Assembly (NCBI GenBank): GCA_000002445.1
Contig: CP000071.1
Coordinates: 1,344,001-1,408,000 of the forward strand
DNA: 64,000 bases
Source: Trypanosoma brucei
Lineage: Eukaryota
Reading direction: 5' to 3'
Shown here: positions 1 through 64,000 of the stretch, one piece after another
Numbering within the stretch: the stretch's first letter is position 1
How the letters are laid out: each line of letters begins with the position of its first letter
Position numbers and translations under genes: made by a program
The notes under the pieces: model-generated
Databases searched by the model: none
What the model saw: the letters and a program-made list of their open reading frames with translations, nothing else
What the model was told of the DNA's origin: nothing

Positions 1-3000
1 ACTCACACCATTACTACCAAATACCTCCATAATCGCCCAAACCTTCCATTTTTTTTTACCCCTCCGTTCACAATTCCGTTCATTTTGACTTTGCTTTCAT
101 TTGGTATTAATATATATATATATATAAATATAAACCACCTGAATGTCCTTTCATTGGATCACTCAGTTTGGCAGTTTTGCTTCCACCTTATTTTTGCCTT
201 TTTTTTTTCCCTTCCCCCCTCCCTTTCCCTCTTTTATCTCAAGTCCCTTTCGATTTTTTTCTTTTTTTCTTTCTTTTTTTTTTTTTGCTGTTCTTTTTAA
301 TACTTCCCTCCTCCCTCCCTCCCCTCTCCCTCCAAAAAAACATTCTTGTGGAAGACCGCACGCATACATCACTCAACGTTCCTAAATTTTACCCCCTTTT
401 CTACTTGTTTTCTTTTCTTTTTTTTTCTTCTTCTTCTTCTTCGTACCCCCGTCCCTCTTATATAACAAAACAAACGAAAAATGAAATTAAGAGGTTTTAA
501 AAAAGAAAAACTAAACTTCATTTGCGCCATTTATTCCCTTTTCATCCCTCAAATCTTGTTTTTTTTTTAAACCCGGTGGTCTGTTCACAGGCAGATACGA
601 ACACACACACGTCTCCACCCCTTCCCAAACAAACAAACGCCTTATTCCTCTCGAGATAACTCTCTCTCTCTCTTTTTTTCTTTTTTTTTCTTGCTCCATT
701 TTTTATTTTATTATTATTATTATTATTTTTTTTTTTGTACTTCATGTGGTTTCTTCCACGTGACATCTTTACCATACGAAATGCCTTATTTTTTCTCTCC
801 TTTTCCCAAATACGCCAACAAACACACATATTCATTTTGTCTTTCTCATATTTCATTCAACAGCCTCCTTTTGTCGTTCTCTTCTTCTTCCTTTTTTTTT
901 GTTTTTTTTTCCCTAACGACACACAACAGAGAGAGAGAGAGGAAGAAAAAAAAAATCGAAAAGAAAAAAGAAAGGAAAAGTGGTGATGAAAAGGAAAAAC
1001 AAAACAAAACAAAGAAAGAAAGAAAGACGAAAAAGGAATCACACCACCGCGCGCGAAACAGTAACAATAATAATAATAAAGCAAAGCAAAGCAAAAAAAA
1101 GAAAAAAGAAAAAAGAAAAAAGAAAAAAAAGAAAAACAAATTGCACGAAAAGAGATAAATAAGCCAGAAAGTGGGCAGATGATAAGAGCGGGGAATGGAG
1201 AGAAGGAGGCACACCATCAGTGCGAAAGATCACGGGAAACAAACTTGCTAAAAGTAAAAAAAAAAAAGAAACAAACAAAAAAAAAATTAAATCATGGGAT
1301 GAAAGGGGGGGGGGCGAAGCAAAAAAAGAAAAAGAAAAAGAAAAGTTTGTTTTCCTTTTATTTTCTTTCTGATGCTCAGTTCCTTTCCCTTTGTTTTGTT
1401 TTTAGCTTGCTTTTTCTTTTTTTTTTTGCATCAACGTCTCTCGTCACCGTTCGTTTTCCTTCACATATTTCACCACTTCCGTCACTTACTCACACAAACA
1501 CACTCCCCTCTTGAAGGAAGTGAAGTAAATGAAGAAAAAAGAAAAGAAAAGAAAGAAAGAAACCAAGTGAAGAGAAAGGTAAAAACTTGACCAACGGAGG
1601 GGAGAAGAAAAAGAAAGAAAAATGTGGAAAACATTTATATATATATATATATATATATTCTTTCTTTTCATTTATTAATTTAAATATAAGAACAACAGTA
1701 AATTTTTTAAAAAATCATCTCCGTCGCCGCCGACATTCTTCTTCGCTTCCCACCAGAAACATAGAAAAAGTTATTTCAACAAAACCACTAGCCGAAGCGC
1801 ATTGTCACAAAAAGGCCGAGGAAAGGAAGAAAAAAAATAAAATAAAATAAAAGAAATGAGGTACTTTGCACGCCCTAAAAAAGAGTCGCTAATAACCTGC
1901 AGATCCCACAAGCGAGAATAAACCAAACAGACAGAGAGCAGGAACGGGCACGCCCACCTTTGCCTGTCATTTTGACTCCTCTCGTTCCCGTCACTCAATA
2001 CAAAACCAAAACAAAACAACAACGCCATAATCATAATTATAACAAACCTCTTCCAATGAAGTTTCCCACCAACTCGTTCACGCACCTCGAAACGCGTTCC
2101 CGCTGGCGCTTCGAAGGAAATAACTTTCATGTGACCTCATTTTCTCTCTTCCCCTTCCTTCCTTCCTTCCTAATCCTAATCCTAACCCTAACCCCATTTC
2201 ATTTCATTTCATTGATTCTGCCGCTTCTCCTCTTTTCTCCTCTCCTTCCCTTCCCTTCCTTCCCCTTCTTTTTTTTTCTTTCTCACTATTTTATTTATTA
2301 AAATTCCCATGTATCATTTACACACACAGCTTTATTACCTCCCCCCTTTTTATCTTTTTTTTTGTTGTTTCCGTTGCATTACCAACTCCAATTATAATCG
2401 CTTCTATATTTACCCTTTTTGACACGTTACCTCTTCCATACACACATGCATATACACATATATAAATATATAAATATATAAATATATATGTGTTTACCCG
2501 CGTCTCTCTCTCTCTCTCGTTGTGTGTGCACGTGTCCCATTTCCTCTTTCTTAACTTCCCTTTGTCTTTTTACCTGCTCCCCTTTCTCTTTCTTTTTTTT
2601 TCTATCTTCTCTGTCTCTTCTTGCCGCCCCTCCATTACCTATGATAACATTTATTCACGATCTTAAAGTTAGCAGAGAAAACGAAGGCCCCTCCCCCCCC
2701 CCCTAAAAAAAAAAAAGAGAGAGAGAAGAATGGAAAAGGAATGCGGTTAAAAAAGTAAAACATCCATGGCTGCAACCACTGACCGCTACGTGCATACACA
2801 TCTACACACGGAAATACGTACGGAAAACGGCATCATCACCACACATGAGGCTGGAGCATAGCGCGAGGATTTACATTATATTATTATATATATATATTTT
2901 TTTCTCCTTCGTTCAATTTCTCCCAACTCTCGTGGCCCTCCCGTTTGCGCCATCAAATAACATTTTATACTCATCCTTCCATCTCAACGTACCTTCTCTT
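1..3000. repeat. Long low-complexity intergenic/UTR region with (TA)n, (CT)n, (GA)n, poly-C and poly-T runs and alternating polypyrimidine/polypurine blocks. It lies downstream (3') of the PBP1-like gene in the minus-strand transcription unit.
   Basis: Direct reading: (TA)n at ~105-130, 1636-1660 and 2459-2490; CT-rich blocks at 150-460 and 2140-2700; AG-rich at 900-1340; C-run at ~2690-2703. All six-frame ORFs here are F/L/S/P/K-rich translations of these tracts. Confidence 0.6.
2168..2195. repeat. Short interstitial telomere-like hexamer repeat (CCTAAT CCTAAT CCTAAC CCTAAC CCC), followed by (ATTTC)3.
   Basis: Seen directly: cctaatcctaatcctaaccctaacccc; the minus strand reads GGGTTAGGGTTAGGATTAGGATTAGG. 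Confidence 0.5.
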
Positions 3001-3028
3001 CTATTCTTCGCGGTATTTACACCCACGT

Positions 3029-4681
3029 CTATTTCCCAACTCGTTTCTTCGGCCCGCCAGTTGCGTTGGTTGTAGCACCGGAGTCACCATCCATATCACC
3101 TTTTGTAAAGGCTGCCATGCCGCGACCACGCTGCAGCTTCGCGGGAGGTTTCACCTCATTTGGTGCGCTATCAACTGTGGGCACTGGTGGAGGTGAAGAT
3201 GCGGTATTGGCACTGACGGGTTGTTGTGGCTCTACACGAGAGGCCCCTCCGCCTTTCCCCTGCCGCATTCCAGGTCGCGAAACAACGCCCTGTTGCCCCT
3301 TGTGTGGAGCATATTCTTGAATAGGCGGGTTGTGGTGTTGTGACGAGTAGTTACCCATGCCGTGGAAGGCCTGGTGGTGATGCATCTCATGATGGAACCC
3401 CTGTCCTTGCATATGGTGCATAGGCATCGATTGGTTATGAGGAACGCGGCCAAGGGGGCCCTGGTATCCTCTGTGCGCATTGGGTATGTTGGGTTGGGAG
3501 TTCACGTACATGTGCATGTTCATGCTATGGCTAGGTGGCATGGCAGCAGCCTCATAGTTTTGCTGCGAGTAGGACGAGTCATCCTGGTCATAGAAAAGGT
3601 TGCACATACCCGGCCAATGTGGCTCACAGTCGTAGCACATATCGTTGTTCGAAATGGCATCAGCTAAGCTTGCTAGGAAGTCCACAACAGGGACGGCAGC
3701 TCCGGGTTTCATTGGTGTATAGGGAGCCGCCGCGGGGTTGAACCCAGCTGCCGTCTGGTTAGCGTCATACTGCATATGATGCGGATCTTCGTTCATCCGC
3801 TTGTGTCGCATCGAGCCATCATCTGCCATACTTGTGGCAGCTGGTGGTGGTGGAGGAGCGGCGGCAGCAGGCGCAGCGGCAGGAGGAGCCGCAGCGGGAG
3901 CGGGAGCAGCGGCAGGAGCCGTGGTGGGAGCCGTAGCGGGAGCGGCGGCGGCGGGGACGGGTGGGGGTTCATTGACAAGTTTCCTCCCGCCAGTGCTCGG
4001 TGGCACGTACGGAGGCTTTTTTTCCTGTGGTCGGTGGACATCCGAGTAGAGCTGCCCCTCATCGAGACCTTCATCGTCGTGAAGGCACTCTTCCCGTTCC
4101 ATCCTGTGAGCGATACCTCGTGTGGATGAACTTTCGATTTCGCGTGCGAGACGATCTGCCTGTGCCCGCTGTTCCTCTGTTATTTTACTGTGGTCCAAAC
4201 GGGTTGTGTAGAACTCTTCCTTGTATGTTGTCTTTACGCCAAAGGACTTCTCATTTGCCTCGAACTGATTCCAAGTACCAGTCTGATGAGGTTCACTCTC
4301 CAACAGCTCACTAACACCGTCATCAGCCCAATCAAACTTGGTGGCACTGAAGTCAGCGCGGCCGGTGTCGGGACGACCAGGCGTCTCGGTGCGAATCTTT
4401 GCATTCTGGACCTCAATCATCACTATGCTCTGATAAGGAATGAACAGGTCATCGGTGAAGTTAACACACGATGGAGAAAGCGGCGACCGTTTGGCGGATG
4501 CAAGGTTTCGGGTGCAACAAATCATAATGCCTGCATCCGTTTCCGCGTCGACATCTGTGCAGGCCACAAATAGACCCTCAACGCACATGTCATCCACCAG
4601 TCGTACCTGCACCACCTGGCCGACTAGGTTCAGGTAGAGGTATTCCAGGCGCTCCATGTTGCTGCTATGAGACCCCTCCAT
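3029..4681 (-). CDS. PBP1: Ataxin-2/PBP1-like RNA-binding protein (PABP-binding protein 1 homologue): N-terminal LSm-like domain, LsmAD domain, Pro/Ala-rich linker, Q/H/M-rich low-complexity C-terminus.
   Basis: 550-aa ORF with ATG verified at 4681-4679. The segment WNQFEANEKSFGVKTTYKEEFYTT matches the conserved LsmAD motif of ataxin-2/Pbp1. The N-terminal ~90 aa (LNLVGQVVQVRLVDDMCVEGLF...) fits an Sm fold. A long (PAAAAPA)n-type tract follows, then a His/Gln/Met-rich tail. The symbol comes from a remembered T. brucei PBP1 of about this size. Confidence 0.6.
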   Translation of the reverse strand: MEGSHSSNMERLEYLYLNLVGQVVQVRLVDDMCVEGLFVACTDVDAETDAGIMICCTRNLASAKRSPLSPSCVNFTDDLFIPYQSIVMIEVQNAKIRTETPGRPDTGRADFSATKFDWADDGVSELLESEPHQTGTWNQFEANEKSFGVKTTYKEEFYTTRLDHSKITEEQRAQADRLAREIESSSTRGIAHRMEREECLHDDEGLDEGQLYSDVHRPQEKKPPYVPPSTGGRKLVNEPPPVPAAAAPATAPTTAPAAAPAPAAAPPAAAPAAAAPPPPPAATSMADDGSMRHKRMNEDPHHMQYDANQTAAGFNPAAAPYTPMKPGAAVPVVDFLASLADAISNNDMCYDCEPHWPGMCNLFYDQDDSSYSQQNYEAAAMPPSHSMNMHMYVNSQPNIPNAHRGYQGPLGRVPHNQSMPMHHMQGQGFHHEMHHHQAFHGMGNYSSQHHNPPIQEYAPHKGQQGVVSRPGMRQGKGGGASRVEPQQPVSANTASSPPPVPTVDSAPNEVKPPAKLQRGRGMAAFTKGDMDGDSGATTNATGGPKKRVGK

Positions 4682-5288
4682 TTACTTAACTTTTGATGTT
4701 GCCGTCTTTTCTCCGCTCCTCAATTTCCGTTGGTCGTTTACGAAACAAGATACAAACCTCTGTTAGGCGCCTCTCGTACTCTCCTGTAAGGAATTATAGA
4801 ATTTATGATATTCTATTTTCTTCAGCTCCTCCGCGCGGGCGCAAACGAAAAAATATGTCCTCCACCTTCCTGTTCCTCTCCTCTTCGCTTAACGGCACGC
4901 TTTTCTTCCTCAGGCTTCCCTAGCTCTCACCTCTCGCGGTTGAATTTTTTTTTTCTCCTCCTCTTCTTATGACAGTTTAGTTACGAGGGGGAAACAGTGA
5001 GAAAAAGAAAATATAAAATAATAGGGAAAAACGAGTTCACTAACCTTCTTTACCCCCTTTTTGGTGCGGTTTCACCTCAGCTAGAAGCCTGTCGGAAGCA
5101 AGCACACAAAACAAAAAAAAGGAATTTAAAAAAGAACAAAAAACCTACAGCTTACTATTGCGTTCTATGATCCTTTTTGTAACGGTTTGGGTGGGTGAGC
5201 AACAAGAGAGAGAGAGGAAAAAGGGAGGTAGATAAAAGGGCAGCAACAAAAACAAAAAGAGGACAACAAAGCGGTGTCCCTCCCCTCG

Positions 5289-5319
5289 CACACACACACA
5301 CACACACACAACAACAACA
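5289..5319. repeat. (CA)11 microsatellite followed by (ACA)3.
   Basis: Seen directly in the intergenic region between the PBP1-like and next upstream gene. Confidence 0.8.
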
Positions 5320-5439
5320 GGGGCCATAAGCACTAGGGAAGTCATATATTATGTATAAATATATATGTTTGCGATTATGCAAGAGTATATATTTAATTCC
5401 CACGCAACAATTCCACAAAACACAATGCCGCTCCACTAC

Positions 5440-5991
5440 CTACAGGTACTTATCTAACGTCATCGCCTGTTTGTCCACGCGCTGCAACGGCGGATACAAC
5501 ATGGTACCCGCTGCGGGGAAAAGCACCCCTTGCAATTCTTCTCTGTCATAAACCTTGTTGCGAATGTTACTAAAGTCGTTACGTGCAGGATCCGTCATTT
5601 GTGGAATATCCGTATAAAGTTCCGGTATTACCCGCTGTTGCTCGCGTGGCACAAGGCGAAAGGGGATCTCAATCACTTCCCAATCTCGTTGCTTCCAGCG
5701 CTTGCGGAGCGTTTGCTGGGCGCACCACACATCCACATTGAACTGCACGGTGCGTGGGTCCTTTTTGAAGCGTCGGCCCTGTTTTTTTATATTAACTGGG
5801 CCAATTTCACGCAGGTAGGCGGTTCGTCCACCGAATCGGTTGGCATCATGCAACGGGGTGGTGTTGAAGGTGTGACGTTGACGGAACTGGAATGGTGGAT
5901 GGTCAAATTCTCCCGTTGACACCACCGCAACACTACATTGCAAAGCAGAGGAAGGATGGCTCAGAAAGAGACCATCCCTAACACGCCGCAT
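5440..5991 (-). CDS. Conserved hypothetical protein (183 aa, basic).
   Basis: ORF with ATG at 5991-5989, non-repetitive composition, same strand as neighbours. No recognisable domain. Confidence 0.5.
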   Translation of the reverse strand: MRRVRDGLFLSHPSSALQCSVAVVSTGEFDHPPFQFRQRHTFNTTPLHDANRFGGRTAYLREIGPVNIKKQGRRFKKDPRTVQFNVDVWCAQQTLRKRWKQRDWEVIEIPFRLVPREQQRVIPELYTDIPQMTDPARNDFSNIRNKVYDREELQGVLFPAAGTMLYPPLQRVDKQAMTLDKYL

Positions 5992-7073
5992 CGTTACCCG
6001 TCAGTGCTATGTTGGCTCGATGTTTTTGGTTTTGCCTACGTTTTGCCACTCCCACCCGCCCGCTCACTCAACACCCGGTAGAGTCAGAGAGCTGGTTTGC
6101 TGTATGCGACGTTTCTGCAAGGAGAACAAAATGGAAAGAAGAGAAGGTGGGTTGCACTATGAACAATATAAGAAGGCGCCGTAACATCCACACAACACAA
6201 CACACAAGGAAAGTAACGTTACGGGCATATTGGATACTATAGTTGCACGTTAGACGAATTTCTTTGAGTATATATATGTATATATATTACACAACACCGT
6301 GTATTTATCTCCCAAAACGTTAAAAATTGTACACACTCCACTCTGCCTGCATCAGCATATGAGAATCCCGTACTGAAAACTTGTCACTACTCCCATTCTT
6401 TTTGATGACTTCATGTGAAGCTAACCCCCAGAAATATCTCCATTCTACTTCACGATACCCTTTAATCCCACGCGCACTGTTCGTATAAAGATGTGAGCCT
6501 TTCTTTTCTCTCTTAACGCTTCACCATATTTTGACATTCTTTTTTCCTGCTGTGGTGACAGAAGATCGTTATATCATCACAATGACTATCCCAAAAATGC
6601 ACTCCGAGTCTTCGTAGCAAGTAACGCTTAACCGCTAAAGAGGAAAGAACTAGACTTCAAGAACACAAATATATGTATACGTACACATATATGCATATCT
6701 ATTTATTTATCACGACGAAATGAGATACTTATTCCAAGAACAAAATAAAACATGCCATTCACACTTCGCCTTGTCGCCTCCCCTTTCCTCCCCAAGTAAC
6801 TCTCGTCATTTGCACTCTGCCACATTTTGGTTGCCCTCATGCACACACTCAGCAATTTCACCAAGGGTACACCCCTTCCTTTCGTAAAATAGCGAGTAGT
6901 GTACAATAATTAAACAAACAGTGTTTACGACCATAATTGCCACGGTGTTGTGACTTCAGTGCCGGAGCATCAACTAGGCAGCGAGCAGGGGTGGGAACGG
7001 GAAAACCATATCATATTCCCCACTTGTGGATATCACGCGACGTGTGCAACCGACACTGATTGCAAATATGTTT

Positions 7074-10000
7074 CTACCAGCCGGTGACACTTTCCAACGC
7101 CTGAATAAGTGCGGGGATTGCTTGGAGACTGTAGCAATTCCCATTACATGCTGCCACGGCCTTCGCATTTCTCTTTTCATCAAGTTTATTCAACATATCA
7201 CCAAGCAACGAGCACAAGGACTTCGCCCCTATTGCTTTGTTACCCACGAGCATCCGGGCAACCGCGACTGCACCCCGAAGGGATATTGACAATGAATTGC
7301 GGTACACCCATTCGTGTGCACACCCGACCTTCCACGGGGTTAACGAATTCAGAAGCGCTTCATTTGTAGGGTCGTACGCAGCCTGTACACCTTTAAGGGC
7401 AACGGTGAGGTAAACTGCCCAGCTCCGCGCGAAACCAAGCGACCTGTGTTCCCTCACACCTTTCGTATCAGACAAACCCACTGCCACAAGAGCCATCTGC
7501 AGCTGGAACTCCAGTGGGTGGACGGTTCCGCTCAATTCCTTCGGCACACCGGCTCCCATTGAAACAGCGGAATCACCCCATTGATGGTGCAGCTCCTCCG
7601 ACCAGCGCTGCAGCGCCCCGTGTGGTGCCGTGCAGCTGAACAACCGCAAGACTTCCCACTGGAGCAGTGCACCGCATCCCGTCAACTCCGAAGCCCGCCG
7701 AAGCATCGAACAGATATTCCGCCCTTTGGGTCCATCACCCTGATGGCCGCTGGAGATAATGTGCGAAATCTGCCGACACGCATACATACGAAGAGCAAAC
7801 GCGAGTTTCTCTCTGGCCTCGCAGTGTGTGAAGTGGTCAACTGCCTGTCGGTAGAAGGAGTCCTCTTCGGGTGAGAGTGGTCGGGTGTCACCCATGGCTA
7901 GAGGCTGCTGTAGTGTGTTGGTCACAGTCGGTGATGTAAGACGCAACTTTAAGTTAGCCATGCGAAGGAACGTCTCACCCAGGGAGTACCGTACATCCTT
8001 GAGCGTTACGGCTGTGGAAGAAGTACAGCACTCACCGAGGGACGAATCCACTACTGCATCTTCCGCTACCTTGAACAGCGACTGCGCGCGGTGCAGCGAA
8101 TCCAGTGCCTTGGTATAACGATCGGTGAGTAGGTAATGGTGCCCGACATGATAATAAACCTGTGAAGTTTTCGCCAGAAGTCGTTTTGATTGCACACCCA
8201 CCTTCGTGATAAACCTCAAGGCCGTGTACGAAAGTGAAACTATGTCATAAGTGATAGAGGACAGCCACGTCAACACAGACTCACCAACAGCGGAGGTGCC
8301 GATAGCACCACGTATATCGGCAACCTCACTGCGTAGTTCCTCACGTGTCTTGATGCGACGGCTGAGTTCAACGAGAACGTTTGCTGTGAAAGGCGTTGGG
8401 TCGCTCATAGCCAAAAGAACAACATCTGCGTAGAGCTCCCACAGAGTCTTCACGAGCGGTGTAATATCAATAATGTCTGTTTTCGTGTCAATTAGCGCGT
8501 GCTCCTTCACCACATCGCACGCAGGTACGCAATGCACGAGTTCCATTCCACTTGCCACTGCCACTTTCATATTCTCCAACCGTAACAAACCCTCTACAAC
8601 CACCTGCAGAAGGTCCTTCGCAACGAGGCTGTGAATATGCACGTCGCTGCTTTTGCCGCACCCCGCCTTCAACCGCAAGTATGTGGCTCGCTCTACGCAA
8701 AACTGTTCAATAGCACATACCACACACACACAAAGCGCCGCGCTACACGGCAGAAGACATTGCAGAAGGGAACGACGCGTGGGAAGAGGCAGAGACTCAT
8801 CGACCACAGACTCTTGCAAACGAATTCCAAAGCGACCACACGTGATAAAAACCTCACGGCATATTTCGGGTAGTTGTATGATGCCGCCTTCTCCCTCGAG
8901 AGCGGCCTTCTTATTGCGGATGACAAGACCCACAAGATCTGGAAGCACCTTTAGGATGTCGCAGATGTGGGGACAAGCTTCCTCCACCCTCCTCCGTTGC
9001 ATAAAGTACACGGCAAAACTCCGGAGAAGAAGGGACAATGCGTCTGGGGCCTTATCCACGGAATCCTTGAGATGCATTCCCATACGGAAACACATTGTGG
9101 CCAACCCCCAATTCAACCGCTCATTCTCCTCGCGTTGTCGACTTTCCTCCTCCGCTTGCTTTTTGGTGGCGGCGCTGCCGCTATCTCTGACCTCGTCATC
9201 CGAGACGGTGCCGTCCTCCGGCAAGAAACGCTCCAAGTGGTCGTCCGTGAAACATTCGTAAACCTCCAGCGCCCCGGTTTCGTAGTTTTGAATCACGGCG
9301 TATGTCGCACCGTCCTTCTTGCACTGAGTCATCAACCACTGCAAGACGGTTGTTGTAAAGTTCATAGCTGTAGCGGCCATCCGGCGCTCAACCAGTCCGA
9401 GCATCTCCTGTGCTTTCCTAACCTCATATCCTTGAACAATGCCATCATGGTGAACGTATACACCAACATGTGGAACGTTGGCGAGGGTTGCCTCAAACCA
9501 AGTGTTAAGTGCTTCGTGCTGCGACTCTTCCGGGGTCGTTGGAATGGATGTGTCCCTCAGGCTCAGCACATGCTCCGTGTTATCTCTTCCGTCAATCACA
9601 ACAGGTGTGTCAACACCGACTAACGCATCCATTGCACCGATTTCCCAATGCAATATATGTGAGTACCGACTCAGCTCGTGAACACGCTTGGTGAGGTTGG
9701 CGGAACCGATTCGGTGCATTGGCAGCGCCACAACACCCTGGCCACTGGGGTTTGAAGCGCTAACGCCTTCCATATGTTGTTTGGTGATGGCCCCGCCCAA
9801 AATACGGTAGAGCGCCTTCCCGAGTAGTGACTTCATACGCATATCCCGCACCCCTGACCGCATCACTTCTTCGCCGTGTGAATCAACCAACAAAGTTGGA
9901 CCAACACGCCGCACCTGCAGCACAAGCGTCCGATCATCAGAATACGACGCTCTGAAAACACTACGCAGTGCCTCACCAGTAGAGAGTACGAGAACTCTAT

Positions 10001-10850
10001 CCTCTCCACCTCGCCATTCTCTCACAGCGCACGAAAGTAACGAGCGCTTCGCCGCGCCCTCATCACGTCCAAACCCCGGTACGTACTGATGCACGTTATA
10101 CATTGGGTCTGGGACAAGATAGTTCCACGGTGGCTGGTCAAGATCAGTCCCACTGGCCAGTGGCAACGGCATGGGAAGAGGTGGAACACCCTCAACGCGT
10201 CTAACAAAACTTCCGCGGAGTGCCCCGCTTTGCGCACTGGCTTTTAACGGCATCGATCCTCTAAACGGACGTTCCCGATCGCCTTCTGAGATCACAACGA
10301 GGGATTGCTCCTCTTCCGCATATAACCCCGATGACGATGGATTCGGAACCGGCGTGACTTCCTGGAGTTGGTGCTGAGATGGAGAATTTCCCACATCGGA
10401 AGAGTCCTTGCATGTGCGAAGCAGTTCGGAGGGCAATGTCCGGAAGAAAAAGTCAAACTCCCACTTGCCCATTAAAACATGTTTACCTGCCTCTCGGTCA
10501 CCGCCACCCCCTGGCCGCCGGGGTTTATCAACAACGCTGACGGAAGAGATAACGTTACTGGCACTTTCACCACAGGTGCGATCACCAACCTTTCCGACGA
10601 CATCAAGGAGTTTCTGATCTCGCTCCTCCGCTAAACGTTTGCTTTCCTCCTTCTTCTGTTTGTCGTTATATCGCTTCACAGCCCGGCGATGTAACGCGCG
10701 CCTCGAGGGACGGAGAACTGTAGCAGTGACACCAACGGAAGGGCCGTCGTCCCCGTGATCATCCGTAGCAGTATTATGGATATTAATGTTTGCTCGCCCA
10801 GCGACAGGCTTTGTTCCCTCTCTCGACATGCTTAGGCCTGTCAAGGTCAT
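7074..10850 (-). CDS. Large hypothetical protein (~1258 aa), mostly alpha-helical/non-repetitive; no firm domain call.
   Basis: The 1307-aa ORF in the track starts with GTG (10997-10995) and runs through a pyrimidine tract. The first in-frame ATG is at 10850-10848 (MTLTGLSMSREG...). Complex composition holds throughout. Confidence 0.7.
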   Translation of the reverse strand: MTLTGLSMSREGTKPVAGRANINIHNTATDDHGDDGPSVGVTATVLRPSRRALHRRAVKRYNDKQKKEESKRLAEERDQKLLDVVGKVGDRTCGESASNVISSVSVVDKPRRPGGGGDREAGKHVLMGKWEFDFFFRTLPSELLRTCKDSSDVGNSPSQHQLQEVTPVPNPSSSGLYAEEEQSLVVISEGDRERPFRGSMPLKASAQSGALRGSFVRRVEGVPPLPMPLPLASGTDLDQPPWNYLVPDPMYNVHQYVPGFGRDEGAAKRSLLSCAVREWRGGEDRVLVLSTGEALRSVFRASYSDDRTLVLQVRRVGPTLLVDSHGEEVMRSGVRDMRMKSLLGKALYRILGGAITKQHMEGVSASNPSGQGVVALPMHRIGSANLTKRVHELSRYSHILHWEIGAMDALVGVDTPVVIDGRDNTEHVLSLRDTSIPTTPEESQHEALNTWFEATLANVPHVGVYVHHDGIVQGYEVRKAQEMLGLVERRMAATAMNFTTTVLQWLMTQCKKDGATYAVIQNYETGALEVYECFTDDHLERFLPEDGTVSDDEVRDSGSAATKKQAEEESRQREENERLNWGLATMCFRMGMHLKDSVDKAPDALSLLLRSFAVYFMQRRRVEEACPHICDILKVLPDLVGLVIRNKKAALEGEGGIIQLPEICREVFITCGRFGIRLQESVVDESLPLPTRRSLLQCLLPCSAALCVCVVCAIEQFCVERATYLRLKAGCGKSSDVHIHSLVAKDLLQVVVEGLLRLENMKVAVASGMELVHCVPACDVVKEHALIDTKTDIIDITPLVKTLWELYADVVLLAMSDPTPFTANVLVELSRRIKTREELRSEVADIRGAIGTSAVGESVLTWLSSITYDIVSLSYTALRFITKVGVQSKRLLAKTSQVYYHVGHHYLLTDRYTKALDSLHRAQSLFKVAEDAVVDSSLGECCTSSTAVTLKDVRYSLGETFLRMANLKLRLTSPTVTNTLQQPLAMGDTRPLSPEEDSFYRQAVDHFTHCEAREKLAFALRMYACRQISHIISSGHQGDGPKGRNICSMLRRASELTGCGALLQWEVLRLFSCTAPHGALQRWSEELHHQWGDSAVSMGAGVPKELSGTVHPLEFQLQMALVAVGLSDTKGVREHRSLGFARSWAVYLTVALKGVQAAYDPTNEALLNSLTPWKVGCAHEWVYRNSLSISLRGAVAVARMLVGNKAIGAKSLCSLLGDMLNKLDEKRNAKAVAACNGNCYSLQAIPALIQALESVTGW

Positions 10851-11518
10851 AGTTGACCACCTAGGAGTACAAGAATGTGGAAAGGAAAAAACAAGGGAAA
10901 AGAGAGGTGACAAACGTGGGCGAGAGAGAGGAAAAAAGAAAAGAGAAGCGTGACGCAGGGAAGGAAAAAAAAAAGAGTGACTCAAGTTTGTTTCCACTCA
11001 CCCATCCACGCAAACTGAGTGCCGGTGTTAATTAATGACCGTACCGCAAGGTGGTCATCCAAATCGCAAGAAGAAGGACATAGGGTGCAAAGGGGGAAAA
11101 GAACAGATATGGAGAAATATATAGATGGAGGGGGAAGAGACTCCAAGTCATCGTAATAGCAACCGCTTAGGTACCGGCAAGAAAAGAATATTCTTCAAGT
11201 GTGGAATATTCCCTTTCTCAACGACGCCGACCGGCCAAACAAGCACAACATGAGCCCAGTGGCACAACTTGCTCCGGTAAATAGAGCGCCGACCTAGTCA
11301 TCGTTGGTCTCTCATATTTTCTACCCACAAGCATACGTTACATGTGCGCTAACGCGTTGACGTCCCACAACGCTGAACCTTATTCGGTTCTTGGGATCAG
11401 AGACTCTCTTCCCCAACTTCCCATCCGTTCTCACACGCACGTATACATTCATGCGCGTCTATGTATACGTACGTCAGCAATCATACCTCGGTGAAATGTG
11501 GGCTAAGTATTTGCGAAC

Positions 11519-12523
11519 CTAAGCGGTCATTAGGCGTTCAATTGGGACACGACATATGGGGCACGCGTTATTACGCTGGATACGCAACATACTGGCGCAT
11601 TCGTAGCACAAGCACATGTGACGACATGGCAGAAGCATGGTGTCACGCTCGTTAGTCAGACACACCACACAAAGTTTATCGTCATCATCCTCCGCGTTCT
11701 CGTCGTCGCTGTTGGCGCCAAGGTCAAAGACATCATCAAGTTCGTACACCTCCACACCCAATTGAAGTAGCTGACGCACAACTTTAACTTGTGCCCCCAC
11801 TTCGCCTGATGGCCTGCGGCCCTCACCACCTGAGCGGGCGGCATTTGCCACGAGGTCTGCAGCGTTGTCCGGTATGTCGAGGAACGTGTATTGTATAACA
11901 CGTTGCGTCGTGTCACGGGCATCGTCAGCAAGTGGCGCTCTACGCCTCTCTCGTCCACAAACCGGTGGTTCATAGGTGAGTTCAATAACTATAGGCGCAT
12001 ATGTGACCTGTTTAATCCCCTCCGGGGTTGTTATGCTGACAGCCTTGTCAACCTTCTGTAGCTGCACTCCCTCACCAATGTATACCTCTCCCAAAATCTC
12101 CTCTGGGGTGGACGTTTCATGGACGCAAAACGGATTCTGGCTCTTCTCCGCCTGTTTCAGATGTATTCCCTCGTTCTCCCGGTATTCAATGTCAACACCT
12201 GCAAATACACGCAGCGTGTAGCCGGGCCCCACAACATTGTTCGTGGCAGATACCATAAAAGAAAGAGCAAAGTCTGTCCGATTGTTTCCTGACCTCACGT
12301 GCCTCAGTCTGAAAGGTTCCTTAGGTAAGACGGACACAGCCATATTAAATACTTCTGCACGTTCTATTTCTCCCTCTTCCTCCGGTTTCTCTATATCTAC
12401 ATCAAAAATAAGCGGTCCGGCTTCCGGGGGGCCACCGATGTAACGAATAGACGGCCCCCCCATCACGAGATAGTAGCTCCGTGGCCTTCCTTCATTCGCG
12501 GCCGTTGAAGATTTTTGCCCCAT
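11519..12523 (-). CDS. N-myristoylated RING-finger E3 ubiquitin ligase, MGRN1/LOG2-like architecture (N-terminal MGxxxS, central domain, C-terminal C3HC4 RING).
   Basis: The track start is GTG, and the first ATG gives MGQKSST (consensus N-myristoylation motif). The C-terminal CVVCLTNERDTMLLPCRHMCLCYECASMLRIQRNNACPICR is a canonical C3HC4 RING. Confidence 0.6.
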   Translation of the reverse strand: MGQKSSTAANEGRPRSYYLVMGGPSIRYIGGPPEAGPLIFDVDIEKPEEEGEIERAEVFNMAVSVLPKEPFRLRHVRSGNNRTDFALSFMVSATNNVVGPGYTLRVFAGVDIEYRENEGIHLKQAEKSQNPFCVHETSTPEEILGEVYIGEGVQLQKVDKAVSITTPEGIKQVTYAPIVIELTYEPPVCGRERRRAPLADDARDTTQRVIQYTFLDIPDNAADLVANAARSGGEGRRPSGEVGAQVKVVRQLLQLGVEVYELDDVFDLGANSDDENAEDDDDKLCVVCLTNERDTMLLPCRHMCLCYECASMLRIQRNNACPICRVPIERLMTA

Positions 12524-13390
12524 TCGCACAACAGGATGGTGTTAGCAAATGGATCGGCAAAGTACCCTTATGTATATGCGTTAACACGTGGCTGTATCTT
12601 CCCTTTACCTAAGCGTTTAAAGAACAAGTAACTTCTCCTTCAAGGTCACCCTCCGCGGTGGTAATACTCTCTCCTGCCCGCCGCAAAGTACAGGGTTGTC
12701 CGCGTGGAAAACCTCGATGGCTTTGAGAATCTTCTGCTTGAGCGGGTCCCAGAGCACAGGTGCTGAAGGCAAAAAGCAGCGGCAGTGGAAAGGAGCTTGG
12801 GAGTAAAGAAAGGAAAAGGAATAACAAGTAAGAAATCAAGTCCTCACGCGGAAACACAGTGGTGACATGACCAATACAGATAATTGTTCGAGGCCGGCAA
12901 CTCCTCGACACGACCCACCCGAGAAGTTGTCATAAGGCCCCACTTCACGAAAAGCAGTAGAGGGAGTACTCAAGTAATGCGTTCGGTCACGCGAACAGCT
13001 TCTAAACGTCCCCCGTCTCCTTTTTCTGAAAAAAAAAGAGAAGAGTAAGTAGAGATTATACATCTAAAAGAGTAAAATGGATGTGCCTCTCCCTGTTCTC
13101 TCACACTGCCCCCGCAGCACATTCATTCATCAACGAGTATATGTACATAAAGCAACTCTAACCGCCACGTAAATAACAAACGATTGGCACATTCACCCAC
13201 AAAGTAAACACGAGCGTGAGAGGCCTAGAAGCTGTGTAGGCAAAAAAACAAAACAGTGTGTAAAGTCGAACGAATGCATCAAGTAGCAGCGGAAGAGACA
13301 CTCGGGGAGAAGGGAAAAAAGAGTGACTAGGGCAATACCAAAAATATAATGCGCGTATTAATACAAAAGTTCCTGCGGTTAAAAATGTAA

Positions 13391-14842
13391 CTATCGCCGG
13401 GCCACCTTGACCTTCATCTTCTTCTGCAGTGCCTGGCAGTACTCTTCAGGCACACCGAGTTCCTCTAACTCCTTCAACTTACGCTGGCGAATGGCCTCAA
13501 TGGCTGCTTCCCTCTCCCTTATTTGCATCATAATGCTGTTGCCCTCGGCCACGTACTCCTGCCGCTCACGGCGGCGTCTCTCCTCAACATCCATAATCTG
13601 TTTGAGCACTGCCAGAGAATTCTCTTCGTGTTGCTTGCGGGCCCACATTTTTCGCTCTCGCTCCTGCTCCAACGCAACCTTTTGTACGGCGTTGATGCGT
13701 TCCACCTCCTCTTCTTCCAGCCGCCGCTCTTCGGCCTTCATGCGCTTGCGCTCCTCGATCTGCTTCTCGCGCATTTGCGCGAGGTCCTGCAGAACCGCAG
13801 CCTCACGCTCCTTACGCTCCTTCTCCTTTCGGCGCATATCTCGCGCGTACTCTTCTTGTGCACGCTGTGCTCGTATGTCATCCAGCAATGCCTGCGTGTT
13901 CTGTGCCCGTTGCTGTTCTGCTCGCAGTCTGGCCACCTCACGCTCCTTTTCGTCTCGTATGCGCTGTTGCTCCTCCGCATAGAGGCGATCACGCTCCTGT
14001 TTCCGTTTAATAAACTCTGCTATACGCCTATCCTCCTCCTCATCGAGTTCCTGCTGTCTCTTCTTTAAGCTGATTTGTTGCGCGTTGGCCAATGCAACGG
14101 CTTCCATAATACGCCTCTCTTTCTCCTGCTGTTGAAGTTTTTCAGCTTGAGCCTCTTCTCGTAAAAGCTCAAGGTGGCGTGTCATGGCCTCCCGTTCGTG
14201 CTGAAGCAATTCCAGCTTCCGCACGCGTTCTACATCGTGTTGCTCCAACTGAGCCTTAATAACCGCGAGAGTTTTCTTGCGGGCAACAACCTGCTGCTCC
14301 TCCCGTTCGTTATAGAGTTTTGCCGCCTTCTCTGCTTCAGCTGTCATCATCTCTTCCATCTTTCGTTCATACTCCATTTCCTCTTCCTTACGCAGCTCCC
14401 TCTCCCTTATTTGTGCGTTACGCACGGCAATGCACCGGGCCTCGTCAACGATTTGATTCATCGCTTTCACTTCGTCATATTGCTCGTCAAGCAGCGTCTT
14501 CGCCCGCTCCAAGTTGAGGCGTCGCTGCTGCTCTTCCTCAATCTGTTCCAACGGCTTGTCATTCCCACCGCAAAGGCGCTGCTCCTCATCATACTGCTGC
14601 ATGCGCCGCTTGTGCTCTTCAGCCTCAACACTGCGGGTGCGCACTGCACTTCGCGTGAGTGTCGTCATAATATTCTTTCCACTGATCATTTCACGTATGA
14701 TGTCCAGTTCCGTGCGGGTGAGAATGGTGGAATCACGGGGGGCATTCCGGTCGTTAAGCTCCTTACGGAGGTCACCGTCCGTTTGTCCAGGGCGCCTGGG
14801 GGGAAAAACACCCGCCCCACTACGCGCCATCATACCAATCAT
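13391..14842 (-). CDS. Coiled-coil protein rich in E/R/K/Q, resembling trichohyalin-plectin-homology (TPH) ciliary proteins (CFAP45/CFAP53/MNS1-like); candidate flagellar protein.
   Basis: 483-aa ORF, ATG verified. Composition is an almost continuous ER/EK/EQ heptad-like coiled coil (REEAQAEKLQQQEKERR..., EQQRIRDEKEREVARLRAEQQRAQ...). Family assignment is by composition and length only. Confidence 0.45.
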   Translation of the reverse strand: MIGMMARSGAGVFPPRRPGQTDGDLRKELNDRNAPRDSTILTRTELDIIREMISGKNIMTTLTRSAVRTRSVEAEEHKRRMQQYDEEQRLCGGNDKPLEQIEEEQQRRLNLERAKTLLDEQYDEVKAMNQIVDEARCIAVRNAQIRERELRKEEEMEYERKMEEMMTAEAEKAAKLYNEREEQQVVARKKTLAVIKAQLEQHDVERVRKLELLQHEREAMTRHLELLREEAQAEKLQQQEKERRIMEAVALANAQQISLKKRQQELDEEEDRRIAEFIKRKQERDRLYAEEQQRIRDEKEREVARLRAEQQRAQNTQALLDDIRAQRAQEEYARDMRRKEKERKEREAAVLQDLAQMREKQIEERKRMKAEERRLEEEEVERINAVQKVALEQERERKMWARKQHEENSLAVLKQIMDVEERRRRERQEYVAEGNSIMMQIREREAAIEAIRQRKLKELEELGVPEEYCQALQKKMKVKVARR

Positions 14843-15361
14843 GGCGGTAAACGGCTACACGTTCAGTCCTACGTTCCCTTCTGTTCAACCGTTTGCAAGG
14901 GACTCGTCCTGTCCTCTTTCACTATGCGGTGTCAACTTTGATTTTCTTTTTTTTCTTTTTTTAACTTCTCTATTCTATCCTGATCTCCCTTCGCCCCGCG
15001 CAGTTGTCACTCTCTCGATCCAGCACTACCGTTAAAATTCAGGCAACCCCTCTAGTTTGTTAGACAGTAAAACCTTCCTTCCTACCTTCAATTCATCAAA
15101 AAGAACGTGGGGTCAACAGAAGGAAGGAAGCAGAACATGCGGCGATATGCAAGCGCAGGCAAAATCCCGCAAACAAAAAAAAACTAGCGGAATCGACAAT
15201 GAGAAACAGATAGCAAAAGAGGGTTGTACACGTGACTGAAGAACTAAACGTAAACATAGTGTGCGTGTGTGTTGCGGGGGGGGAGGGAAGAGAACTAACA
15301 ATATGAACCCTCCCAGCTTTGATAATGATGGCTCATGTACGTGCAGTTGCTCACATATGTG

Positions 15362-15967
15362 TCATGACCCCTTGTTCAAAGCTACAGGCTGCAGGTTCTT
15401 GGTTTGCTCCGCCCGCATCTCCTCCCCGATGGTTACAATTTCTTCCAATGTCGGTCGGTTCAGAAGTGACATCATCGCCGTGAGCAAGCTCTGCCGCCTT
15501 AGTTCGTCTGTCATCATTTCCATCAGAGTGGGATGTCCTTCGCCATCCGTTTCTTCGAAAGTGATATTTTGTGACGTTGGGAACGCGTAGGAAAATGTTC
15601 CACTTGCGGATCGCTGCGGGGAGGAACGGACCCCATTCTTTGGTTGCTCCACACCATCGCCCTCGGCGTTTTCCATCTTTAGCATGAGGGCGCTCACCGC
15701 CCTGTCAGTGTTGATAGTTGCTTCCAGCTCCCGTATGTACTCCACCAGTCGCCGTATGTAAGCTTCCTTTTGCCTACAGGAGGGACAGGATGGCCCCGGT
15801 ATAAGTCCAGCAAATTCAGCCACCTGCGCCGGGCATTCACGCAGCGATGCGACACGCACAACCGGAGCGAAATCCCGTGAGTCCACACCAACGTCGCGGA
15901 CCTTCACCTGCACGACTTCACCCAAATCACCCGTTTTTTCGATGACTTTGTACCTCACACGTTCCAT
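15362..15967 (-). CDS. Hypothetical protein (~201 aa).
   Basis: Track ORF begins with GTG at 16018; first ATG at 15967 (MERVRYKVIEKTGDLGEVVQVKV...). Non-repetitive sequence, same strand as neighbours. Confidence 0.45.
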   Translation of the reverse strand: MERVRYKVIEKTGDLGEVVQVKVRDVGVDSRDFAPVVRVASLRECPAQVAEFAGLIPGPSCPSCRQKEAYIRRLVEYIRELEATINTDRAVSALMLKMENAEGDGVEQPKNGVRSSPQRSASGTFSYAFPTSQNITFEETDGEGHPTLMEMMTDELRRQSLLTAMMSLLNRPTLEEIVTIGEEMRAEQTKNLQPVALNKGS

Positions 15968-16916
15968 CTGTCTTTCTTGTACTCTTCTCGTATTGCCCTT
16001 ATCTCCCGTTTTAAACACCTCACTGTGCTACGAAGGCTCCCGACCACTTTCCAAATTGATAAACAGGAGAGGTGGGAGGGGTAAAAATGTGAACTACCCT
16101 GTATCTTGAGCCATGCAAAAAAAAAAAAAAAGTTGGAAAAGCCTCAAGGAGCCATTCAGAATCGCGATGCCATCCACATGATGTAAATACGAGCGGAAAT
16201 AATCCTTCATAATTCGTTTGGTTGTATTTCCCTTCTCATTTCGTCCTCAATGGAAAGGAAAAAGAAACGTGATACAATGATGAGAGTTGTACGGTGACCG
16301 GGTAAGGTTAATGAAAGGGAGATAACATGTTACGCATCGTGGTGCACACGCATGAAGAGTTTTGACCTCAACTCCAACAACATATTCCATCCTTCTCTTC
16401 CTGTTACCTCCCCACACACACAAATTAAGGAACCGCGCATCCAGCAACCTAGAGGCAACCAAGCAACAGATATAAGTAGAATAACAACAACAACAACAAC
16501 GAAAAAGAAAAAAAGCGAACTGATGACGCACAGTGGAACCTAATGATATAACCTTGAAAGCATAATTAACACTTCCTAACCCATTCGCACTTCCCTACTC
16601 ATCTCCTTTTTTTCCTCTTGGAGGAGTTTGATGCGGTAATTTTCCATACGCGCTTGAGACACAACTTCAAATACACACACACACACATATGCACCAGCGC
16701 TTCGCTTTGTCTATCCTCTCCCACCCACTTCGGAAATAACGTCGCCTCTTATTCGCGATGTGAAAATAGTAAAAGGTGAATTATGAAAAAAGAATGAAAA
16801 AAATGCGGCAGGCGATGATGACAGAAGCAGCGAAACCCAACCTGCACTCAATCTTCCATAAAGATACCCATCACAAGGTCTAGACTAGAGAGAGTGCATA
16901 CTGGAGGGTAACAAAA

Positions 16917-17954
16917 CTAATCGTTGCCTTTGGAGAGGCCCCGTAAACTAACCATAGCTAGAATCTTGACACGACAAAAAGGACACGTGAGGCCCTTATC
17001 ACCTGTGGGACGGAGTTTGGTGCAGCACATCTCACAACAACAAGTATGGTAACACGGCAGAAATGTCACTGTCGAATATGCGTCGAGGCATAAATGACAA
17101 AGAAGGTCGCTATTGCTCGTTACACTCGCCGCTGCAGAGCGAGCCCCGGCTTCCTCAGTCGCACCATCCTTCTTTTGAGCGACCGATGCTGGCAATTGCG
17201 GCAAATCGGAAGACAACTCCGGCGAGCATTCCTCACTTGCGTTAACCTCCCTCCCCTCACCCGTATTATCGGATGTATTAGAAACAACTCTCTCCTCATC
17301 AATCTGAGCATCATTCCCCCCATCGGTATTAGCTGCATCGCCATGATCCCCATTGGAGCCAGTCTCAGCCAGAAGTGGAGTGTGTTCGTTGGTCACATTA
17401 GCCTCGGGGGTTTCCTCACCTCGGCACTGCCATACCAACAGAACTACGTACATTATCGTCGAACTTACGATGAGCAAACCACCTGTACCTAGAAGAGGTA
17501 AAATCACAATGAGCAAATTCCACTCTGACATATCCTGCATATCACAAGATTGTATCACCCGCCCATCTTTGCACGTTTCGTACGCCGGTTGGCATTCGTT
17601 TGAGCTTGTACAGAAGTAACACCAGTTCCTATCCTCACAGCTGTCACAATCGGCTGCTGCAGCTTGGCACCTTGCGCCACACGTCACACTGGAGTTCCTT
17701 AACGTGGCCGCTTCACTGCATGACAGCGCATTGTATTGCTCCGACGGGTCAAAGCACTGACTTCCTACAGGTCGTTCACAGCACCACGCGCACTCCGGCA
17801 TCTTTAAACACTCCGAAGCGATGTAGATTGGGTTTGTGTCACATCTACTTCCGTATGCCGCTAATGGTTGAATCAACAAAATCAGAACCCAGGAGGGCAG
17901 TAACCACACCGCTGACCGGTTCACATAAAACTTTGTTGAACCTCCTGTACACAT
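16917..17954 (-). CDS. Type-I membrane RING E3-like protein: signal peptide, Cys-rich PSI-like ectodomain, single TM helix, acidic Ser/Thr-rich cytoplasmic region, C-terminal RING finger.
   Basis: Track start is GTG; first ATG gives MCTGGSTKFYVNRSAVWLLPSWVLILLIQPLAAYG (signal-peptide-like). The Cys spacing CLKMPECAWCCERPVGSQCF...C resembles a plexin-semaphorin-integrin (PSI) domain. Hydrophobic span WNLLIVILPLLGTGGLLIVSSTIMYVVLLVW. C-terminal CHLCLDAYSTVTFLPCYHTCCCEMCCTKLRP...CPFCR is a RING. Confidence 0.6.
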   Translation of the reverse strand: MCTGGSTKFYVNRSAVWLLPSWVLILLIQPLAAYGSRCDTNPIYIASECLKMPECAWCCERPVGSQCFDPSEQYNALSCSEAATLRNSSVTCGARCQAAAADCDSCEDRNWCYFCTSSNECQPAYETCKDGRVIQSCDMQDMSEWNLLIVILPLLGTGGLLIVSSTIMYVVLLVWQCRGEETPEANVTNEHTPLLAETGSNGDHGDAANTDGGNDAQIDEERVVSNTSDNTGEGREVNASEECSPELSSDLPQLPASVAQKKDGATEEAGARSAAASVTSNSDLLCHLCLDAYSTVTFLPCYHTCCCEMCCTKLRPTGDKGLTCPFCRVKILAMVSLRGLSKGND

Positions 17955-18783
17955 CCACCTACCCCCGGTGCAACAAACTACTACTTTATCGTGGTTTGTA
18001 TCCACAAAACTCTACAGCTGGACAAAAAAATGGCACGAATAGAGGGAGACGACAAGGAGTACAGTGCAAAGAGTGGGGAACCAAAGGGAATATTCGAAAG
18101 AGACAAGCAACAAAAAGCGGATAAAATATAATATGATATGATATGACATGGCAGAGGAAGGAGAAAAAAAAAAAAGAAAAAGCAGGGAAAAGGGAAGAGA
18201 GGTATCGGACAATGAAAGGGTGGACACACTGTAAGCCCCTGCGAGCACAACCATTGCATTTAATCCTTTGTCATTCACAAGTGCTCTAAGGGGCTCAAAA
18301 CACACACCTCTACCCCACCTCAAACAGTAGAGACTCAAATGAGAAAACGACAAGGAATGTAGTCGGCGCCGCAACAAAAGGTGGAGACCAAACGTCTCCC
18401 GTCAACCGGTGAGCCCCAAAAAGAAAGTGGGAGGGATGACGCCGGACAAGCGGACGATGCAAAAGAAAAAGATGAAAGCTAAAAGACAAGAGGGAACCAC
18501 ACATATACATCACACGTGACTTCATGGACGGTCGTATCCCACATTAATAACTCATGTGGAAGGCGAACCATGCGGGAATGTATGCGTGACCTCTCAATCG
18601 TACACTTTCCTCCCCTCCCCCCGCCCCAAGTACACACACACACACACGGATATAGCACATACGTACACAATTGCGTCTTTCCTCCCTTTAAAAAGAAAAA
18701 AACAAAAATACCGCTGAACCATCCGTTCCGTAATTCACTACCGTAACATATTACCTCTCACTAGTACGAACGAAGATCACATT

Positions 18784-19440
18784 TTAACAGCAACCACCAC
18801 GCTTCGAGCCCTTTTGCCCTTCGTTTCCGGCTAACCTGACACCATTACCAGCTCCCCCTGCACCACCACTTGGGGACAGACCCTTTCCTGTACGTTCCTT
18901 CATATCCTCGAATATCTCCTGTGCTATTTTCTGAAACGCAGACTGTACATTCTCCTTCTCCTTTGCGCTCGTGTCAATGTACGACATTCCATGTTGTTTT
19001 GCCCATGCCATCGCTTCTTCCTTCGATACCTGCCGCGAAGTGCGGGCCTCGTCACTTTTGCATCCAACCAATAAGCACGGGATACCGGGAAGAGACTGCT
19101 GTCGCACGCGTTCCATCCAGTGCTCCAAGTGTAGAAATGAGGGTCGATGTGTAAGGTCAAAACAAAGCATTACGCCGTTGGCGCCGCGGTAAAAGGCAGT
19201 TGCCACTGACTGAAACCGCTCTTGCCCGGCTGTGTCCCATATTTGCAAGCGGACACGCTTATCCATGTACGTCATTTGGTGCATTCGAAAATCAATAGCG
19301 ATGGTGGATGCGTAATCCTTGTAAAAAACATCCTCAGAGAGCCGCACCGTAAGGGAAGACTTCCCAACGCCACTGTCGCCAATGACAATAATCTTGAATA
19401 TGTAGTCGCAGTCCCCACCAGGGGAAGCTGCTGTGATCAT
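18784..19440 (-). CDS. RABX1: Rab-family small GTPase (218 aa) with canonical G1 (GDSGVGKS), switch II (WDTAGQERF) and C-terminal CC prenylation motif. First of two tandem Rab paralogues, possibly T. brucei RABX1.
   Basis: ATG verified at 19440. G-box motifs were read directly and the C-terminus is ...KRGGCC. The symbol is inferred from remembered T. brucei chr8 synteny (PBP1 - six genes - RABX1 - RABX2), not from a search. Confidence 0.55.
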   Translation of the reverse strand: MITAASPGGDCDYIFKIIVIGDSGVGKSSLTVRLSEDVFYKDYASTIAIDFRMHQMTYMDKRVRLQIWDTAGQERFQSVATAFYRGANGVMLCFDLTHRPSFLHLEHWMERVRQQSLPGIPCLLVGCKSDEARTSRQVSKEEAMAWAKQHGMSYIDTSAKEKENVQSAFQKIAQEIFEDMKERTGKGLSPSGGAGGAGNGVRLAGNEGQKGSKRGGCC

Positions 19441-20584
19441 ATGCGAAGTGGACTCTTCAAACGGGCATATTGAACAAAAAAACGTGACGAGAAAAGTGAA
19501 GAAAACAAAGAGGAAGTTGGCCGTCTATATATTGCAAAGAAAAAAATCTACGCAAAGCGCAGTAGCCGCCGATTGAGGCCGGGTGCGGGGTAACGTGCCC
19601 ATCAGGAAGTTAACGTTATTTGGCCGCGCCTGCTCATCCGCCTCTTCTTCTTACCGTCACTTCCCCACACGCCTACAATCCCACGAATTAAAAAAACCTT
19701 TCAACACGTCAATATCACCAGCAGGAACACCACCACGATGAGGCACGCAACACCGAAGGAAAACAGATTTGGTCAACAATACACACAAATTGGGGGAAAT
19801 AGAAATAACAGGAAATAACTACACTCAACACACAAGCCATGGGGCCTAATTGATGGAAACGACGCTTACAACAGAATGAATTTAATGGCATGTAACAGGG
19901 GGAGGAACTTCGTCATATTAAGTGAAAGTGGGAAGCAGCACACACACACACGCGTAAATACACAAATAGATGTAACAATATACAAAGGTATACATATAGG
20001 TATATATGTGCAGATGTGTAGACTGTGGGGAGTGCAGGCGCAGATATTGTAAAGGGGGAGACCCAAGATAGAAAAGAAAGGGACGGCCGTATATGCGACG
20101 GAGCATCTGAGCCGGTGGAGCCGAGTGGCCAAAGATAGAACCACGGTGTTCAGTGGTGTACGAAACCTTCTTCCAAATGAAAAATAAAACAATAGAATTG
20201 ATAAGAGAGAGGTATAACAAAATGCGAGAAGAAGGCAAGAATAAAATGAGTCGAATAAAAAAGGGGGGAAGATACGATGGCCCTCGGCGTAACACTTCCC
20301 TTTCAGTACTGGAGAGAGCGAACGGAGTGCTACACACTGTCTATGCTGGCTTGGATACCGTACTAAATCACAAATGGCAAGCATCCATACACGTGTCAAG
20401 GCAAAAGAAAATACCTATCTGCTTCACTTCATAGATTCTTTTTCACTATTGCTGCCTTCCGTTCCCTGTCCTTTCACTAATTTCTCGTCTAGCCTTCATG
20501 TGTAGTTCCTCCAAAGCTCCTCCCTCAGTGAACGAGGGCTTACCCGTTCATTGAATGGCAAATGCTATTGCCACCATAAGAGGT

Positions 20585-21244
20585 TCAGCACCTCCACTTC
20601 CTCTTTTTAGTATGTGTACTTGTGTTTAATCGTACGATGTTCCCTATCGCCTTGTCCCCATGACCCTCGACAGTTGGAGTTGTGTTATTCACTATATAAG
20701 TCCCCAGGTGTTGGAAAGCTTCGGAGACATTTGTGTTATTTCTCGAGCTCGTCTCGAAGTAGCACAAGCAACCGTGTCGCTTTGCCCATGCGTCTGCCTC
20801 GCTTTTCTCCACTTGCCTGCAAATCCCTAAGCTTGTCCCTTCTTTATGAAGTTCACTGCACTCCACCAGGTCTAACTTGCAACCCACGAGGATGAGGGGC
20901 GGAAGTACCGGGCAGTGGGACCTCAGGCGCTCAAACCACGCGTCGATCCCTTCAAAGGAGCTCCGATTGGTGAGATCAAAGCAAATCAGTGCGCCATGAC
21001 AGTTGCGGTAGTAAGCCGTCGTGAGTGAAACAAAACGATCCTGCCCGGAGGTATCCCAAATCTGAAGCAATATGGTGCGCGCGTGCTTTTCTAAAGTTGT
21101 GGTATGGCAATACTTGAAGTCCACGCCAATCGTTGGAACAATGTCATCGTAATAAATGCTGTCACAGAACCGCGATGAGATGTTGCTCTTCCCTACACCC
21201 ACATCACCAATTACTATAATCTTGTAAGCGGGTTCCTCTTTCAT
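20585..21244 (-). CDS. RABX2: Divergent Rab-like small GTPase (219 aa): G1 GDVGVGKS, atypical switch II WDTSGQDRF, polybasic C-terminus ending ...KKRKWRC with a single Cys (no CC/CXC). Second tandem paralogue, possibly RABX2.
   Basis: Track ORF begins with GTG at 21259; first ATG at 21244 (MKEEPAYKIIVIGDVGVGKS). Motifs were read directly. The symbol comes from the same synteny memory as RABX1. Confidence 0.5.
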   Translation of the reverse strand: MKEEPAYKIIVIGDVGVGKSNISSRFCDSIYYDDIVPTIGVDFKYCHTTTLEKHARTILLQIWDTSGQDRFVSLTTAYYRNCHGALICFDLTNRSSFEGIDAWFERLRSHCPVLPPLILVGCKLDLVECSELHKEGTSLGICRQVEKSEADAWAKRHGCLCYFETSSRNNTNVSEAFQHLGTYIVNNTTPTVEGHGDKAIGNIVRLNTSTHTKKRKWRC

Positions 21245-21643
21245 GTAAGGAAACTTCACCTAACCCTATATTTCCCTTCCCCTTTCTTTTCCTCTTCACC
21301 TGGGATGTCGCTAGTTCTTTTAATTCAGCACTTCTGACGTTCCTTTACACGGTGGTTCTCGTACGATCCTATGCCCCTGCAGTGCCGCTGAGTACATTAG
21401 CAAATTCAACAACGGAGGAAATCATGGCATCAGAAAGTGGGGACCAAACGAAGGCAAAACGAAGGTCAGGAATGAAAAATGAAGAAAATAAATGGGAGAG
21501 GCAGTAACACCTTACGCAAGGGAATAGTGTATTTTAAGTAGGTAGGGTCGGCAATGGAAGGGAGGAGTAACTACCGCCCATTGAAGGGAGAGTTAAAAAC
21601 AAAATAAAAACAGTAACACCCAAAGACTTCACGACACATTGGA

Positions 21644-22072
21644 TTAGCGATACCATGTTGGGTGCTCCTCCTCCAGTTGTTCTCGTAGGCACTGAACACG
21701 CGGAGCCTTGAACGGCGGTTCCAGAACTACCACCCGAACCACGTAATAACCAGCAGCCGCAAGAAGGGAACCACATGTAAGTACCATTAGTACGACACGG
21801 ACAGGAAACAAATAATCCACAACAACCGCCTCATCAGGATTTGTAGGAAACGGCCGCTCCCTGTTGTAAGACGTCTGTGGCAGCGGCGCAGGTACGGGGT
21901 CGTGCGGCGACGATATAATGCAGCCATATGCAATAAAAGGCATGGCGGCACACGCGAGGCCGATAGGCAGCACCAGCCGGGGGCATACGTACGACCCAAA
22001 TAACGTCCCAACTATACCAAGAATGATGAAAAATAGGATGGCAAACGTACCATCACCGAGACCGAGAATCAT
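21644..22072 (-). CDS. Small hypothetical membrane protein (142 aa, about three predicted TM helices).
   Basis: ATG verified at 22072. Hydrophobic segments FAILFFIILGIVGTLFG, LVLPIGLACAAMPFIAYGCII and VRVVLMVLTCGSLLAAAGYYVV. Same strand as the PTU. Could alternatively be a composition artefact. Confidence 0.35.
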   Translation of the reverse strand: MILGLGDGTFAILFFIILGIVGTLFGSYVCPRLVLPIGLACAAMPFIAYGCIISSPHDPVPAPLPQTSYNRERPFPTNPDEAVVVDYLFPVRVVLMVLTCGSLLAAAGYYVVRVVVLEPPFKAPRVQCLREQLEEEHPTWYR

Positions 22073-22681
22073 ATTGCGTGTGAATGAGCACTGTCGCCGT
22101 AGGTTTCAAGGGAAGTATATGACAATGGAGACCCAGCTGTGTGAACACAAGCCATGTAAGTACACCTTTGATGGATTGACTAGTTCAAGGTGGTGGATGA
22201 AACTGAAGAGAAATAAAATTCAAGAATATATGCATATATGTAATAACGAGAGGAATGTGGCTTGACCACACGAATGTGAAACACGACCACTAAAAGTCAT
22301 GTGAGTCGGTGGGAAGTCATCAGAGAAAAGACGATTGGGGCAAGTGCACCCCACAGCATACAAAAAACTCACGATTAAGTGATGAATACATCTCACGACA
22401 ACGACACTTACAGAAGTTCATCTCGTGCTCTCTCCCCCTTTTATGCACTTCCTTCGTGTGTTTTCGCCTCTACGTGCAAGAATACACAGTACATATACGC
22501 ATATATATATAAATATATCATTTTTCTTCTATTTACTGGAAACAAAAAAAAGAGGCTTCTTCAAAATTGACATGCACCCACCACAAATGTTGAAATGTGG
22601 AAGTTAGACAAAAAGAAATGCCACAGATTCCCTGTGTCCAACGGCGCGCACGCCACCCCTCCCCCTCATTCTTCTAGTTGA

Positions 22682-23839
22682 CTACATACAGAGATCCCAA
22701 TACTTGAAATAGTCTTCATCTACCTGATTGGTGTACAACTCGTCTAGTTGCTTCTTGCGAATTTGTGATGCCTCCCTCTGCTTCATCTGCTCGGCAGCAA
22801 TGCTCAACCTTTCTGCATGCCGTTCACGTTCCTTCTGCCTTTCCAAAGCGTTGGCCATGCGAAGCTGCAAGTTGTCCTGCTGGGCCCACCGCCGTTCTTC
22901 CTCGACTTCCATAAACCGGCGACGCCGCAAAAGATCGCGTTGTCTCGCCCGATCCTCAAGAAACTTACGCTTCTGCTCCTCTGTCATGCCTTTGTAGCGC
23001 TCCGCCTTCACCTTCTTTCCAAGCTCGCTCACGACCGTCTCGGTTTCGTTAAGGAAATCACCCTCCATGTGGAAACGAATTTCCTCAAGGGCCTTGCGGG
23101 TGTCCTCCTCCTTGTCTCGAATGGCCTCACGGCGCTTTTGCTCGGCGAGGGCTTTATTAAATTCTGCTTGGTTCTTATGGATCATCCTGCGCTGCTCGGC
23201 GATACCCTGCTCTATATCGTAGATACGGCGGTTGGTCTCCTCGTTTCGTTCATCGAAGACACGGTTTGCCTCCTCCTCCATCCACTTCTTCGCGAGTTTC
23301 TCCTCCGTTTGCTGCCGCGCCCACTCGCGCTGTTGGCGCTGCTGAGCAGCCCGACGATTCTTGTAATCCAAGTCCTCACCTTCAAATTTTTGGAGAGAAG
23401 AAACCCCAGTTCGGGGATCGTTGTCGCCAACACGGCCCGGTAAATCCTTCGCCTTCCAGTGGGGATCGTTGAGGTCCCACTCGCGCTGCGTTTCCTTCTT
23501 CTGGTAGGTTTCACGGTAGTCAAGCAATTGCTTTTCACGGTTTGCTCGTATCTCGTTAACCTCCTTCTGAAGTGCCTGAGCATGGCGATCCATCAGAAGG
23601 GCTTGTCGGTCATAAAAGTCGTTCCGCTCTTTCTCCAGCTGTCGAAGCGCCTCCCTTTCACGGACCTGCCTGTCAAGCGCCTCCTTGTCGATGCCCATAT
23701 GACGCATTTTCGGGTCTTTGAGGCGCTCTGCACGCTGCATCATGAAGAGCCGCTTCTTTTCCCTCGTTGTTGCCGTCTCCAACTGCGGTAACGAAGAGGA
23801 ATTTGATGCGACATTGATGGTCTCAGCTGCTGGCTCCAT
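22682..23839 (-). CDS. RIB43A-like coiled-coil protein (protofilament-ribbon protein family, RIBC1/RIBC2-like); candidate axonemal microtubule inner protein.
   Basis: 385 aa, ATG verified. The N-terminal KKRLFMMQRAERLKDPKMRHMGIDKEALDRQVREREALRQLEKER resembles the conserved RIB43A N-terminus (...RIFNAK.R.IGVD.EALD.QV.E...). Length (~43 kDa) and coiled-coil organisation are typical of the family. Confidence 0.5.
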   Translation of the reverse strand: MEPAAETINVASNSSSLPQLETATTREKKRLFMMQRAERLKDPKMRHMGIDKEALDRQVREREALRQLEKERNDFYDRQALLMDRHAQALQKEVNEIRANREKQLLDYRETYQKKETQREWDLNDPHWKAKDLPGRVGDNDPRTGVSSLQKFEGEDLDYKNRRAAQQRQQREWARQQTEEKLAKKWMEEEANRVFDERNEETNRRIYDIEQGIAEQRRMIHKNQAEFNKALAEQKRREAIRDKEEDTRKALEEIRFHMEGDFLNETETVVSELGKKVKAERYKGMTEEQKRKFLEDRARQRDLLRRRRFMEVEEERRWAQQDNLQLRMANALERQKERERHAERLSIAAEQMKQREASQIRKKQLDELYTNQVDEDYFKYWDLCM

Positions 23840-24095
23840 TTTGATCTACACTTCACCACACCTACACACAGTTCAGAGGAGCACACTGACCAGAAAAAGT
23901 GCAATGATTTTTTTAAAAAAAGAAATAGAATAGACAGTGGAACGGAAGTTTAACGCTGTGCTACCGACTTAGCAAACAATACACATCCTTAATTACTTAC
24001 AAGACAGAATACCTCACTCATCACCGTGAGCAGATATTCGAAAGCACGTTCGTGTACGGATGTAAACTCACTGTCAGCCGCGCTCACGTTGTAGC

Positions 24096-24602
24096 TTACA
24101 CAGCGGGCTTGAACGTTAGTAGTGGTGACGGCGAAGAGCATTTGAAGCAAAACTTCCGCACGTTTCTGTTAACACCCTTACATTTTGGGCACGTCCACAA
24201 CGTTACCTCCTTTCCGGGGAGCGGAGGCGGCGTCGGCTTTGGCTGTTGGCATTTATGGCAGACAACACTCCCACGAAAGTTCATCTGGCCACACGGACAC
24301 GCCCAGTCGTGAGGGTCCTCACCGGGAAGGGACGGACGCCGAACACCAGGTGGGAGCGGAGGGGCCGGCGCCCCACATTTGTAGCATTCGCGCTTCGATT
24401 TATAATTTGGTTCCCCGCACTGGCAGAGCCAATCGCCCTCCGCGGGTTCACGATGCCTTGTCCGACGGCCCTTAATCCGACGTGCAAAGAGGCATGGTGT
24501 GGTGACAAAATACGCGCGTGAGCAAAGCAGAGCTACAGAAGCACGACTTCCGAGGTGGTGGGCAAGATAGTGCCTGGAGAGTATGTGGACACACCTTTGC
24601 AT
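24096..24602 (-). CDS. Small protein (168 aa) with three RanBP2-type zinc fingers and a basic, presequence-like N-terminus (possible mitochondrial RNA-binding protein).
   Basis: Track start is GTG at 24719; first ATG at 24602 (MQRCVHILSRHYLAHHLGSRASVALLCSRAYF, R/S/L-rich). Three W-x-C-x2-C-G-x-x-N-x6-C-x2-C repeats: DWLCQCGEPNYKSKRECYKCG, DWACPCGQMNFRGSVVCHKCQ, LWTCPKCKGVNRNVRKFCFKCS. Confidence 0.55.
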   Translation of the reverse strand: MQRCVHILSRHYLAHHLGSRASVALLCSRAYFVTTPCLFARRIKGRRTRHREPAEGDWLCQCGEPNYKSKRECYKCGAPAPPLPPGVRRPSLPGEDPHDWACPCGQMNFRGSVVCHKCQQPKPTPPPLPGKEVTLWTCPKCKGVNRNVRKFCFKCSSPSPLLTFKPAV

Positions 24603-24845
24603 CTCGCGCCCCTCCAACTGCAGTATCGCAAAGTCAGTGTGTGCGCCCACTGGAAAACGTGCATCAACACGAGCACAGATGCGAAGCCGGGGGATAAAGA
24701 AAAATGGAAAAAGCGACACGCAGTAGCAACGGGAGACAAAACAAGTAGCAAAGAAAGCAGCCGATTAAGATGAAAGTAATGACTTGCGCCCGGAAGAACT
24801 GCTTCTTGAATTTAAGTAGTGCACGAGGTTCATTCCAAGTTACCC

Positions 24846-27800
24846 TCATGCCAAACAGCGGGTTACAACTGTCGAAAACTGCTTAAATCCATTCACAAAC
24901 GAATTTTTATTGTTCTGACGATAAGATTCACAAGCACACTGTTGTAAGAGCACGAACGCCTCCCTCACTTCCGCTCCTTTTCCACCAACAGCCGCCAAAC
25001 CGGAAAACAAGTCACCTAGCTGCACGAAAGAGTCCCCATCCAGCACTATTAGTGTCTGCAGAAGGCTCTCAAATGGATCCGTCGTGCACTTCCTTGTCGT
25101 TATAAGGTCAAGTGTCGCCCGCAGCAGTCGGGAGAAAACGTTCTTGTCCGCCCGAAGAAGTGCCCCCAATATTTTAACGCCTTCACCTCCTTCATGGCCC
25201 TCACGACAACACAGGGCGCTGGTAAAAGCTGCCACCGCCTCTGCTCCAAGTGTTATAAGAGTTCCAAAGGTATTCTGGTAGTTAAGCGAGAATTCGAGTA
25301 GATGAATAACTTGTAACAAATGCTCGATAGGTAAGTCACAGATAAACCAAAGATACAAATCTCTAAGCAGCTCAGAGGCAAGCATAAAGTAACTACGCGC
25401 CAACTTCTCATTTTGGCATAAACGCTCGCGGTCCACAAGCATCATAGCACGCCAGAGAGCCACAAGGCACGCTGGCAGGGACCGATCTGCATAAAGACGG
25501 AGAACTCCCATATTGCAAAGCCCCCCTGCGAGAAGATTACGACCGGTATGGAACGTGATCCTCAAGCATTTGATACCCCAAGCCTCAAGTTGAGATCCAC
25601 GGGTCTCCAACGCTTTAACAATAATATTGACCACTGTGCCCATAGAGTTACCAATGTGGCGGAAGACAAGATAGCCCTCCGTACAATGGGCGCCGGACGT
25701 TATACGCCGGTAACGATTTTCGGTTATTTCGTCCAACAAGCGCAACAGCTGTACGCCACAGTTAGTTCCAAACTCACGTTGAAAATGCTGGACTATAACG
25801 TCAAAGTTTGGAAGTATGCGTTTCAGCAACACTCGGTACAGACGTTGGCACAGGCATGCGCAAAACGCGCCTCGCCATGAGCATGTAGCGCGCATGAGAG
25901 CATCCGCATAATCTTCACCGTGTTCTACACAACCATATTGGAAAATCTTGAAGTCTCCAACAAGTGATGGCTCAATGTCGCCCATTACACCCTGGGAACC
26001 ACCGTTGGACAGCCAAATCTGAGCCCTGATACGCGCAAGAAGAAACAGCACACGGTGATAAACCCTGGAATTTTTGCCCATCGTCATCTCCGCATCGAGT
26101 GCAAGGCGGTCATTAATGTGGGGCAGCGTCTTTAAAATAGCAACAGAAGTTGGCGATTGAGCCACCTCAGTCAAAAGGGCCAAGGCTTCGACGGCTGTCT
26201 CATCGGTACAAGAGTGAGCGCAGTTCATAACCTCGTCCACAATAAGCCCAAGCACAGTGGAGGACATTTCTCCATCACTTTTCAGAGATAAAGTATTTTG
26301 AAGGGAGACCCGTAGCCCGTTGCCATCATCAAGCCGATCGAGAAGAAGCGCGTTCCAAGTGGCACAAAGTAAAGCTATGAGGGAGTTGTGAAAGTGACGA
26401 CGAGTTCCCTGAGGTACAAACAATGAAAGCTTTCTCTCACAATCGTAGCTCACAACACCGAAGCATGCCCATAAAGCCTTACATATTATCGGGCATGCAT
26501 CGCTACGGGAATGGTTCATGCGCAACCATGAGCTGGAAAGGGTGATAAGCCATGCGAGTTGTTCGTATATGCTCGTCAAACAAAATCCTGCTTGATGTTC
26601 CGATGACTTAAGAACCCATAAATGGGACTCGATGAGTGTTGAAATGTGTTCCTCTGTGTCTCGACCACAGAATCGCAACAACTGCGATGCAAATTGAAGC
26701 TCCAACTCTTGTACACATGTATCCTCATCGAGAAAATAATCCTCAAACGATGCAATTTCACCAGATCTTGCGAACGCTACCGCTTGCTCCTGATTTGACG
26801 TAATGTACGACAAGCACACCTTCGGTGCCAGTTCCCCAAAAAGTGTGCGTTTATCTTTGCAGTAGGACTGAGATCCCACCAACTTCGCCCAAGTGGAGGT
26901 TAAAGAAAGGAACGACCGCCGCGCATGGCGCCAGTTCTGGAAGCACAAATGAGTGAAATCGGCAAGGGCTCCAATCCATTGCTCATAACACGAAACGCTA
27001 CACATTTGCTCAATGCTGAAATTCGGTTTCAGACGATTCAACAAGCGACAAAATTCGTGCAAAACCGTGGGATCTTCTAGGTGAAGACACTCCGTCATAA
27101 TTGGAAGCGTGACTTCAAAACAACAGGATATCCGCGCCTTCTGGTCCTCACAGAGTGGGTAGAGTGATCCCCTCAGAGATATGAGTGATGCCAACGATTC
27201 CAACAAGGGAGAGAAGAGGCGCGCATCCCCCTCCGGAAGTAAATACAACCCCCACAGTTTAGCGAAGAGCTCTTGGTCCAAAAGGTCAGCCGCCCAACCT
27301 TGCGGATAATCAGTTGTCAAAACGTCCTCAGTAATATCCTCCAAGGAGCAAGTAAAGTCAAACAAAAGAATTTGGCGCAATAACGGTACGGCGCCAATGA
27401 CCACCTGATTGTGCGACAACTGAGCCCGTTTAAGGCAACGTGAAACACTTTTGAATATGTCGTGGAGGCACTCATCGCGAAAAACCACGTTCGTCTTCTT
27501 ATTCACCGCGAGGTTCTGGTTTGGGCCGTCCGTAGATCCTATCGTGTCGATCAACACGGTTAGGATGTGACACGATAAGGATACGAGTTCTTCCGAATAA
27601 TCACCCCCTTCACCGGTTAGCGCCGTAGCCACCTTGAGGGGAAACCTTTGGAGCTCCGGGGCGTCACAGAATCCCCGTTTCACTACAGAACATAGCAACC
27701 GGACAAGGGCGTCCCTATTATGAGTGTCCAAGAGCTTATGCCGCTCCACAATGACACAACTCAGCATCTGTTCGAGGTCCACAAGGTCTGCAAGTGCAAA

Positions 27801-28010
27801 CTTAGAAGTCACCAAATGGTTTAACGCTTGAGAAACAAAGAAGATCGAACATGCGGCTACAGATTCCTTAAGAACTCTCTGCATCAGTTGCAAGCCCATG
27901 GCAGACGCGAAACCATCCCATCCAAGCTCCGTGGCTATCTGCATTGCCGATTTGTCCCCACTGTAGAGAAGAGTCGAGAAACGCTCCACATCATCAACAC
28001 TCCCCAGCAT
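24846..28010 (-). CDS. Large (1054 aa) all-helical repeat protein, possibly HEAT/ARM or karyopherin/exportin-like; function unknown.
   Basis: ATG verified at 28010. Leu-rich amphipathic helices run throughout and the composition is non-repetitive. No catalytic motif recognised; the exportin-like idea is a weak inference from size and N-terminal helical region. Confidence 0.6.
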   Translation of the reverse strand: MLGSVDDVERFSTLLYSGDKSAMQIATELGWDGFASAMGLQLMQRVLKESVAACSIFFVSQALNHLVTSKFALADLVDLEQMLSCVIVERHKLLDTHNRDALVRLLCSVVKRGFCDAPELQRFPLKVATALTGEGGDYSEELVSLSCHILTVLIDTIGSTDGPNQNLAVNKKTNVVFRDECLHDIFKSVSRCLKRAQLSHNQVVIGAVPLLRQILLFDFTCSLEDITEDVLTTDYPQGWAADLLDQELFAKLWGLYLLPEGDARLFSPLLESLASLISLRGSLYPLCEDQKARISCCFEVTLPIMTECLHLEDPTVLHEFCRLLNRLKPNFSIEQMCSVSCYEQWIGALADFTHLCFQNWRHARRSFLSLTSTWAKLVGSQSYCKDKRTLFGELAPKVCLSYITSNQEQAVAFARSGEIASFEDYFLDEDTCVQELELQFASQLLRFCGRDTEEHISTLIESHLWVLKSSEHQAGFCLTSIYEQLAWLITLSSSWLRMNHSRSDACPIICKALWACFGVVSYDCERKLSLFVPQGTRRHFHNSLIALLCATWNALLLDRLDDGNGLRVSLQNTLSLKSDGEMSSTVLGLIVDEVMNCAHSCTDETAVEALALLTEVAQSPTSVAILKTLPHINDRLALDAEMTMGKNSRVYHRVLFLLARIRAQIWLSNGGSQGVMGDIEPSLVGDFKIFQYGCVEHGEDYADALMRATCSWRGAFCACLCQRLYRVLLKRILPNFDVIVQHFQREFGTNCGVQLLRLLDEITENRYRRITSGAHCTEGYLVFRHIGNSMGTVVNIIVKALETRGSQLEAWGIKCLRITFHTGRNLLAGGLCNMGVLRLYADRSLPACLVALWRAMMLVDRERLCQNEKLARSYFMLASELLRDLYLWFICDLPIEHLLQVIHLLEFSLNYQNTFGTLITLGAEAVAAFTSALCCREGHEGGEGVKILGALLRADKNVFSRLLRATLDLITTRKCTTDPFESLLQTLIVLDGDSFVQLGDLFSGLAAVGGKGAEVREAFVLLQQCACESYRQNNKNSFVNGFKQFSTVVTRCLA

Positions 28011-28418
28011 TATCTAAACAGCAGGCCCTCCGCGGATAACGGCAAAACTAATACATATTAGAACGATAATAATTATTGAGTGCATAGAAAAACAGCAAAT
28101 TATAGACAAGGGGAGAAACAACTGAAAGATTACCACTGTGTGAAATCGTCATTTGAAACTTAAGGAAATATAAAATTCAGAATGTACACAAATGGGGTTG
28201 TTGTTCCTTATATCCTAGCACGTGCACACGCATGGGGATCTGTGTTGCTGCACCAATCCTCTGGAGAACAGGACGTGGTCGCGGTAAACTAAATGCTTGA
28301 TTATTAGCAGCTACTATACAACAAGCACAAGGGTGGTGTCCGGAGAAAGCATACAGACGGCTCAAGTACAAGACCCGACACAGGTAACGAAAAAAAGAAC
28401 AATGCACGGTGCACACGC

Positions 28419-30164
28419 TCAAAAGTTGTTGCTTAATGGGTTATCGTCGCTCGGTCGTTGAGCTGCCGACACACGGTACCCCCGAGAGATAACCTCCCGT
28501 CCATATGCAGTTTTGTGCAGACCCGCCTCCAGCAGAGCGAGTTGAAGTCGAAACCGTGGGTCCTTCGCTACCTCGTCAGCCGTGTAACCATGCACAGTAT
28601 ATCGTGCGGCCTCCGCGAACGGTACGTAAGCTTCATTCTGCTTACTTGAAACTGTCCCTTGCAGAACTCTCTCTGGGTCGGCCTCGACACCGAGCTGTTG
28701 CCTGACACCATTAAAGAAGGCCTCTAGTGTCTTCGCACGTGCAGCTTTTATTTCTTCCAGGTCCTGCTGACGTTTTTTACGCAACCGGCATTTCTCCTCA
28801 TATTCTTTCTGTCTCTCCACCACCCGTTTGGCGTTACGTTCCCCTCGTATCGCTTTTTGGATTGCTTCCTCCTCTGCAAGTGCCCTCCGAAGTTCGATTT
28901 CCTTCTCTTGCAGCTCTTTCTGCTGCTCCTGGTAGAGGTGCAGCTGTTTTAGGCGTTCCTGGAATTCTATCTCACGAGCACGCATGACTCTTTGTGTCCT
29001 TTCCTCTTCCTCTTTCCGTCTTGCTTCCTCCTCGTCGCGTCGGGCCAGTTCCTTGGCTTCTCGAACAGCACGTAGCTCATCCAACTCTCGGTGTTTCTTT
29101 CGTTGCTGCTCCTCGCGTAATTTAGCCTCTTCTTCCATATCCGCCACTAGCCTTCCAATCTCTTCATCAGCCGCGGCTGCCTTCTCGAATGATTTCAGAA
29201 GTTCCAGAGATTTCTTCTTGAACTGAAGCGTCACCGTCCGCGCGAGTGCTTTTTCTCTCTTCTGCCGCAAAACCTCATTCACAGCAAGTCGCACTTTGTC
29301 GCGGGACATATCGGGCAAACTCTGATGGACGCGATTGTAAACATCACCTGGAAGATCAGGTTTCTCACTACCGAGCGTTGAAAGACTCGTGTAGGTTTTC
29401 AAAACCAAAGAAATCTTACGAATGTCGCTCGAGGAGAGGTCCACAGTTGCTCCTGTTCGCTCCGTAGACATTAACCGAGACACGGCTTCCTCTCCTCCAA
29501 CCTCTATGGCGTCTCGAAACGTCTTCACGAGCCTAGGGTTGGGTTTACATACCATGGACTCGCACACACTATCTAACAATTCCAATGATGACCGCACTAA
29601 CGTTTGGACAGTTTCAATCGGTAAGATATTCTCGCTCTCCTCCATCTCGTTCAGCAAAGATTCCACTTCATGCTCGATAACTTTAATAGACTCAGAAATT
29701 TCCTCCCTCATGGTTGAAATCTTCTCTCGTAAGGTGTTAACGCCATCAGGCATGACATTGGCCTCCTTCTTGTGCAAGTCACGACATTCCTTCCGAAGTC
29801 CCCCAATTGTTTTCTTAAGGGAACGATGAATCGACTCGCATCGTTCCTCCATGCCGGCTCTTTCCCTCACCGCTGCCTCTGGTAGGAGGGAAGAGCACGA
29901 AGCCCACGCCTTTTCAAAATCGAATGCGCACGAAACTACCTCTCGCTCCAAGGCAGCGTGCTCCGCCAACCAACGGCCACCACGACTTACCTCCTCCGCT
30001 GATTTCCTCTGGTGTGCAATTTTCAATGTGATGTCCTTAAACACCAGCTTATCTGTACGCGCTCTTGACTGCCACTCAGCCAACGCAGCCTCCTGATCAT
30101 CCACAGAAAAAGCCATCGTGCGGAGTTGTTGCCGCGGCAGCATGACAGCCCTCCGAGGAGGCAT
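28419..30164 (-). CDS. Coiled-coil protein (581 aa) with an E/R/K-rich central coiled coil and a conserved C-terminal region; possibly flagellum/cytoskeleton-associated.
   Basis: ATG verified at 30164 (alternative ATG at 30116, MAFSVDDQE). Central region EEEAKLREEQQRKKHRELDELRAVREAKELARRDEEEARRKEEEERTQRVMRAREIEFQERLKQL. Confidence 0.55.
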   Translation of the reverse strand: MPPRRAVMLPRQQLRTMAFSVDDQEAALAEWQSRARTDKLVFKDITLKIAHQRKSAEEVSRGGRWLAEHAALEREVVSCAFDFEKAWASCSSLLPEAAVRERAGMEERCESIHRSLKKTIGGLRKECRDLHKKEANVMPDGVNTLREKISTMREEISESIKVIEHEVESLLNEMEESENILPIETVQTLVRSSLELLDSVCESMVCKPNPRLVKTFRDAIEVGGEEAVSRLMSTERTGATVDLSSSDIRKISLVLKTYTSLSTLGSEKPDLPGDVYNRVHQSLPDMSRDKVRLAVNEVLRQKREKALARTVTLQFKKKSLELLKSFEKAAAADEEIGRLVADMEEEAKLREEQQRKKHRELDELRAVREAKELARRDEEEARRKEEEERTQRVMRAREIEFQERLKQLHLYQEQQKELQEKEIELRRALAEEEAIQKAIRGERNAKRVVERQKEYEEKCRLRKKRQQDLEEIKAARAKTLEAFFNGVRQQLGVEADPERVLQGTVSSKQNEAYVPFAEAARYTVHGYTADEVAKDPRFRLQLALLEAGLHKTAYGREVISRGYRVSAAQRPSDDNPLSNNF

Positions 30165-30611
30165 CGCTCAGCCTACCAGGGGAGTAATATACGCAAAAAG
30201 TAAAAATATACAAGAGAAAATGAGTAGAAGCAAGAAAAAAGGGCAATATACAGGCAAGGTCCAGGAACGGAAAACGGTCACCGCATCCACCGTAAGATAA
30301 TAAAAAGGGGGGAAGGTATGAAAACAAAAAACAAAAAAATTGTTGTGATGGTGGAAGTGGTAGTGATTATGATAAAGCGGACACATGCAAGATACCGACA
30401 ACACATGGGGAATTTATATATATAAGTGATAATAGGAGGGGAAATGGGTCCCACAGAGAATATGGCATCCCCACCCTGAGTCAGGCAACTAGTGATTCAG
30501 AACCTCCACACCTGATGAGCAACAGGACCAGTACAATATTAGGTGTTGAGTAAAATTACGAAACGGGTTCATATGGGAAATGCCACCGACGTGTCGAAAT
30601 CACAAACACGG

Positions 30612-31526
30612 TTATTCTGTGTGCGTCTGCAGCGGCTCCATGGCAGACCTTCCTTCTGGGGTTGCGTGCGGGTCAACTGCTTTTCCAAACAATTCATCCG
30701 CTTCCTCAACTATACTGATAGGGGTGAGCCCTCGCAAAATTTCGCGCGCCTCGTTTGAGCAGTAGCAAAGATTCCTAATGACGAACGTCGCCCACTCACC
30801 CATGCCTGGATTTTCCAAATCAATGCGTGTGGCTCCGAGGATGGCAGTGAGAAGGCGGGTGTCACCTAAAACTGCGGAGCAGACCTCCTTATTCTCGTAA
30901 GTCAGATTGGCTACAAGCCGGACATGTTCCCTCCTGAAACCCTCTAGAAAACATGTTATCTCATGATCACGCGAAATGGTTAGCGCATCCGTTATATATT
31001 CCAGTACTTGTGATCCCAAGCAATATGTCTGGAGCCTTCTGAGGAGTCGTCGATGACTTAACAGTGTAAGATTGAGCACCTCAACAGCAGAGTGTGACAG
31101 GGTCGCTCCCATGTCTAACCATGCCTCAGAGCCGTCACTAAGCTCCGCAACGCTGCTTTCTCGTTGAAGCCCACCGCTCTCAGCATCTCCTTCAGCATTT
31201 GTAGCTCCGCCTACCACAGGGTCCTCCGTATTCGTAGTGCCGGGTGCAATAAACCCCTTTGTTCGGTGCAGTACATGACGCGCAACGTGAAGACTAAGCT
31301 TTATCATACGGAACAGGACATGTTGCAGGTGGAGTACCTCTTCCCCGGGCTCGCGCCCCGCATCAAACGCTGCCACATCGACCGCATGCTCCAGTTTGAA
31401 TGCAAAGGAGAAGTCCTTCAGTTTAACGTCCGTTTCGCACAGCGTCAGCAATTTGTCCACTTTGTTGTCTATTTCCCCCAGAGCCCTTGTGTCCAAATCC
31501 CTTATAGAACCCTCGTGATCAGTCAT
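30612..31526 (-). CDS. Ataxin-10-domain (Atx10homo_assoc / Ctr86-like) protein, ~304 aa.
   Basis: Track ORF begins with TTG at 31685 and runs through a pyrimidine tract; first ATG at 31526 (MTDHEGSIRDLD). The C-terminal WATFVIRNLCYCSNEAREILRGL resembles the conserved ataxin-10 homology motif (...VIRNLC..N..NQ..I). Confidence 0.45.
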   Translation of the reverse strand: MTDHEGSIRDLDTRALGEIDNKVDKLLTLCETDVKLKDFSFAFKLEHAVDVAAFDAGREPGEEVLHLQHVLFRMIKLSLHVARHVLHRTKGFIAPGTTNTEDPVVGGATNAEGDAESGGLQRESSVAELSDGSEAWLDMGATLSHSAVEVLNLTLLSHRRLLRRLQTYCLGSQVLEYITDALTISRDHEITCFLEGFRREHVRLVANLTYENKEVCSAVLGDTRLLTAILGATRIDLENPGMGEWATFVIRNLCYCSNEAREILRGLTPISIVEEADELFGKAVDPHATPEGRSAMEPLQTHTE

Positions 31527-32572
31527 TTGCCCTTCTCGTCGATATACACTCACCAGAAGGCCCCTCAAACAATGTTTCCTCTCTTCACATACATAAAAAT
31601 AGCAGTAAGCAACAGAAAAGGGGCAAAGAAAACAAAAAAAAAAAATATATATATATATAATAAATAAATGAAAACGCCGGATCAAAGTGTAAGAAATGTC
31701 TCCCTATCCTCAGCCGCTCCCGAACGAATGGGAACGCAGATCCACGCGACATTCCGTACAACGAAACAGTGGAAAGGAAAAACAAAGTAAAATTTGGGCG
31801 ATGGCGCACTCAACAGAGGAAACCAGTGGGTCGCATGAACAGACACCCGCACTCACAGGAAGAAAAGTCCCTTGAATAGTAAATATAACAATAATAACCA
31901 GAAACCTGGCAAGCCTCTTCAACCCGAGTACAAAGGCACCCCCTCCTCTGCCTTCAGTTACCACTCGGAGACACCCGCATAAACACAAAAACGCATCGCG
32001 CAGACGCGTAAAGTCATCCACAGCACTGAACGTGGTTTTCTTTTGCTCCTGCTCTCGTTGGCATCGCACAAAATAGAGGGAGTTAACTTTCCCTCTTTCC
32101 ACGATCAGCAAGGTGCACAACCTGAAAGTAAAAACGCGCACCGTGATGGATAGGTGTGCTTCCCCCGGGACTACGGAGGACACCACCTTTGAGTTAACGA
32201 GTAGGCGCAACGATAAGAAAGCCCCCTTCCGCTACAAAAAAAAAAAGAGCAACTTCGGCTGGTACACACCCGATACCCCATACGCCCACACGAAGAAAAC
32301 AGACGACACCCTCAAGGGAAGAAAACATTCCACGATTCCTCGAGCTAATTGAACCCAACATACCATTCGGGGAGTAAACATACCACTCGTATACGATATG
32401 AAGAGGGGGGAAAGCACAAACAGTGAGTCGGTTCTACGCCCCAGTATGTGCACGCCCCACGTCGTGCACAAATCAACCTCTCCCTCCAACGTGTTCATCT
32501 GGGGACTGGTTGCCACACCTTGTTAAGCGCCCTTACGCATAGCAGCACCAAATAAATAATGTAAGCACGCAC

Positions 32573-32947
32573 TCATTTAAACCGCGACGAAACGCCCCCG
32601 GGAAGCGATGCGATGGTCGGCTTCCCCTCCGCCTTGACCTCGCCCAACCTCACACCAGAGGGGTTCGCCTCCAGCAGAGCTCTTCCCGGGCCATCCACAT
32701 AATATTTTGGGTTAGGGCAAGAAGGAACCTCACAATATACGGGGAGAGTCGCCACCCACTCACCCGAAGCACGAAACTTGTGGCCACAAGGACACTGCCA
32801 CTCGCGCTCACCGAGAAGCTTGGCCGTCATTTGTGCCGCTTGGCTCACGGCATCCTTCAATGACGGGCGGTTATTCGCGGTGGTGAGTGCTTTGCTAACG
32901 CTTTGGCTAGCGTGGCGAGTGACAATAGTCTTGATTTTATCGAGCAT
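32573..32947 (-). CDS. Small hypothetical protein (124 aa) with a Cys-containing putative zinc-ribbon-like segment (CPCGHKF...CEVPSCP).
   Basis: Track ORF begins with GTG at 33268. The long N-terminal extension is a translation of a minus-strand polypyrimidine tract (F/S/L/C-rich), so the ATG at 32947 (MLDKIKTIV) is preferred. An ATG at 33232 is an alternative. Confidence 0.35.
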   Translation of the reverse strand: MLDKIKTIVTRHASQSVSKALTTANNRPSLKDAVSQAAQMTAKLLGEREWQCPCGHKFRASGEWVATLPVYCEVPSCPNPKYYVDGPGRALLEANPSGVRLGEVKAEGKPTIASLPGGVSSRFK

Positions 32948-35900
32948 GCTGCTCCCAGTGAAAATGTGAGTAAGAACAAAAAAAAACGAAGTAAATTGAC
33001 GACGACATAAGCAACAGCGACTGTCTTCTGTTAAAATGGAAGAGAAAAGTGGCACCGCGGGAAAAGCAGAGTACATAAAAGCAAAAGTGAGGTGAGTGGA
33101 ACAGAAACGCAACGGAGGGAAGAGGACCCTTAGCGGAACGATGCTGACATAGTGTTCACAGGTGCGGCCACACATAACGGGACCCGTGAGGAGCCCGCAG
33201 CACCTATAAAGACAAAGATGCTCAGTTTGCATCTGGAGTGCGTCACTTCGCCGGCCCGCCTTTCCCACTAGAGGGAAAGAAGAATTCGTAACCAGACATC
33301 GCCTTTCTCCAAGCGCGCTTTGCGCAATGGATCAACGAAACTCTCGGTGACGTGCGTATCCCTTGTGCTCCTTGCTGCCTCTTGGCGCGTTCCAGACTGC
33401 TCACATCAATACGATACGGGTGAAATAACCTCCGAGAAAACCGCATGACCACTCGTGGTAACCCACACGCCCAACTTCCCGCAATCCCGCAAAGATGCTC
33501 GCGGTGAGCACACAACAGCGGCACAACTTATCATCAGCGCCACACAATGCGTGGTGCGTGGAGGGTAAAACGGGGAAAATACGAAGAAAGGAAATGTGTG
33601 TTGGGCAATTGGAAACAAAATAGAGGCAAACAAACGGATTATTCACAACAAATCTCCCAGGAGACGACAGAGCAAAGCAAAACGAACATCACATGTACTC
33701 CGCGAAGCCTTGATGTCTTCACATAATGAGTAAGCAAAAATGATAACAATGATTGACTTCCATTAGCACGGCCCGTGACATCGCGAACTTAACAGACAGT
33801 TACCAAAAGTGTGCGTAACAATAGAGACCAACTGCTGTCTTCTCTGCTCTTTTTCTCTTGTGAAGAAAAAAAGGAGGCGGCTAATTGTAATAATACCATC
33901 GAAGAAGGGATACCCAACTCAAATGCTTCCACGATGTGTTTGTGCGTGTGTGGAAATTTACTGGACACGCCACTTAGGAAACACTGCAAAACAGCAAGTA
34001 CTACATATGACACAGCAACTAAAGCAACGACATTGAGAAGGGGAAGATAAGGAACAAACAGAAAGAAAGTTAGCAGAGAAAAAATAGAAGTGTCAGTGCG
34101 TGTGTGGGGAAATAAACAATAATCTATCTCACACAACTAGCACGAGACGCAGCAAGTAGGCTGGAAAACGCTTTAGAAATGAGGTGGATAATTTTCCTTA
34201 GAAAAATAATAAAGAAACACCACCACAAGGCGCGATATTACCATTTATGTCGATTTTGGGCGCACTCAGGGGTGTTTGCTACCGTACCCGCAACATTGTT
34301 ATCCATGAGCCACACGAAAGAAGAAAATAGGAACCATCCCAGTTAACTTGCTCCATCTATATATAAATATTTTTTTTAATCGCATTTTTTTTACCTTTAC
34401 GTTTCCTCCTTATCTCCGCTTCCACACTCTTATCAACCAACTCCTTTTCTTCCACTCAACTCACACACACACACACCCCATCCCCTTCCTTATACACCTT
34501 TCTTATTTTTGATCGTTGCAGTTGGCCGTTGCAGGTTCACTAACTTCTTCAACCATCGAGCCGCAAACAAATATCGGTGATAACACCTGAAAACTCACAA
34601 ATTACCCATATGAACCCCATCGGAGCGACACCGCTAAAAGACGACCCAAAAAAGAAGAAAAGGCGGAAGACGCAGCAAGCGGGAATGGGAAAGAGATTCG
34701 AGGTAACAAATAAGACAACGAAAGAAAAAAAAAAGGAAACTCACGCACTCACTACAGATGAAGTGGACCCCTGCATTTACGTTCAACGAACCTGGAAAGT
34801 GGCAAATAAAAAGAAGAATACGGCACCACACGACATATCGGCAGCCTCATTAAATCCATTCATTCATTCAATTATGAACCGCACACACACACACATAAAA
34901 GGAAGAAAACTAGGGGGGACACACCTAACAATCAGAGTTTGCCACGCACTCAACCAAGCTCCACAGCGTTATCACCGCAGCACCCGATAAGAAATCGGAG
35001 CGCACGCAAGCGTCGACAGAAACCCAAAAAAAGGGTGAATAGAAGAAAAGGGAAGGTTAAGAGATCAAAAACTGAAAACCAATAGGCGGGTCACTCTCCG
35101 CAGAGGTACTCTAAAGATGATGCGCGTAAAAATGTGGCGCAAACATCACACAGATACACTAAGCAGCGGGGAATCAAGATAAATAAACAAAACAAAAGAA
35201 ACGTTTTCTTTTTCCTTTTTAAAATATCCATTAGTATAACAGGCTCCACCCAGAGTCCCTCACCCATCCATTTCCTCATCCAAACTTCCTCCCTCCTCTG
35301 GTCACTTTAATTCTTCTAACAGTTGTTAGTGGTGTCATGGCGCCCCACCGAACGTTCCCTCATCCTCCCAGTGCCAACAAAAAGAGCACGTAAATGCAAA
35401 AGCAACTGGAGAAGAGGGCAAAGGAGCAACGGAGAGGAACATTTGCAACAGTAGTCAAAACCGGGCGGTTTCAGCGTGCGCCAACGGCAATAGACAACTG
35501 ATATTGCAAGTCATCCAGGACAGCACCTAGCACGCAAGCAGAGTGGAATATATTTGTATAAACTTTCGGATAATGGAACAAAAACTACAACGCAACACAA
35601 AACGATACCCAATACACAAGCACGCACGCACAAAAACAAACAAACACATATATATATAAATATATAAATATATAAATATATAAGACAACAACTACACCAA
35701 CCAAAAAATCATATAAACAGACACTCAAATATATCTTCCTCACAGTCTGTTACGTGTCCCACAAACGACGCCCACAAATAACTAAAACCTGCACAATATA
35801 AACCGACAAGCTACTTATTCCGACAACAAAAAGGCAGACACAAAACAAAAAAGAGTTAAAAAACAAAATACAACAAAAACACGAGGCATTACACATAAAA

Positions 35901-36122
35901 ATAACACCCCTACCTACAACACATAAAAAAGAGACGAGAAGGATACCACTTAAATCAAGACACTACCTACCATTCAGCAAAAAAAAAATCTCAACACAGC
36001 TCAAGTTTGTGAAGAAAAAAAAACACACTAATCACAACTACAAAATAAAAAAATCTAACGAAACGAAAAGAACAATGTAAATATATAGCCTATCAAAAAA
36101 ATTAAAAAATGGCCAATGTTGA

Positions 36123-37499
36123 TTACACAGCCACATTGTAGATTGAGGCAGCCGTACCAAACACCACAGCGATCACTCCCGATATAAGGAGGAGGTACGT
36201 ACACACGTAATTTACCACACCCACCTGAGAAATGCCCCAGTTACCACAGTACATCCGGTACAATGCGGGAATGCAGAAACCAAGGACACCACCGCAGAAA
36301 CTTCCCAAAAGACCAAATACGGTATTCAGGTCGGGAATGAAGAGGCCAAGGAGCAGAGCGCATAGAGCCATGCAACCGCAAAACAGGCAGTTCTTCCATG
36401 TTTCAAGTGTGTTCAAATCCCACCCAATGATGTAATAGCAGCAATCACGGGCTGGTTGCATGCATAGTGAAAACCCAACACAGATCTTCAGCAACATGCC
36501 CGCAAACGCAATTGCCATCATCACGTCACCCTTCACGTCATAAATCTCAAAGACAGTTTCTACAGATTTGTTCCCAACATCCGTATAACCGAAGAAACCC
36601 GCAATGATGTACACCACACAACACATACTCATGGAATACGTTGTGTGGAGTGTCATGCGCCTTGCGCTCGGTTTGCGCATCTCCGAGTAAATGGAAAAAC
36701 AGTTCATATGGCACAGGTATGAAAACATGAAGATTGACAATCCCTCAATCGCCCTGTTCCCAGATTTAAACATCTCAACATCCTCGGGAAGTTTCCCATC
36801 CTTTAATCCATTTTTCGCGGAGTGCACAACAATGCAGATGACAAAATAAAAAACGAATAGCACAGCGATAGCGGAAGCGTAACGTAGTGAGTTGATTTCC
36901 TTGGGTAACGAGAGTGAAAACATTCCAACAAACCATATGATAGACGTGATCACGCGATTGCCCGTCTTTCCCTGAAAGAACTCCAATGTAGTGCACCCAG
37001 AAGCAACAGAGCCGACAAGGTAACCGGTAGCAATTACATAACTCACGCACGTCCCAAAGGTGAACAACCACGAGACCGATATAGTGAAGTAATCCCACCC
37101 GGGTCCAAAAAGGTTCCTCGAGAGATCCGTGTATGAGTTGTACCCTGTCATTTCTACTGCCTGCATCATCAGCCCAACGGAGTATATAGTCAACACAGTT
37201 ACAGTAATTAGAATGAGGATTGATGGGATCACACCACTCATCTGAAAAGCGATAGCGAGACTTATGACTCCAGCCCCCAATGTGGCACTCCCAAGGTTAA
37301 ACGTTGTCGAAAGGGCACCACCATGGGGAATGATTGCATTTATACATTGCATGAATTTGGAGTCTGTTGTCGGAGTGTCACCATTCTTGTGATGACTTTT
37401 CTCGTCTGCCGCTGACATCGCGCCGTATCCCTCACCCTCATCGGTAACAACCTCCGTGTGGGCCTTTCCAGAGCCTAATGGTTCTGTAGGGCTCAGCAT
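36123..37499 (-). CDS. Amino-acid transporter, AAAP/Aa_trans family (458 aa), array copy 1, variant A. The ORF track extends it to 532 aa via an in-frame upstream ORF.
   Basis: Polytopic membrane protein with an N-terminal acidic cytosolic tail then ~11 hydrophobic helices (ALSTTFNLGSATLGAGVISLAIAFQMSGVIPSILILITVTVLTIYSVGLMMQ...), typical of trypanosomatid AAT permeases. ATG at 37499-37497 matches the start of copies 2-5. From remembered synteny it is possibly part of the T. brucei chr8 AAT5-type locus. Confidence 0.85.
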   Translation of the reverse strand: MLSPTEPLGSGKAHTEVVTDEGEGYGAMSAADEKSHHKNGDTPTTDSKFMQCINAIIPHGGALSTTFNLGSATLGAGVISLAIAFQMSGVIPSILILITVTVLTIYSVGLMMQAVEMTGYNSYTDLSRNLFGPGWDYFTISVSWLFTFGTCVSYVIATGYLVGSVASGCTTLEFFQGKTGNRVITSIIWFVGMFSLSLPKEINSLRYASAIAVLFVFYFVICIVVHSAKNGLKDGKLPEDVEMFKSGNRAIEGLSIFMFSYLCHMNCFSIYSEMRKPSARRMTLHTTYSMSMCCVVYIIAGFFGYTDVGNKSVETVFEIYDVKGDVMMAIAFAGMLLKICVGFSLCMQPARDCCYYIIGWDLNTLETWKNCLFCGCMALCALLLGLFIPDLNTVFGLLGSFCGGVLGFCIPALYRMYCGNWGISQVGVVNYVCTYLLLISGVIAVVFGTAASIYNVAV

Positions 37500-37521
37500 A
37501 TTTAAGAGGTGGGTTTGCTGC

Positions 37522-37533
37522 GTGTGTACGTGT

Positions 37534-37564
<31 letters not shown>
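37522..37564. repeat. Imperfect (GT)n / (CA)n-on-coding-strand microsatellite in the 5' leader of AAT copy 1. It is 14 bp longer than the equivalent tract in units 2-5 (e.g. 40517-40547).
   Basis: Copy 1 reads gcgtgtgtacgtgtgtgcgtgtgcgtgtgtgtgtgtgtgtgtgtgctgc, whereas other units read gcgtgtgtacgtttgtgtgtgtgtgtgtgctgc. Confidence 0.9.
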
Positions 37565-37585
37565 CTGCTTGATAGCTTGATGACT

Positions 37586-37610
37586 GAAAAGGGAAAGAAA
37601 AGAAGCGAGC
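37586..37610 (-). promoter_or_regulatory. Candidate polypyrimidine tract / trans-splicing signal upstream of AAT copy 1. It repeats once per unit (e.g. 40569-40593). A stronger alternative tract lies at ~37895-37965.
   Basis: Plus strand gaaaagggaaagaaaagaagcgagc reads on the coding (minus) strand as gctcgcttcttttctttcccttttc, followed downstream by several AG dinucleotides ~60-90 nt before the ATG. Which tract is used cannot be decided from sequence alone. Confidence 0.3.
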
Positions 37611-39119
37611 TAATTCGTACAACGGAAGTAAAGACTGCCAAACACATGAATACACAAGTACCAAGAGTTCTTGCACACCCAGACAAGAATCTACTAAACT
37701 CACGGGCATAGCTACTTGCATATCGAAAAAAGCACCACGTTATTTGAAGGGGCATTCAACTCATGGCGACAAAGGAAGACACAAGAAGGTGGTTTCTACG
37801 TGCACCAGACAAGTGTCAAACATGACGCACAAATCGCAGCATCATCAGAGAATGAAACACAACGTGTGTCACACACTGCTTCTGCTTACCCCGACAGAAA
37901 ACAAAAGCGGATAACAAATACAACAAAAAAGGAAGGGAACTAAACAAAAATAAAGGAGCACATTGGAGCGACACGAACGCTGGAGTAACGTATTGTTGGC
38001 TTGGCGATTGATAAAACGCGTAACCAACCCTTCACTTAACCCTGTGGGAACATGTTGTACAAAGGTAGAACATCTTCCAGAGTACGTGTTAGGTTACACG
38101 TGACACCAACTCCATCCAGCATTCAACATTCATTCGTGTGGCAGACAGAAGTTGATACACACATGTTTTCTGTGAGGAATAGAAACATGAGTATATATAG
38201 ATAATGCTTTACGCCACGGCTTCGCAATGGAAAACAAAATAACAAATGAGAAAGCATCCTTCCTTGGCCCTCCCCTCTACCTGCGAACCCAAAAACAGGG
38301 AACTGCCTGATGGAGACATAGCGCAAAGTAAAAAATAAAAATCGTAACAAAAAGGGAGAAACACTCCAGTAGCGGCCCACGAAGATGTAGTGCAACACAA
38401 GGAAGCCACTTTGTGTCACACAATGCTGAGGAAAGAGATATACGCTAAAAGTTCTTTTTAAAAGTTCTAAAAAATAAAATATATAGATATATATATGCCT
38501 CCGCTAAACCAACAAAATAATAATCAAGAATATTTTCCCATTTCGTCTTATTTTTTTTTTTCTGTCTCATAGTTATGCATCACTCACAGCACCTGCCGCC
38601 ACCATCCCTACCGTAAATAAACACGAGGAATTAACCTCTCCGCCACAGGGATTTTGTTAAGAGGAAGGAGCCACTTTACGCAGGTCAGAGAAAACAAGGT
38701 ATGAATCCATAAATACATAACTCTGTATGATAGAGGTGGGCACGCCGTTGCAAAGTGGGCATTAGCTCCTCGTTAACACGGAAACAAACTTATTAAAAAA
38801 GAAAACGTTAACGGTGTAAGCAAATTTTCCCCGCTTACACAAACATATTCACCCAACACTGAACACAGTAAAAAGAAGAAAAGAAGAGGCACCTCAAATA
38901 AATATGCTTATATACCTATACGTAACACCTAACAGTTGCATTTTGTCTACTCTTACACCACACTGAAGGTCATGCAACTGCTTATCATGCATGACACAAA
39001 CACATGGAAAAAACAACACAGTAGAAAAAAATTTAAAAATTACCATCACACGACAGAGTTTGCCTGATTATTGCCGTCACTTGCTGCATGCTCCCACTCT
39101 AACAAAGGGCCAATGTTGA

Positions 39120-40496
39120 TTACACAGCCACATTGTAGATTGAGGCAGCCGTACCAAACACCACAGCGATCACTCCCGATATAAGGAGGAGGTACGTACA
39201 CACGTAATTTACCACACCCACCTGAGAAATGCCCCAGTTACCACAGTACATCCGGTACAATGCGGGAATGCAGAAACCAAGGACACCACCGCAGAAACTT
39301 CCCAAAAGACCAAATACGGTATTCAGGTCGGGAATGAAGAGGCCAAGGAGCAGAGCGCATAGAGCCATGCAACCGCAAAACAGGCAGTTCTTCCATGTTT
39401 CAAGTGTGTTCAAATCCCACCCAATGATGTAATAGCAGCAATCACGGGCTGGTTGCATGCATAGTGAAAACCCAACACAGATCTTCAGCAACATGCCCGC
39501 AAACGCAATTGCCATCATCACGTCACCCTTCACGTCATAAATCTCAAAGACAGTTTCTACGGATTTGTTCCCAACATCCGTATAACCGAAGAAACCCGCA
39601 ATGATGTACACCACACAACACATACTCATGGAATACGTTGTGTGGAGTGTCATGCGCCTTGCGCTCGGTTTGCGCATCTCCGAGTAAATGGAAAAACAGT
39701 TCATATGGCACAGGTATGAAAACATGAAGATTGACAATCCCTCAATCGCCCTGTTCCCAGATTTAAACATCTCAACATCCTCGGGAAGTTTCCCATCCTT
39801 TAATCCATTTTTCGCGGAGTGCACAACAATGCAGATGACAAAATAAAAAACGAATAGCACAGCGATAGCGGAAGCGTAACGTAGTGAGTTGATTTCCTTG
39901 GGTAACGAGAGTGAAAACATTCCAACAAACCATATGATAGACGTGATCACGCGATTGCCCGTCTTTCCCTGAAAGAACTCCAATGCAGAGGACCCAGATA
40001 GCACAGAGTCCACAAGGTAACCGGTAGCAATTACATAACTCACGCACGTCCCAAAGGTGAACAACCACGAGACCGATATAGTGAAGTAATCCCACCCGGG
40101 TCCAAAAAGGTTCCTCGAGAGATCCGCATATGAGTTGTACCCTGTCATTTCTACTGCCTGCATCATCAGCCCAACGGAGTATATAGTCAACACAGTTACA
40201 GTAATTAGAATGAGGATTGATGGAATCACACCACTCATCTGAAAAGCGATAGCGAGACTTATGACTCCAGCCCCCAATGTGGCACTCCCAAGGTTAAACG
40301 TTGTCGAAAGGGCACCACCATGGGGAATGATTGCATTTATACATTGCATGAATTTGGAGTCTGTTGTCAGAGTGTTACCATTCTTGTGATGACTTTTCTC
40401 GTCTGCCGCTGACATCGCGCCGTATCCCTCACCCTCATCGGTAACAACCTCCGTGTGGGCCTTTCCAGAGCCCAATGCTTCTGTAGGGCTCAGCAT
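39120..40496 (-). CDS. Amino-acid transporter, AAAP family (458 aa), array copy 2, variant B (A7, N41, L43, A124, DSVLSGSSA patch).
   Basis: ATG verified at 40496. Protein identical to copy 4. Confidence 0.9.
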   Translation of the reverse strand: MLSPTEALGSGKAHTEVVTDEGEGYGAMSAADEKSHHKNGNTLTTDSKFMQCINAIIPHGGALSTTFNLGSATLGAGVISLAIAFQMSGVIPSILILITVTVLTIYSVGLMMQAVEMTGYNSYADLSRNLFGPGWDYFTISVSWLFTFGTCVSYVIATGYLVDSVLSGSSALEFFQGKTGNRVITSIIWFVGMFSLSLPKEINSLRYASAIAVLFVFYFVICIVVHSAKNGLKDGKLPEDVEMFKSGNRAIEGLSIFMFSYLCHMNCFSIYSEMRKPSARRMTLHTTYSMSMCCVVYIIAGFFGYTDVGNKSVETVFEIYDVKGDVMMAIAFAGMLLKICVGFSLCMQPARDCCYYIIGWDLNTLETWKNCLFCGCMALCALLLGLFIPDLNTVFGLLGSFCGGVLGFCIPALYRMYCGNWGISQVGVVNYVCTYLLLISGVIAVVFGTAASIYNVAV

Positions 40497-42102
40497 ATTT
40501 AAGAGGTGGGTTTGCTGCGTGTGTACGTTTGTGTGTGTGTGTGTGTGCTGCTTGATAGCTTGATGACTGAAAAGGGAAAGAAAAGAAGCGAGCTAATTCG
40601 TACAACGGAAGTAAAGACTGCCAAACACATGAATACACAAGTACCAAGAGTTCTTGCACACCCAGACAAGAATCTACTAAACTCACGGGCATAGCTACTT
40701 GCATATCGAAAAAAGCACCACGTTATTTGAAGGGGCATTCAACTCATGGCGACAAAGGAAGACACAAGAAGGTGGTTTCTACGTGCACCAGACAAGTGTC
40801 AAACATGACGCACAAATCGCAGCATCATCAGAGAATGAAACACAACGTGTGTCACACACTGCTTCTGCTTACCCCGACAGAAAACAAAAGCGGATAACAA
40901 ATACAACAAAAAAGGAAGGGAACTAAACAAAAATAAAGGAGCACATTGGAGCGACACGAACGCTGGAGTAACGTATTGTTGGCTTGGCGATTGATAAAAC
41001 GCGTAACCAACCCTTCACTTAACCCTGTGGGAACATGTTGTACAAAGGTAGAACATCTTCCAGAGTACGTGTTAGGTTACACGTGACACCAACTCCATCC
41101 AGCAATCAACATTCATTCGTGTGGCAGAGAGAAGTTGATACACACATGTTTTCTGTGAGGAATAGAAACATGAGTATATATAGATAATGCTTTACGCCAC
41201 GGCTTCGCAATGGAAAACAAAATAACAAATGAGAAAGCATCCTTCCTTGGCCCTCCCCTCTACCTGCGAACCCAAAAACAGGGAACTGCCTGATGGAGAC
41301 ATAGCGCAAAGTAAAAAATAAAAATCGTAACAGAAAGGGAGAAACACTCCAGTAGCGGCCCACGAAGATGTAGTGCAACACAAGGAAGCCACTTTGTGTC
41401 ACACAATGCTGAGGAAAGAGATATACGCTAAAAGTTCTTTTTAAAAGTTCTAAAAAATAAAATATATAGATATATATATGCCTCCGCTAAACCAACAAAA
41501 TAATAATAAAGAATATTTTCCCATTTCGTCTTATTTTTTTTTTTCTGTCTCATAGTTATGCATCACTCACAGCACCTGCCGCCACCATCCCTACCGTAAA
41601 TAAACACGAGGAATTAACCTCTCCGCCACAGGGATTTTGTTAAGAGGAAGGAGCCACTTTACGCAGGTCAGAGAAAACAAGGTATGAATCCATAAATACA
41701 TAACTCTGTATGATAGAGGTGGGCACGCCGTTGCAAAGTGGGCATTAGCTCCTCGTTAACACGGAAACAAACTTATTAAAAAAGAAAACGTTAACGGTGT
41801 AAGCAAATTTTCCCCGCTTACACAAACATATTCACCCAACACTGAACACAGTAAAAAGAAGAAAAGAAGAGGCACCTCAAATAAATATGCTTATATACCT
41901 ATACGTAACACCTAACAGTTGCATTTTGTCTACTCTTACACCACACTAAAGGTCATGCAACTGCTTATCATGCATGACACAAACACATGGAAAAAACAAC
42001 ACAGTAGAAAAAAATTTAAAAATTACCATCACACGACAGAGTTTGCCTGATTATTGCCGTCACTTGCTGCATGCTCCCACTCTAACAAAGGGCCAATGTT
42101 GA

Positions 42103-43479
42103 TTACACAGCCACATTGTAGATTGAGGCAGCCGTACCAAACACCACAGCGATCACTCCCGATATAAGGAGGAGGTACGTACACACGTAATTTACCACAC
42201 CCACCTGAGAAATGCCCCAGTTACCACAGTACATCCGGTACAATGCGGGAATGCAGAAACCAAGGACACCACCGCAGAAACTTCCCAAAAGACCAAATAC
42301 GGTATTCAGGTCGGGAATGAAGAGGCCAAGGAGCAGAGCGCATAGAGCCATGCTACCGCAAAACAGGCAGTTCTTCCATGTTTCAAGTGTGTTCAAATCC
42401 CACCCAATGATGTAATAGCAGCAATCACGGGCTGGTTGCATGCATAGTGAAAACCCAACACAGATCTTCAGCAACATGCCCGCAAACGCAATTGCCATCA
42501 TCACGTCACCCTTCACGTCATAAATCTCAAAGACAGTTTCTACAGATTTGTTCCCAACATCCGTATAACCGAAGAAACCCGCAATGATGTACACCACACA
42601 ACACATACTCATGGAATACGTTGTGTGGAGTGTCATGCGCCTTGCGCTCGGTTTGCGCATCTCCGAGTAAATGGAAAAACAGTTCATATGGCACAGGTAT
42701 GAAAACATGAAGATTGACAATCCCTCAATCGCCCTGTTCCCAGATTTAAACATCTCAACATCCTCGGGAAGTTTCCCATCCTTTAATCCATTTTTCGCGG
42801 AGTGCACAACAATGCAGATGACAAAATAAAAAACGAATAGCACAGCGATAGCGGAAGCGTAACGTAGTGAGTTGATTTCCTTGGGTAACGAGAGTGAAAA
42901 CATTCCAACAAACCATATGATAGACGTGATCACGCGATTGCCCGTCTTTCCCTGAAAGAACTCCAATGCAGAGGACCCAGATAGCACAGAGTCCACAAGG
43001 TAACCGGTAGCAATTACATAACTCACGCACGTCCCAAAGGTGAACAACCACGAGACCGATATAGTGAAGTAATCCCACCCGGGTCCAAAAAGGTTCCTCG
43101 AGAGATCCGCATATGAGTTGTACCCTGTCATTTCTACTGCCTGCATCATCAGCCCAACGGAGTATATAGTCAACACAGTTACAGTAATTAGAATGAGGAT
43201 TGATGGGATCACACCACTCATCTGAAAAGCGATAGCGAGACTTATGACTCCAGCCCCCAATGTGGCACTCCCAAGGTTAAACGTTGTCGAAAGGGCACCA
43301 CCATGGGGAATGATTGCATTTATACATTGCATGAATTTGGAGTCTGTTGTCGGAGTGTCACCATTCTTGTGATGACTTTTCTCGTCTGCCGCTGACATCG
43401 CGCCGTATCCCTCACCCTCATCGGTAACAACCTCCGTGTGGGCCTTTCCAGAGCCTAATGGTTCTGTAGGGCTCAGCAT
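42103..43479 (-). CDS. Amino-acid transporter, AAAP family (458 aa), array copy 3. It is a chimera: variant-A N-terminus (P7, D41, P43) with variant-B middle (A124, DSVLSGSSA), plus a unique C408S-type change (CLFCGSMALC).
   Basis: Direct comparison of the five translated copies. Confidence 0.9.
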   Translation of the reverse strand: MLSPTEPLGSGKAHTEVVTDEGEGYGAMSAADEKSHHKNGDTPTTDSKFMQCINAIIPHGGALSTTFNLGSATLGAGVISLAIAFQMSGVIPSILILITVTVLTIYSVGLMMQAVEMTGYNSYADLSRNLFGPGWDYFTISVSWLFTFGTCVSYVIATGYLVDSVLSGSSALEFFQGKTGNRVITSIIWFVGMFSLSLPKEINSLRYASAIAVLFVFYFVICIVVHSAKNGLKDGKLPEDVEMFKSGNRAIEGLSIFMFSYLCHMNCFSIYSEMRKPSARRMTLHTTYSMSMCCVVYIIAGFFGYTDVGNKSVETVFEIYDVKGDVMMAIAFAGMLLKICVGFSLCMQPARDCCYYIIGWDLNTLETWKNCLFCGSMALCALLLGLFIPDLNTVFGLLGSFCGGVLGFCIPALYRMYCGNWGISQVGVVNYVCTYLLLISGVIAVVFGTAASIYNVAV

Positions 43480-45085
43480 ATTTAAGAGGTGGGTTTGCTG
43501 CGTGTGTACGTTTGTGTGTGTGTGTGTGTGCTGCTTGATAGCTTGATGACTGAAAAGGGAAAGAAAAGAAGCGAGCTAATTCGTACAACGGAAGTAAAGA
43601 CTGCCAAACACATGAATACACAAGTACCAAGAGTTCTTGCACACCCAGACAAGAATCTACTAAACTCACGGGCATAGCTACTTGCATATCGAAAAAAGCA
43701 CCACGTTATTTGAAGGGGCATTCAACTCATGGCGACAAAGGAAGACACAAGAAGGTGGTTTCTACGTGCACCAGACAAGTGTCAAACATGACGCACAAAT
43801 CGCAGCATCATCAGAGAATGAAACACAACGTGTGTCACACACTGCTTCTGCTTACCCCGACAGAAAACAAAAGCGGATAACAAATACAACAAAAAAGGAA
43901 GGGAACTAAACAAAAATAAAGGAGCACATTGGAGCGACACGAACGCTGGAGTAACGTATTGTTGGCTTGGCGATTGATAAAACGCGTAACCAACCCTTCA
44001 CTTAACCCTGTGGGAACATGTTGTACAAAGGTAGAACATCTTCCAGAGTACGTGTTAGGTTACACGTGACACCAACTCCATCCAGCATTCAACATTCATT
44101 CGTGTGGCAGACAGAAGTTGATACACACATGTTTTCTGTGAGGAATAGAAACATGAGTATATATAGATAATGCTTTACGCCACGGCTTCGCAATGGAAAA
44201 CAAAATAACAAATGAGAAAGCATCCTTCCTTGGCCCTCCCCTCTACCTGCGAACCCAAAAACAGGGAACTGCCTGATGGAGACATAGCGCAAAGTAAAAA
44301 ATAAAAATCGTAACAAAAAGGGAGAAACACTCCAGTAGCGGCCCACGAAGATGTAGTGCAACACAAGGAAGCCACTTTGTGTCACACAATGCTGAGGAAA
44401 GAGATATACGCTAAAAGTTCTTTTTAAAAGTTCTAAAAAATAAAATATATAGATATATATATGCCTCCGCTAAACCAACAAAATAATAATCAAGAATATT
44501 TTCCCATTTCGTCTTATTTTTTTTTTTCTGTCTCATAGTTATGCATCACTCACAGCACCTGCCGCCACCATCCCTACCGTAAATAAACACGAGGAATTAA
44601 CCTCTCCGCCACAGGGATTTTGTTAAGAGGAAGGAGCCACTTTACGCAGGTCAGAGAAAACAAGGTATGAATCCATAAATACATAACTCTGTATGATAGA
44701 GGTGGGCACGCCGTTGCAAAGTGGGCATTAGCTCCTCGTTAACACGGAAACAAACTTATTAAAAAAGAAAACGTTAACGGTGTAAGCAAATTTTCCCCGC
44801 TTACACAAACATATTCACCCAACACTGAACACAGTAAAAAGAAGAAAAGAAGAGGCACCTCAAATAAATATGCTTATATACCTATACGTAACACCTAACA
44901 GTTGCATTTTGTCTACTCTTACACCACACTGAAGGTCATGCAACTGCTTATCATGCATGACACAAACACATGGAAAAAACAACACAGTAGAAAAAAATTT
45001 AAAAATTACCATCACACGACAGAGTTTGCCTGATTATTGCCGTCACTTGCTGCATGCTCCCACTCTAACAAAGGGCCAATGTTGA

Positions 45086-46462
45086 TTACACAGCCACATT
45101 GTAGATTGAGGCAGCCGTACCAAACACCACAGCGATCACTCCCGATATAAGGAGGAGGTACGTACACACGTAATTTACCACACCCACCTGAGAAATGCCC
45201 CAGTTACCACAGTACATCCGGTACAATGCGGGAATGCAGAAACCAAGGACACCACCGCAGAAACTTCCCAAAAGACCAAATACGGTATTCAGGTCGGGAA
45301 TGAAGAGGCCAAGGAGCAGAGCGCATAGAGCCATGCAACCGCAAAACAGGCAGTTCTTCCATGTTTCAAGTGTGTTCAAATCCCACCCAATGATGTAATA
45401 GCAGCAATCACGGGCTGGTTGCATGCATAGTGAAAACCCAACACAGATCTTCAGCAACATGCCCGCAAACGCAATTGCCATCATCACGTCACCCTTCACG
45501 TCATAAATCTCAAAGACAGTTTCTACGGATTTGTTCCCAACATCCGTATAACCGAAGAAACCCGCAATGATGTACACCACACAACACATACTCATGGAAT
45601 ACGTTGTGTGGAGTGTCATGCGCCTTGCGCTCGGTTTGCGCATCTCCGAGTAAATGGAAAAACAGTTCATATGGCACAGGTATGAAAACATGAAGATTGA
45701 CAATCCCTCAATCGCCCTGTTCCCAGATTTAAACATCTCAACATCCTCGGGAAGTTTCCCATCCTTTAATCCATTTTTCGCGGAGTGCACAACAATGCAG
45801 ATGACAAAATAAAAAACGAATAGCACAGCGATAGCGGAAGCGTAACGTAGTGAGTTGATTTCCTTGGGTAACGAGAGTGAAAACATTCCAACAAACCATA
45901 TGATAGACGTGATCACGCGATTGCCCGTCTTTCCCTGAAAGAACTCCAATGCAGAGGACCCAGATAGCACAGAGTCCACAAGGTAACCGGTAGCAATTAC
46001 ATAACTCACGCACGTCCCAAAGGTGAACAACCACGAGACCGATATAGTGAAGTAATCCCACCCGGGTCCAAAAAGGTTCCTCGAGAGATCCGCATATGAG
46101 TTGTACCCTGTCATTTCTACTGCCTGCATCATCAGCCCAACGGAGTATATAGTCAACACAGTTACAGTAATTAGAATGAGGATTGATGGAATCACACCAC
46201 TCATCTGAAAAGCGATAGCGAGACTTATGACTCCAGCCCCCAATGTGGCACTCCCAAGGTTAAACGTTGTCGAAAGGGCACCACCATGGGGAATGATTGC
46301 ATTTATACATTGCATGAATTTGGAGTCTGTTGTCAGAGTGTTACCATTCTTGTGATGACTTTTCTCGTCTGCCGCTGACATCGCGCCGTATCCCTCACCC
46401 TCATCGGTAACAACCTCCGTGTGGGCCTTTCCAGAGCCCAATGCTTCTGTAGGGCTCAGCAT
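45086..46462 (-). CDS. Amino-acid transporter, AAAP family (458 aa), array copy 4, variant B.
   Basis: Identical protein to copy 2. Confidence 0.9.
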   Translation of the reverse strand: MLSPTEALGSGKAHTEVVTDEGEGYGAMSAADEKSHHKNGNTLTTDSKFMQCINAIIPHGGALSTTFNLGSATLGAGVISLAIAFQMSGVIPSILILITVTVLTIYSVGLMMQAVEMTGYNSYADLSRNLFGPGWDYFTISVSWLFTFGTCVSYVIATGYLVDSVLSGSSALEFFQGKTGNRVITSIIWFVGMFSLSLPKEINSLRYASAIAVLFVFYFVICIVVHSAKNGLKDGKLPEDVEMFKSGNRAIEGLSIFMFSYLCHMNCFSIYSEMRKPSARRMTLHTTYSMSMCCVVYIIAGFFGYTDVGNKSVETVFEIYDVKGDVMMAIAFAGMLLKICVGFSLCMQPARDCCYYIIGWDLNTLETWKNCLFCGCMALCALLLGLFIPDLNTVFGLLGSFCGGVLGFCIPALYRMYCGNWGISQVGVVNYVCTYLLLISGVIAVVFGTAASIYNVAV

Positions 46463-48067
46463 ATTTAAGAGGTGGGTTTGCTGCGTGTGTACGTTTGTGT
46501 GTGTGTGTGTGTGCTGCTTGATAGCTTGATGACTGAAAAGGGAAAGAAAAGAAGCGAGCTAATTCGTACAACGGAAGTAAAGACTGCCAAACACATGAAT
46601 ACACAAGTACCAAGAGTTCTTGCACACCCAGACAAGAATCTACTAAACTCACGGGCATAGCTACTTGCATATCGAAAAAAGCACCACGTTATTTGAAGGG
46701 GCATTCAACTCATGGCGACAAAGGAAGACACAAGAAGGTGGTTTCTACGTGCACCAGACAAGTGTCAAACATGACGCACAAATCGCAGCATCATCAGAGA
46801 ATGAAACACAACGTGTGTCACACACTGCTTCTGCTTACCCCGACAGAAAACAAAAGCGGATAACAAATACAACAAAAAAGGAAGGGAACTAAACAAAAAT
46901 AAAGGAGCACATTGGAGCGACACGAACGCTGGAGTAACGTATTGTTGGCTTGGCGATTGATAAAACGCGTAACCAACCCTTCACTTAACCCTGTGGGAAC
47001 ATGTTGTACAAAGGTAGAACATCTTCCAGAGTACGTGTTAGGTTACACGTGACACCAACTCCATCCAGCAATCAACATTCATTCGTGTGGCAGACAGAAG
47101 TTGATACACACATGTTTTCTGTGAGGAATAGAAACATGAGTATATATAGATAATGCTTTACGCCACGGCTTCGCAATGGAAAACAAAATAACAAATGAGA
47201 AAGCATCCTTCCTTGGCCCTCCCCTCTACCTGCGAACCCAAAAACAGGGAACTGCCTGATGGAGACATAGCGCAAAGTAAAAAATAAAAATCGTAGCAAA
47301 AAGGGAGAAACACTCCAGTAGCGGCCCACGAAGATGTAGTGCAACACAAGGAAGCCACTTTGTGTCACACAATGCTGAGGAAAGAGATATACGCTAAAAG
47401 TTCTTTTTAAAAGTTCTAAAAAATAAAATATATAGATATATATATGCCTCCGCTAAACCAACAAAATAATAATCAAGAATATTTTCCCATTTCGTCTTAT
47501 TTTTTTTTTCTGTCTCATAGTTATGCATCACTCACAGCACCTGCCGCCACCATCCCTACCGTAAATAAACACGAGGAATTAACCTCTCCGCCACAGGGAT
47601 TTTGTTAAGAGGAAGGAGCCACTTTACGCAGGTCAGAGAAAACAAGGTATGAATCCATAAATACATAACTCTGTATGATAGAGGTGGGCACGCCGTTGCA
47701 AAGTGGGCATTAGCTCCTCGTTAACACGGAAACAAACTTATTAAAAAAGAAAACGTTAACGGTGTAAGCAAATTTTCCCCGCTTACACAAACATATTCAC
47801 CCAACACTGAACACAGTAAAAAGAAGAAAAGAAGAGGCACCTCAAATAAATATGCTTATATACCTATACGTAACACCTAACAGTTGCATTTTGTCTACTC
47901 TTACACCACACTAAAGGTCATGCAACTGCTTATCATGCATGACACAAACACATGGAAAAAACAACACAGTAGAAAAAAATTTAAAAATTACCATCACACG
48001 ACAGAGTTTGCCTGATTATTGCCGTCACTTGCTGCATGCTCCCACTCTAACAAAGGGCCAATGTTGA

Positions 48068-49444
48068 TTACACAGCCACATTGTAGATTGAGGCAGCCGT
48101 ACCAAACACCACAGCGATCACTCCCGATATAAGGAGGAGGTACGTACACACGTAATTTACCACACCCACCTGAGAAATGCCCCAGTTACCACAGTACATC
48201 CGGTACAATGCGGGAATGCAGAAACCAAGGACACCACCGCAGAAACTTCCCAAAAGACCAAATACGGTATTCAGGTCGGGAATGAAGAGGCCAAGGAGCA
48301 GAGCGCATAGAGCCATGCAACCGCAAAACAGGCAGTTCTTCCATGTTTCAAGTGTGTTCAAATCCCACCCAATGATGTAATAGCAGCAATCACGGGCTGG
48401 TTGCATGCATAGTGAAAACCCAACACAGATCTTCAGCAACATGCCCGCAAACGCAATTGCCATCATCACGTCACCCTTCACGTCATAAATCTCAAAGACA
48501 GTTTCTACAGATTTGTTCCCAACATCCGTATAACCGAAGAAACCCGCAATGATGTACACCACACAACACATACTCATGGAATACGTTGTGTGGAGTGTCA
48601 TGCGCCTTGCGCTCGGTTTGCGCATCTCCGAGTAAATGGAAAAACAGTTCATATGGCACAGGTATGAAAACATGAAGATTGACAATCCCTCAATCGCCCT
48701 GTTCCCAGATTTAAACATCTCAACATCCTCGGGAAGTTTCCCATCCTTTAATCCATTTTTCGCGGAGTGCACAACAATGCAGATGACAAAATAAAAAACG
48801 AATAGCACAGCGATAGCGGAAGCGTAACGTAGTGAGTTGATTTCCTTGGGTAACGAGAGTGAAAACATTCCAACAAACCATATGATAGACGTGATCACGC
48901 GATTGCCCGTCTTTCCCTGAAAGAACTCCAATGTAGTGCACCCAGAAGCAACAGAGCCGACAAGGTAACCGGTAGCAATTACATAACTCACGCACGTCCC
49001 AAAGGTGAACAACCACGAGACCGATATAGTGAAGTAATCCCACCCGGGTCCAAAAAGGTTCCTCGAGAGATCCGTGTATGAGTTGTACCCTGTCATTTCT
49101 ACTGCCTGCATCATCAGCCCAACGGAGTATATAGTCAACACAGTTACAGTAATTAGAATGAGGATTGATGGGATCACACCACTCATCTGAAAAGCGATAG
49201 CGAGACTTATGACTCCAGCCCCCAATGTGGCACTCCCAAGGTTAAACGTTGTCGAAAGGGCACCACCATGGGGAATGATTGCATTTATACATTGCATGAA
49301 TTTGGAGTCTGTTGTCGGAGTGTCACCATTCTTGTGATGACTTTTCTCGTCTGCCGCTGACATCGCGCCGTATCCCTCACCCTCATCGGTAACAACCTCC
49401 GTGTGGGCCTTTCCAGAGCCTAATGGTTCTGTAGGGCTCAGCAT
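48068..49444 (-). CDS. Amino-acid transporter, AAAP family (458 aa), array copy 5, variant A (identical protein to copy 1).
   Basis: Direct comparison. The GSVASGCTT patch and T124 are shared with copy 1. Confidence 0.9.
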   Translation of the reverse strand: MLSPTEPLGSGKAHTEVVTDEGEGYGAMSAADEKSHHKNGDTPTTDSKFMQCINAIIPHGGALSTTFNLGSATLGAGVISLAIAFQMSGVIPSILILITVTVLTIYSVGLMMQAVEMTGYNSYTDLSRNLFGPGWDYFTISVSWLFTFGTCVSYVIATGYLVGSVASGCTTLEFFQGKTGNRVITSIIWFVGMFSLSLPKEINSLRYASAIAVLFVFYFVICIVVHSAKNGLKDGKLPEDVEMFKSGNRAIEGLSIFMFSYLCHMNCFSIYSEMRKPSARRMTLHTTYSMSMCCVVYIIAGFFGYTDVGNKSVETVFEIYDVKGDVMMAIAFAGMLLKICVGFSLCMQPARDCCYYIIGWDLNTLETWKNCLFCGCMALCALLLGLFIPDLNTVFGLLGSFCGGVLGFCIPALYRMYCGNWGISQVGVVNYVCTYLLLISGVIAVVFGTAASIYNVAV

Positions 49445-51049
49445 ATTTAAGAGGTGGGTTTGCTGCGTGTGTACGTTTGTGTGTGTGTGTGTGTGCTGCT
49501 TGATAGCTTGATGACTGAAAAGGGAAAGAAAAGAAGCGAGCTAATTCGTACAACGGAAGTAAAGACTGCCAAACACATGAATACACAAGTACCAAGAGTT
49601 CTTGCACACCCAGACAAGAATCTACTAAACTCACGGGCATAGCTACTTGCATATCGAAAAAAGCACCACGTTATTTGAAGGGGCATTCAACTCATGGCGA
49701 CAAAGGAAGACACAAGAAGGTGGTTTCTACGTGCACCAGACAAGTGTCAAACATGACGCACAAATCGCAGCATCATCAGAGAATGAAACACAACGTGTGT
49801 CACACACTGCTTCTGCTTACCCCGACAGAAAACAAAAGCGGATAACAAATACAACAAAAAAGGAAGGGAACTAAACAAAAATAAAGGAGCACATTGGAGC
49901 GACACGAACGCTGGAGTAACGTATTGTTGGCTTGGCGATTGATAAAACGCGTAACCAACCCTTCACTTAACCCTGTGGGAACATGTTGTACAAAGGTAGA
50001 ACATCTTCCAGAGTACGTGTTAGGTTACACGTGACACCAACTCCATCCAGCAATCAACATTCATTCGTGTGGCAGACAGAAGTTGATACACACATGTTTT
50101 CTGTGAGGAATAGAAACATGAGTATATATAGATAATGCTTTACGCCACGGCTTCGCAATGGAAAACAAAATAACAAATGAGAAAGCATCCTTCCTTGGCC
50201 CTCCCCTCTACCTGCGAACCCAAAAACAGGGAACTGCCTGATGGAGACATAGCGCAAAGTAAAAAATAAAAATCGTAGCAAAAAGGGAGAAACACTCCAG
50301 TAGCGGCCCACGAAGATGTAGTGCAACACAAGGAAGCCACTTTGTGTCACACAATGCTGAGGAAAGAGATATACGCTAAAAGTTCTTTTTAAAAGTTCTA
50401 AAAAATAAAATATATAGATATATATATGCCTCCGCTAAACCAACAAAATAATAATCAAGAATATTTTCCCATTTCGTCTTATTTTTTTTTTCTGTCTCAT
50501 AGTTATGCATCACTCACAGCACCTGCCGCCACCATCCCTACCGTAAATAAACACGAGGAATTAACCTCTCCGCCACAGGGATTTTGTTAAGAGGGAGGAG
50601 CCACTTTACGCAGGTCAGAGAAAACAAGGTATGAATCCATAAATACATAACTCTGTATGATAGAGGTGGGCACGCCGTTGCAAAGTGGGCATTAGCTCCT
50701 CGTTAACACGGAAACAAACTTATCAAAAAAGAAAACGTTAACGGTGTAAGCAAATTTTCCCCGCTTACACAAACATATTCACCCAACACTGAACACAGTA
50801 AAAAGAAGAAAAGAAGAGGCACCTCAAATAAATATGCTTATATACCTATACGTAACACCTAACAGTTGCATTTTGTCTACTCTTACACCACACTAAAGGT
50901 CATGCAACTGCTTATCATGCATGACACAAACACATGGAAAAAATAACACAGTAGAAAAAAATTTAAAAATTACCATCACACGACAGAGTTTGCCTGATTA
51001 TTGCCGTCACTTGCTGCATGCTCCCACTCTAACAAAGGGCCAATGTTGA

Positions 51050-51166
51050 TTACACAGCCACATTGTAGATTGAGGCAGCCGTACCAAACACCACAGCGAT
51101 CACTCCCGATATAAGGAGGAGGTACGTGCACACGTAATTTACCACACCCACCTGAGAAATGCCCCA
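51050..51166 (-). pseudogene. Truncated amino-acid transporter fragment: only the last ~38 codons plus the stop codon of a sixth array unit.
   Basis: 51044-51166 matches the 3' end of the AAT coding sequence (stop at 51050-51052) with one SNP (gtacgtGcacacg). Homology stops dead at 51166 and the sequence then switches to unrelated G/T-rich DNA. Confidence 0.85.
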
Positions 51167-51620
51167 TTTTTATATATACGTTGTGGTGTCCAGATGAATT
51201 GCTTTTCCTTCGATATATTTGTTGTTAGTACATTTTTAAATAGCTGTATTGTTGTTTCTGGTTTATTCTTTTTCTTCATTTTACTTTTTTTCTGTTCATT
51301 GTCTTTTTTTGTTTGTTGTTACGTGGATGTTTAATAGTCGATATGAGTTCGTATTCGTTAAATATATTTTTAGTGTTTCACTGCTGATTATTTTTATCTT
51401 TTTGTGTGTTGTTTTGTTTTCTGTGTATGGGTTTTTATTTACACATGCCGTTCATGGTGTTTTTTCCCGGTCCTTCTACCTATTTTTGGGACGAACACGA
51501 ATGTGTTAGGTGCTTTGAAGTGACGCCTCGGTTACTGATTTCCTCGTACATGCGTTGTAGAAGGGGTGTTGCTCGTTTTTCGTTTCGCTGGTTGTGAAGA
51601 AGTTGAGTTGGTGTAGTGAG
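51167..51620. other. Unique G/T-rich (A/C-poor on +) low-complexity segment immediately flanking the array breakpoint.
   Basis: Direct reading: long runs of t and g with few a/c (tttgttgttagtacatttttaaatagctgtattgttgtttctggtttattc...). Composition is the mirror of the A/C-rich flank at 35.5-36.1 kb on the other side of the array. Confidence 0.6.
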
Positions 51621-52416
51621 GCATCACCGCGCTCTTGTGGTACGATCCTCAAATGAGAATACGTGCACACCGTTAATTCTGTTTCAAATTCTTCTGATCA
51701 AGTCTCATTGTTATTTGTCATACCGAACGCCGGGTCACGTATAATTCTCGTGATTCATTACAAACAGTCTCGTCATATAACGAGGTCATAGTGGATATCA
51801 GCACGATTCTGTAAACAGATGTGGCACCTATCATAAGGGAGAATGTTACCGCCACAACTGAATTGTGTGGCGACATTTTCGATGGGAATCGGTAACGTCG
51901 TTCAGGCACCTTGCTGGGTGCGATACAGTAACGGTAGGAAGAATCTAGACTACCGTCACGTCCTGTATAGTGTCACCCGAAGTGACAATAAAAAGAAAGA
52001 CAACAGAGAATTTCGTCACCACCAAAATTTCCAGTGGAGCGAAAACGAAGCACACCACTCGTTAGCCGGAATAAAGAGACCCCGAAAGACAAGTCACTCT
52101 ACTCTAATAGGTGCCGCAGTCCGCGAAGCAAGGCTTCCTTGCATAAGCATTTTATGTATCCCTACCTTCATCATCACTTTTAATTTCCAAATAAATGCGA
52201 TAATTTTTATTTTCTTGTTTCAAAAAAGAGGAAGCATGTGTGGAAGTGGGAAAGTGCAGGTAGACTATTAGCGCTACACAATCGTGAGAGGAAGAGACGC
52301 AGGCAGTGTGTAAGAGCGGGGCCACACAGTGTTATAGGTGTCACAGCATTTAAGTATGGGCACGCATATGCCAGCGTGTGCCTGTATATAGTAGTGCATG
52401 TGAGGCACTGGTTTTC

Positions 52417-53214
52417 CTACCTTTGTCCTCCTTTTAAATACCATTCCAAGACTGAGCTAGCTGCTTTCGGAAGAGATCGACCCCACCGTACAGGCAACCC
52501 CATCAAGAAGCAAGAAAGGACTGCGGAATCTCTTATAGCAACAATAGTTCCATTTTCACAATGTACCAACTCACAAAAACCATCGGAAAACCGGAATTCT
52601 ATGAATGCTCCTTCTACGCGGAAGGAGGATAAAAAGCACAAACGTGACTGATCATTACAAGCTGATGTCTCATGGAAACTAACAGCATTTACCCCCATCA
52701 CTTCCGCAACTTCGCCAGCCCATGGAAACCTACGCTCTATGTCAGATCTCGACAACACGATCGATTTTTCAATGCAAGAATTCGAATCAATAAAGTAACT
52801 TGGAAGATCGTCACGAGTAGATATAAGAAGGTTGGCGCCATCGATGAAATGGCACCCAAGAATGTCTCGATGGATCTGGTAGCAAAGTGCAATTGCTCTA
52901 GAGCTCTCACTCTCACTCCAGTAGACAGTAGGCCTCATTACCTTGCTCACCAGTGCAGTGAAAGGAGTAAGCCCCATTTTACCGCCACAGCGCAGACACA
53001 CATCTTTTCCGCTCTTTGAGCAATGGAAAAAGGGACCCTCGGAGTACTCCATAAAACAAATATCACAAACGTAGCCATTTTGGTATTCGGGCTCATGATC
53101 TATTGGAAGCACTTCAAAATACCTAAAAGTGCACTTATTTTTGTCCTTCATCGTCCCTCCAATAGTCAAAAAAGAAGAAGTAATGACATAAAGTGTAAAT
53201 AATACGCACCTCAT
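52417..53214 (-). CDS. Hypothetical protein (265 aa) with a hydrophobic N-terminus (possible signal/anchor) and a Cys/His zinc-finger-like cluster (CDICFMEYSEGPFFHCSKSGKDVCLRCGG).
   Basis: ATG verified at 53214 (MRCVLFTLYVITSSFLTIGG). Alternative ATG at 53151 (MKDKNKC). Non-repetitive composition on the PTU strand. Confidence 0.5.
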   Translation of the reverse strand: MRCVLFTLYVITSSFLTIGGTMKDKNKCTFRYFEVLPIDHEPEYQNGYVCDICFMEYSEGPFFHCSKSGKDVCLRCGGKMGLTPFTALVSKVMRPTVYWSESESSRAIALCYQIHRDILGCHFIDGANLLISTRDDLPSYFIDSNSCIEKSIVLSRSDIERRFPWAGEVAEVMGVNAVSFHETSACNDQSRLCFLSSFRVEGAFIEFRFSDGFCELVHCENGTIVAIRDSAVLSCFLMGLPVRWGRSLPKAASSVLEWYLKGGQR

Positions 53215-56200
53215 TCAGTGGTTAGTGGTGGCAGTTCAAACTCAGACAATGAAAATACACGTGCCCGTGGTAGAGAAATTTCTGAGACTGTATACATGCA
53301 TACAGAAATGAATAGACATGTCTATGTCCATGCAACCCCAGTAGTTCGCGACATTGAACACACAAGCACACTGAGTTTCATAACCAATGCTTCCCTGTCG
53401 TTGCGATAAGGGCTTCAATTCACTCTCGTAAGCGAAGCCCCTGTGTCAGACGCGCGGTAAACAGCCACAGGTATGAAGAGACTTTCTTCTCCCTAACACA
53501 ACGCGGGTAACCAACCTCAACTTTATTCTTTAAAAGCTAAATCACTTGTACACCGCAAGGGAAAACAACTCGCCACCAACATGAATACAGCTTTGTGACA
53601 TCAAGGGGTCGGAAAGCTGAAATACTTGGCCCACATTAAAGTTAAACGATCAACATACGTACGAACAACCATACATATACACTTACATGTGCAGAAAGCT
53701 GAGAAAGACGTAGACTCTTCAGATATGGAAATACTGAAGACGACGTAAGAGCGACAACAACGGATAAAGAAAGATCCCTTCTTCACAACCGCAACAGTGG
53801 CAACCAAACGGTTCGTTAAATTTTTATTCGTGATCGCAGAGTGAACAAACCATGGTTGCCCACTAACAAATATAGCAGTATCAATAACAACAACAGTCCT
53901 GACAGCCGACGCTGATACTTCCACATCCATCACAACACTAAGCACACTGGACGTACCCTAACAGTCCCTACGGGCACGTTGTCATAAAACGAGGGCCCCG
54001 GTGCTACGAGCAATAGAATACGCAAAGGTCAAAACATCAGACCCATTTCCAGCCTTTGTTTATCTGTACCTTCTGATTTTATTTATTAAGAGTGATTTTA
54101 TTGCAAAAAAAACAGGAGAAGGGGGTCGTGCTTGGGTGTCAGTGCTATGCAATGTCAAATACCTACCATGGAATCGACGTTTTCACGTGCTTCCATGTTC
54201 ATTTGTACATGCCCCTTCAATGGGGGAAAGTGGACATTCTCTCATCTCTCCTCCCCTGAGCAGGTTAAATAAAATTAAAAGCCGCTCCACGTCAATTGGG
54301 GGGGGGCACTTGGTTAAAACAAACAACTATAACCGGCTGCCTGGAGAGGAGGTTCAGCTGTGTGCGCAGCGTGGCGCGAACCATCAACTGAGTCCCTCCC
54401 CTAGGGACACGAAAAATGCAAAAGAAAACACTTAGTGGTTGCCCTTAACTCGCCTCAGAATGGTGGCAGGCTTGTCATGAAGAGTCATTCCACAGAGACT
54501 CTTTGACAGAGGGGATACGTAAGTCAATAGTGGCAAAGACATATTTGAACTAAGATGTAGTAATGTTGATTATCTTGCGTTTGTAGAGGAGTGACTGTCA
54601 AGCTTAGCGGTAAAGTGCATGAGTAGAGAGGAACATTCACAACTATTCCATTCACACTCCACCACGTGGTTCGAGATGGAGCGGTAAGTCACTGCATATC
54701 CCCCTCCTTTCTGTGGGATATACTGACGAAGAGGAACCTAACGATCGGTGACAATGGAAAAAAACAAAGGAAAGGCACACAAACTTTTCCTTTTCATTGA
54801 CAATCACCCCTTCATTCTTACTAATACCTCATTCGAGGAAGAGGACGAAACTGATCAATTTTTTTGTTTGCTAAAAGCGAAAAAAAAAACATTGTTCTTT
54901 TTTTTTTGAGTGTTTTTGCACAGCTCCTCGAGGTGCCTTGAGCGCATATACTTCAGCACAAACACTTAATTGCAAAATGAAAAAGTTAAACCTTGGACTC
55001 TGCCAAACGCGTGTGTGCATATAATTACAAAAATAACGCACGCAAAACACTTTGTTTTCAATGTAGTGGCGGGGTGCGCAGTCAATCCGGGGTGATGCGT
55101 ACGTTGCGACCGCGTTGCGCAGCATAAGTGGGGGGAGCACTCGCAGCACTCGAGGCTGTCTTATCGCACTAATAGTCACCGTGTTTCGTAGTGGGGGGAA
55201 CCAGAAAGCAACATGTCTAGCACCGGACTTCGTACTGAACACTGCGGCCTCAACAACGAAGGGGGGAATGATAATAATACATAAAAGAAGTAATAAGGAA
55301 ACTCCGCCGCCCCTACACACGAAAAGAGAATTTATTTATTTATTTTTATGCGCACCGGAGGTACTCCCACACCCAGATCAACGACGACGGCGAGACTCGG
55401 AGCAACCCTAACCACCCTTCCCACTCAAAACACCACTAACGGTCCCGTCCCGTTCGCGCACGGTGCGAAATAGGGTGGACGCCTCATCCCAGAACAATGT
55501 CGAGGAAAGCAAAACAACGTTGGAAACGCCGAGCTTACATCACCTATGAACACCGCCGCAGGATGGAACCCAACGAAGGAAAACAGCGACCCCCCATAAC
55601 GGCAGCAGACCCGCAATAGCCCAACAACTGCAAATCGTAAACACCGGCTGAATCAGGCACCGGACGCCTCTCCATCCGCCCCTTGGCGAAGGTATATCGT
55701 GGGGGGGCTACTGTGGCATGCCGCCGTGGCACACGAAGACCGATGAAACGGCAGAACGGTGGGGAGGATTGGGAGCAGCGTCGTCCCACCGACGCGGAAA
55801 AGAAAGGACCTTCGTCCTCTCTCTGAAGCGCTGAGGGCTACGGAAGAAACAAAATGGCCCTCAAGCGCGACCCGTAGTGCTCGCCAAAGGGGAAACGGAG
55901 AAGTAAAGGGGACCCCTCAACAGCCTACAAAGCGAAGCCCCATAGGGTTCCACCTCGTTGCCCCTATGGACAACGGGAAGGGAGAACCCGTGGACCGCGT
56001 CCACAGGAAAATTGGAGAGGGCAAAAGGGAAACAGCGCCACCGAACTCGAGACCGGAAACGCCATCCACTAGCAGCCGCCTTGGCCTAAAGTCTGGCCGC
56101 GCTGCCCCACACCGGAGGCACACGCAGACATACATTTTCAAAAGCGCCTGCTTTGACATACCTCTCCGAAACGAACGTGGAGAACCAGCACCATGCACGA

Positions 56201-59200
56201 TATCTACGGAGGGATTGAGTAAATCGGTGGGTACCCTGGTTCGAAAGGGGCTTTCATTTCACGTAGAGCAATCGGCAGACCAGCTCACGGCCGTCGCCCC
56301 ATAAGTAAGCGACCAGAGTTCGAGAAGCCCCGTCCCCGTTCACTCGGCGCCACTATGCCCTTATTGGCGGGAAAACGCCTGTGCTCCTTTACCGAAAGCC
56401 GGGGTGTGCAGCGGCAGCTGCAGCAGTCACTTTCGAGCTGCGGACTTGGTGAGAAAGGAAGAAAGCGAACTGCACCCAATGCGCGCTAGGATCGCTACGA
56501 ACAAGAGAATGCAAATGGGAGCATGCATCCCAGTAAGGCGAAATTGGGACAACCGGCTTGAAAGGGCACCTGGCCGGTTTGTGCCCACTTAGCCGGAAGA
56601 CGAACCATAATTTAAAATTTGCGCATTGAGAGCTAAAAGAAGGAGGGGAGCACCGACAAAAAACTGTCCAGGGTCAGCCGCAAAACACGCCTACCTTCGA
56701 CAGCCCAACGCAAAATAAACAAGGAAAAAAAAACCGTCTTCGACGGAACGTTGGAAGAGGATCGCCTTCCAGGAAAATTGACGTAAGTAGGGATTCCTCA
56801 AGAGGGCTGGAGAAAGTTCAGCGACGCCACTAGCTACGTAAGGTAGAAAGTGGGATCGTTTATCTACCCTCGACGGATGGGAAAATCAGACCAGTTTGCG
56901 CCGCTTACCACGCCCGCACCCACAGGAGACGGAGGGCCCCCTCCTATGGCCATATTGCCATGTGTTAACCGTGGAAGGGGCGGCGACGTTCTGGCACGGT
57001 GGAACTCCTGTTTCGTATACTGGTGAAGCGTTCCGTGCGAGGAAGCACCCCGCACACGTGTTCACACCGCCAGCAGACGCGTCTGCGCGAACCACCATCT
57101 GTAACGGGGAAAAAATGCAACACCGCCCGCTAGCAGCGTGCCCCACAGTGGTTGGTGGACCTCTGCTCCCGTCTTGAGTGACCACTGAAAAACCATGGAG
57201 GCGGCGTGTCCGCTGGTCCGCCACGATGGGAAAACCACATCACCACGGGCGACAGCGAGGCCGCAACCACCGGCCGCCCGGATACGAGGGAAAAGTTGTC
57301 TACACCGGCACTACGCCGCTGCAGAGGCAATCGCGCCACCGAGTGCGGGGTGGTTCCGTTGAGCGACAGCCCCTATACATCGCCCTTTGGAATTGGAAGC
57401 CTCCCGGCCCCCCCCCCCCCACACACACGCACACGATATCGGCAGGTACTGCGCCAACGCACGAAAGCGCGGACGTTCCGTCTACAAAATGCACCTCGGA
57501 CGCACGACCAACGACAGGAACCCTGGTGGCTGAACTCCGGGGCCTCCTCCATACATAATGCCCCGGGGGGAATCAAAATGACAGCGAGGTGCGGCGGTTG
57601 GAACCGGTTGTACACAAGCGGCCGGAGAGGCCGACATATTCTGATTAATGGAAAACGATGCCTTAAGAAAAGAAGCACAAGCCACCGACAGTGCCACGGT
57701 TCTCCACCTTGTAGACGAAGACGCAGCCGTGGAGCAAGGAGGGAAGGAAGGAAGGCGGAAACGACAGCTGTACACCGAGTAAAAGGAACGCCGTGCAGCC
57801 CCACACTTGAAAGCATAAGGATATTGGAATGGCCGGCTCTCTTGGAGCCTGGCACTCGCGGTGTCGGGAGAGCTCTTTAAAGCAGTATAATCTGATAAGC
57901 CCTGATTTCACAGCGGCATCACAACAAACAAACGAACAGAAGGGGAAAAACAGGCACAACCCTCGAGTAAGCAAAGACTTTTCAGGGAACTACCAAACGG
58001 GTTTCTATAGAAAAATTCAACGAATCCTTGTGACGGTCACGGCACGATCGCAACGATATGCTGGTGCGCTAAACTGGTTTTGGCGAATCCCACTCCCCCT
58101 CATCACTCTCGCGTGGATCCAGTTTTCCTTAGATTTAGGTAACGGCATGTATAAGCAAGGCGTGTGGCGGGTTTGGTTATTAATTATTACTTAGTGCGAG
58201 AGCAGGGATCGGACATGGCTAGTTTTCTTGAAGTCGGCACCCGCTGGGGTGGAGAACAAACAGACTGAGCGAAACGGACGCCACAAGATTAGTCTGCGAT
58301 TAAAACACTTTGCGGAGAAACCGGGGATTAACGGTCCCCTAGCCACTGGTGAACGAGAACCCAAAAAGAAAAAAGATGAAATGATGCAGCATACCACACG
58401 AGGAAAGTGGAAGTGCGGACGAGCCCCCAAGTTCGGCAATGAACTGATTGCGTTTTCCCCTTCATCAAGCAGGAGAAATCCATCACCATCGAGTTAGCTC
58501 CCGTGTAAAGGAGGAACGCAGCGATGCATGGCAGTTAGCCGGACGCCGCAAATGGAAGACAGTGCACCCTGAGGGGCACAGAGATAAATGGGCATTGGAT
58601 ACTCCCAACCCCTAACAGTAGACACTGCCGGGCCCCCCTCCTCTTTCTCGTGCGCGCGCACCGTCGCACATGTGGCAGCACTAACGATTCAGCGGAGCAC
58701 GCAATTCCTGGGGGGCTCAACGCCCCCCCCCTCGCAATCACACACACACGCACACCACCGAAAAAAACACTCCCACGTCCGGAGTGAAATCGCCTGTTGG
58801 GCCTCCGCCACACTCCCGAGCCATTCCAACCTGCAGCGGCTTCGAGACCCGACAACGGCAGTAAATCGTCATAGCAAGCGCTGCAAGGGTGAAATGGTCG
58901 TCAGGAGGATGCCCTCTGACGGCGCCGGCAGCCACGCCACAGTGTCAGAGAACCGTGCTCCGTCCAAAAGGAAGTTGAGAGGCGGTTTCCTGTTCGCGTC
59001 ATCGAAATGGAGAGAGCACTTGACATGTAACAACCAAAACGGCGATACGGAGGATCACTGGGGCTTGGGGGAGGGGGAAGTGCGCTTCCACAGCTGGGAA
59101 CGCATACTCGCCCTCAGTGTTTGCCCACTGTTCTTACTGCCAGATGGTCGAGACAGTGGGGTGACAGCACTATGCGGCCATACTGAAGGGCATGAGGGGA

Positions 59201-59584
59201 AGGAAAGAACTGCTGTTGGGATTATGCTGAGAACAGTGGTAAAAATGGGAGATGAGAGCGAGTTAACGAAAGGAGGGAGCCGTGGCAACTAACACAGTGC
59301 AGGGGAAAACGCATATCACCAGCAATCCCTTCCTTAGCTTTTGCGGGAGCATTTCATACATGCACGTAACGCATGCTTACACAGCGGTTACGGAGCAACA
59401 CCCACATCTTGACGAAGCAACGACAGAAAGAAACTGATCTCACATTCTCCACAAATTACTACCAACTGGGGTTCAAGCGCGCAACAACCCCCTAAAGTTG
59501 GTTTGTATTGCAAATGTCACGCGCGAAAGAAAGAAACAGCGAGAAAACGAGATGGCAATCCGCCAAGCAGCATGCCTGCGCCGC
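53215..59584. other. ~6.4 kb gene-less gap inside the transcription unit. Its core (~55050-59350) is GC-rich, markedly T-poor on the plus strand, and broken into short overlapping ORFs in all six frames. Candidates are a degenerate retroelement (DIRE/ingi-like relic), a decayed pseudogene, or a non-coding RNA locus.
   Basis: No ORF >234 aa in any frame. Predicted peptides are R/P/G-rich with no recognisable domain. Homopolymers: C13 at 57408-57420, G9 at 54298-54306, C-runs at 58726-58735. The plus strand is rich in CCACC/CGACA/GGAAA words. Composition differs sharply from flanking coding and intergenic DNA. No cloverleaf tRNA candidates found by eye. Confidence 0.5.
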
Positions 59585-60232
59585 CTAACAGCACACCGCG
59601 CCGCTTGTGGGGTCACTTGTTTTACTGAGATTAACACCCGAGTAGCGGCTTTCGCTTTTTGACATCATTTTTTCGTACGCTGATCGCGCCACCTCATCAA
59701 AGGCCTGCTCCACCCCCACACGCGTCTTTGCTGACGTAAAAGCGAGGAGCATATGCCGATCCCGCGCCAACTGCTGAGCATCTTCCTTCGGAACCGCCAT
59801 GCCCGTAGCACCACCTCCCACCTCACACTTATCGATCTTATTTCCCACGAGCAAATACACCACCGCCTCCTCCACCCCATCCAAACGACAGAAAGCATCT
59901 GCTTCATCGATCCACTTTCTCAGTGCATGGAACGTCTGTGGTTCATTGACATCGTACACCAACACCACTGCATGCGCTCCCCGGTAGTAGGAGCTGGTGA
60001 GCGTCCGGAACCGCTCTTGACCCGCTGTGTCCCACAAGTGCAGTTTGAGTTTCTTCTGCCTCCCCATCGAATCCACCACACTCACATCCTTTGTCCTGAA
60101 ATCAATACCTATGGTTGAGCGGACGTCGCCATCAAATGTGCCCAACGAGAACGAGAGAAGCAGTGAAGACTTCCCCACGCCACTTTCACCAAGCAATACG
60201 ATCTTGACAGGACTGTTGTCACCTTGCGCCAT
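59585..60232 (-). CDS. RAB18: Rab18-type small GTPase (215 aa) with C-terminal CC prenylation motif.
   Basis: The track ORF begins with TTG at 60352. The first ATG at 60232 gives [48 protein letters not shown]...[29 protein letters not shown]...LVGNKIDK. These stretches are near-identical in pattern to human RAB18 ([71 protein letters not shown]), which was recalled from memory. Confidence 0.7.
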   Translation of the reverse strand: [215 protein letters not shown]

Positions 60233-60851
60233 TACTGCAGTAGAAGAAATATTAAATGCCTTTACGAACCCTTTGGAGTTACTAAACACTGGTACGCATG
60301 TGAGTGATGGACAGAGAGCCCCCCACCACAGATTAGAATGAAGGAAGGACAAAAACAGAAGGGCATGAATATATGATGTTCTCCCCCCATCCCCCTGCGC
60401 GTCGGAACCCGGGTGTTTAAATGAAAGAACGGACGGGGCAAACGAGTATCTCCTCTTCCCCCACCCTTGACCTCAGCAGGAACAAAAACAAAAAATAAGA
60501 ACAAAATGGAAACACCTGATTCAGTAAGAAGGAGCTCTGCGCTCTTCAATTCTGACGAAACATTTTCAAGAAACACCGCGTCAGGAATATTACATCGGTG
60601 CACGAAGTTTCATCATATGATGAAACGCGAGGCAAACAAGAGAGAAGGTAATAAGCACCCATTCCGCCACTTTCAATAATAATAACATGACATGAAAGCA
60701 TGGCCATTTACATCTAAAAAAATTAAAAAGGGAGAAATCAAAGGAAAAGATGAGACGGTGAAAAGAGGCGGGGGCGTGGACAGTCACCGGCCACCTCCTA
60801 TTCACTAAACCTAAAACCTCTCATACAACAATGGCGGTCGAAACACTGAGC

Positions 60852-63800
60852 TTAATGTGTCTTCCTTGAAGATTCAGCAGGCGCGGGCTCACCTGCCAAA
60901 CCATTTTTTCCATCTACCCCGTTCAATTTGGACGTCGATTTGGTACCCCTCACATCGGCTATTCGGCCCCGACGATACTGCGCCGACGGACCGCGAACAA
61001 GGTCGGACAATGGCAAGGGCCGCGTCGGAACCCATGAGGCTCCATTGCTGTTATGAACCACGTCCTGCGTAGCATTATCGCGTGTCTTCTTCAATAAATC
61101 ATGTTCAACAGCGGTGTCAGCCCTGTTTTTCTCAAGAGTGGCGCGAAAGCATCGGAGGTCGCGTTCATATTTCAGCAAAAAAGTTCCGATGGAGTCAAGG
61201 ACGTACCCCTTATATCTACCGGTTTTCAGAGGTTCATCATAGTCCTCTTCCTTCTCCTCATCGGCACTTTCATCACCACCGGCTTCCTCCCCCGCACCTC
61301 CAAGCCCTGCCTCCAAGTCGCTGCCTTCACCAGTGCGCATGGCCTCCTCATGCTGCTCAAACCGCAGCAAGTCCTGTAGCGAGGGGGTCTGATCCCGCTG
61401 CTTCGAAAGCACCTTTCTAGATGCCCTCTGAAGATTTTTTAGATGAACCATAAAATCATCGATCAATTGATGTCGAGCATCATCCTCCTCCTTTTCCAAT
61501 TCTACAAAAACCTTGTGGGACACCTTCTGGACTTTTTGGGTCAAAAAGTCTTTGAGCTCAAACAACGCTTGCAGATCGCTCTTTTCCTCATTGACGATTG
61601 CTAAGCGGCTGTTGTGCTCCACACCGTATATGTCCTCCATGGCATTCTTATGTTCATGTGCCCTTCGATTTAAAAAGCGGTTAGCCAAACGTCTCCGCGC
61701 CCTATAAGCAAATATGACACTTTTGATTAAGGAGGTAGCTTCCTGCTTTTGCACCTCTTTTTTCGCCACTTGCTCATCCTTTTCGCGTTGTTCTTGGGCG
61801 GTTAGTGCATCACGTGCTGAGGTCTCACGTGCACAATTAATGGCTTTCACGGACTTCCGTTCTTCGGCTTCGATGGCATGACGCTTTTCTGTTTCTTTTT
61901 TCGAAAGAGCCACAACACACTCTATTAACCTTAGTGACAACATTTGTGCCTGCCTAAGGTCCTCTATCTCCTCCTTTTCGCCGGCCTCCACCTCACGACG
62001 AGCACCCGGCTCCTCCTCTCCAACCAAACGTTTCACCTTCTCAGCTGCTCTCCTTCTATTTTCCATCGTTTTCTCCTCATCCTCACACGTTAGCATTATG
62101 TGATCCCTGTCGTGTCTCTCGTCCTCTTCATGGAGAGATCGTGAGCGATTTTCTAATACCAGTAGTTCCTCCAATTCAGCATCGAACTCTTCCATACGTC
62201 GACGGCGTAGTGCCAACAATTCATCTCCTTCTGGCCGATCTCCCTTTTCGGCGCTTCCTTCAGCGTCACGCTCCGATGCACATAGAGCGTCCGCTTCACG
62301 GTGGTCAGTGAGACCGCTTATACTACCATCGTTAACGATAGCACCTTCACCTTCTACAACATCAGTAACGCCACCATCGCCTTCGGCGTCCTCAGCATCA
62401 GCCGCACATATTGACCCACTTTTTCCATCATCACAGACACCCCCAGCCACGGCCACCGAGCTTGTCTCGTCTCCAACAACTTCAGCACCAGCAGCCGTCT
62501 TTAAGTTATCGCTCTCTTCACCAACTCCAGCATCAATGGAAGGAGCCAGAGCACCTTCGGAAGCATCATCGTGATCCCCCTTTACTCCAACAGCAGCGTC
62601 GTCAACTACAGTTTCCGCATCACCAACAAGCGCCTCCTCCTCACCGTCTACGGCGGCACCTCCATCGGAGAAAAAGTGTGTTTTCCTTCTTTTCTGGCCT
62701 CTCATTTTGTGCAACTTTCTCCGCGAGCACGCATCGAAGCTCACCACCTCTGTTTCCTTAAAACACTCCATGGCACTTTCGTTGGGCATCAGCATCAAAG
62801 AAGATAAATGTTGATTTTGATCGGCATCCACAATACTCAACCTACTCTTTCGCGGCGACACGTTAAAAGACTTTCTAGAGCCAGTGCCAACCAAATTAGA
62901 AGCTCCCTCGGCAGCATTACCACCGGAAGGCGTCATAAGAATAACAAAAGACATAGCCCTCTTTCTTCCATCACCCCGAGCGTCGCAACAAGAAAGATAT
63001 TCACCACGCCTATTCATTTCCTCCTCCAACTCACGCAGCGCGTCGGCGTTCTTGACGGGATCACGCATCAGTTCGTCATACCGAGCGCACTGCTGTTGGA
63101 AAGCCGGGTCACGAAGCAACATAGTCAAATCATTAAGACCATCAAGAGAAGAAAGGAATGGATACTTCAAAAGCAACGCACACCTAATCGACTCATTAAG
63201 CGCCAGCTCATCAGCACGAGCACGCAACGCCTCCTCCAACTCTGTCAGTCGCTCCGCATTTGCCTCGGCGTCCTCAAGCGCGGAGAGGTGCTCATTAAAC
63301 AATTTCTGATACCCATCATCTTTGGAAAGCGGTATGTCACTGAGGAGCACGCACTTACGATCTTCGTACAAAAGGAAGGGATTGCACGCACGCACATACT
63401 CATTGGCGTCTTCACTCTCCTTCTCAGCCAGTCTTGCAAGACGAGCAAGGTCCTTAACCCGCTGCAACATCTCTTTTTCAATCGCTACTGCGCCTTTGGC
63501 ACCACCAGCAAGTTTTGCCTGTCGAGCACGACGACGACACAGTTGAGAAAACATTGCATCATCATTGATTGGAAGCTCACCAAGAGGAATACCCATTACT
63601 CGTTTCGGAAGGAAGGGATACTGTTTATGGACCGCATCCGTTTTCGTAGCATTCTCCTCGGCCAATTGCGTCACGAGCGCCTTCATTTTCTCCTCCATAG
63701 CAGCAATTGTCTCGGAATTGCCTTCCCAATCGAGGCGTAGCTCGTCCAGCTCATTCGACAGGTCACGGAACTCCTGTTGCTGAGCAGGTCGCACATCTGC

Positions 63801-63965
63801 GAGACACACACCACGCACAGGCTCTTCGGGCAAGAACGGGTAACGCTCACGGAGGTCCTCAGCACGGACTGCGGCACGGAGCCTAGAGGAACGGAGGTCA
63901 CTCACGATTTTGTCAGCAGCGTCACGCAATAATTTCTCCTGCTGAGCCCGGGCCGTCGGATCCAT
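60852..63965 (-). CDS. Large hypothetical protein (>=1037 aa) with four degenerate YPFLP-type repeats in the N-terminal third, an acidic Gly/Asp/Ala/Glu-rich low-complexity middle, a basic IQ-like segment and coiled-coil stretches. It may continue beyond the window edge.
   Basis: ATG at 63965-63963, but the reading frame stays open upstream to position 64000 (...LASRYTQDASN-MDPTAR). Repeats read directly: LRERYPFLPEEP, VHKQYPFLPKRVMGIPLGELP, VRACNPFLLYEDRKCVLLSDIP, LLLKYPFLSSLDGLNDL. IQ-like segment IKSVIFAYRARRRLANRFLNRRAHEHKN. Confidence 0.6.
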   Translation of the reverse strand: MDPTARAQQEKLLRDAADKIVSDLRSSRLRAAVRAEDLRERYPFLPEEPVRGVCLADVRPAQQQEFRDLSNELDELRLDWEGNSETIAAMEEKMKALVTQLAEENATKTDAVHKQYPFLPKRVMGIPLGELPINDDAMFSQLCRRRARQAKLAGGAKGAVAIEKEMLQRVKDLARLARLAEKESEDANEYVRACNPFLLYEDRKCVLLSDIPLSKDDGYQKLFNEHLSALEDAEANAERLTELEEALRARADELALNESIRCALLLKYPFLSSLDGLNDLTMLLRDPAFQQQCARYDELMRDPVKNADALRELEEEMNRRGEYLSCCDARGDGRKRAMSFVILMTPSGGNAAEGASNLVGTGSRKSFNVSPRKSRLSIVDADQNQHLSSLMLMPNESAMECFKETEVVSFDACSRRKLHKMRGQKRRKTHFFSDGGAAVDGEEEALVGDAETVVDDAAVGVKGDHDDASEGALAPSIDAGVGEESDNLKTAAGAEVVGDETSSVAVAGGVCDDGKSGSICAADAEDAEGDGGVTDVVEGEGAIVNDGSISGLTDHREADALCASERDAEGSAEKGDRPEGDELLALRRRRMEEFDAELEELLVLENRSRSLHEEDERHDRDHIMLTCEDEEKTMENRRRAAEKVKRLVGEEEPGARREVEAGEKEEIEDLRQAQMLSLRLIECVVALSKKETEKRHAIEAEERKSVKAINCARETSARDALTAQEQREKDEQVAKKEVQKQEATSLIKSVIFAYRARRRLANRFLNRRAHEHKNAMEDIYGVEHNSRLAIVNEEKSDLQALFELKDFLTQKVQKVSHKVFVELEKEEDDARHQLIDDFMVHLKNLQRASRKVLSKQRDQTPSLQDLLRFEQHEEAMRTGEGSDLEAGLGGAGEEAGGDESADEEKEEDYDEPLKTGRYKGYVLDSIGTFLLKYERDLRCFRATLEKNRADTAVEHDLLKKTRDNATQDVVHNSNGASWVPTRPLPLSDLVRGPSAQYRRGRIADVRGTKSTSKLNGVDGKNGLAGEPAPAESSRKTH

Positions 63966-64000
63966 ATTAGATGCATCCTGCGTGTAGCGAGATGCTAGCT

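What the first reader, a model, noticed from the sequence alone, without database searches (positions are those of the whole stretch)
36112..51166. Amino-acid transporter tandem array with an A-B-chimera-B-A mosaic of variants
Five complete ~2.98 kb units are >98% identical. The few differences are not random: copies 1 and 5 encode one protein variant, copies 2 and 4 encode another, and copy 3 joins a variant-A N-terminus to a variant-B middle. Intergenic SNPs show a different partition (units 1+3, units 4+5, unit 2 alone). This is the signature of ongoing gene conversion or unequal crossing-over with short conversion tracts. It also means the copies are not functionally equivalent (two to three protein isoforms).
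Basis: seen in the sequence. Interest (0 to 1): 0.6.

Follow-up and report, generated by a model that had tools for sequence, protein, structure and literature searches.

The report
Trypanosome arginine-transporter gene array mosaic
This is the known five-copy arginine-transporter gene array (TbAAT5) of Trypanosoma brucei; its patchwork of variants is real and reflects sequence exchange between copies, but this has already been published for this locus.

Summary
Window 36107-51166 holds five 2.98-kb units that are 99.2-99.6% identical, plus a 118-bp gene remnant. All genes are on the minus strand. The coding variants run A-B-C-B-A, and the spacer SNPs partition the units differently.

The window is T. 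b. brucei TREU927 chromosome 8, locus TbAAT5 (Tb927.8.4700-4740, pseudogene 4750). These are AAAP-family high-affinity arginine transporters.

Exchange between units is well supported:
- Spacer and coding partitions are incompatible (minimum one recombination event within TREU927, five across four assemblies).
- Exact-identity blocks occur at 2-unit (3,582 bp), 4-unit (1,421 bp) and 1-unit (1,168 bp) offsets.
- A 26-bp patch groups copies by type across strains, while the rest of each unit groups by strain.

The "copy 3 is a chimera" reading is not established. All its "A-like" bases are ancestral states, and its coding sequence is the consensus type seen in other subspecies. The three coding types fit one tree. 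"Short tracts" rests mainly on other strains.

Little is new. Jackson 2007 and 2010 reported concerted evolution and recombination for this array. Mathieu 2017 tabulated every coding variant and found a lysine-growth difference between isoforms.

Interest is low.

The parts
36107..51166 (-). Whole TbAAT5 tandem array (Tb927.8.4700-4750): five 2.98-kb units plus a terminal remnant
   Evidence: Self-BLAST, boundary comparison; identity of the proteins with AAZ13235-AAZ13239 / XP_847301-XP_847305 of TREU927, contig 2,481,190 bp
36123..37499 (-). Copy 1 CDS (Tb927.8.4700), variant A; last gene of the array in transcription order, with a unique 3' flank
   Evidence: (Aa_trans PF01490, E=1.5e-51)
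39120..40496 (-). Copy 2 CDS (Tb927.8.4710), variant B
42103..43479 (-). Copy 3 CDS (Tb927.8.4720), variant C: the consensus (ancestral-like) type plus a private C376S change (base 42354)
45086..46462 (-). Copy 4 CDS (Tb927.8.4730), variant B, identical to copy 2
48068..49444 (-). Copy 5 CDS (Tb927.8.4740), variant A, identical to copy 1
51049..51166 (-). Remnant of a sixth copy (last 39 codons only), matching the annotated ~120-nt pseudogene Tb927.8.4750; marks the upstream edge of the array
   Evidence: the pseudogene is described in PMC5207785. The same remnant is present in the gambiense, equiperdum IVM-t1 and OVI loci
36989..37014 (-). 26-bp dimorphic patch (CDS nt 486-511, codons 162-171) in copy 1, 'G-type' (GSVASGCTT). 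The same type lies at 48934-48959 in copy 5. The 'D-type' (DSVLSGSSA) lies at 39986-40011, 42969-42994 and 45952-45977
   Evidence: 9 differences in 26 bp. The G-type is identical in equiperdum IVM-t1 copy d. The patch maps to the outer end of TM3 and the following loop in the AF2 model
37130..37131 (-). Codons 123.3/124.1 (A124T), derived in variant A only (also 49075-49076 in copy 5)
40224..40478 (-). Five B-specific derived bases in copy 2 (40224, 40369, 40376, 40473, 40478 = CDS nt 273, 128, 121, 24, 19), plus 39561 (nt 936). Copy 4 equivalents are 46190, 46335, 46342, 46439, 46444 and 45527
   Evidence: Within the assemblies aligned here, the five sites at nt 19-273 occur only in TREU927 copies 2 and 4; the nt 936 state is also in T. 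equiperdum OVI. Published Lister 427 data list T128 and C936 in 4730 and T273 in 4710
37529..37546 (.). (GT/GC)n microsatellite about 30-50 bp upstream of the copy 1 start codon; 14-bp insertion unique to unit 1; boundary between two exact-identity blocks
37547..41128 (.). 3,582-bp block exactly identical to 43513-47094 (2-unit offset, longer than one unit): spacer 1 + CDS 2 + part of spacer 2 equals spacer 3 + CDS 4 + part of spacer 4
   Evidence: all 19 differences between the two 2-unit segments fall outside it (P = 2.7e-8)
36111..37531 (.). 1,421-bp block exactly identical to 48056-49476 (4-unit offset): CDS 1 equals CDS 5 plus a few flanking bases
46445..47612 (.). 1,168-bp block exactly identical to 49427-50594 (1-unit offset; spacers of units 4 and 5)
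38122..38965 (.). Spacer SNPs shared by units 1 and 3 (38122/44088 and 38965/44931), derived relative to the other strains
50595..50944 (.). Unit 5 'private' spacer SNPs 50595 and 50944 are retained ancestral bases, with units 1-4 sharing a derived base. The same holds for unit 2 at 41508. Base 50724 is truly private
   Evidence: polarity from the gambiense and equiperdum IVM-t1 units

Best explanation
The region is the TbAAT5 tandem array of T. brucei brucei TREU927 chromosome 8 (Tb927.8.4700-4740 plus pseudogene 4750). It holds five co-transcribed copies of an AAAP-family high-affinity arginine transporter.

The copies evolve in concert. Repeated non-reciprocal exchange between misaligned units copies stretches of one unit over another, in registers of one, two and four units. 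The exchange could be gene conversion, unequal sister-chromatid or homologue crossing-over, or both. This keeps the units about 99.5% identical and spreads new bases through the array, leaving a patchwork in which different segments of a unit have different closest relatives.

Three coding types remain:
- A consensus type (copy 3).
- Variant B, which carries derived changes in the disordered cytosolic N-terminal tail (copies 2 and 4).
- Variant A, which carries a derived, 26-bp, 9-substitution patch at the outer end of TM3 plus A124T (copies 1 and 5).

The patch is an old dimorphism shared with other T. brucei lineages, and it has survived while its flanks were homogenised.

Shown here: the pattern, the incompatibility between partitions, the exact-identity blocks, the cross-strain discordance and the polarity of the changes. 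Inferred: the mechanism of exchange and the order of events.
For: Identity of the locus:
- The proteins match TREU927 accessions exactly.
- Pfam Aa_trans hit with E about 1e-51.
- The AF2 model (pLDDT 86) matches AUX1/LAX3 and SLC38A9 structures.
- The window's variant sites equal those in S1 Table of PMC5207785.

Exchange within the window:
- Coding and spacer partitions are incompatible (PHI-like p of 1e-3 to 5e-5, Rm = 1).
- Exact blocks of 3,582 bp, 1,421 bp and 1,168 bp lie at 2-, 4- and 1-unit offsets.
- All 19 differences between the two 2-unit segments fall outside the 3.58-kb block (P = 2.7e-8).
- Triplet tests give p = 2e-4 for unit 1 and p = 1e-4 for unit 3.

Concerted evolution across strains:
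- TREU927 copy 1 versus equiperdum copy d: 0 differences in the patch, 7 elsewhere in the CDS and 19 in the spacer.
- TREU927 copy 1 versus copy 3: 9 in the patch, 3 elsewhere in the CDS and 1 in the spacer.
- Codons 2.3, 32.3, 61.3 and 206.3 have one state in all five TREU927 copies and another in all gambiense and equiperdum IVM-t1 copies.
- Three 'private' spacer SNPs are retained ancestral bases, with a derived base in the other four units.
- Rm = 5 over 12 units from four assemblies.

Polarity: outgroup proteins and T. congolense DNA.

Literature:
- Concerted evolution is called 'unambiguous' for AAT5Tb in PMC1810246.
- PHI p<0.001 and GARD breakpoints are reported for array 'x2 Tb927.8.4740' in PMC2854126.
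Against: - Within TREU927 alone a single breakpoint (Rm = 1) explains all incompatibilities, so the number and length of the events are not determined.
- The permutation and triplet tests treat the 11 patch-linked sites as independent. They may be one mutational event, which inflates significance.
- GENECONV found no event in AAT5 in Jackson 2007.
- The unit order in a 2005 Sanger assembly of 99.5%-identical 3-kb repeats cannot be verified with these tools.
- The origin of the patch (9 changes in 26 bp) is unexplained. No donor was found in the window, and no T. brucei paralogue exceeds 43% identity among the hits.
Confidence: 0.8

Rival explanations
1. The array was an alternating A-B-A-B-A higher-order repeat. 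Copy 3 is a true chimera: an A-type gene whose middle was overwritten by a short conversion tract from a B-type neighbour. The tract would be at least 143 bp (CDS nt 369-511) and less than 663 bp (between nt 273 and nt 936).
For: - Copy 3 shares its upstream spacer with copy 1 (2 derived SNPs; only 1 SNP and 1 indel apart).
- The 3.58-kb exact block at a 2-unit offset fits a two-unit duplication, which would make copy 3 the positional twin of copy 1.
- The triplet test gives unit 3 as a child of units 1 and 2 at p = 1e-4.
- An analogous alternating array with a 25-bp converted patch is published for AAT4Tb.
Against: - Every 'A-like' base in the copy 3 CDS is the ancestral state, found in all gambiense, equiperdum IVM-t1 and equiperdum OVI copies, so it carries no evidence of A ancestry.
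- Copy 3's coding type is the commonest type in other strains, including Lister 427's 4720.
- The coding splits are tree-compatible.
- The exact 2-unit block stops upstream of CDS 1 and CDS 3.
- The same triplet signal arises if copy 1 or copy 5 acquired the patch instead.
Confidence: 0.3
2. Simple serial duplication followed by point mutation, with no exchange between copies.
For: The three coding types alone fit one tree, ((1,5),3,(2,4)).
Against: - Spacer sites group {1,3} and {4,5}, which is incompatible with {1,5} and {2,4}.
- Non-adjacent copies are 100% identical over 1.4-3.6 kb while adjacent ones differ.
- Derived bases are present in 4 of 5 units.
- The patch is identical across strains while the flanks are strain-specific.
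- The substitutions are extremely clustered.
Confidence: 0.02
3. Assembly artefact. The order, the copy number or the pairing of identical copies results from mis-assembly of near-identical 3-kb repeats, or from merging the two homologues of a heterozygous diploid.
For: - The units are 99.2-99.6% identical, and distinguishing sites are often more than 1 kb apart.
- Copy number differs among assemblies: 5 in TREU927, 3 in DAL972, 4 in IVM-t1 and 1 in OVI. The single OVI copy may reflect collapse, but the assembly method was not checked.
- Jackson 2007 warns that such arrays collapse in assembly.
Against: - Both patch types and the terminal remnant occur in independent assemblies. The 4-copy IVM-t1 array runs D, D, mosaic, G.
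- PCR from Lister 427 recovered both the 4720-type and the 4740-type ORFs.
- Lister 427 is annotated with the same five genes plus pseudogene and with A-type at both ends, and a later set of Tb427_0800522xx-526xx gene IDs is given for the syntenic genes 4710-4750.
Confidence: 0.1
4. The 26-bp G-type patch was imported in one step from a diverged donor (ectopic conversion from another gene, or templated repair), rather than being an old lineage kept within the array.
For: - There are 9 changes in 26 bp, including silent ones and all three bases of codon 166.
- A 10-mer covering three of the changes recurs in every spacer.
Against: - No match of 11 bases or more was found anywhere else in the 64-kb window, and the 10-mer is at chance level.
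- The nearest T. brucei paralogue among the hits is 43% identical.
- None of the 119 proteins retrieved carries the G-type motif outside the AAT5 cluster.
- T. congolense shares 2 patch states with the G-type and 6 with the D-type. Both types therefore carry derived changes, as expected for two old lineages.
Confidence: 0.1

Closest known systems
TbAAT5 locus (Tb927.8.4700-4750; older names include AATP6), the arginine transporter array of T. brucei
   Same: It is this locus. The proteins are exact matches to the TREU927 accessions. The copy number, the ~120-nt pseudogene and every coding variant site match S1 Table and the text of Mathieu et al. 2017 (PMC5207785).
   Different: Nothing differs in sequence. 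Added here:
- The spacer partitions.
- The exact-identity blocks at 1-, 2- and 4-unit offsets.
- The polarity of the variants.
- The cross-strain patch-versus-flank discordance.
Concerted evolution and sequence mosaics in T. brucei tandem gene arrays (Jackson 2007, BMC Evol Biol 7:26 and 7:54; Jackson et al. 2010, PLoS NTD 4:e658)
   Same: - AAT5Tb was reported as showing 'unambiguous' concerted evolution, with Ks 0.0127 and Ka 0.0062.
- The array 'x2 Tb927.8.4740' had PHI p<0.001, 1 LRT breakpoint and 7 GARD breakpoints.
- Mosaics were found in 31 of 35 variable arrays.
   Different: The 2007 GENECONV/SISCAN screen listed no conversion event for AAT5. The papers do not describe the A-B-C-B-A order or the 26-bp trans-strain patch.
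AAT4Tb array (Tb927.4.4820 and neighbours): two sequence types alternating along six copies, one copy with a 25-bp converted patch
   Same: It is an alternating higher-order pattern of two types with a short patch of the other type in one copy.
   Different: In AAT4 the converted copy is otherwise clearly of one derived type. In AAT5 copy 3 the non-patch states are ancestral, so the direction and even the existence of a conversion into copy 3 cannot be shown.
AAAP / SLC36-SLC38 / AUX1-LAX amino acid-auxin permeases (LeuT fold); T. cruzi TcAAAP411/TcCAT1 arginine permeases
   Same: - Pfam Aa_trans hit.
- The profile hits SLC36A1 and SLC38A9.
- The AF2 model matches LAX3, AUX1 and SLC38A9.
- T. 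cruzi 'arginine permease' is 72% identical.
   Different: Tandem amplification is reported for T. brucei, whereas Jackson 2007 calls the locus a singleton in T. cruzi in the text although his locus table lists n = 2. T. congolense shows a remnant that suggests an array.

Membership tests
AAAP (amino acid/auxin permease, Pfam Aa_trans PF01490) transporters | Significant match to the Aa_trans profile over the whole membrane domain | tested here: met
   E = 5e-52 to 1.5e-51, 176-177 bits against a cut-off of 25.6, covering residues 60-453 and profile positions 3-409 of 410, for all three variants
AAAP (amino acid/auxin permease, Pfam Aa_trans PF01490) transporters | LeuT-type fold with about 11 TM helices, resembling solved AAAP members | tested here: met
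   - AF2 model with pLDDT 86 and pTM 0.85, showing long helices from residue 62 to 457.
- Foldseek top hits are LAX3 (9h63), AUX1 (9lva) and SLC38A9 (7kgv), with TM-scores normalised by the query of 0.64-0.72 and probability 1.00.
- The profile hits SLC36A1 (9v3t) at E = 1.6e-15.
TbAAT5 arginine transporter locus | Sequence identity with Tb927.8.4700-4740 and the same genomic arrangement (five genes plus ~120-nt pseudogene) | tested here: met
   - Exact-sequence look-up gives AAZ13235-13239 / XP_847301-847305 on the 2.48-Mb TREU927 contig.
- The remnant lies at 51049-51166.
- The variant sites equal the published S1 Table.
TbAAT5 arginine transporter locus | High-affinity, selective L-arginine transport | not testable with these tools
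   Taken from PMC5207785: Km 3.6 uM for TbAAT5-3 (the strain 427 4720 type) in yeast. Not measured for the TREU927 A or B isoforms.
Tandem array under concerted evolution | Copies within a genome are more alike than positional counterparts between genomes | tested here: met
   - Outside the patch, TREU927 copy 1 versus copy 3 shows 3 CDS and 1 spacer differences.
- TREU927 copy 1 versus equiperdum IVM-t1 copy d (same position and same patch type) shows 7 and 19.
- There are four strain-fixed CDS sites.
Tandem array under concerted evolution | Phylogenetically incompatible sites, i.e. mosaic structure among copies | tested here: met
   - Rm = 1 within TREU927 and Rm = 5 across 12 units; PHI-like p of 1e-3 or lower.
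- Exact-identity blocks at three different registers.
Short-tract gene conversion (as distinct from unequal crossing-over) | A short internal segment of one copy replaced by the sequence of another, with both flanks unchanged and carrying derived markers of the recipient | tested here: inconclusive
   - Copy 3's flanks carry only ancestral states.
- The best candidates are outside the window. Equiperdum IVM-t1 copy c has 2 of the 9 patch sites.
- Lister 427 shows all four combinations at nt 128 and 273. That assembly contains unresolved bases and may be unreliable here.

The most novel reading that the evidence does not exclude
The 26-bp G/D patch at the extracellular end of TM3 is an old dimorphism that selection keeps in the array against homogenisation, because the two isoforms differ in cationic amino-acid selectivity. 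The consensus type supports yeast growth on lysine and the A type does not. The parasite would then carry two functionally distinct arginine transporters inside one 'dosage' array, one of them also at the array end with its own 3' UTR.
Probability: 0.2. Interest if true: 0.4.

Novelty: already known. Interest (0 to 1): 0.15.

Why it matters
TbAAT5 is reported to be essential in bloodstream-form T. brucei, because arginine must be imported. Copy number and isoform content therefore matter for nutrient uptake and for any drug-delivery idea that uses this transporter.

As evolutionary biology, the locus is a clean small example of concerted evolution with a divergent island that resists homogenisation. 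The phenomenon, the locus and the variant table are already in the literature, so the practical gain is small. It amounts to a caution that 'copy 3 is a chimera' is not shown, and a pointer to the TM3-end patch as the place to test for isoform-specific selectivity.

Tried and rejected
- Tandem Repeats Finder found nothing because its longest period is 500 bp. Self-BLAST was used instead.
- I searched for a donor of the G-type patch. There are no k-mers of 11 bases or more elsewhere in the window. A spacer 10-mer (TGCACTACAT) covers three of the changes but is at chance level, with no flanking similarity. No protein among the 119 retrieved carries the G-type motif outside the AAT5 cluster.
- I considered positive selection on the patch. 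It has 5 amino-acid changes plus 2 purely silent codon changes (7 and 3 if codons 123-124 are included). No dN/dS was computed, and I make no claim of selection.
- The triplet (3SEQ-like) test was meant to single out the recombinant. It flags units 1, 3, 4 and 5, so it cannot name 'the' chimera, and its p-values are inflated by the linked patch sites.
- The Logan short-read contigs (L005, L006) are single collapsed units and say nothing about order.
- The OVI assembly holds one unit with 34 N, so it was used only as a sequence type.
- Rfam and tRNA scans of the window found nothing.
- A literature search for a long-read re-assembly of the TREU927 array found nothing usable.
- The phage, plasmid and E. 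coli DNA collections and the prokaryote genome collection are irrelevant to a trypanosome and were not queried.

Full report
**What is there**

Self-BLAST of one unit against the window gives five full copies. They lie at 36122-39118, 39119-42101, 42102-45084, 45085-48066 and 48067-51048, at 99.2-99.6% identity, plus 118 bp of a sixth at 51049-51166. Homology begins about 15 bp beyond the first stop codon and ends inside what would be the last 39 codons of a sixth gene. Each unit holds one 458-codon ORF on the minus strand, so the window's "copy 1" is the last gene transcribed. Tandem Repeats Finder missed the array only because its longest period is 500 bp.

**Identity**

The three protein variants are exact matches to AAZ13235-AAZ13239 / XP_847301-847305 of T. 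brucei brucei TREU927, on a 2,481,190-bp contig. This is the TbAAT5 locus, Tb927.8.4700-4740 with the ~120-nt pseudogene 4750 (PMC5207785). The proteins match Pfam Aa_trans with E about 1e-51. An AlphaFold2 model (pLDDT 86) resembles the solved AAAP members LAX3, AUX1 and SLC38A9. T. cruzi "arginine permease" is 72% identical. According to Mathieu et al. 2017, TbAAT5-3 is a selective high-affinity arginine transporter (Km 3.6 uM) and the locus is essential. The surrounding genes are ordinary chromosome-core genes on the same strand: RIB43A, an ataxin-10 domain protein and a Rab/Ras GTPase. There are no tRNA or Rfam hits.

A MAFFT alignment of the five units has 43 variable columns, which reduce to about 30 events.

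Coding sites:
- 11 sites split {1,5} from {2,3,4}: CDS nt 369-370, plus 9 sites within nt 486-511.
- 6 sites split {2,4} from {1,3,5}: nt 19, 24, 121, 128, 273 and 936.
- 1 site is private to copy 3: nt 1126, C376S.

These give three proteins. A (copies 1 and 5) and B (copies 2 and 4) differ at 9 residues. C (copy 3) differs from A at 7 residues and from B at 4.

Spacer sites:
- {1,3} share 2 SNPs.
- {4,5} share 1 SNP and 1 indel.
- Units 2 and 5 have 3 private SNPs each.
- Unit 1 has a 14-bp microsatellite insertion.

The site list is identical to the published S1 Table of Mathieu et al. 2017.

**Is exchange needed?**

The two coding splits are compatible with each other, giving the tree ((1,5),3,(2,4)). 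Incompatibility arises only against the spacer splits.
- The Hudson-Kaplan minimum is one event, placed between the spacer and the CDS. A PHI-like permutation test gives p of 1e-3 to 5e-5.
- The longest exact repeats tell the same story without a model:
  - 3,582 bp at a two-unit offset (37547-41128 = 43513-47094), which is longer than one unit.
  - 1,421 bp at a four-unit offset (36111-37531 = 48056-49476, i.e. CDS 1 = CDS 5).
  - 1,168 bp at a one-unit offset (46445-47612 = 49427-50594).
- All 19 differences between the two 2-unit segments lie outside the 3.58-kb block (P = 2.7e-8).
- A 3SEQ-like triplet test flags unit 1 (from units 3 and 5, p = 2e-4) and unit 3 (from units 1 and 2, p = 1e-4), and nominally units 4 and 5.

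The caveat is that the patch sites are probably not independent events, so these p-values are generous.

**Other strains**

I fetched the locus from four other assemblies:
- T. b. gambiense DAL972: 3 units plus remnant.
- T. b. equiperdum IVM-t1: 4 units plus remnant.
- T. equiperdum OVI: 1 unit.
- Two collapsed short-read contigs from public sequencing runs.

The alignment of 13 units shows four things.

1. The five B-specific bases at nt 19-273 occur only in TREU927 copies 2 and 4 among these assemblies. The sixth (nt 936) is also in OVI.
2. The G-type patch of variant A is also in the last copy of the equiperdum IVM-t1 array, base for base. All gambiense copies and most equiperdum IVM-t1 copies have the D-type.
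3. Equiperdum IVM-t1 copy c has only the first two of the nine patch bases. That is a real breakpoint inside the patch.
4. Codons 2.3, 32.3, 61.3 and 206.3, and many spacer sites, have one state in all five TREU927 copies and another in all gambiense and equiperdum IVM-t1 copies.

In numbers:

| Comparison | Patch | Rest of CDS | Spacer |
|---|---|---|---|
| TREU927 copy 1 vs equiperdum IVM-t1 copy d | 0 | 7 | 19 |
| TREU927 copy 1 vs TREU927 copy 3 | 9 | 3 | 1 |

So the patch groups by type across strains while everything else groups by strain. That is the signature of concerted evolution around a retained island. Three of the six "private" spacer SNPs (50944, 50595, 41508) are retained ancestral bases where the other four units share a derived base, so a new base has spread through four of five units. 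Rm over 12 units is 5.

**Polarity and origin of the patch**

Outgroup proteins (T. congolense, T. vivax, T. cruzi, T. grayi and others) have A124, an acidic residue at 163 and L166. T. congolense also has S169 and A171. The D-type is therefore closer to the ancestor. At the DNA level T. congolense shares 6 states with the D-type and 2 with the G-type (165.3 and 170.1), so both types carry derived changes. The patch has 9 differences in 26 bp, including silent ones and all three bases of codon 166. No donor was found in the window, and no T. brucei paralogue above 43% identity was among the hits. I read the patch as an old dimorphism in a fast-evolving loop, but its origin is not explained.

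**Is copy 3 a chimera?**

This cannot be told from the data.
- For: copy 3 shares its spacer with copy 1, and the 2-unit block suggests a two-unit duplication. That would have made copy 3 an A-type gene later patched by a tract of 143-662 bp.
- Against: all its A-like bases are ancestral. Its coding sequence is the consensus type of the species group and of Lister 427's 4720. The exact 2-unit block stops upstream of the CDS.

Equally good readings are that copy 3 never had the G patch, or that copy 5 received the copy 1 CDS (or the reverse).

**Short tracts**

The evidence for short tracts lies outside the window. It consists of equiperdum IVM-t1 copy c, and Lister 427, where 4710 has T273 only and 4730 has T128 and C936 only. 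With TREU927's B type and the consensus type, that gives all four combinations (a four-gamete violation) at nt 128 and 273, which are 145 bp apart. That Lister 427 assembly contains unresolved bases, so this is provisional.

**Function**

- Residues 7, 41 and 43 lie in the N-terminal tail, which the model leaves disordered (residues 1-42, pLDDT <50). The tail is unalignable between species and carries phosphosites S3, T5 and S10.
- Residue 124 is in a short helix between TM2 and TM3 and is Ala in all outgroups.
- Residues 163-171 are at the end of TM3 (helix 135-166) and the start of the next loop. That is the extracellular side if the N-terminus is cytosolic, as is established for AAAP proteins and fits the phosphosites.
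[quoted passage not shown] They caution about the origin of some SNPs.

Non-equivalence is thus hinted at in the literature but not shown by the sequence.

**What is known already**

- Jackson 2007 (PMC1810246) found "unambiguous" concerted evolution for AAT5Tb (Ks 0.0127, Ka 0.0062), and no GENECONV event there.
- Jackson et al. 2010 (PMC2854126, Table 2, row x2 Tb927.8.4740) list 5 brucei and 6 gambiense copies, PHI p<0.001, 1 LRT breakpoint and 7 GARD breakpoints. They state that mosaics are the rule, in 31 of 35 arrays.
- Mathieu et al. 2017 tabulate every coding variant.

The additions here are modest: the register structure of the exact blocks, the polarity of the variants, and the patch-versus-flank discordance.

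**Artefact risk**

The array itself is real. Independent assemblies and PCR clones show multiple copies and both patch types. Lister 427 is annotated with the same five genes and A-type ends, and newer Tb427_0800522xx-526xx gene IDs exist for 4710-4750. The exact order in TREU927 cannot be verified without reads. I put about 0.1 on a material assembly error.

**Verdict**

The kind of phenomenon and this instance of it are already published, so interest is low.

Noticed in passing
window 36123-37721 (minus strand); microsatellite 37529-37546: Copy 1 reads as a 532-aa ORF (as in accession AAZ13235 / XP_847301) only because the ORF runs upstream through a (GT/GC)n microsatellite, where unit 1 alone has a 14-bp insertion. 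The gambiense copies are annotated at 524-538 aa in the same way. Published RNA-seq supports 1377-nt ORFs for all copies.
   Followed up: partly
L007 8195-8426 and 10001-11380 (T. congolense IL3000): A 232-bp, 99.6% identical copy of the 3' end of the CDS lies 1.5 kb upstream of the single assembled AAT5 gene, and the contig ends 1 kb after the gene. This suggests a truncated or collapsed array in T. congolense. Its remnant junction (nt 1149) differs from the T. brucei junction (about nt 1260).
   Followed up: partly
window 50944, 50595 (unit 5) and 41508 (unit 2): Three 'private' spacer SNPs are retained ancestral bases shared with the gambiense and equiperdum IVM-t1 units, while the other four TREU927 units share a derived base. 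Two of the three are in the spacer next to the upstream edge of the array, so edge units may be less homogenised.
   Followed up: partly
window 38385, 41368, 44351, 47334, 50316 (minus strand) versus patch 36986-36995 / 48931-48940: The 10-mer TGCACTACAT carries the G-type states at CDS nt 506, 508 and 511 and also occurs once in every spacer. There is no flanking similarity, and about 2-3 such 10-mer hits are expected by chance. It remains a possible template lead.
   Followed up: yes
L004 5436-8402 (T. b. equiperdum IVM-t1, first copy of the array): This copy has single-base gaps in codons 163 and 244 that break the reading frame. It is either a pseudogene or a sequencing indel error.
   Followed up: no
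L001-L004 versus window (copy number): The number of full units differs between assemblies: 5 in TREU927, 4 in equiperdum IVM-t1, 3 in gambiense DAL972 (the 2010 genome paper lists 6 annotated) and 1 in equiperdum OVI. True variation and assembly collapse cannot be separated here.
   Followed up: partly
window 60852-63965 (minus strand): A 1037-aa ORF with four DUF7623 repeats (E = 4e-33) lies next to a Rab/Ras-type GTPase at 59585-60352. Both are unrelated to the array.
   Followed up: no
window codons 41-43 of copies 2 and 4 (40369-40376, 46335-46342): Variant B changes D41-T42-P43 to N41-T42-L43, removing a Thr-Pro motif in the tail. Published phosphosites for AAT5 are S3, T5 and S10, and T42 is not reported, so the significance is unknown.
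   Followed up: no

What the first reader, a model, noticed from the sequence alone, without database searches (positions are those of the whole stretch)
36987..37013. Nine-codon hypervariable patch distinguishing transporter variants (GSVASGCTT vs DSVLSGSSA)
Within an otherwise almost invariant 1377-nt CDS, about 9 nucleotide differences cluster in ~36 nt, giving 5 amino-acid changes in residues 163-171 (copies 1/5 versus 2/3/4). The patch lies just after a predicted TM helix (…YVIATGYLV|GSVASGCTT|LEFFQGK). Such concentrated non-synonymous divergence suggests either an imported conversion tract from a more distant paralogue or diversifying selection on a loop that may influence substrate recognition. 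Equivalent positions in other units are 39984-40010, 42967-42993, 45950-45976 and 48932-48958.
Basis: partly seen in the sequence, partly recalled or inferred. Interest (0 to 1): 0.55.

Follow-up and report, generated by a model that had tools for sequence, protein, structure and literature searches.

The report
Two-version loop patch in arginine transporter
Five tandem copies of the Trypanosoma brucei arginine transporter gene TbAAT5 come in two versions that differ mainly in a 26-base patch at the outer end of the third membrane helix; the patch is real and non-random, but the differences are already tabulated in the literature and fit the known mosaic evolution of this gene array.

Summary
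The window is T. brucei TREU927 chromosome 8, the TbAAT5 arginine-transporter array (Tb927.8.4700-4740, minus strand). Nine of the 18 variable CDS sites lie in nt 486-511. They give five amino-acid changes in residues 163-171, copies 1/5 against 2/3/4 (0 of 200,000 permutations cluster as tightly).

- **Polarity is reversed.** DSVLSGSSA is the ancestral-like version. GSVASGCTT is derived, and G163, A166 and C169 occur in none of 98 homologues.
- **Selection is not shown.** Synonymous and non-synonymous divergence are both about 30-fold or more above the rest of the gene (pS 0.32, pN 0.29, ratio 0.93).
- **No donor was found.**
- **The patch is dimorphic, not hypervariable.**

The two versions also occur in strain 427 and in T. 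equiperdum, which carries an intra-patch recombinant. They persist although flanking sites were homogenised across all copies within lineages.

AlphaFold places the patch at the outer end of TM3 and the start of extracellular loop 2, one of the most variable segments of the family.

Mathieu et al. 2017 tabulate these SNPs. They also report that the GSVASGCTT isoform fails to support yeast growth on lysine. The novelty is low.

The parts
36123..37499 (-). TbAAT5 copy 1 (Tb927.8.4700), 458-aa AAAP arginine transporter, A-type (GSVASGCTT). The annotated 532-aa form is only an upstream ORF extension through a (GT)n tract.
   Evidence: PF01490, E=1.5e-51; exact match to the XP_847301 core. CDS identical to copy 5.
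36987..37014 (-). Derived patch version in copy 1. Codons 163-171 are GSVASGCTT, plus the synonymous site nt 486 in codon 162.
37130..37131 (-). Adjacent doublet at nt 369/370 (Y123 synonymous, T124 versus A124). It is linked to the derived patch in TREU927 and 427 but not in T. equiperdum.
39120..40496 (-). TbAAT5 copy 2 (Tb927.8.4710), B-type: ancestral-like patch plus the N-terminal changes P7A, D41N and P43L. CDS identical to copy 4.
39984..40011 (-). Ancestral-like patch DSVLSGSSA in copy 2
42103..43479 (-). TbAAT5 copy 3 (Tb927.8.4720; its 427 counterpart is the characterised TbAAT5-3). It has the ancestral-like patch, ancestral-like N-terminus and a private C376S.
42967..42994 (-). Ancestral-like patch DSVLSGSSA in copy 3
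45086..46462 (-). TbAAT5 copy 4 (Tb927.8.4730), B-type, identical to copy 2
45950..45977 (-). Ancestral-like patch DSVLSGSSA in copy 4
48068..49444 (-). TbAAT5 copy 5 (Tb927.8.4740), A-type, CDS identical to copy 1
48932..48959 (-). Derived patch GSVASGCTT in copy 5
51050..51169 (-). Truncated sixth copy (pseudogene Tb927.8.4750). It is the last 120 nt of the CDS, 98% identical to the array. It marks the upstream array boundary and does not cover the patch.
   Evidence: PMC5207785
35523..36122 (-). Copy-1-specific 3' flank (distinct 3' UTR). It identifies the positional orthologues in T. equiperdum (derived patch) and T. b. gambiense (ancestral-like patch).
   Evidence: PMC5207785

Best explanation
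The patch is a two-state (dimorphic) divergence island inside the tandem TbAAT5 arginine-transporter array of Trypanosoma brucei.

**Shown.** The array evolves in concert, through gene conversion or unequal crossing-over. Almost everything is homogenised among copies, while short segments are shuffled as mosaics. One 26-nt segment has stayed in two versions:
- an ancestral-like one, DSVLSGSSA (copies 2-4);
- a derived, T. brucei-specific one, GSVASGCTT (copies 1 and 5).

The segment encodes the extracellular end of TM3 and the first residues of extracellular loop 2 of this 11-TM LeuT-fold AAAP permease. The derived version replaces two positions that are conserved in arginine-permease orthologues: an acidic residue at 163 and Leu166. 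It also introduces a loop cysteine.

**Inferred.** The dimorphism is older than the last homogenisation of its flanks. It is carried from copy to copy by short conversion tracts, some of which break inside it. It persists either because the two isoforms differ functionally or because its mismatch density hinders conversion across it. The most likely functional effect is a modest change in secondary substrate range at the outer vestibule (loss of low-affinity lysine uptake), not a change in arginine transport itself.

**Unresolved.** How the derived haplotype first arose is not known. It could be an old divergence, a clustered multi-nucleotide event, or a donor that has since been lost.
For: **Identity.** The proteins match XP_847301-847305 of TREU927 chromosome 8 exactly. 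Pfam Aa_trans gives E=1.5e-51. The AlphaFold model has pLDDT 89 and 11 TM helices, and its best Foldseek hits are LAX3, AUX1, SLC38A9 and AdiC.

**Clustering.** None of 200,000 permutations matched it.

**Both substitution classes are raised.** In the patch pS is 0.32 and pN 0.29. In the rest of the core (residues 58-458) pS is 0.011 and pN 0.001. Fisher tests give p=7e-4 for synonymous and 6e-9 for non-synonymous differences. This is the signature of an older or foreign segment, not of selection on new point mutations.

**Polarity.**
- The nine arginine-permease orthologues have E or K at 163 and an invariant L166.
- T. congolense reads ESVLSPSTA.
- None of the 98 homologues has G163, A166 or C169.

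**Persistence through concerted evolution.**
- Nt 6, 96, 183 and 618 are fixed in all five TREU927 copies, against all three T. equiperdum and all three T. b. gambiense copies. Strain 427 agrees with the latter at 6, 183 and 618.
- Both sides of the patch were therefore homogenised after the lineages split.
- Both patch versions nevertheless exist in TREU927, in 427 (PCR clones) and in T. equiperdum.

**Conversion reaches the patch.** The middle T. equiperdum copy is a hybrid, GSVLSGSSA, with a breakpoint between nt 488 and 495. The downstream T. equiperdum copy has the patch without the 369/370 doublet.

**Literature.**
- AAT5Tb shows concerted evolution, and 19-48 bp conversion tracts occur in other T. 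brucei AAT arrays (PMC1810246).
- The array has a significant PHI recombination signal (PMC2854126).

**Function.** The GSVASGCTT isoform of strain 427 complements yeast on Arg and His but not Lys. The DSVLSGSSA isoform complements on all three (PMC5207785).

**Local constraint.** Residues 163-171 rank 2nd of 392 nine-residue windows for variability across the family.
Against: - The functional difference in yeast is a growth phenotype only. It rests on isoforms that also differ at D32E and A124T, and the authors themselves did not pursue it.
- dN/dS of about 0.93 on nine changes cannot separate neutrality from selection.
- T. b. gambiense DAL972 carries only the ancestral-like version, even in the positional orthologue of copy 1, so the derived version is dispensable or has been lost there.
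- In the 427 database sequence one of the two derived-patch copies carries a 4-nt frameshift deletion. That hints at relaxed constraint, or at an assembly error.
- The 427 assembly may not be positionally independent of TREU927. This is my own recollection that it was reference-guided; only the PCR clones are independent evidence.
- Synonymous sites between T. brucei and T. congolense are saturated (pS 0.73), so the age of the patch cannot be dated.
- I could not obtain model coordinates to measure distances to the substrate site.
Confidence: 0.55

Rival explanations
1. Neutral relic. The derived patch is a functionally insignificant or slightly deleterious variant in a poorly constrained loop. 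It is tolerated because the array is redundant. It persists only by chance, or because 35% local mismatch blocks heteroduplex formation. No isoform specialisation is involved.
For: - dN/dS is about 0.93, which is indistinguishable from neutral.
- The segment is among the most variable in the family.
- The derived version is absent from the three T. b. gambiense DAL972 copies.
- One derived-patch copy in 427 is annotated with a frameshift.
- Both isoforms transport arginine.
Against: - The derived version changes positions that are conserved among the nine arginine-permease orthologues: E/K163 and the invariant L166.
- The dimorphism survives homogenisation of both flanks in at least two lineages.
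- A lysine-growth difference between the isoforms has been published.
- The excess of non-synonymous change is significant against the segment's long-term constraint if omega is 0.2 or less (p<=0.026).
Confidence: 0.28
2. Imported gene-conversion tract from a more distant paralogue. Here a short stretch of another AAT gene would have overwritten nt ~486-511 in one copy and then spread.
For: - Divergence is 35% over 26 nt, with both synonymous and non-synonymous changes and a transition:transversion count of 3:6 (read from the site list). That looks like foreign or very old sequence.
- Conversion tracts of 19-48 bp are documented in other T. brucei AAT arrays.
Against: - No match to the derived patch exists anywhere else in the 64-kb window at up to 3 mismatches.
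- Its best local similarity to the rest of the repeat unit is at chance level: 88/400 shuffles ungapped and 60/400 gapped.
- None of 98 trypanosomatid homologues shares more than 2 of the 5 diagnostic residues, and none has G163, A166 or C169.
- The only other named T. brucei paralogue returned is only 42% identical in protein and reads SPLLNQPST at the patch.
- Jackson 2007 found no ectopic conversion between AAT loci.
Confidence: 0.1
3. Diversifying (positive) selection acting on new point mutations in an exposed loop.
For: - There are five amino-acid changes in nine residues of an extracellular segment.
- There are more non-synonymous changes than the long-term constraint of the segment predicts.
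- A phenotype difference between the isoforms has been published.
Against: - dN/dS is 0.93, not above 1.
- Synonymous divergence is raised about 30-fold as well, which selection on amino acids does not explain.
- Only two haplotypes exist, not a series of alleles.
- Four of the nine changes (nt 495-498) can be read as one +1/-1 compensated frameshift, which reduces the number of independent events (sequences).
Confidence: 0.08
4. Assembly or sequencing artefact of a near-identical tandem array.
For: - The A-B-C-B-A symmetry of the five copies is unusual for a tandem array.
- The 3-kb repeats are more than 99% identical, which makes them hard to assemble.
Against: - The same two patch versions were amplified independently by PCR from strain 427.
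- Both are present in the T. equiperdum assembly GCA_003543875.1, together with a recombinant.
Confidence: 0.01

Closest known systems
TbAAT5 arginine transporters of T. brucei (Tb927.8.4700-4740; Mathieu et al. 2017, PMC5207785)
   Same: It is the same locus. The proteins are identical to the TREU927 entries. S1 Table of that paper lists every one of the nine patch SNPs and their amino-acid changes in strains 927 and 427. The paper reports isoform-dependent growth on lysine.
   Different: The paper does not comment on the clustering, polarity, structural position or evolutionary persistence of the differences. It characterised only the DSVLSGSSA isoform (TbAAT5-3) kinetically.
Concerted evolution and short-tract gene-conversion mosaics in T. 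brucei tandem arrays (Jackson 2007, PMC1810246; Jackson et al. 2010, PMC2854126)
   Same: AAT5Tb was shown to evolve in concert (Ks 0.0127). The array headed by Tb927.8.4740 gave a significant PHI recombination signal. Conversion tracts of 19-48 bp are documented in the sister arrays AAT4Tb and AAT7Tb. The mosaic copy 3 and the T. equiperdum hybrid fit this pattern.
   Different: No specific conversion event was reported for AAT5Tb. Here the notable feature is the reverse of conversion: a 26-nt island that has escaped homogenisation.
Divergence islands in concertedly evolving duplicates, kept by selection against gene conversion (Innan / Teshima-Innan models; the red/green opsin and RHD/RHCE examples, from general knowledge)
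   Same: Near-identity along the gene with a small block of high synonymous and non-synonymous divergence. The block is shared across lineages that have each homogenised the flanks.
   Different: Selection is not demonstrated here. The island is very small (26 nt), and the derived version is missing from one subspecies assembly.
Solved AAAP / LeuT-fold relatives: PAT1 (SLC36A1, 9v3t), SLC38A9 (6c08, 7kgv), AUX1/LAX3 (9lva, 9h63)
   Same: Same fold and TM order. The patch aligns with the end of TM3 and the start of EL2 of PAT1.
   Different: Sequence identity is only 13-16%. No solved structure of a trypanosomatid AAAP exists, and no role of this TM3/EL2 junction in selectivity was tested here.

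Membership tests
AAAP / Aa_trans (PF01490) amino-acid permeases | Match to the Pfam Aa_trans profile above the gathering score | tested here: met
   175.8 bits against a cut-off of 25.6, E=1.5e-51, covering residues 60-453
AAAP / Aa_trans (PF01490) amino-acid permeases | LeuT/APC fold with 11 transmembrane helices | tested here: met
   the AlphaFold model (pLDDT 89.2, pTM 0.87) has 11 long helices. Foldseek probability 1.00 to LAX3, AUX1, SLC38A9 and AdiC, with TM-scores 0.6-0.79.
TbAAT5 arginine transporter locus (T. brucei chr 8) | Sequence identity to Tb927.8.4700-4740 products and conserved neighbours | tested here: met
   exact matches to XP_847301-847305; the downstream Atx10-homology gene is shared with the T. 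equiperdum and T. vivax loci; the 120-nt pseudogene described in PMC5207785 is present.
TbAAT5 arginine transporter locus (T. brucei chr 8) | High-affinity, selective L-arginine transport | not testable with these tools
   Literature only. PMC5207785 gives Km 3.6 uM for the DSVLSGSSA isoform. The GSVASGCTT isoform supports yeast growth on Arg and His.
Gene-conversion tract imported from a paralogue | A donor sequence elsewhere that carries the tract | tested here: not met
   no donor in the window or repeat unit; none among 98 homologues; the pseudogene does not cover the patch. The whole T. brucei genome could not be searched.
Gene-conversion tract imported from a paralogue | Mosaic pattern: adjacent segments of one copy group with different copies | tested here: met
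   Copy 3 groups with copies 1/5 at nt 19-273 and 936, but with copies 2/4 at 369-511. The middle T. equiperdum copy switches type between nt 488 and 495.
Positively selected (diversifying) site cluster | dN/dS significantly above 1, with synonymous divergence not raised | tested here: not met
   the ratio is 0.93, and pS in the patch is 0.32 against 0.011 elsewhere.
Hypervariable region | Many distinct alleles at the segment among copies or strains | tested here: not met
   two haplotypes plus one recombinant among 11 copies from TREU927, T. equiperdum and T. b. gambiense. The same two are found in 427.
Divergence island maintained against concerted evolution | Flanks homogenised within lineages while the island stays dimorphic in more than one lineage | tested here: met
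   nt 6, 96, 183 and 618 are fixed across all TREU927 copies against all T. equiperdum and T. b. gambiense copies. The patch is dimorphic in TREU927 and T. equiperdum, and in 427 by PCR.
Divergence island maintained against concerted evolution | Demonstrated fitness or functional difference caused by the island itself | not testable with these tools
   There is only an isoform-level yeast phenotype, and those isoforms have two further differences outside the patch.

The most novel reading that the evidence does not exclude
The nine-codon TM3/EL2 junction is a genuine selectivity determinant of trypanosomatid cationic amino-acid permeases. On this reading T. brucei keeps two arginine-transporter isoforms by balancing selection against gene conversion: one that also admits lysine, and one that is stricter. 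The stricter one sits partly at the array position with its own 3' UTR (Tb927.8.4700), which could allow differential regulation.
Probability: 0.18. Interest if true: 0.5.

Novelty: already known. Interest (0 to 1): 0.22.

Why it matters
Arginine import through TbAAT5 is essential for bloodstream T. brucei (PMC5207785). If the patch alone accounts for the published lysine-growth difference, it would point to an outer-vestibule position that tunes substrate range in AAAP permeases. It would also give a small, clean example of a functional island resisting concerted evolution. As it stands, this is a documented isoform difference in a well-studied array whose mosaic evolution is already described. 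The practical value is limited to three things: correcting the polarity (GSVASGCTT is the derived form), showing that it is not evidence for positive selection, and defining a simple swap experiment.

Tried and rejected
1. **Local donor or template.** I searched both patch 30-mers with up to 3 mismatches and found only the expected five sites. A k-mer scan found the 10-mer TGCACTACAT, which covers three derived sites, in every intergenic spacer. A shuffle test showed the derived patch's best match to the rest of the unit is at chance level, 88/400 and 60/400, so I rejected it.
2. **Pseudogene Tb927.8.4750 as the relic of a divergent donor.** It is 98% identical to the array and covers only CDS nt 1258-1377. 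Rejected.
3. **Quasi-palindrome or hairpin-templated mutation.** DNA folds of both versions are no better than shuffles, z = -0.04 and -0.42. Rejected.
4. **Polarising synonymous sites with T. congolense.** Synonymous sites are saturated (pS 0.73), so this is uninformative. Only the amino-acid states were used.
6. **Fetching DNA of a T. brucei paralogue (P0029) and of the exact A-type protein from other assemblies.** Neither is on record.
7. **First attempt to align overlapping repeat units with MAFFT.** It mis-registered. I redid it with non-overlapping units.
9. **Model coordinates.** They are not exposed, so no distance from the patch to the substrate site could be measured.
Full report
**What the window is.** The region holds five tandem 1377-nt ORFs on the minus strand, with a repeat period of 2982-2997 nt. 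Their products match Pfam Aa_trans (E=1.5e-51). They are identical to the five 'amino acid transporter, putative' entries XP_847301-847305 of Trypanosoma brucei brucei TREU927 chromosome 8. This is the TbAAT5 array, Tb927.8.4700-4740. Its T. cruzi orthologues are annotated as arginine permease. Its strain-427 member TbAAT5-3 is a characterised, essential, high-affinity arginine transporter (PMC5207785). Copy 1 in the window (36123-37499) is Tb927.8.4700 and copy 5 (48068-49444) is Tb927.8.4740. The 120-nt pseudogene Tb927.8.4750 lies at 51050-51169.

**Check of the observation.** The five CDSs differ at 18 positions. Nine of these are nt 486, 488, 495-498, 506, 508 and 511, which map to window 36989-37014 in copy 1. 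They change residues 163, 166, 169, 170 and 171. Copies 1 and 5 read GSVASGCTT and copies 2, 3 and 4 read DSVLSGSSA. No random placement of 18 sites among 200,000 put nine in a 26-nt window; the maximum was seven. The doublet at nt 369/370 (T124A) follows the same 1/5 versus 2/3/4 split. Six other sites (19, 24, 121, 128, 273, 936) split copies 1/3/5 from 2/4, and nt 1126 is private to copy 3. Copies 1 and 5 are therefore identical, copies 2 and 4 are identical, and copy 3 is a mosaic relative to them.

**Kind of divergence.** By Nei-Gojobori counting the patch (codons 162-171) holds 3 synonymous and 6 non-synonymous differences. That gives pS 0.32, pN 0.29 and a ratio of 0.93. The rest of the conserved core has pS 0.011 and pN 0.001.
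- Both classes are strongly enriched in the patch (Fisher p=7e-4 and 6e-9).
- The 6:3 split fits neutrality (P=0.69).
- It exceeds what the long-term constraint of the segment would give if omega is 0.2 or less (P<=0.026).

The pattern is therefore not 'concentrated non-synonymous divergence'. It looks like a short block of much older, foreign or scrambled sequence. Six of the nine changes are transversions (counted from the site list). The four consecutive changes at 495-498 can also be read as a +1/-1 compensated frameshift: GT[T]GCT-TCT versus GT-GCT[A]TCT.

**Polarity.**
- T. congolense reads ESVLSPSTA.
- Eight other Trypanosoma orthologues have E or K at 163, P or S at 164, V165 and an invariant L166.
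- Across 98 trypanosomatid family members, none has G163, A166 or C169. At most 2 of the 5 diagnostic residues match the copy-1/5 version, whereas up to 4 match the copy-2/3/4 version.

DSVLSGSSA is therefore ancestral-like and GSVASGCTT is a T. brucei-specific derived state. Synonymous sites between T. brucei and T. congolense are saturated (pS 0.73), so they cannot be used for polarity or dating.

**Other genomes.** T. equiperdum (GCA_003543875.1) has three copies:
- The upstream copy carries DSVLSGSSA.
- The middle copy is a hybrid, GSVLSGSSA, that switches type between nt 488 and 495.
- The downstream copy carries GSVASGCTT but lacks the 369/370 doublet.

The downstream copy is the positional orthologue of copy 1, as its unique 3' flank is 583/589 identical. 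T. b. gambiense DAL972 has three copies, all DSVLSGSSA, including the positional orthologue of copy 1. The two T. vivax copies are identical in this segment. In strain 427 the same nine differences separate Tb427.08.4700/4740 from 4710/4720/4730, and both versions were recovered as independent PCR clones (PMC5207785 S1 Table). The dimorphism is therefore real and not an assembly artefact.

**Concerted evolution around the patch.** Nt 6, 96, 183 and 618 carry one state in all five TREU927 copies. They carry the other state in all three T. equiperdum and all three T. b. gambiense copies. Strain 427 agrees with the latter at 6, 183 and 618. Sites on both sides of the patch have thus been homogenised across both patch types since these lineages separated, yet the patch is still dimorphic in at least two lineages. 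This is the behaviour of a divergence island in a concertedly evolving array. It fits earlier work: AAT5Tb evolves in concert, short (19-48 bp) conversions occur in sister AAT arrays, and no ectopic conversion between AAT loci was seen (PMC1810246). The array headed by Tb927.8.4740 also shows a significant PHI recombination signal between T. b. brucei and T. b. gambiense (PMC2854126).

**Search for a donor or template.**
- Nothing else in the 64-kb window matches either patch version at up to 3 mismatches.
- A 10-mer shared between the derived patch and every intergenic spacer is at chance level in a shuffle test.
- The truncated sixth copy is 98% identical to the array and does not reach the patch.
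- Neither version forms a significant hairpin.

The complete T. brucei genome could not be searched with the tools available. A peptide search of the large protein set was uninformative.

**Position in the protein.** An AlphaFold model built from a 100-sequence alignment (pLDDT 89.2, pTM 0.87) has 11 TM helices. TM3 is helix 135-166, followed by a loop at 167-172, a short helix at 173-176 and TM4 at 178-196. Confidence around the patch is about 89-90. The model matches LAX3, AUX1, SLC38A9 and AdiC. A profile search aligns the patch with the TM3/EL2 junction of human PAT1.

With the cytosolic N-terminus usual for this family (my recollection of established AAAP knowledge; not taken from a tool result or from PMC5207785, which reports only the predicted number of transmembrane domains), residues 163-166 are the extracellular end of TM3 and 167-171 begin extracellular loop 2. 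The conserved mid-TM3 motif FGTCVxYVI lies about 2.5-3.5 helical turns deeper. The patch therefore sits at the outer vestibule and not in the primary binding site; this is an inference, since no coordinates were available. Residues 163-171 rank 2nd of 392 nine-residue windows for variability across the family, although positions 163 and 166 are conserved among arginine-permease orthologues.

**Function.** PMC5207785 reports that Tb427.08.4720 (DSVLSGSSA) supports yeast growth on arginine, histidine and lysine. Tb427.08.4740 (GSVASGCTT, plus D32E and A124T) supports growth on arginine and histidine only. The authors did not follow this up. The patch holds 5 of the 7 differences, including loss of the acidic residue at 163, which makes it the leading candidate. 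That attribution is my inference.

**Verdict.** The best explanation is a two-state island at the TM3/EL2 junction that persists and is shuffled within a concertedly evolving arginine-transporter array. GSVASGCTT is the derived form and plausibly narrows secondary substrate range. Positive selection is not shown, and import from a paralogue is unsupported. The sequence differences, the isoform phenotype and the mosaic nature of the array are all already in the literature, so novelty is low. What this analysis adds is the polarity, the joint rise in dS and dN, the trans-lineage persistence with an intra-patch recombinant, and the structural placement.

Noticed in passing
window 36123-49444 (five CDSs and spacers): The array has a symmetric A-B-C-B-A pattern. 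The copy 1 CDS equals copy 5, and the copy 2 CDS equals copy 4. Copy 2 and copy 4 also share their downstream spacer haplotype. This is unusual for a simple tandem expansion. It may reflect a two-unit duplication, or an assembly choice in TREU927.
   Followed up: partly
window 37500-37721 and 37522-37564: A (GT)n/(CA)n microsatellite lies just upstream of the copy 1 start codon, and this spacer is 14 nt longer than the others. The annotated 532-aa form of Tb927.8.4700 is an ORF extension through this repeat (translated ...HTHTHTRTRTH...). The T. b. gambiense entries of 524-538 aa are extended in the same way.
   Followed up: partly
window 35523-36122: The copy 1 3' flank departs from the array spacer within about 13-60 nt of the stop codon, starting with a 40-nt deletion. 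It is conserved at 98-99% in the terminal copies of T. equiperdum and T. b. gambiense. Tb927.8.4700 therefore has its own 3' UTR, as noted in PMC5207785, while carrying the same protein as copy 5.
   Followed up: partly
window 51050-51169: A truncated sixth copy (the last 120 nt of the CDS, with 2 mismatches) marks the upstream boundary of the array. The spacer between it and copy 5 has three private substitutions.
   Followed up: yes
window 38385-38394, 41368-41377, 44351-44360, 47334-47343, 50316-50325 (minus strand): The 10-mer TGCACTACAT covers the three derived sites 506, 508 and 511 of the patch, and it recurs once in every intergenic spacer. A shuffle test puts this at chance level.
   Followed up: yes
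CDS nt 495-498 (window 37002-37005 in copy 1): Four consecutive substitutions (GTT GCT versus GTG CTA) are equally well explained by a one-base insertion plus a one-base deletion four bases apart. That would be a compensated frameshift converting Leu166 to Ala.
   Followed up: no
CDS nt 19/24, 121/128 and 369/370 in all copies (e.g. window 37476-37481, 37372-37379, 37130-37131): Outside the patch, the variable sites also tend to come in close pairs 1-7 nt apart. This suggests either remnants of short conversion tracts or multi-nucleotide mutation events throughout the array.
   Followed up: no
CDS nt 635-643 and 662-670 of every copy (e.g. window 36857-36865): The ancestral-like patch shares two 9-mers (CTGTGCTAT and TCTGCATTG) with a stretch 140-160 nt downstream in the same gene. 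The gapped local score was exceeded by only 3 of 400 shuffles. This is probably chance after multiple testing, and it was not explored.
   Followed up: no
L002 7022-8398 (T. equiperdum middle copy): This is a natural intra-patch recombinant (GSVLSGSSA) that also carries a private V428L. The downstream T. equiperdum copy carries Y454F. Together they form a ready-made allelic series for functional tests.
   Followed up: partly
window 30612-31685 (minus strand): An ORF with an Atx10homo_assoc (PF09759) domain lies downstream of the array. The same neighbour follows the array in T. equiperdum and T. vivax, which confirms conserved synteny.
   Followed up: partly

What the first reader, a model, noticed from the sequence alone, without database searches (positions are those of the whole stretch)
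37497..37721. Upstream ORF overlapping the transporter start is fused in frame in copy 1 by a (GT)n length change
Every unit carries an ATG ~220 nt upstream of the transporter ATG (MQVAMPVSLVDSCLGVQELLVLVY..., 89 codons in units 2-5, out of frame and overlapping the main start). In unit 1 the 5'-leader (GT)n tract is 14 bp longer. This shifts the frame so the uORF runs straight into the transporter CDS, producing the 532-aa ORF in the track. Two readings are possible. Either the uATG lies upstream of the trans-splice site and is never in mature mRNA (then the 532-aa call is an annotation artefact). Or it is in the 5'UTR and acts as a copy-specific uORF or N-terminal extension, giving copy 1 different translational control.
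Basis: partly seen in the sequence, partly recalled or inferred. Interest (0 to 1): 0.5.

Follow-up and report, generated by a model that had tools for sequence, protein, structure and literature searches.

The report
Misannotated start codon, trypanosome arginine transporter
The 74 extra codons on the first copy of this Trypanosoma brucei arginine-transporter gene come from a variable CA/GT repeat that puts an upstream ATG in frame, but that ATG lies upstream of the mapped spliced-leader site and so is absent from the mature mRNA, which makes the long protein an annotation artefact that was already published in 2010.

Summary
The window is T. brucei TREU927 chromosome 8 (window coordinate = chromosome coordinate − 1,344,000). 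The five tandem genes are the TbAAT5 arginine-transporter array, Tb927.8.4700–4740.

All five leaders are identical over about 460 nt. The one exception is a compound (CA)n tract that is 14 nt longer in unit 1, plus one A/C substitution. This puts the ATG at 37721 in frame with the real start at 37499, giving 532 aa instead of 458 aa.

- Kolev et al. 2010 list Tb927.8.4700 among ORFs with a misannotated start codon.
- Its 5'-most spliced-leader site is window 37575, which is 146 nt downstream of the uATG.
- The upstream gene's poly(A) site is window 37701, so the uATG sits in the last ~20 nt of that gene's 3'UTR.
- The true 5'UTR (76 nt in unit 1, 62 nt in units 2–5) contains no ATG.

Across 15 copies in 6 assemblies the tract spans 41–65 nt and the upstream ATGs fall in all three frames. 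T. b. gambiense annotations fuse two different upstream frames (524, 530 and 538 aa).

No conserved uORF or N-terminal extension exists. The finding is already known and of low interest.

The parts
36123..37499 (-). True CDS of Tb927.8.4700 (TbAAT5 copy, unit 1), 458 aa, starting MLSPTEPLGSGK
   Evidence: ORF list. Pfam Aa_trans PF01490, E = 2.4e-51. The 458-aa translation is identical to XP_847305 of unit 5. Phosphosites S3, T5 and S10 are numbered from this start. AAT5 ORFs of 1377 nt are functional in yeast.
37500..37721 (-). The 222-nt (74-codon) spurious N-terminal extension of the 532-aa GenBank/GeneDB v4 model (XP_847301)
   Evidence: Listed as a misannotated start codon in Kolev 2010 Table S1.
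37719..37721 (-). Upstream ATG (MQVAMP frame). It lies in the terminal ~20 nt of the 3'UTR of the upstream gene Tb927.8.4710, not in the 5'UTR of Tb927.8.4700.
   Evidence: Sequence. The major poly(A) site of Tb927.8.4710 is 1381701 = window 37701, giving a 3'UTR of 1419 nt with dispersion 8.75 (Kolev Table S13).
37753..37755 (-). Second upstream ATG (MPLQITW frame). Out of frame in all five Tb927 copies, but fused in frame in one T. b. gambiense copy (538 aa) and open in two T. b. equiperdum copies.
37701..37701 (-). Major polyadenylation site of the upstream mRNA (Tb927.8.4710)
   Evidence: Kolev 2010 Table S13. It lies 126 nt upstream of the SL site, inside the published interquartile range of 123-178 nt.
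37586..37605 (-). Polypyrimidine tract: a 20-nt pure pyrimidine run, the longest in the 500 nt upstream of the main ATG
   Evidence: Identical in all five units. The immediately adjoining motif AGCTATCAAGCAG is present in all 15 copies of the other assemblies.
37565..37585 (-). Cluster of four splice-acceptor AGs (37585/84, 37577/76, 37569/68, 37566/65). Exon starts at 37583 and 37575 correspond to the mapped or annotated SL-addition sites.
   Evidence: The Kolev 5'-most SAS is 1381575 = window 37575. The Vasquez table gives gene coordinates for 4710 and 4740 that end 70 nt upstream of the ATG, which is the first AG of the equivalent cluster (window 40566, 49514).
37500..37575 (-). True 5'UTR of unit 1 (76 nt, excluding the 39-nt SL). 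It contains no ATG. The equivalents in units 2-5 are 62 nt (40497..40558, 43480..43541, 46463..46524, 49445..49506).
37522..37564 (.). Compound (CA)n/(GT)n microsatellite inside the 5'UTR. It carries the 14-nt length difference (alignment placement 37537..37550) and the A/C substitution at 37532.
   Evidence: TRF, alignment A1, decomposition, length polymorphism of 41-65 nt among 15 copies.
40435..40704 (-). 89-codon upstream ORF of unit 2. Equivalents are 43418..43687, 46401..46670 and 49383..49652. Its start is upstream of the SL site, so it is not part of the mature transporter mRNA.
   Evidence: SL site by identity of sequence with unit 1.

Best explanation
The 532-aa ORF of unit 1 (Tb927.8.4700) is an artefact of a longest-ORF gene model, produced by neutral length variation of a compound (CA)n microsatellite that lies inside the true 5'UTR.

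How the pre-mRNA is processed:
- It is trans-spliced at an AG cluster (exon start window 37575-37583) immediately after a 20-nt polypyrimidine tract.
- The upstream mRNA (Tb927.8.4710) is polyadenylated at about 37701, coupled to that splice site.
- The ATG at 37721 therefore ends up in the last ~20 nt of the upstream gene's 3'UTR and is absent from the transporter mRNA.
- The mature mRNA has a short 5'UTR with no ATG (76 nt in unit 1, 62 nt in units 2-5), and the first AUG is the MLSPTEP... start. All five copies make a 458-aa arginine transporter.

Why the fusion appears: the pyrimidine- and CA-rich leader has few stop codons, so two upstream frames happen to be open. Each 2-nt slippage step of the microsatellite rotates which frame, if any, reads through into the CDS.

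What is shown: the sequence anatomy, the published SL and poly(A) coordinates, and the polymorphism. What is inferred: that unit 1 itself uses the same acceptor as the other units (the cis signals are identical) and that this holds in all life-cycle stages.
For: 1. Identity of the locus. The proteins match T. b. brucei TREU927 XP_847301-305 exactly. The annotated ORF of Tb927.8.4700, 1381721..1380123, equals window 37721..36123, which fixes the offset at 1,344,000. The TbAAT5 arginine-transporter array is Tb927.8.4700-4740.

2. Published SL mapping. [quoted passage not shown] It lists Tb927.8.4700 with a transcript 5' end of 1381575. [quoted passage not shown]

3. Published poly(A) mapping. 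The major poly(A) site of Tb927.8.4710 is 1381701, with low dispersion of 8.75. The PAS-SAS distance of 126 nt lies within the published 123-178 nt interquartile range.

4. Sequence signals. The longest polypyrimidine run (20 nt) abuts the AG cluster at 37585-37565. The -3 position is not G. No ATG occurs in the resulting 5'UTR.

5. Independent coordinates. Gene coordinates for 4710 and 4740 in Vasquez 2014 extend exactly 70 nt 5' of the ATG, which is the first AG of the same cluster.

6. Comparison across copies. In 15 copies from 6 assemblies the tract-to-ATG distance is 41, 45, 47, 49, 51, 59 or 65 nt. uATG1 is in frame in 5 copies, uATG2 in 3, and neither in 7. The T. b. gambiense models of 524 and 530 aa use one upstream frame and the 538-aa model uses the other.

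7. Function and current numbering. The 1377-nt ORFs transport arginine in yeast, and an N-terminally myc-tagged AAT5-1 reaches the plasma membrane. Phosphosites of Tb927.8.4700 are numbered S3, T5 and S10, which is the short-ORF numbering.

8. No alternative processing reported. The AAT5 genes are absent from Kolev Table S3 (alternative 5'/3'UTR processing), a file that is held uncut.
Against: - The SL and poly(A) data come from one stage and one strain (procyclic T. b. rhodesiense YTat1.1), not from TREU927.
- Reads in this array map to several units, because the first ~30 nt after the acceptor are identical in all units. The site is therefore assigned to unit 1 by sequence identity, not by unit-specific reads.
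- A second pyrimidine-rich stretch (about 37950-37890) followed by four AGs (37886-37876) lies upstream of both uATGs and could serve as a minor or stage-specific acceptor. The full per-site tables (Kolev S4 and S12, Siegel 2010, Nilsson 2010) were truncated or not held, so minor sites could not be inspected.
- No ribosome-profiling coverage of the leader could be read.
Confidence: 0.9

Rival explanations
1. Copy-specific N-terminal extension. A fraction of unit-1 transcripts is trans-spliced at the distal acceptor (AGs at 37886-37876) and translated from the ATG at 37721, giving a 532-aa transporter with a 74-residue extension.
For: The ORF is open and in frame in unit 1. A distal pyrimidine-rich stretch with AGs exists. 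Alternative trans-splicing is widespread in T. brucei (background text).
Against: - The 5'-most SL site reported is 37575.
- The poly(A) site of the upstream mRNA at 37701 has low dispersion, so the distal site is not coupled to appreciable polyadenylation.
- The extension is not conserved. It is absent in 4 of 5 Tb927 copies, has a different length or a different frame in T. b. gambiense, and includes a translated CA repeat (HTHTHT...).
- With distal splicing, the ATGs at 37845, 37842, 37823, 37764 and 37755 would precede 37721.
- The extension has no Pfam domain; the Aa_trans match starts at residue 134 of the 532 aa.
Confidence: 0.03
2. Regulatory overlapping uORF in units 2-5. Stage- or nutrient-dependent use of the distal acceptor includes the 89-codon uORF, which represses the main ORF. 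In unit 1 the repeat change would remove this repression.
For: - The uATG and the leader are 100% conserved among the five Tb927 units.
- Three of the five substitutions seen between leader haplotypes are synonymous in the uORF1 frame.
- uORFs lower expression in T. brucei reporters (background text).
Against: - The same mapping data as for the previous rival apply.
- The identity of the leaders reflects concerted evolution of the whole 2983-bp unit (the spacers are ≥99% identical in every 100-nt bin over 1700 nt). Concerted evolution of AAT5 is reported. It is not specific constraint on the uORF.
- The stop position and length of the uORF change with every repeat-length variant.
- A split of 3 synonymous to 2 non-synonymous substitutions is not significant.
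- An ORF of this length arises in about 20% of shuffles of the spacer.
- AAT5 mRNA was not regulated by amino-acid starvation.
Confidence: 0.04
3. The repeat matters, but as a 5'UTR element. The (CA)n length inside the true 5'UTR (62 versus 76 nt; 41-65 nt from AGCAG to the ATG across strains) tunes translation or trans-splicing efficiency of individual copies. This is compatible with the best explanation.
For: The tract is in the mature 5'UTR and begins 11 nt downstream of the acceptor. Its length varies among copies and strains. [quoted passage not shown]
Against: No data were found. The length distribution looks like ordinary microsatellite slippage, with no conserved length. Expression differences between 4700 and 4710-40 are already attributable to their distinct 3'UTRs.
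Confidence: 0.1
4. The 14-nt difference is an assembly or sequencing error in a low-complexity tract of a tandem array, so even the frame fusion is not real in the organism.
For: Dinucleotide repeats in near-identical tandem units are prone to error. The T. b. equiperdum long-read assembly shows extra indels in this leader.
Against: - The insertion contains two CG interruptions and a linked substitution, which is not a simple slippage artefact.
- Comparable variation is seen independently in the T. b. gambiense assembly, and two Logan short-read assemblies agree with each other.
- The chromosome was presumably finished by Sanger sequencing (my own background knowledge, not checked here).
Confidence: 0.05

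Closest known systems
[quoted passage not shown] 2010, PLoS Pathog 6:e1001090, Table S1)
   Same: Tb927.8.4700 is itself an entry in that table. The SL-addition site maps inside the annotated ORF, so the annotated ATG is not in the mRNA.
   Different: Nothing differs; this is the same case. The present work adds the cause (microsatellite length variation in the 5'UTR) and shows the same artefact, in two different frames, in the T. b. gambiense DAL972 annotation.
TbAAT5 arginine transporters (Mathieu et al. 2017, PLoS One 12:e0168775)
   Same: It is the same five-gene array, Tb927.8.4700-4740, plus the pseudogene remnant 4750. The ORFs are 1377 nt, and only 4700 has a distinct 3'UTR.
   Different: That paper works with the 458-aa ORFs and does not discuss the 532-aa GenBank model.
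Regulatory uORFs overlapping the main start (for example the GCN4/ATF4 type; T. brucei uORFs catalogued by Vasquez et al. 2014)
   Same: An upstream ATG-initiated ORF overlaps the main ATG out of frame in units 2-5.
   Different: A uORF must lie in the mature 5'UTR. Here the uATG is upstream of the mapped SL site and belongs to the preceding mRNA's 3'UTR. Its frame and length are not conserved.
Contingency loci: phase variation by repeat slippage within coding or leader sequence (bacterial simple-sequence contingency genes)
   Same: A simple-sequence repeat whose length changes rotate the reading frame between an upstream ATG and a CDS.
   Different: The repeat lies downstream of the upstream ATG but upstream of the true start codon. 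Slippage therefore changes neither the protein nor whether it is made, and there is no evidence of on/off switching.

Membership tests
Misannotated start codon (SL site internal to the annotated ORF) | The experimentally mapped 5'-most SL-addition site lies downstream of the annotated ATG | tested here: met
   Kolev 2010 Table S1: annotated start 1381721 (window 37721), transcript 5' end 1381575 (window 37575). This is published data, not recomputed here.
Misannotated start codon (SL site internal to the annotated ORF) | An in-frame downstream ATG gives a full-length homologous protein | tested here: met
   The ATG at 37499 gives 458 aa, identical to unit 5. The Aa_trans domain is fully retained: residues 134-527 of the 532 aa, covering profile positions 3-409 of 410.
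Trypanosomatid trans-splice acceptor | An AG dinucleotide preceded by a polypyrimidine tract, with no G at -3 | tested here: met
   A 20-nt pyrimidine run at 37605..37586 is followed by AGs at 37585/84 and 37577/76, with C and A at -3. Criteria are taken from Kolev 2010.
Trypanosomatid trans-splice acceptor | Coupled poly(A) site of the upstream gene about 120-180 nt upstream | tested here: met
   The PAS at 37701 is 126 nt from the SAS at 37575. The published interquartile range is 123-178 nt.
Functional uORF | The uATG is located within the mature 5'UTR (downstream of the SL-addition site) | tested here: not met
   The uATG at 37721 is 146 nt upstream of the 5'-most mapped SL site. The real 5'UTR contains no ATG.
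Functional uORF | Conservation of the uORF (frame relation, length or peptide) among paralogues and strains | tested here: not met
   All three frame relations occur among the 15 copies, and the uORF end-point moves with the repeat length.
Functional uORF | Ribosome occupancy on the uORF | not testable with these tools
   Ribosome-profiling supplements had no uORF entry for these genes in the parts that are held.
Genuine N-terminal extension or alternative isoform | The extension is conserved in frame and in sequence among paralogues and orthologues | tested here: not met
   The extension is present in 1 of 5 Tb927 copies. The T. b. gambiense copies have extensions of 66, 72 and 80 codons, and the 80-codon one is in a different reading frame (MPLQITW...).
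Polymorphic dinucleotide microsatellite | A tandem 2-nt unit whose length varies among alleles or copies in steps of the unit | tested here: met
   TRF reports a period-2 array at 37522..37564. Tract-to-ATG lengths of 41, 45, 47, 49, 51, 59 and 65 nt all differ by multiples of 2. It is a compound, interrupted repeat.
AAAP / Aa_trans amino-acid transporter (PF01490) | A Pfam Aa_trans match above the gathering score | tested here: met
   175.1 bits against a cutoff of 25.6, E = 2.4e-51.

The most novel reading that the evidence does not exclude
In some life-cycle stage or stress not covered by the procyclic data, such as bloodstream, stumpy or metacyclic forms or arginine limitation, the distal acceptor (AGs at 37886-37876) might be used. 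The long 5'UTR would then carry the upstream ATGs. The hypervariable (CA)n tract would act as a slippage switch that decides, copy by copy, whether the array member is uORF-repressed or N-terminally extended. A weaker version is that the (CA)n length in the true 5'UTR tunes each copy's translation.
Probability: 0.05. Interest if true: 0.45.

Novelty: already known. Interest (0 to 1): 0.07.

Why it matters
It matters mainly for data hygiene.
- The 532-aa GenBank/UniProt entry (XP_847301 / Q57UY1) carries an N-terminus that is very probably not made. So do the 524-, 530- and 538-aa T. b. gambiense entries (C9ZVS1-3).
- Those N-termini include a translated CA repeat and, in one case, a different frame. 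They could mislead signal-peptide, topology or alignment analyses of an essential arginine transporter that is considered as a drug-delivery route.
- The case is a clean illustration of how a 5'UTR microsatellite plus a longest-ORF rule generates variable spurious extensions in tandem arrays.
- Biologically, nothing new follows unless the rare alternative-splicing scenario holds.

Tried and rejected
1. Per-gene splice-site tables in other studies. Nilsson 2010 supplements had no entry for these genes in the text held. No Siegel 2010 supplements are held. Kolev Tables S4 and S12 were truncated before chromosome 8. Minor or alternative SL sites could therefore not be listed.

2. Ribosome-profiling supplements. 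Jensen 2014 gave no hits. Vasquez 2014 gave only the translational-efficiency table, which did supply 5'UTR-inclusive coordinates. No supplements are held for the 2026 Kozak paper.

3. Direct SL-to-exon junctions in the fetched Logan contigs. No SL sequence was present; the contigs look genomic.

4. Evidence that the uORF is more than a chance ORF. Shuffles give P of about 0.2 for the whole spacer and about 0.02 locally. The split of synonymous to non-synonymous substitutions between leader haplotypes is 3:2. Neither supports coding constraint.

5. Pfam scan of the 89-aa uORF product: no family.

6. The large protein-database searches, structure prediction and RNA-family tools were not used, because the question was settled by transcript-end mapping and comparative DNA.
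Full report
**1. Observation**

On the minus strand the window carries five tandem genes of the Aa_trans family (PF01490, E = 2.4e-51). They lie at 36123..37721 (532 aa as the longest ORF) and at 39120..40496, 42103..43479, 45086..46462 and 48068..49444 (458 aa each).

An alignment of the ~500 nt upstream of the five start codons is identical at every upstream position except two:
- a 14-nt gap in units 2-5 inside a CA-rich tract (columns 411-424 = window 37537..37550);
- one A/C difference (window 37532).

- In unit 1 it is 222 nt (74 codons, in frame) from the main ATG, at 37721 versus 37499.
- In units 2-5 it is 208 nt upstream (+1 frame). There it opens an 89-codon ORF that overlaps the main start by 62 nt.

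Two refinements apply.
- The tract is a compound, interrupted repeat. Unit 1 reads (CA)10 CG (CA)2 CG (CA)3 CG..., and units 2-5 read (CA)9 AACG....
- A second upstream ORF in the third frame (MPLQITW..., ATG at 37755) is also present in every unit.

**2. What the locus is**

The four distinct proteins match exactly T. brucei brucei TREU927 XP_847301 to XP_847305 on a 2,481,190-bp contig. The 532-aa model is a public entry (XP_847301 / UniRef100_Q57UY1).

Published coordinates for Tb927.8.4700 (ORF 1381721..1380123, minus strand) equal window 37721..36123. Window coordinate is therefore Tb927_08_v4 coordinate minus 1,344,000. The neighbouring Tb927.8.4760 (1397214..1396417 = window 53214..52417) confirms the offset.

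The array is the TbAAT5 locus, Tb927.8.4700-4740, which encodes high-affinity arginine transporters that are essential in bloodstream forms (Mathieu 2017, PMC5207785). That paper reports:
- AAT5 ORFs of 1377 nt;
- arginine transport by these ORFs in yeast;
- plasma-membrane localisation of an N-terminally tagged AAT5-1;
- that only 4700 has a distinct 3'UTR.

**3. Where the mRNA starts**

Kolev et al. 2010 (PMC2936537) mapped SL-addition and poly(A) sites at single-nucleotide resolution.
[quoted passage not shown] It contains Tb927.8.4700 with a transcript 5' end of 1381575 and a 3' end of 1378114. The header states that these are the 5'-most SL site and the 3'-most poly(A) site.
- In window coordinates the 5'-most SL site is 37575. 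That is 146 nt downstream of the ATG at 37721 and 76 nt upstream of the ATG at 37499.
- Their Table S13 gives the major poly(A) site of the upstream gene Tb927.8.4710 as 1381701 (window 37701), with a 3'UTR of 1419 nt and dispersion 8.75.

The 'uATG' therefore lies in the last ~20 nt of the preceding mRNA's 3'UTR.

The sequence agrees with this:
- The longest pyrimidine run upstream of the gene (20 nt, 37605..37586) abuts a cluster of AGs at 37585/84, 37577/76, 37569/68 and 37566/65.
- The -3 positions are C and A.
- The resulting 5'UTR (76 nt in unit 1, 62 nt in units 2-5) contains no ATG.

The PAS-to-SAS distance of 126 nt falls within the genome-wide interquartile range of 123-178 nt reported by Kolev.

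There is an independent check. The gene coordinates listed for Tb927.8.4710 and Tb927.8.4740 in Vasquez 2014 (1383120-1384566 and 1392068-1393514) extend exactly 70 nt beyond the ATG. That is the first AG of the same cluster, at window 40566 and 49514. I infer that these coordinates reflect the 5'UTR annotation of the 927 v4.2 release used in that paper.

The AAT5 genes do not appear in Kolev's Table S3, which lists genes with alternative 5'/3'UTR processing and is held uncut.

Current usage also numbers Tb927.8.4700 from the short start. Its phosphosites are given as S3, T5 and S10, which fit M-L-S3-P-T5-E-P-L-G-S10 (PMC13524880 Table 1).

**4. Comparative evidence**

I fetched the homologous arrays from four NCBI assemblies and two Logan assemblies:
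- T. b. gambiense DAL972 (L001, 3 copies);
- T. b. equiperdum (L002, 4 copies);
- T. equiperdum OVI (L003, 1 copy);
- two Logan short-read assemblies (L004, L005).

The acceptor-proximal motif AGCTATCAAGCAG is present in all 15 copies. The distance from that AGCAG to the main ATG is 41, 45, 47, 49, 51, 59 or 65 nt, always differing by multiples of 2.

The frame relation rotates accordingly:
- the MQVAMP ATG is in frame in 5 copies;
- the MPLQITW ATG is in frame in 3 copies;
- neither is in frame in 7 copies.

The public T. b. gambiense models show the artefact plainly.
- The 524-aa and 530-aa models are fused to the MQVAMP frame, with different numbers of His-Thr repeats.
- The 538-aa model is fused to the other frame, MPLQITW.
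- Two T. b. equiperdum copies also have an open 80-codon in-frame extension. The one with a gene call (L002 10001..11377) was annotated as 458 aa.

A sequence that is sometimes absent, sometimes of different length and sometimes in a different frame cannot be a conserved N-terminal domain. It also cannot be a conserved uORF with a defined relation to the main start.

**5. Chance and constraint**

- An ATG-initiated ORF of at least 89 codons appears in about 20% of dinucleotide-preserving shuffles of the 1668-nt spacer, and in about 2% of shuffles of the local 326 nt. The leader has few stop codons.
- The perfect identity of the leaders within Tb927 reflects homogenisation of the whole 2983-bp unit. 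The spacers upstream of units 4 and 5 are 99-100% identical in every 100-nt bin over 1700 nt. Concerted evolution of AAT5 has been reported (Jackson 2007).
- Between the two leader haplotypes seen across strains there are five substitutions inside uORF1, three synonymous and two non-synonymous. That is uninformative.

**6. Mechanism**

Polycistronic pre-mRNA is processed at each spacer in two coupled steps: trans-splicing at the proximal polypyrimidine/AG cluster, and polyadenylation of the upstream transcript ~126 nt 5' of it. All five mRNAs then start 62-84 nt before the MLSPTEP... AUG, which is the first AUG in the mRNA.

The compound (CA)n tract sits inside this 5'UTR, 11 nt after the Kolev acceptor. 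It slips in 2-nt steps with no effect on the protein.

Two upstream frames happen to be open, so a longest-ORF gene caller extends the model whenever the repeat length brings one of them into frame. Unit 1 of TREU927 is one such instance.

Steps shown: the sequence anatomy, the published SL and poly(A) coordinates, and the polymorphism. Steps inferred:
- that unit 1 uses the same acceptor as units 2-5 (the cis signals are identical, but reads map to several units);
- that the procyclic YTat1.1 data apply to TREU927 and to other stages.

**7. Rivals**

- A distal pyrimidine-rich stretch (about 37950-37890) followed by AGs at 37886-37876 could in principle give a long 5'UTR containing both uATGs. 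No mapped site upstream of 37575 is reported. The tight poly(A) site at 37701 argues that the distal signal is not used appreciably. In such a transcript five other ATGs would precede 37721. I give the N-terminal-extension reading about 3% and the regulatory-uORF reading about 4%.
- An effect of repeat length on translation or splicing efficiency of the true 5'UTR is compatible with the main explanation but has no support (about 10%).
- An assembly error in the tract is unlikely given its interrupted structure and the independent variation in other assemblies (about 5%).

**8. Novelty**

This is already known. Tb927.8.4700 is explicitly listed as having a misannotated start codon (Kolev 2010), and later work uses the 458-aa form.

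What this analysis adds is small:
- the cause, a 5'UTR microsatellite;
- the placement of the uATG in the upstream gene's 3'UTR;
- the demonstration that the T. b. gambiense entries carry the same artefact in two frames.

Interest is low.

**9. Limits**

- I could not read raw SL-seq or ribosome-profiling coverage.
- I could not read complete per-site tables, so minor stage-specific acceptors are not excluded.
- Several supplementary tables were truncated or not held.

Noticed in passing
L001:7042-8634, 10001-11617, 13012-14586 (T. b. gambiense DAL972, FN554971.1): All three assembled AAT5 copies are annotated with spurious N-terminal extensions (530, 538 and 524 aa; CBH13511, CBH13510, CBH13509). 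The 538-aa model is fused to a different upstream reading frame (MPLQITW...) from the other two. It is the same artefact as in Tb927.8.4700.
   Followed up: yes
window 52417-53214 (-), Tb927.8.4760: The neighbouring 265-aa 'hypothetical protein, conserved' is also in Kolev 2010 Table S1 as having a misannotated start. The annotated ATG is 1397214 (window 53214) and the 5'-most SL site is 1397156 (window 53156).
   Followed up: partly
window ~51051-51168 (-): Homology to the repeat unit continues upstream of unit 5 through the whole 1606-nt spacer and into the last ~118 nt of a transporter CDS (...VGVVNYVCTYLLLISGVIAVVFGTAASIYNVAV*), then stops abruptly at about 51165-51170. This is the truncated sixth copy, pseudogene Tb927.8.4750, described by Mathieu 2017.
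   Followed up: partly
window 37876-37950 (-) and equivalents in each spacer: A second pyrimidine-rich stretch (longest pure run 15 nt) is followed by four closely spaced AGs (37886-37876), about 300 nt upstream of the used acceptor. It looks like a splice signal, yet it lies inside the mapped 3'UTR of the upstream gene. Whether it is a minor or stage-specific acceptor is not known.
   Followed up: partly
window 36123-49444 (-), the five CDSs: The proteins of units 1 and 5 (the two ends of the array) are identical, units 2 and 4 are identical, and unit 3 is unique. This is a mosaic pattern, not a gradient along the array, and it is consistent with gene conversion or concerted evolution.
   Followed up: no
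window 38999-39030, 41982-42013, 44965-44996, 47947-47978, 50929-50960: A short imperfect 17-nt tandem duplication (AACACAGTAGAAAAAAC, 1.9 copies) sits about 90-120 nt downstream of each stop codon, in the shared 3'UTR of units 2-5 and of the pseudogene remnant. It is absent from the distinct 3'UTR of unit 1.
   Followed up: no
L002:9660-9680 and other copies in L002 (T. b. equiperdum GCA_003543875.1): The leaders in this assembly carry extra small indels relative to all other strains (for example ttcattGATgatgatg versus ttcattCTCTgatgatg). These may be long-read assembly errors, so its repeat lengths should be treated with caution.
   Followed up: no

What the first reader, a model, noticed from the sequence alone, without database searches (positions are those of the whole stretch)
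51040..51620. Abrupt mid-gene breakpoint terminating the array, flanked by mirror-composition DNA
The sixth unit stops after only 117 bp of CDS at 51166, with no terminal decay of similarity (the last 120 bp carry one SNP). It is followed at once by ~450 bp of G/T-rich unique sequence. The opposite array flank (35.5-36.1 kb) is A/C-rich on the same strand, so the two flanks have mirror compositions. A sharp edge like this points to a discrete recombination or insertion event defining the array boundary rather than gradual divergence. It also marks where copy-number change by unequal crossover would be anchored.
Basis: seen in the sequence. Interest (0 to 1): 0.5.

Follow-up and report, generated by a model that had tools for sequence, protein, structure and literature searches.

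The report
Gene stub ending arginine-transporter array
The sharp edge is real, but it is the already annotated 120-nt pseudogene stub at the upstream end of the Trypanosoma brucei arginine-transporter (TbAAT5) gene array; it marks where recombination-driven homogenisation between gene copies stops, and the stub may be the last trace of a lost neighbouring transporter gene.

Summary
The window is T. b. brucei TREU927 chromosome 8. Five TbAAT5 arginine-transporter genes lie on the minus strand with a 2982-2983 nt period. Array homology spans 36103-51169, which is five units plus 140 nt. The extra 140 nt (51030-51169) holds 20 nt of 3' flank, the stop codon and the last 38-39 codons, so the stub is the upstream end of the array. 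It is published as the "120 nt pseudogene" Tb927.8.4750.

The edge is razor sharp and sits at the same base in T. b. gambiense and T. equiperdum, so it is not a mis-assembly. The right flank is the most G+T-rich stretch in the window. The two flanks share no homology, and the left flank is simply a typical U-rich 3' UTR.

T. congolense and T. vivax carry the same kind of C-terminal stub at the same syntenic site, with different edges (codons about 383 and 399, against 420 here). In T. theileri, T. conorhini and T. grayi this site holds an intact diverged paralogue, PAT4, whose last 55-75 codons are homogenised with the neighbouring AAT5 gene behind equally sharp edges. T. cruzi keeps a decayed PAT4 relic there.

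Best reading: the edge is a limit of concerted evolution, and the stub is probably the vestige of the lost upstream paralogue. This is an ordinary, known feature with a modest evolutionary twist.

The parts
51030..51169 (-). Element 'c', the terminal partial repeat. It holds 20 nt of 3' flank (51030-51049), the stop codon (51050-52), codons W420-V458 (51053-51166) and a mutated N419 codon (51167-69). It corresponds to the annotated 120-nt pseudogene Tb927.8.4750 (51050-51169).
   Evidence: (family D15, six copies); PMC5207785
49445..51029 (-). Inter-copy spacer 'I' of the partial unit. It is the same 3' UTR, intergenic and 5' UTR sequence found between all full copies, so the first full gene has the same upstream flank as the internal genes. 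Sense-strand polypyrimidine tracts lie at 50822-50795, 49875-49851 and 49541-49513.
51170..51620 (.). Unique block directly upstream of the stub. It is G/T-rich on the + strand, which is A/C-rich on the sense strand (A 49%, C 22%). It has no homology to the array, to the other flank, to PAT4/AAT5 or to Rfam families.
51621..52416 (.). The rest of spacer U, between the upstream 265-aa gene and the stub. It contains one sense-strand polypyrimidine tract (52010-51990, next AG at 51963) and a probably spurious + strand ORF (51843-52271). U in total is 1247 nt, close to the space an intact upstream paralogue would occupy.
52417..53214 (-). Conserved 265-aa gene, the syntenic upstream neighbour in all species examined. 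The orthologues are 241-242 aa.
48068..49444 (-). TbAAT5 copy 5 (Tb927.8.4740), the first full gene in the direction of transcription.
45086..46462 (-). TbAAT5 copy 4 (Tb927.8.4730).
42103..43479 (-). TbAAT5 copy 3 (Tb927.8.4720).
39120..40496 (-). TbAAT5 copy 2 (Tb927.8.4710), 458 aa, Aa_trans PF01490.
36123..37499 (-). TbAAT5 copy 1 (Tb927.8.4700), the last gene of the array. The mechanical ORF runs to 37721 (532 aa) because of a longer (AC)n tract.
36103..36242 (-). The 'c' element at the downstream end of the array. Array homology stops at 36103, 20 nt after the stop codon. Together with 51030-51169 it forms the 140-nt direct repeat that bounds the array.
35500..36102 (-). Distinct, U/G-rich (sense strand) 3' UTR and flank of the last copy.
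   Evidence: PMC5207785 (distinct 3' UTR of 4700)

Best explanation
The feature is the upstream terminal partial repeat of the TbAAT5 arginine-transporter array, annotated as the 120-nt pseudogene Tb927.8.4750. The array has the form U - c - (I N c)x5 - D. Here c is the last ~39 codons plus 20 nt, I is the inter-copy spacer and N is the rest of the gene.

Shown: the abrupt edge at 51166-51169 is the limit of sequence that can pair with the other units. Everything on the array side is kept near-identical by unequal crossover and gene conversion (concerted evolution), and everything beyond shares no homology. The edge is therefore razor sharp and stable, and it is identical in the other T. brucei-group genomes examined.

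Inferred: the stub descends from the 3' end of an older gene that once occupied the slot between the 265-aa gene and AAT5. That slot holds an intact, diverged paralogue (PAT4) in T. theileri and T. conorhini (T. grayi also has PAT4, but on a separate small contig), and a decayed relic in T. cruzi. In those species the last 55-75 codons of PAT4 are homogenised with the adjacent AAT5 gene behind equally sharp edges. In the African trypanosomes the body of the upstream gene has been lost or has decayed beyond recognition, and only the portion still exchanged with AAT5 survives.

Inferred: the two 'c' copies flanking a single (I N) are the substrate on which unequal crossover would generate and resize the array. 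This explains why the array is an integer number of units plus one c.

The stub probably has no coding function. Its practical consequence is that the first full gene has the same upstream processing signals as the internal copies.
For: Anatomy:
- Period of 2982-2983 nt and six copies of the 140-nt element.
- Sharp edges at both array ends.
- No other AAT fragment anywhere in the window.

Identity of the locus:
- The five proteins equal the TREU927 entries exactly.
- Full copies match Pfam Aa_trans at 5e-52.
- The literature calls the locus five genes plus a 120-nt pseudogene, with arginine-transport function (PMC5207785). Concerted evolution of AAT5 in T. brucei was shown earlier (PMC1810246).

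The junction is real and conserved.

Comparative evidence:
- T. congolense has a stub of codons 383-stop (+9 nt), 98.8% identical to its own full copy.
- T. vivax has a stub from codon ~399, 100% identical to its own copy 1.
- Between T. brucei and T. congolense the stubs are only ~80% identical. Each stub therefore tracks its own species' genes.
- Synteny is 242-aa gene, then PAT4, then AAT5 orthologue in T. theileri and T. conorhini.
- PAT4 and AAT5 are ~55-60% identical at nucleotide level, then switch abruptly to 100% near codon 392 (T. conorhini) or 401 (T. theileri).
- Protein identities: in the N-terminal part, PAT4 against AAT5 is 50-57%. In the C-terminal part, within-species identity is 100/100/91%, higher than the 80-85% between orthologues.
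- T. cruzi has a frameshifted PAT4 relic (profile positions 20-268, E~1e-10) in the same slot, upstream of an array of at least six copies.
- No intact PAT4 was found in T. brucei, T. congolense, T. vivax, T. cruzi or T. rangeli.
- Spacer U is 1247, 1392 and 1163 nt in the three African species, near the ~1350-1450 nt an in-place gene would occupy.
- Variants specific to the terminal unit cluster within 575 nt of the edge, and two of them are gambiense-type alleles. This fits weaker homogenisation at the array end.
Against: - No residual similarity to PAT4 or AAT5 is detectable in spacer U of T. brucei, T. congolense or T. vivax, by tblastn, by profile HMM on six-frame translations, or by local DNA alignment with shuffles. 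The 'relic of the upstream paralogue' step therefore rests on synteny and analogy.
- The sequence abutting the stub is A/C-rich on the sense strand, opposite to the U/G-rich drift expected for neutral sequence in this transcription unit. This hints at replacement, insertion or inversion and not at simple in-place decay.
- There is no outgroup to show that PAT4 predates the split between African and other trypanosomes.
- The T. conorhini 100% tract runs into assembly gaps in both copies.
- Several assemblies may have collapsed copy numbers.
Confidence: 0.7

Rival explanations
1. The stub is a 5'-truncated genuine sixth AAT5 array unit. A discrete deletion, insertion or inversion, perhaps the event that introduced the A/C-rich block, cut it off. 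This could have happened in the T. brucei lineage or independently in each African species, without any link to PAT4.
For: The edge is razor sharp, with random sequence immediately beyond it. The adjoining 450 nt has an anomalous strand composition unique in the 64-kb window. Edges differ among T. brucei, T. congolense and T. vivax, at codons 420, 383 and 399. No PAT4 relic is detectable.
Against: It needs three independent truncations at the same syntenic site, or one ancestral truncation followed by further edge shifts. It does not explain why non-African species have a homogenised C-terminal tract of similar extent at exactly this position. No inserted element, target-site duplication or inverted repeat was found. 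In deep time it merges with the main explanation, because PAT4 may itself be the old upstream duplicate.
Confidence: 0.22
2. The mirror-image flank compositions reflect a functional or structural symmetry. Candidates are an inverted duplication bracketing the array, a cryptic strand switch, or a GT-rich transcription start element driving + strand (antisense) transcription from 51.2-51.6 kb.
For: Region 51170-51620 is the G+T maximum of the window on the + strand. A + strand ORF (51843-52271) follows and is called as a gene in DAL972.
Against: The flanks share no homology in either orientation. Genes on both sides are on the minus strand: the 265-aa gene, a Ras-family GTPase at 59585-60352 and a DUF7623 protein at 60852-63965, so there is no strand switch. 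The left flank composition is the norm for this transcription unit. The 142-aa ORF has no Pfam hit and no counterpart in T. congolense.
Confidence: 0.05
3. The junction is an assembly artefact, and a full sixth copy exists in the real genome.
For: Near-identical 3-kb repeats are easily mis-assembled, and copy number differs among assemblies.
Against: The identical junction base occurs in three independent genome projects, and sequence is collinear at 98.7-99.4% across it. The Lister 427 annotation also has it. Analogous stubs occur in T. congolense and T. vivax.
Confidence: 0.01

Closest known systems
Tb927.8.4750 / Tb427.08.4750, the '120 nt long pseudogene' of the TbAAT5 locus (Mathieu et al. 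2017, PMC5207785; AAT5 locus counted as n=6 in Jackson 2007, PMC1810246)
   Same: It is the same object. It is a 120-nt C-terminal fragment upstream of five full-length arginine-transporter genes on chromosome 8. The last gene (4700) has a distinct 3' UTR.
   Different: In the passages I retrieved, the literature only lists it. I found no discussion of the sharp edge, of its conservation across species with shifted edges, or of a link to the PAT4 paralogue.
Terminal partial repeats and edge effects of tandem gene arrays evolving in concert, by unequal crossover and gene conversion (the survey of T. brucei tandem arrays is Jackson 2007, PMC1855330)
   Same: There is near-identity among units, abrupt loss of homology at the array ends, end units less well homogenised than internal ones, and variable copy number with fixed ends.
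   Different: Here the bounding repeat (140 nt in T. brucei, 165-241 nt elsewhere) appears to pre-date the array. It exists as a homogenised tract between two diverged neighbouring paralogues in species with a single AAT5 copy.
Partial 3'-end gene conversion between neighbouring amino-acid transporter paralogues (for example the 151-bp C-terminal tract of AAT9.5Tb converted by AAT9.3Tb, Jackson 2007, PMC1810246)
   Same: A short conversion tract confined to the C-terminal coding end of adjacent AAAP-family genes, with sharp boundaries.
   Different: In T. brucei one conversion partner is no longer a gene, only a stub.

Membership tests
AAAP / Aa_trans amino-acid transporter gene (TbAAT5 arginine transporter) | Match to Pfam PF01490 over the whole transporter core (about 400 residues) | tested here: not met
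   Full copies match (5.2e-52, residues 60-453). The stub encodes only residues 420-458 and is preceded by in-frame stop codons. It is a fragment of a family member and not a functional gene.
AAAP / Aa_trans amino-acid transporter gene (TbAAT5 arginine transporter) | Sequence identity to the published TbAAT5 genes of TREU927 | tested here: met
   The five window proteins equal AAZ13235-AAZ13239 exactly. The stub is 98.6% identical (138/140 nt) to the corresponding part of the internal copies.
Terminal partial repeat of a concertedly evolving tandem array | Homology to array units that starts abruptly and then continues in register through the spacer into the next full unit | tested here: met
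   Region 51169 down to 48188 aligns in register with every other unit, with only a handful of differences.
Terminal partial repeat of a concertedly evolving tandem array | Within-species identity exceeds between-species identity (concerted evolution) | tested here: met
   Stub against its own species' copies: 98.6% in T. brucei, 98.8% in T. congolense, 100% in T. vivax. T. brucei stub against T. congolense stub: about 80%. Published for the full genes in PMC1810246.
Gene-conversion tract between adjacent diverged paralogues (PAT4 / AAT5) | Abrupt switch from paralogue-level to near-100% identity, with the C-terminal part grouping by species while the N-terminal part groups by gene | tested here: met
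   T. conorhini and T. theileri DNA alignments and the identity matrix including T. grayi. Caveat: assembly gaps flank the T. conorhini tract.
Relic (pseudogene) of the PAT4 paralogue | Occupies the syntenic PAT4 slot between the 242/265-aa gene and AAT5 | tested here: met
   Gene orders in L001-L005 and L008.
Relic (pseudogene) of the PAT4 paralogue | Residual PAT4-specific sequence similarity outside the homogenised tract | tested here: not met
   T. brucei, T. congolense and T. vivax spacers give E>=0.1 with PAT4 and family profiles. The T. cruzi spacer gives 8e-11 with the same method, which serves as a positive control.
Retroposon (ingi / RIME / DIRE-type) insertion at the boundary | Element-derived sequence, an A-rich tail abutting the target, and a target-site duplication | tested here: inconclusive
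   The sense strand is A-rich next to the stub. No flanking duplication was found beyond one 11-mer, which I attribute to chance (no significant local similarity between U and the gene's 3' end), and there is no Rfam hit. No trypanosome repeat library was available to search.
Strand-switch region / transcription start region | Change of coding strand across the region | tested here: not met
   Conserved genes on both sides are on the minus strand.

The most novel reading that the evidence does not exclude
A 40-75-codon gene end has persisted since before the African trypanosomes diverged, long after the rest of its gene (PAT4-type) vanished. It survives only because it is continually overwritten by the neighbouring essential arginine-transporter genes. 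This 'kept-alive' stub, paired with the identical end of AAT5, was the homology on which the AAT5 arrays of T. brucei and T. vivax were independently built. In addition, the anomalous sense-strand A/C-rich block beside it could be the scar of the event that destroyed the upstream gene (an inversion or a retroposon), or an antisense GT-rich initiation element.
Probability: 0.3. Interest if true: 0.45.

Novelty: already known. Interest (0 to 1): 0.25.

Why it matters
The stub is already in the annotation, and TbAAT5 is a characterised, essential arginine-transporter locus, so nothing about parasite biology changes.

The comparative picture does give a clean, checkable example of three things:
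- how a short homogenised tract between neighbouring paralogues can seed a tandem array and then fix its boundaries;
- how a gene fragment can outlive its gene through concerted evolution;
- why the first gene of the array shares its 5' processing signals with the internal copies while the last gene has its own 3' UTR.

There are also practical consequences. The 140-nt bounding repeat and the 3-kb near-identical units explain the copy-number differences and collapses among assemblies. They also matter for primer, RNAi or CRISPR design at this locus.

Tried and rejected
- Homology between the two flanks, direct or reverse-complement: only low-complexity matches. Rejected.
- PAT4/AAT5 remnants in the spacer upstream of the stub, searched by tblastn with seven queries, by two profile HMMs on six-frame translations, and by Smith-Waterman with shuffles: nothing in T. 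brucei, T. congolense or T. vivax. The same method found the T. cruzi relic.
- An 11-mer shared by the stub and U (51133 / 51670) looked like a possible older stub or target-site duplication. No significant local similarity between U and the gene's 3' end supports it (best score reached by 64 of 200 shuffles).
- Inverted repeats around the junction: only short AT-rich chance pairs.
- Rfam on 49.4-53.3 kb (E<=1) and on the whole window (gathering threshold): no hits.
- The + strand 142-aa ORF (51843-52271) as a real antisense gene: no Pfam hit, an implausible sequence, and no counterpart ORF in T. congolense.
- A strand switch upstream, suggested by an opposite-strand gene in T. conorhini: not present in T. 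brucei, where a Ras-family GTPase and a DUF7623 gene further upstream are on the minus strand.
- Alignment of T. brucei spacer U to T. congolense: not alignable. Only coding parts and one 53-nt element upstream of the ATG align.
- T. b. equiperdum locus L006 started inside the array and did not reach the junction.
- The exact-sequence look-up of the window's 458-aa protein returned nothing, although the cluster listing later showed it is the TREU927 protein.
- Loci fetched second in a parallel call (L003, L005) were not available to scripts. They were analysed with the alignment tools or pasted in by hand.
Full report
**1. What is at the coordinates**

The window carries a tandem array with a 2982-2983 nt period (one interval is 2997 nt). 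All its long ORFs are on the minus strand: 36123-37721, 39120-40496, 42103-43479, 45086-46462 and 48068-49444. The 458-aa product is an amino-acid/auxin-permease-type transporter (Pfam Aa_trans, 5.2e-52). The five predicted proteins are identical to T. b. brucei TREU927 entries AAZ13235-AAZ13239.

The locus is therefore TbAAT5 on chromosome 8. It encodes high-affinity arginine transporters that are essential to the parasite (Mathieu et al. 2017, PMC5207785).

Array homology extends from 36103 to 51169, which is five units plus 140 nt. The 140-nt element, which I call c, occurs six times (family D15). The sixth copy (51030-51169) consists of 20 nt of 3' flank, the stop codon (51050-52), codons W420-V458 (51053-51166), and a codon that is AAC (Asn419) in full copies but AAA here.

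Because the genes are on the minus strand, this stub is the upstream-most element of the array and represents the 3' end of a gene.

**2. Check of the observation**

- Identity to the neighbouring unit is essentially complete up to 51166-51169 and random beyond.
- Only one SNP (51128) falls in the last 120 nt.
- Region 51170-51620 is 48.8% T and 22.0% G on the + strand. Its 300-nt windows reach G+T = 0.71, the maximum for the whole 64-kb window (mean 0.449, sd 0.057).
- Region 35500-36100 is 50.4% A and 22.6% C.

One nuance concerns terminal decay. The five positions at which the terminal partial unit differs from all other units lie within 575 nt of the edge, and none lies in its remaining ~2400 nt. 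If such differences fell uniformly along the unit, all five landing there would have probability about (575/2982)^5, roughly 3e-4 (my arithmetic). Two of the five are alleles carried by all T. b. gambiense units. The end unit therefore appears less thoroughly homogenised than internal ones.

The opposite array end is just as sharp, at 36103, 20 nt after the stop codon.

**3. Not an artefact, and already annotated**

The same junction base is found in three other sources.
- In T. b. gambiense DAL972, L001:2510 equals window 51169. The sequence is collinear at 98.7% across it, with three full copies.
- In T. equiperdum OVI, the junction is at L007:8046. The sequence is 99.4% collinear from 59222 to 48048, with one full copy assembled.

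Jackson (2007) counted n=6 for the AAT5 locus and demonstrated concerted evolution of its copies. The object itself is therefore known.

**4. The flanks**

BLAST of each flank against the whole window, on both strands, finds only low-complexity matches. The best inter-flank hit is 37 nt at 78% identity, E=0.23.

The A/C-rich + strand composition of the left flank is the ordinary U/G-rich sense-strand composition seen in every intergenic region of this minus-strand unit, including the array's own spacer. That flank is the distinct 3' UTR of the last copy noted by Mathieu et al. The 'mirror' therefore says nothing about common origin.

The right flank, by contrast, is genuinely odd, because its sense strand is 49% A and 22% C. 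It has no Rfam match, no meaningful inverted repeats, no target-site duplication, and no similarity to transporter sequences.

Genes further upstream are on the minus strand: the 265-aa gene at 52417-53214, a Ras-family GTPase at 59585-60352, and a DUF7623 protein at 60852-63965. There is therefore no strand switch. The + strand ORF at 51843-52271, called as a gene in DAL972, has no family match and no counterpart in T. congolense.

**5. Comparative anatomy, the informative part**

Synteny is conserved across the genus: a 241-265-aa gene, then the transporter(s), then a 124-129-aa gene, then an Atx10homo_assoc gene, and onward.

The African species all carry a stub.
- T. congolense has a stub of codons 383-stop plus 9 nt (L002:8195-8435). 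It is 98.8% identical to the single assembled full copy and has razor-sharp edges on both sides.
- T. vivax has a stub from codon ~399 (L003:5468 onward). It is 100% identical to copy 1 and is followed by two full copies.
- Between T. brucei and T. congolense the stubs are only ~80% identical. Each stub tracks its own genome's genes.

In T. theileri and T. conorhini the slot is occupied by an intact 445-446-aa paralogue named PAT4.
- PAT4 and the adjacent AAT5 orthologue are ~55-60% identical at nucleotide level.
- At a sharp point they become 100% identical. In T. conorhini this runs from about codon 392 to at least 225 nt past the stop. In T. theileri it runs from about codon 401 to 8 nt before the stop.
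- At protein level the N-terminal 320 residues group by gene (PAT4 against AAT5 is 50-57%). Residues 402-455 group by species (100%, 100%, and 91% in T. grayi, against 80-85% between orthologues).

T. cruzi has a frameshifted PAT4 relic in the slot (profile positions 20-268, E about 1e-10). An array of at least six arginine-permease genes follows, and its upstream edge lies in the intergenic spacer.

Intact PAT4 was found only in T. theileri, T. melophagium (partial), T. grayi and T. conorhini.

Two caveats apply. The T. conorhini tract abuts assembly gaps in both copies. T. theileri has gaps nearby, but its 165-nt tract is flanked by unique sequence on both sides.

**6. Explanation**

In every species the structure is U - c - (I N c)n - D. 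The value of n is 1 in T. theileri, T. conorhini and the T. congolense assembly, 2 in T. vivax, 3 in DAL972 and 5 here. T. cruzi is the exception: its array edge lies in the spacer and it has no c stub.

A short tract at the 3' end of the coding sequence has evidently been exchanged between the upstream gene and AAT5 for a long time. Its limits are sharp because conversion and crossover can only operate where the partners pair.

I infer that in the African lineage the body of the upstream gene was lost or decayed, while the exchanged tract was continually refreshed from the essential AAT5 genes. I further infer that the two c copies bracketing one (I N) are the natural substrate for unequal crossover, which yields arrays of n units plus one c with fixed outer edges and variable n. 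The differing assembled copy numbers on an invariant junction fit this.

Spacer U measures 1247, 1392 and 1163 nt in the three African species. This is close to the space an in-place gene would need and is compatible with decay in place.

The weak point is that no PAT4-like signal remains in U in any African species. In addition, the sense-strand A/C-rich composition next to the stub is not what neutral decay in this transcription unit should give.

**7. Likely consequences (inferred)**

The stub is preceded by in-frame stops and is not a gene. Because the partial unit includes the complete spacer, the first full gene (4740) has the same upstream polypyrimidine tracts and 5' region as the internal copies. 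The last gene (4700) has its own 3' UTR (PMC5207785).

One sense-strand polypyrimidine tract in U (52010-51990, AG at 51963) could direct polyadenylation of the upstream gene and trans-splicing of an RNA that runs through the stub. This is untested.

**8. Verdict**

This is a real feature, correctly observed, but already annotated and of a familiar kind: a terminal partial repeat of a concertedly evolving tandem array. The mirror-composition idea is not supported. The added value here is the cross-species evidence that the boundary is an old homogenisation limit with a neighbouring paralogue that African trypanosomes have otherwise lost.

Noticed in passing
window 37499-37721, with the (GT)n tract at 37522-37564: Copy 1 (Tb927.8.4700) gives a 532-aa ORF only because its (AC)n microsatellite just upstream of the real ATG (37499) is 14 nt longer than in the other units. 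This brings an upstream ATG at 37721 into frame. All other copies are 458 aa, and the literature says RNA-seq supports 1377-nt ORFs.
   Followed up: partly
window 36123-49444 (the five CDS): The variant pattern along the array is symmetric. The outer copies (4700 and 4740) encode identical 458-aa cores, the inner pair (4710 and 4730) are identical to each other with 9 amino-acid differences from the outer type, and the central copy (4720) is a chimera of the two types.
   Followed up: partly
window 53300-59500: About 6 kb lies between the 265-aa gene and a Ras-family GTPase gene (59585-60352, minus strand) with no convincing ORF, no Pfam hit on the longest ORFs and no Rfam hit. This is unusually long for a T. 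brucei intergenic interval. No genes were called there in the T. equiperdum contig either.
   Followed up: partly
L008 (T. cruzi GCA_003177105.1) about 5400-6770: A frameshifted, decayed relic of the PAT4 paralogue (profile positions 20-268) lies between the 242-aa gene and a tandem array of at least six arginine-permease genes with a 2514-nt period. The array's upstream edge (6849 = 9367) lies in the intergenic spacer, and there is no C-terminal stub.
   Followed up: partly
window 49685-49737 and L002 9731-9782: A 53-nt element upstream of the AAT5 start codon is 85% conserved between T. brucei and T. congolense, although the rest of the spacer is not alignable. It may be a 5' UTR or splice-site regulatory element.
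   Followed up: no
window 51843-52271 (+) and L001 1407-1835 (-): A 142-aa ORF antisense to the transcription unit is called as a gene in the T. b. gambiense DAL972 annotation. It has no Pfam hit, a low-plausibility sequence and no counterpart in T. congolense, so it is probably a spurious call.
   Followed up: partly
L005 (T. conorhini) 7940-7960 and 11550-11568; L004 (T. theileri) 6793-9362 and 11748-12240: Assembly gaps (runs of N) lie immediately after the shared 3' tract in both T. conorhini copies, and between the two T. theileri genes. Spacer lengths, and part of the 100% identity in T. conorhini, may therefore reflect how the repeats were assembled.
   Followed up: yes
L005 1-4097 (minus strand): In T. 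conorhini a 1458-aa gene on the opposite strand lies just upstream of the 242-aa gene. The transporter locus may therefore sit at the start of a transcription unit there, unlike in T. brucei.
   Followed up: no
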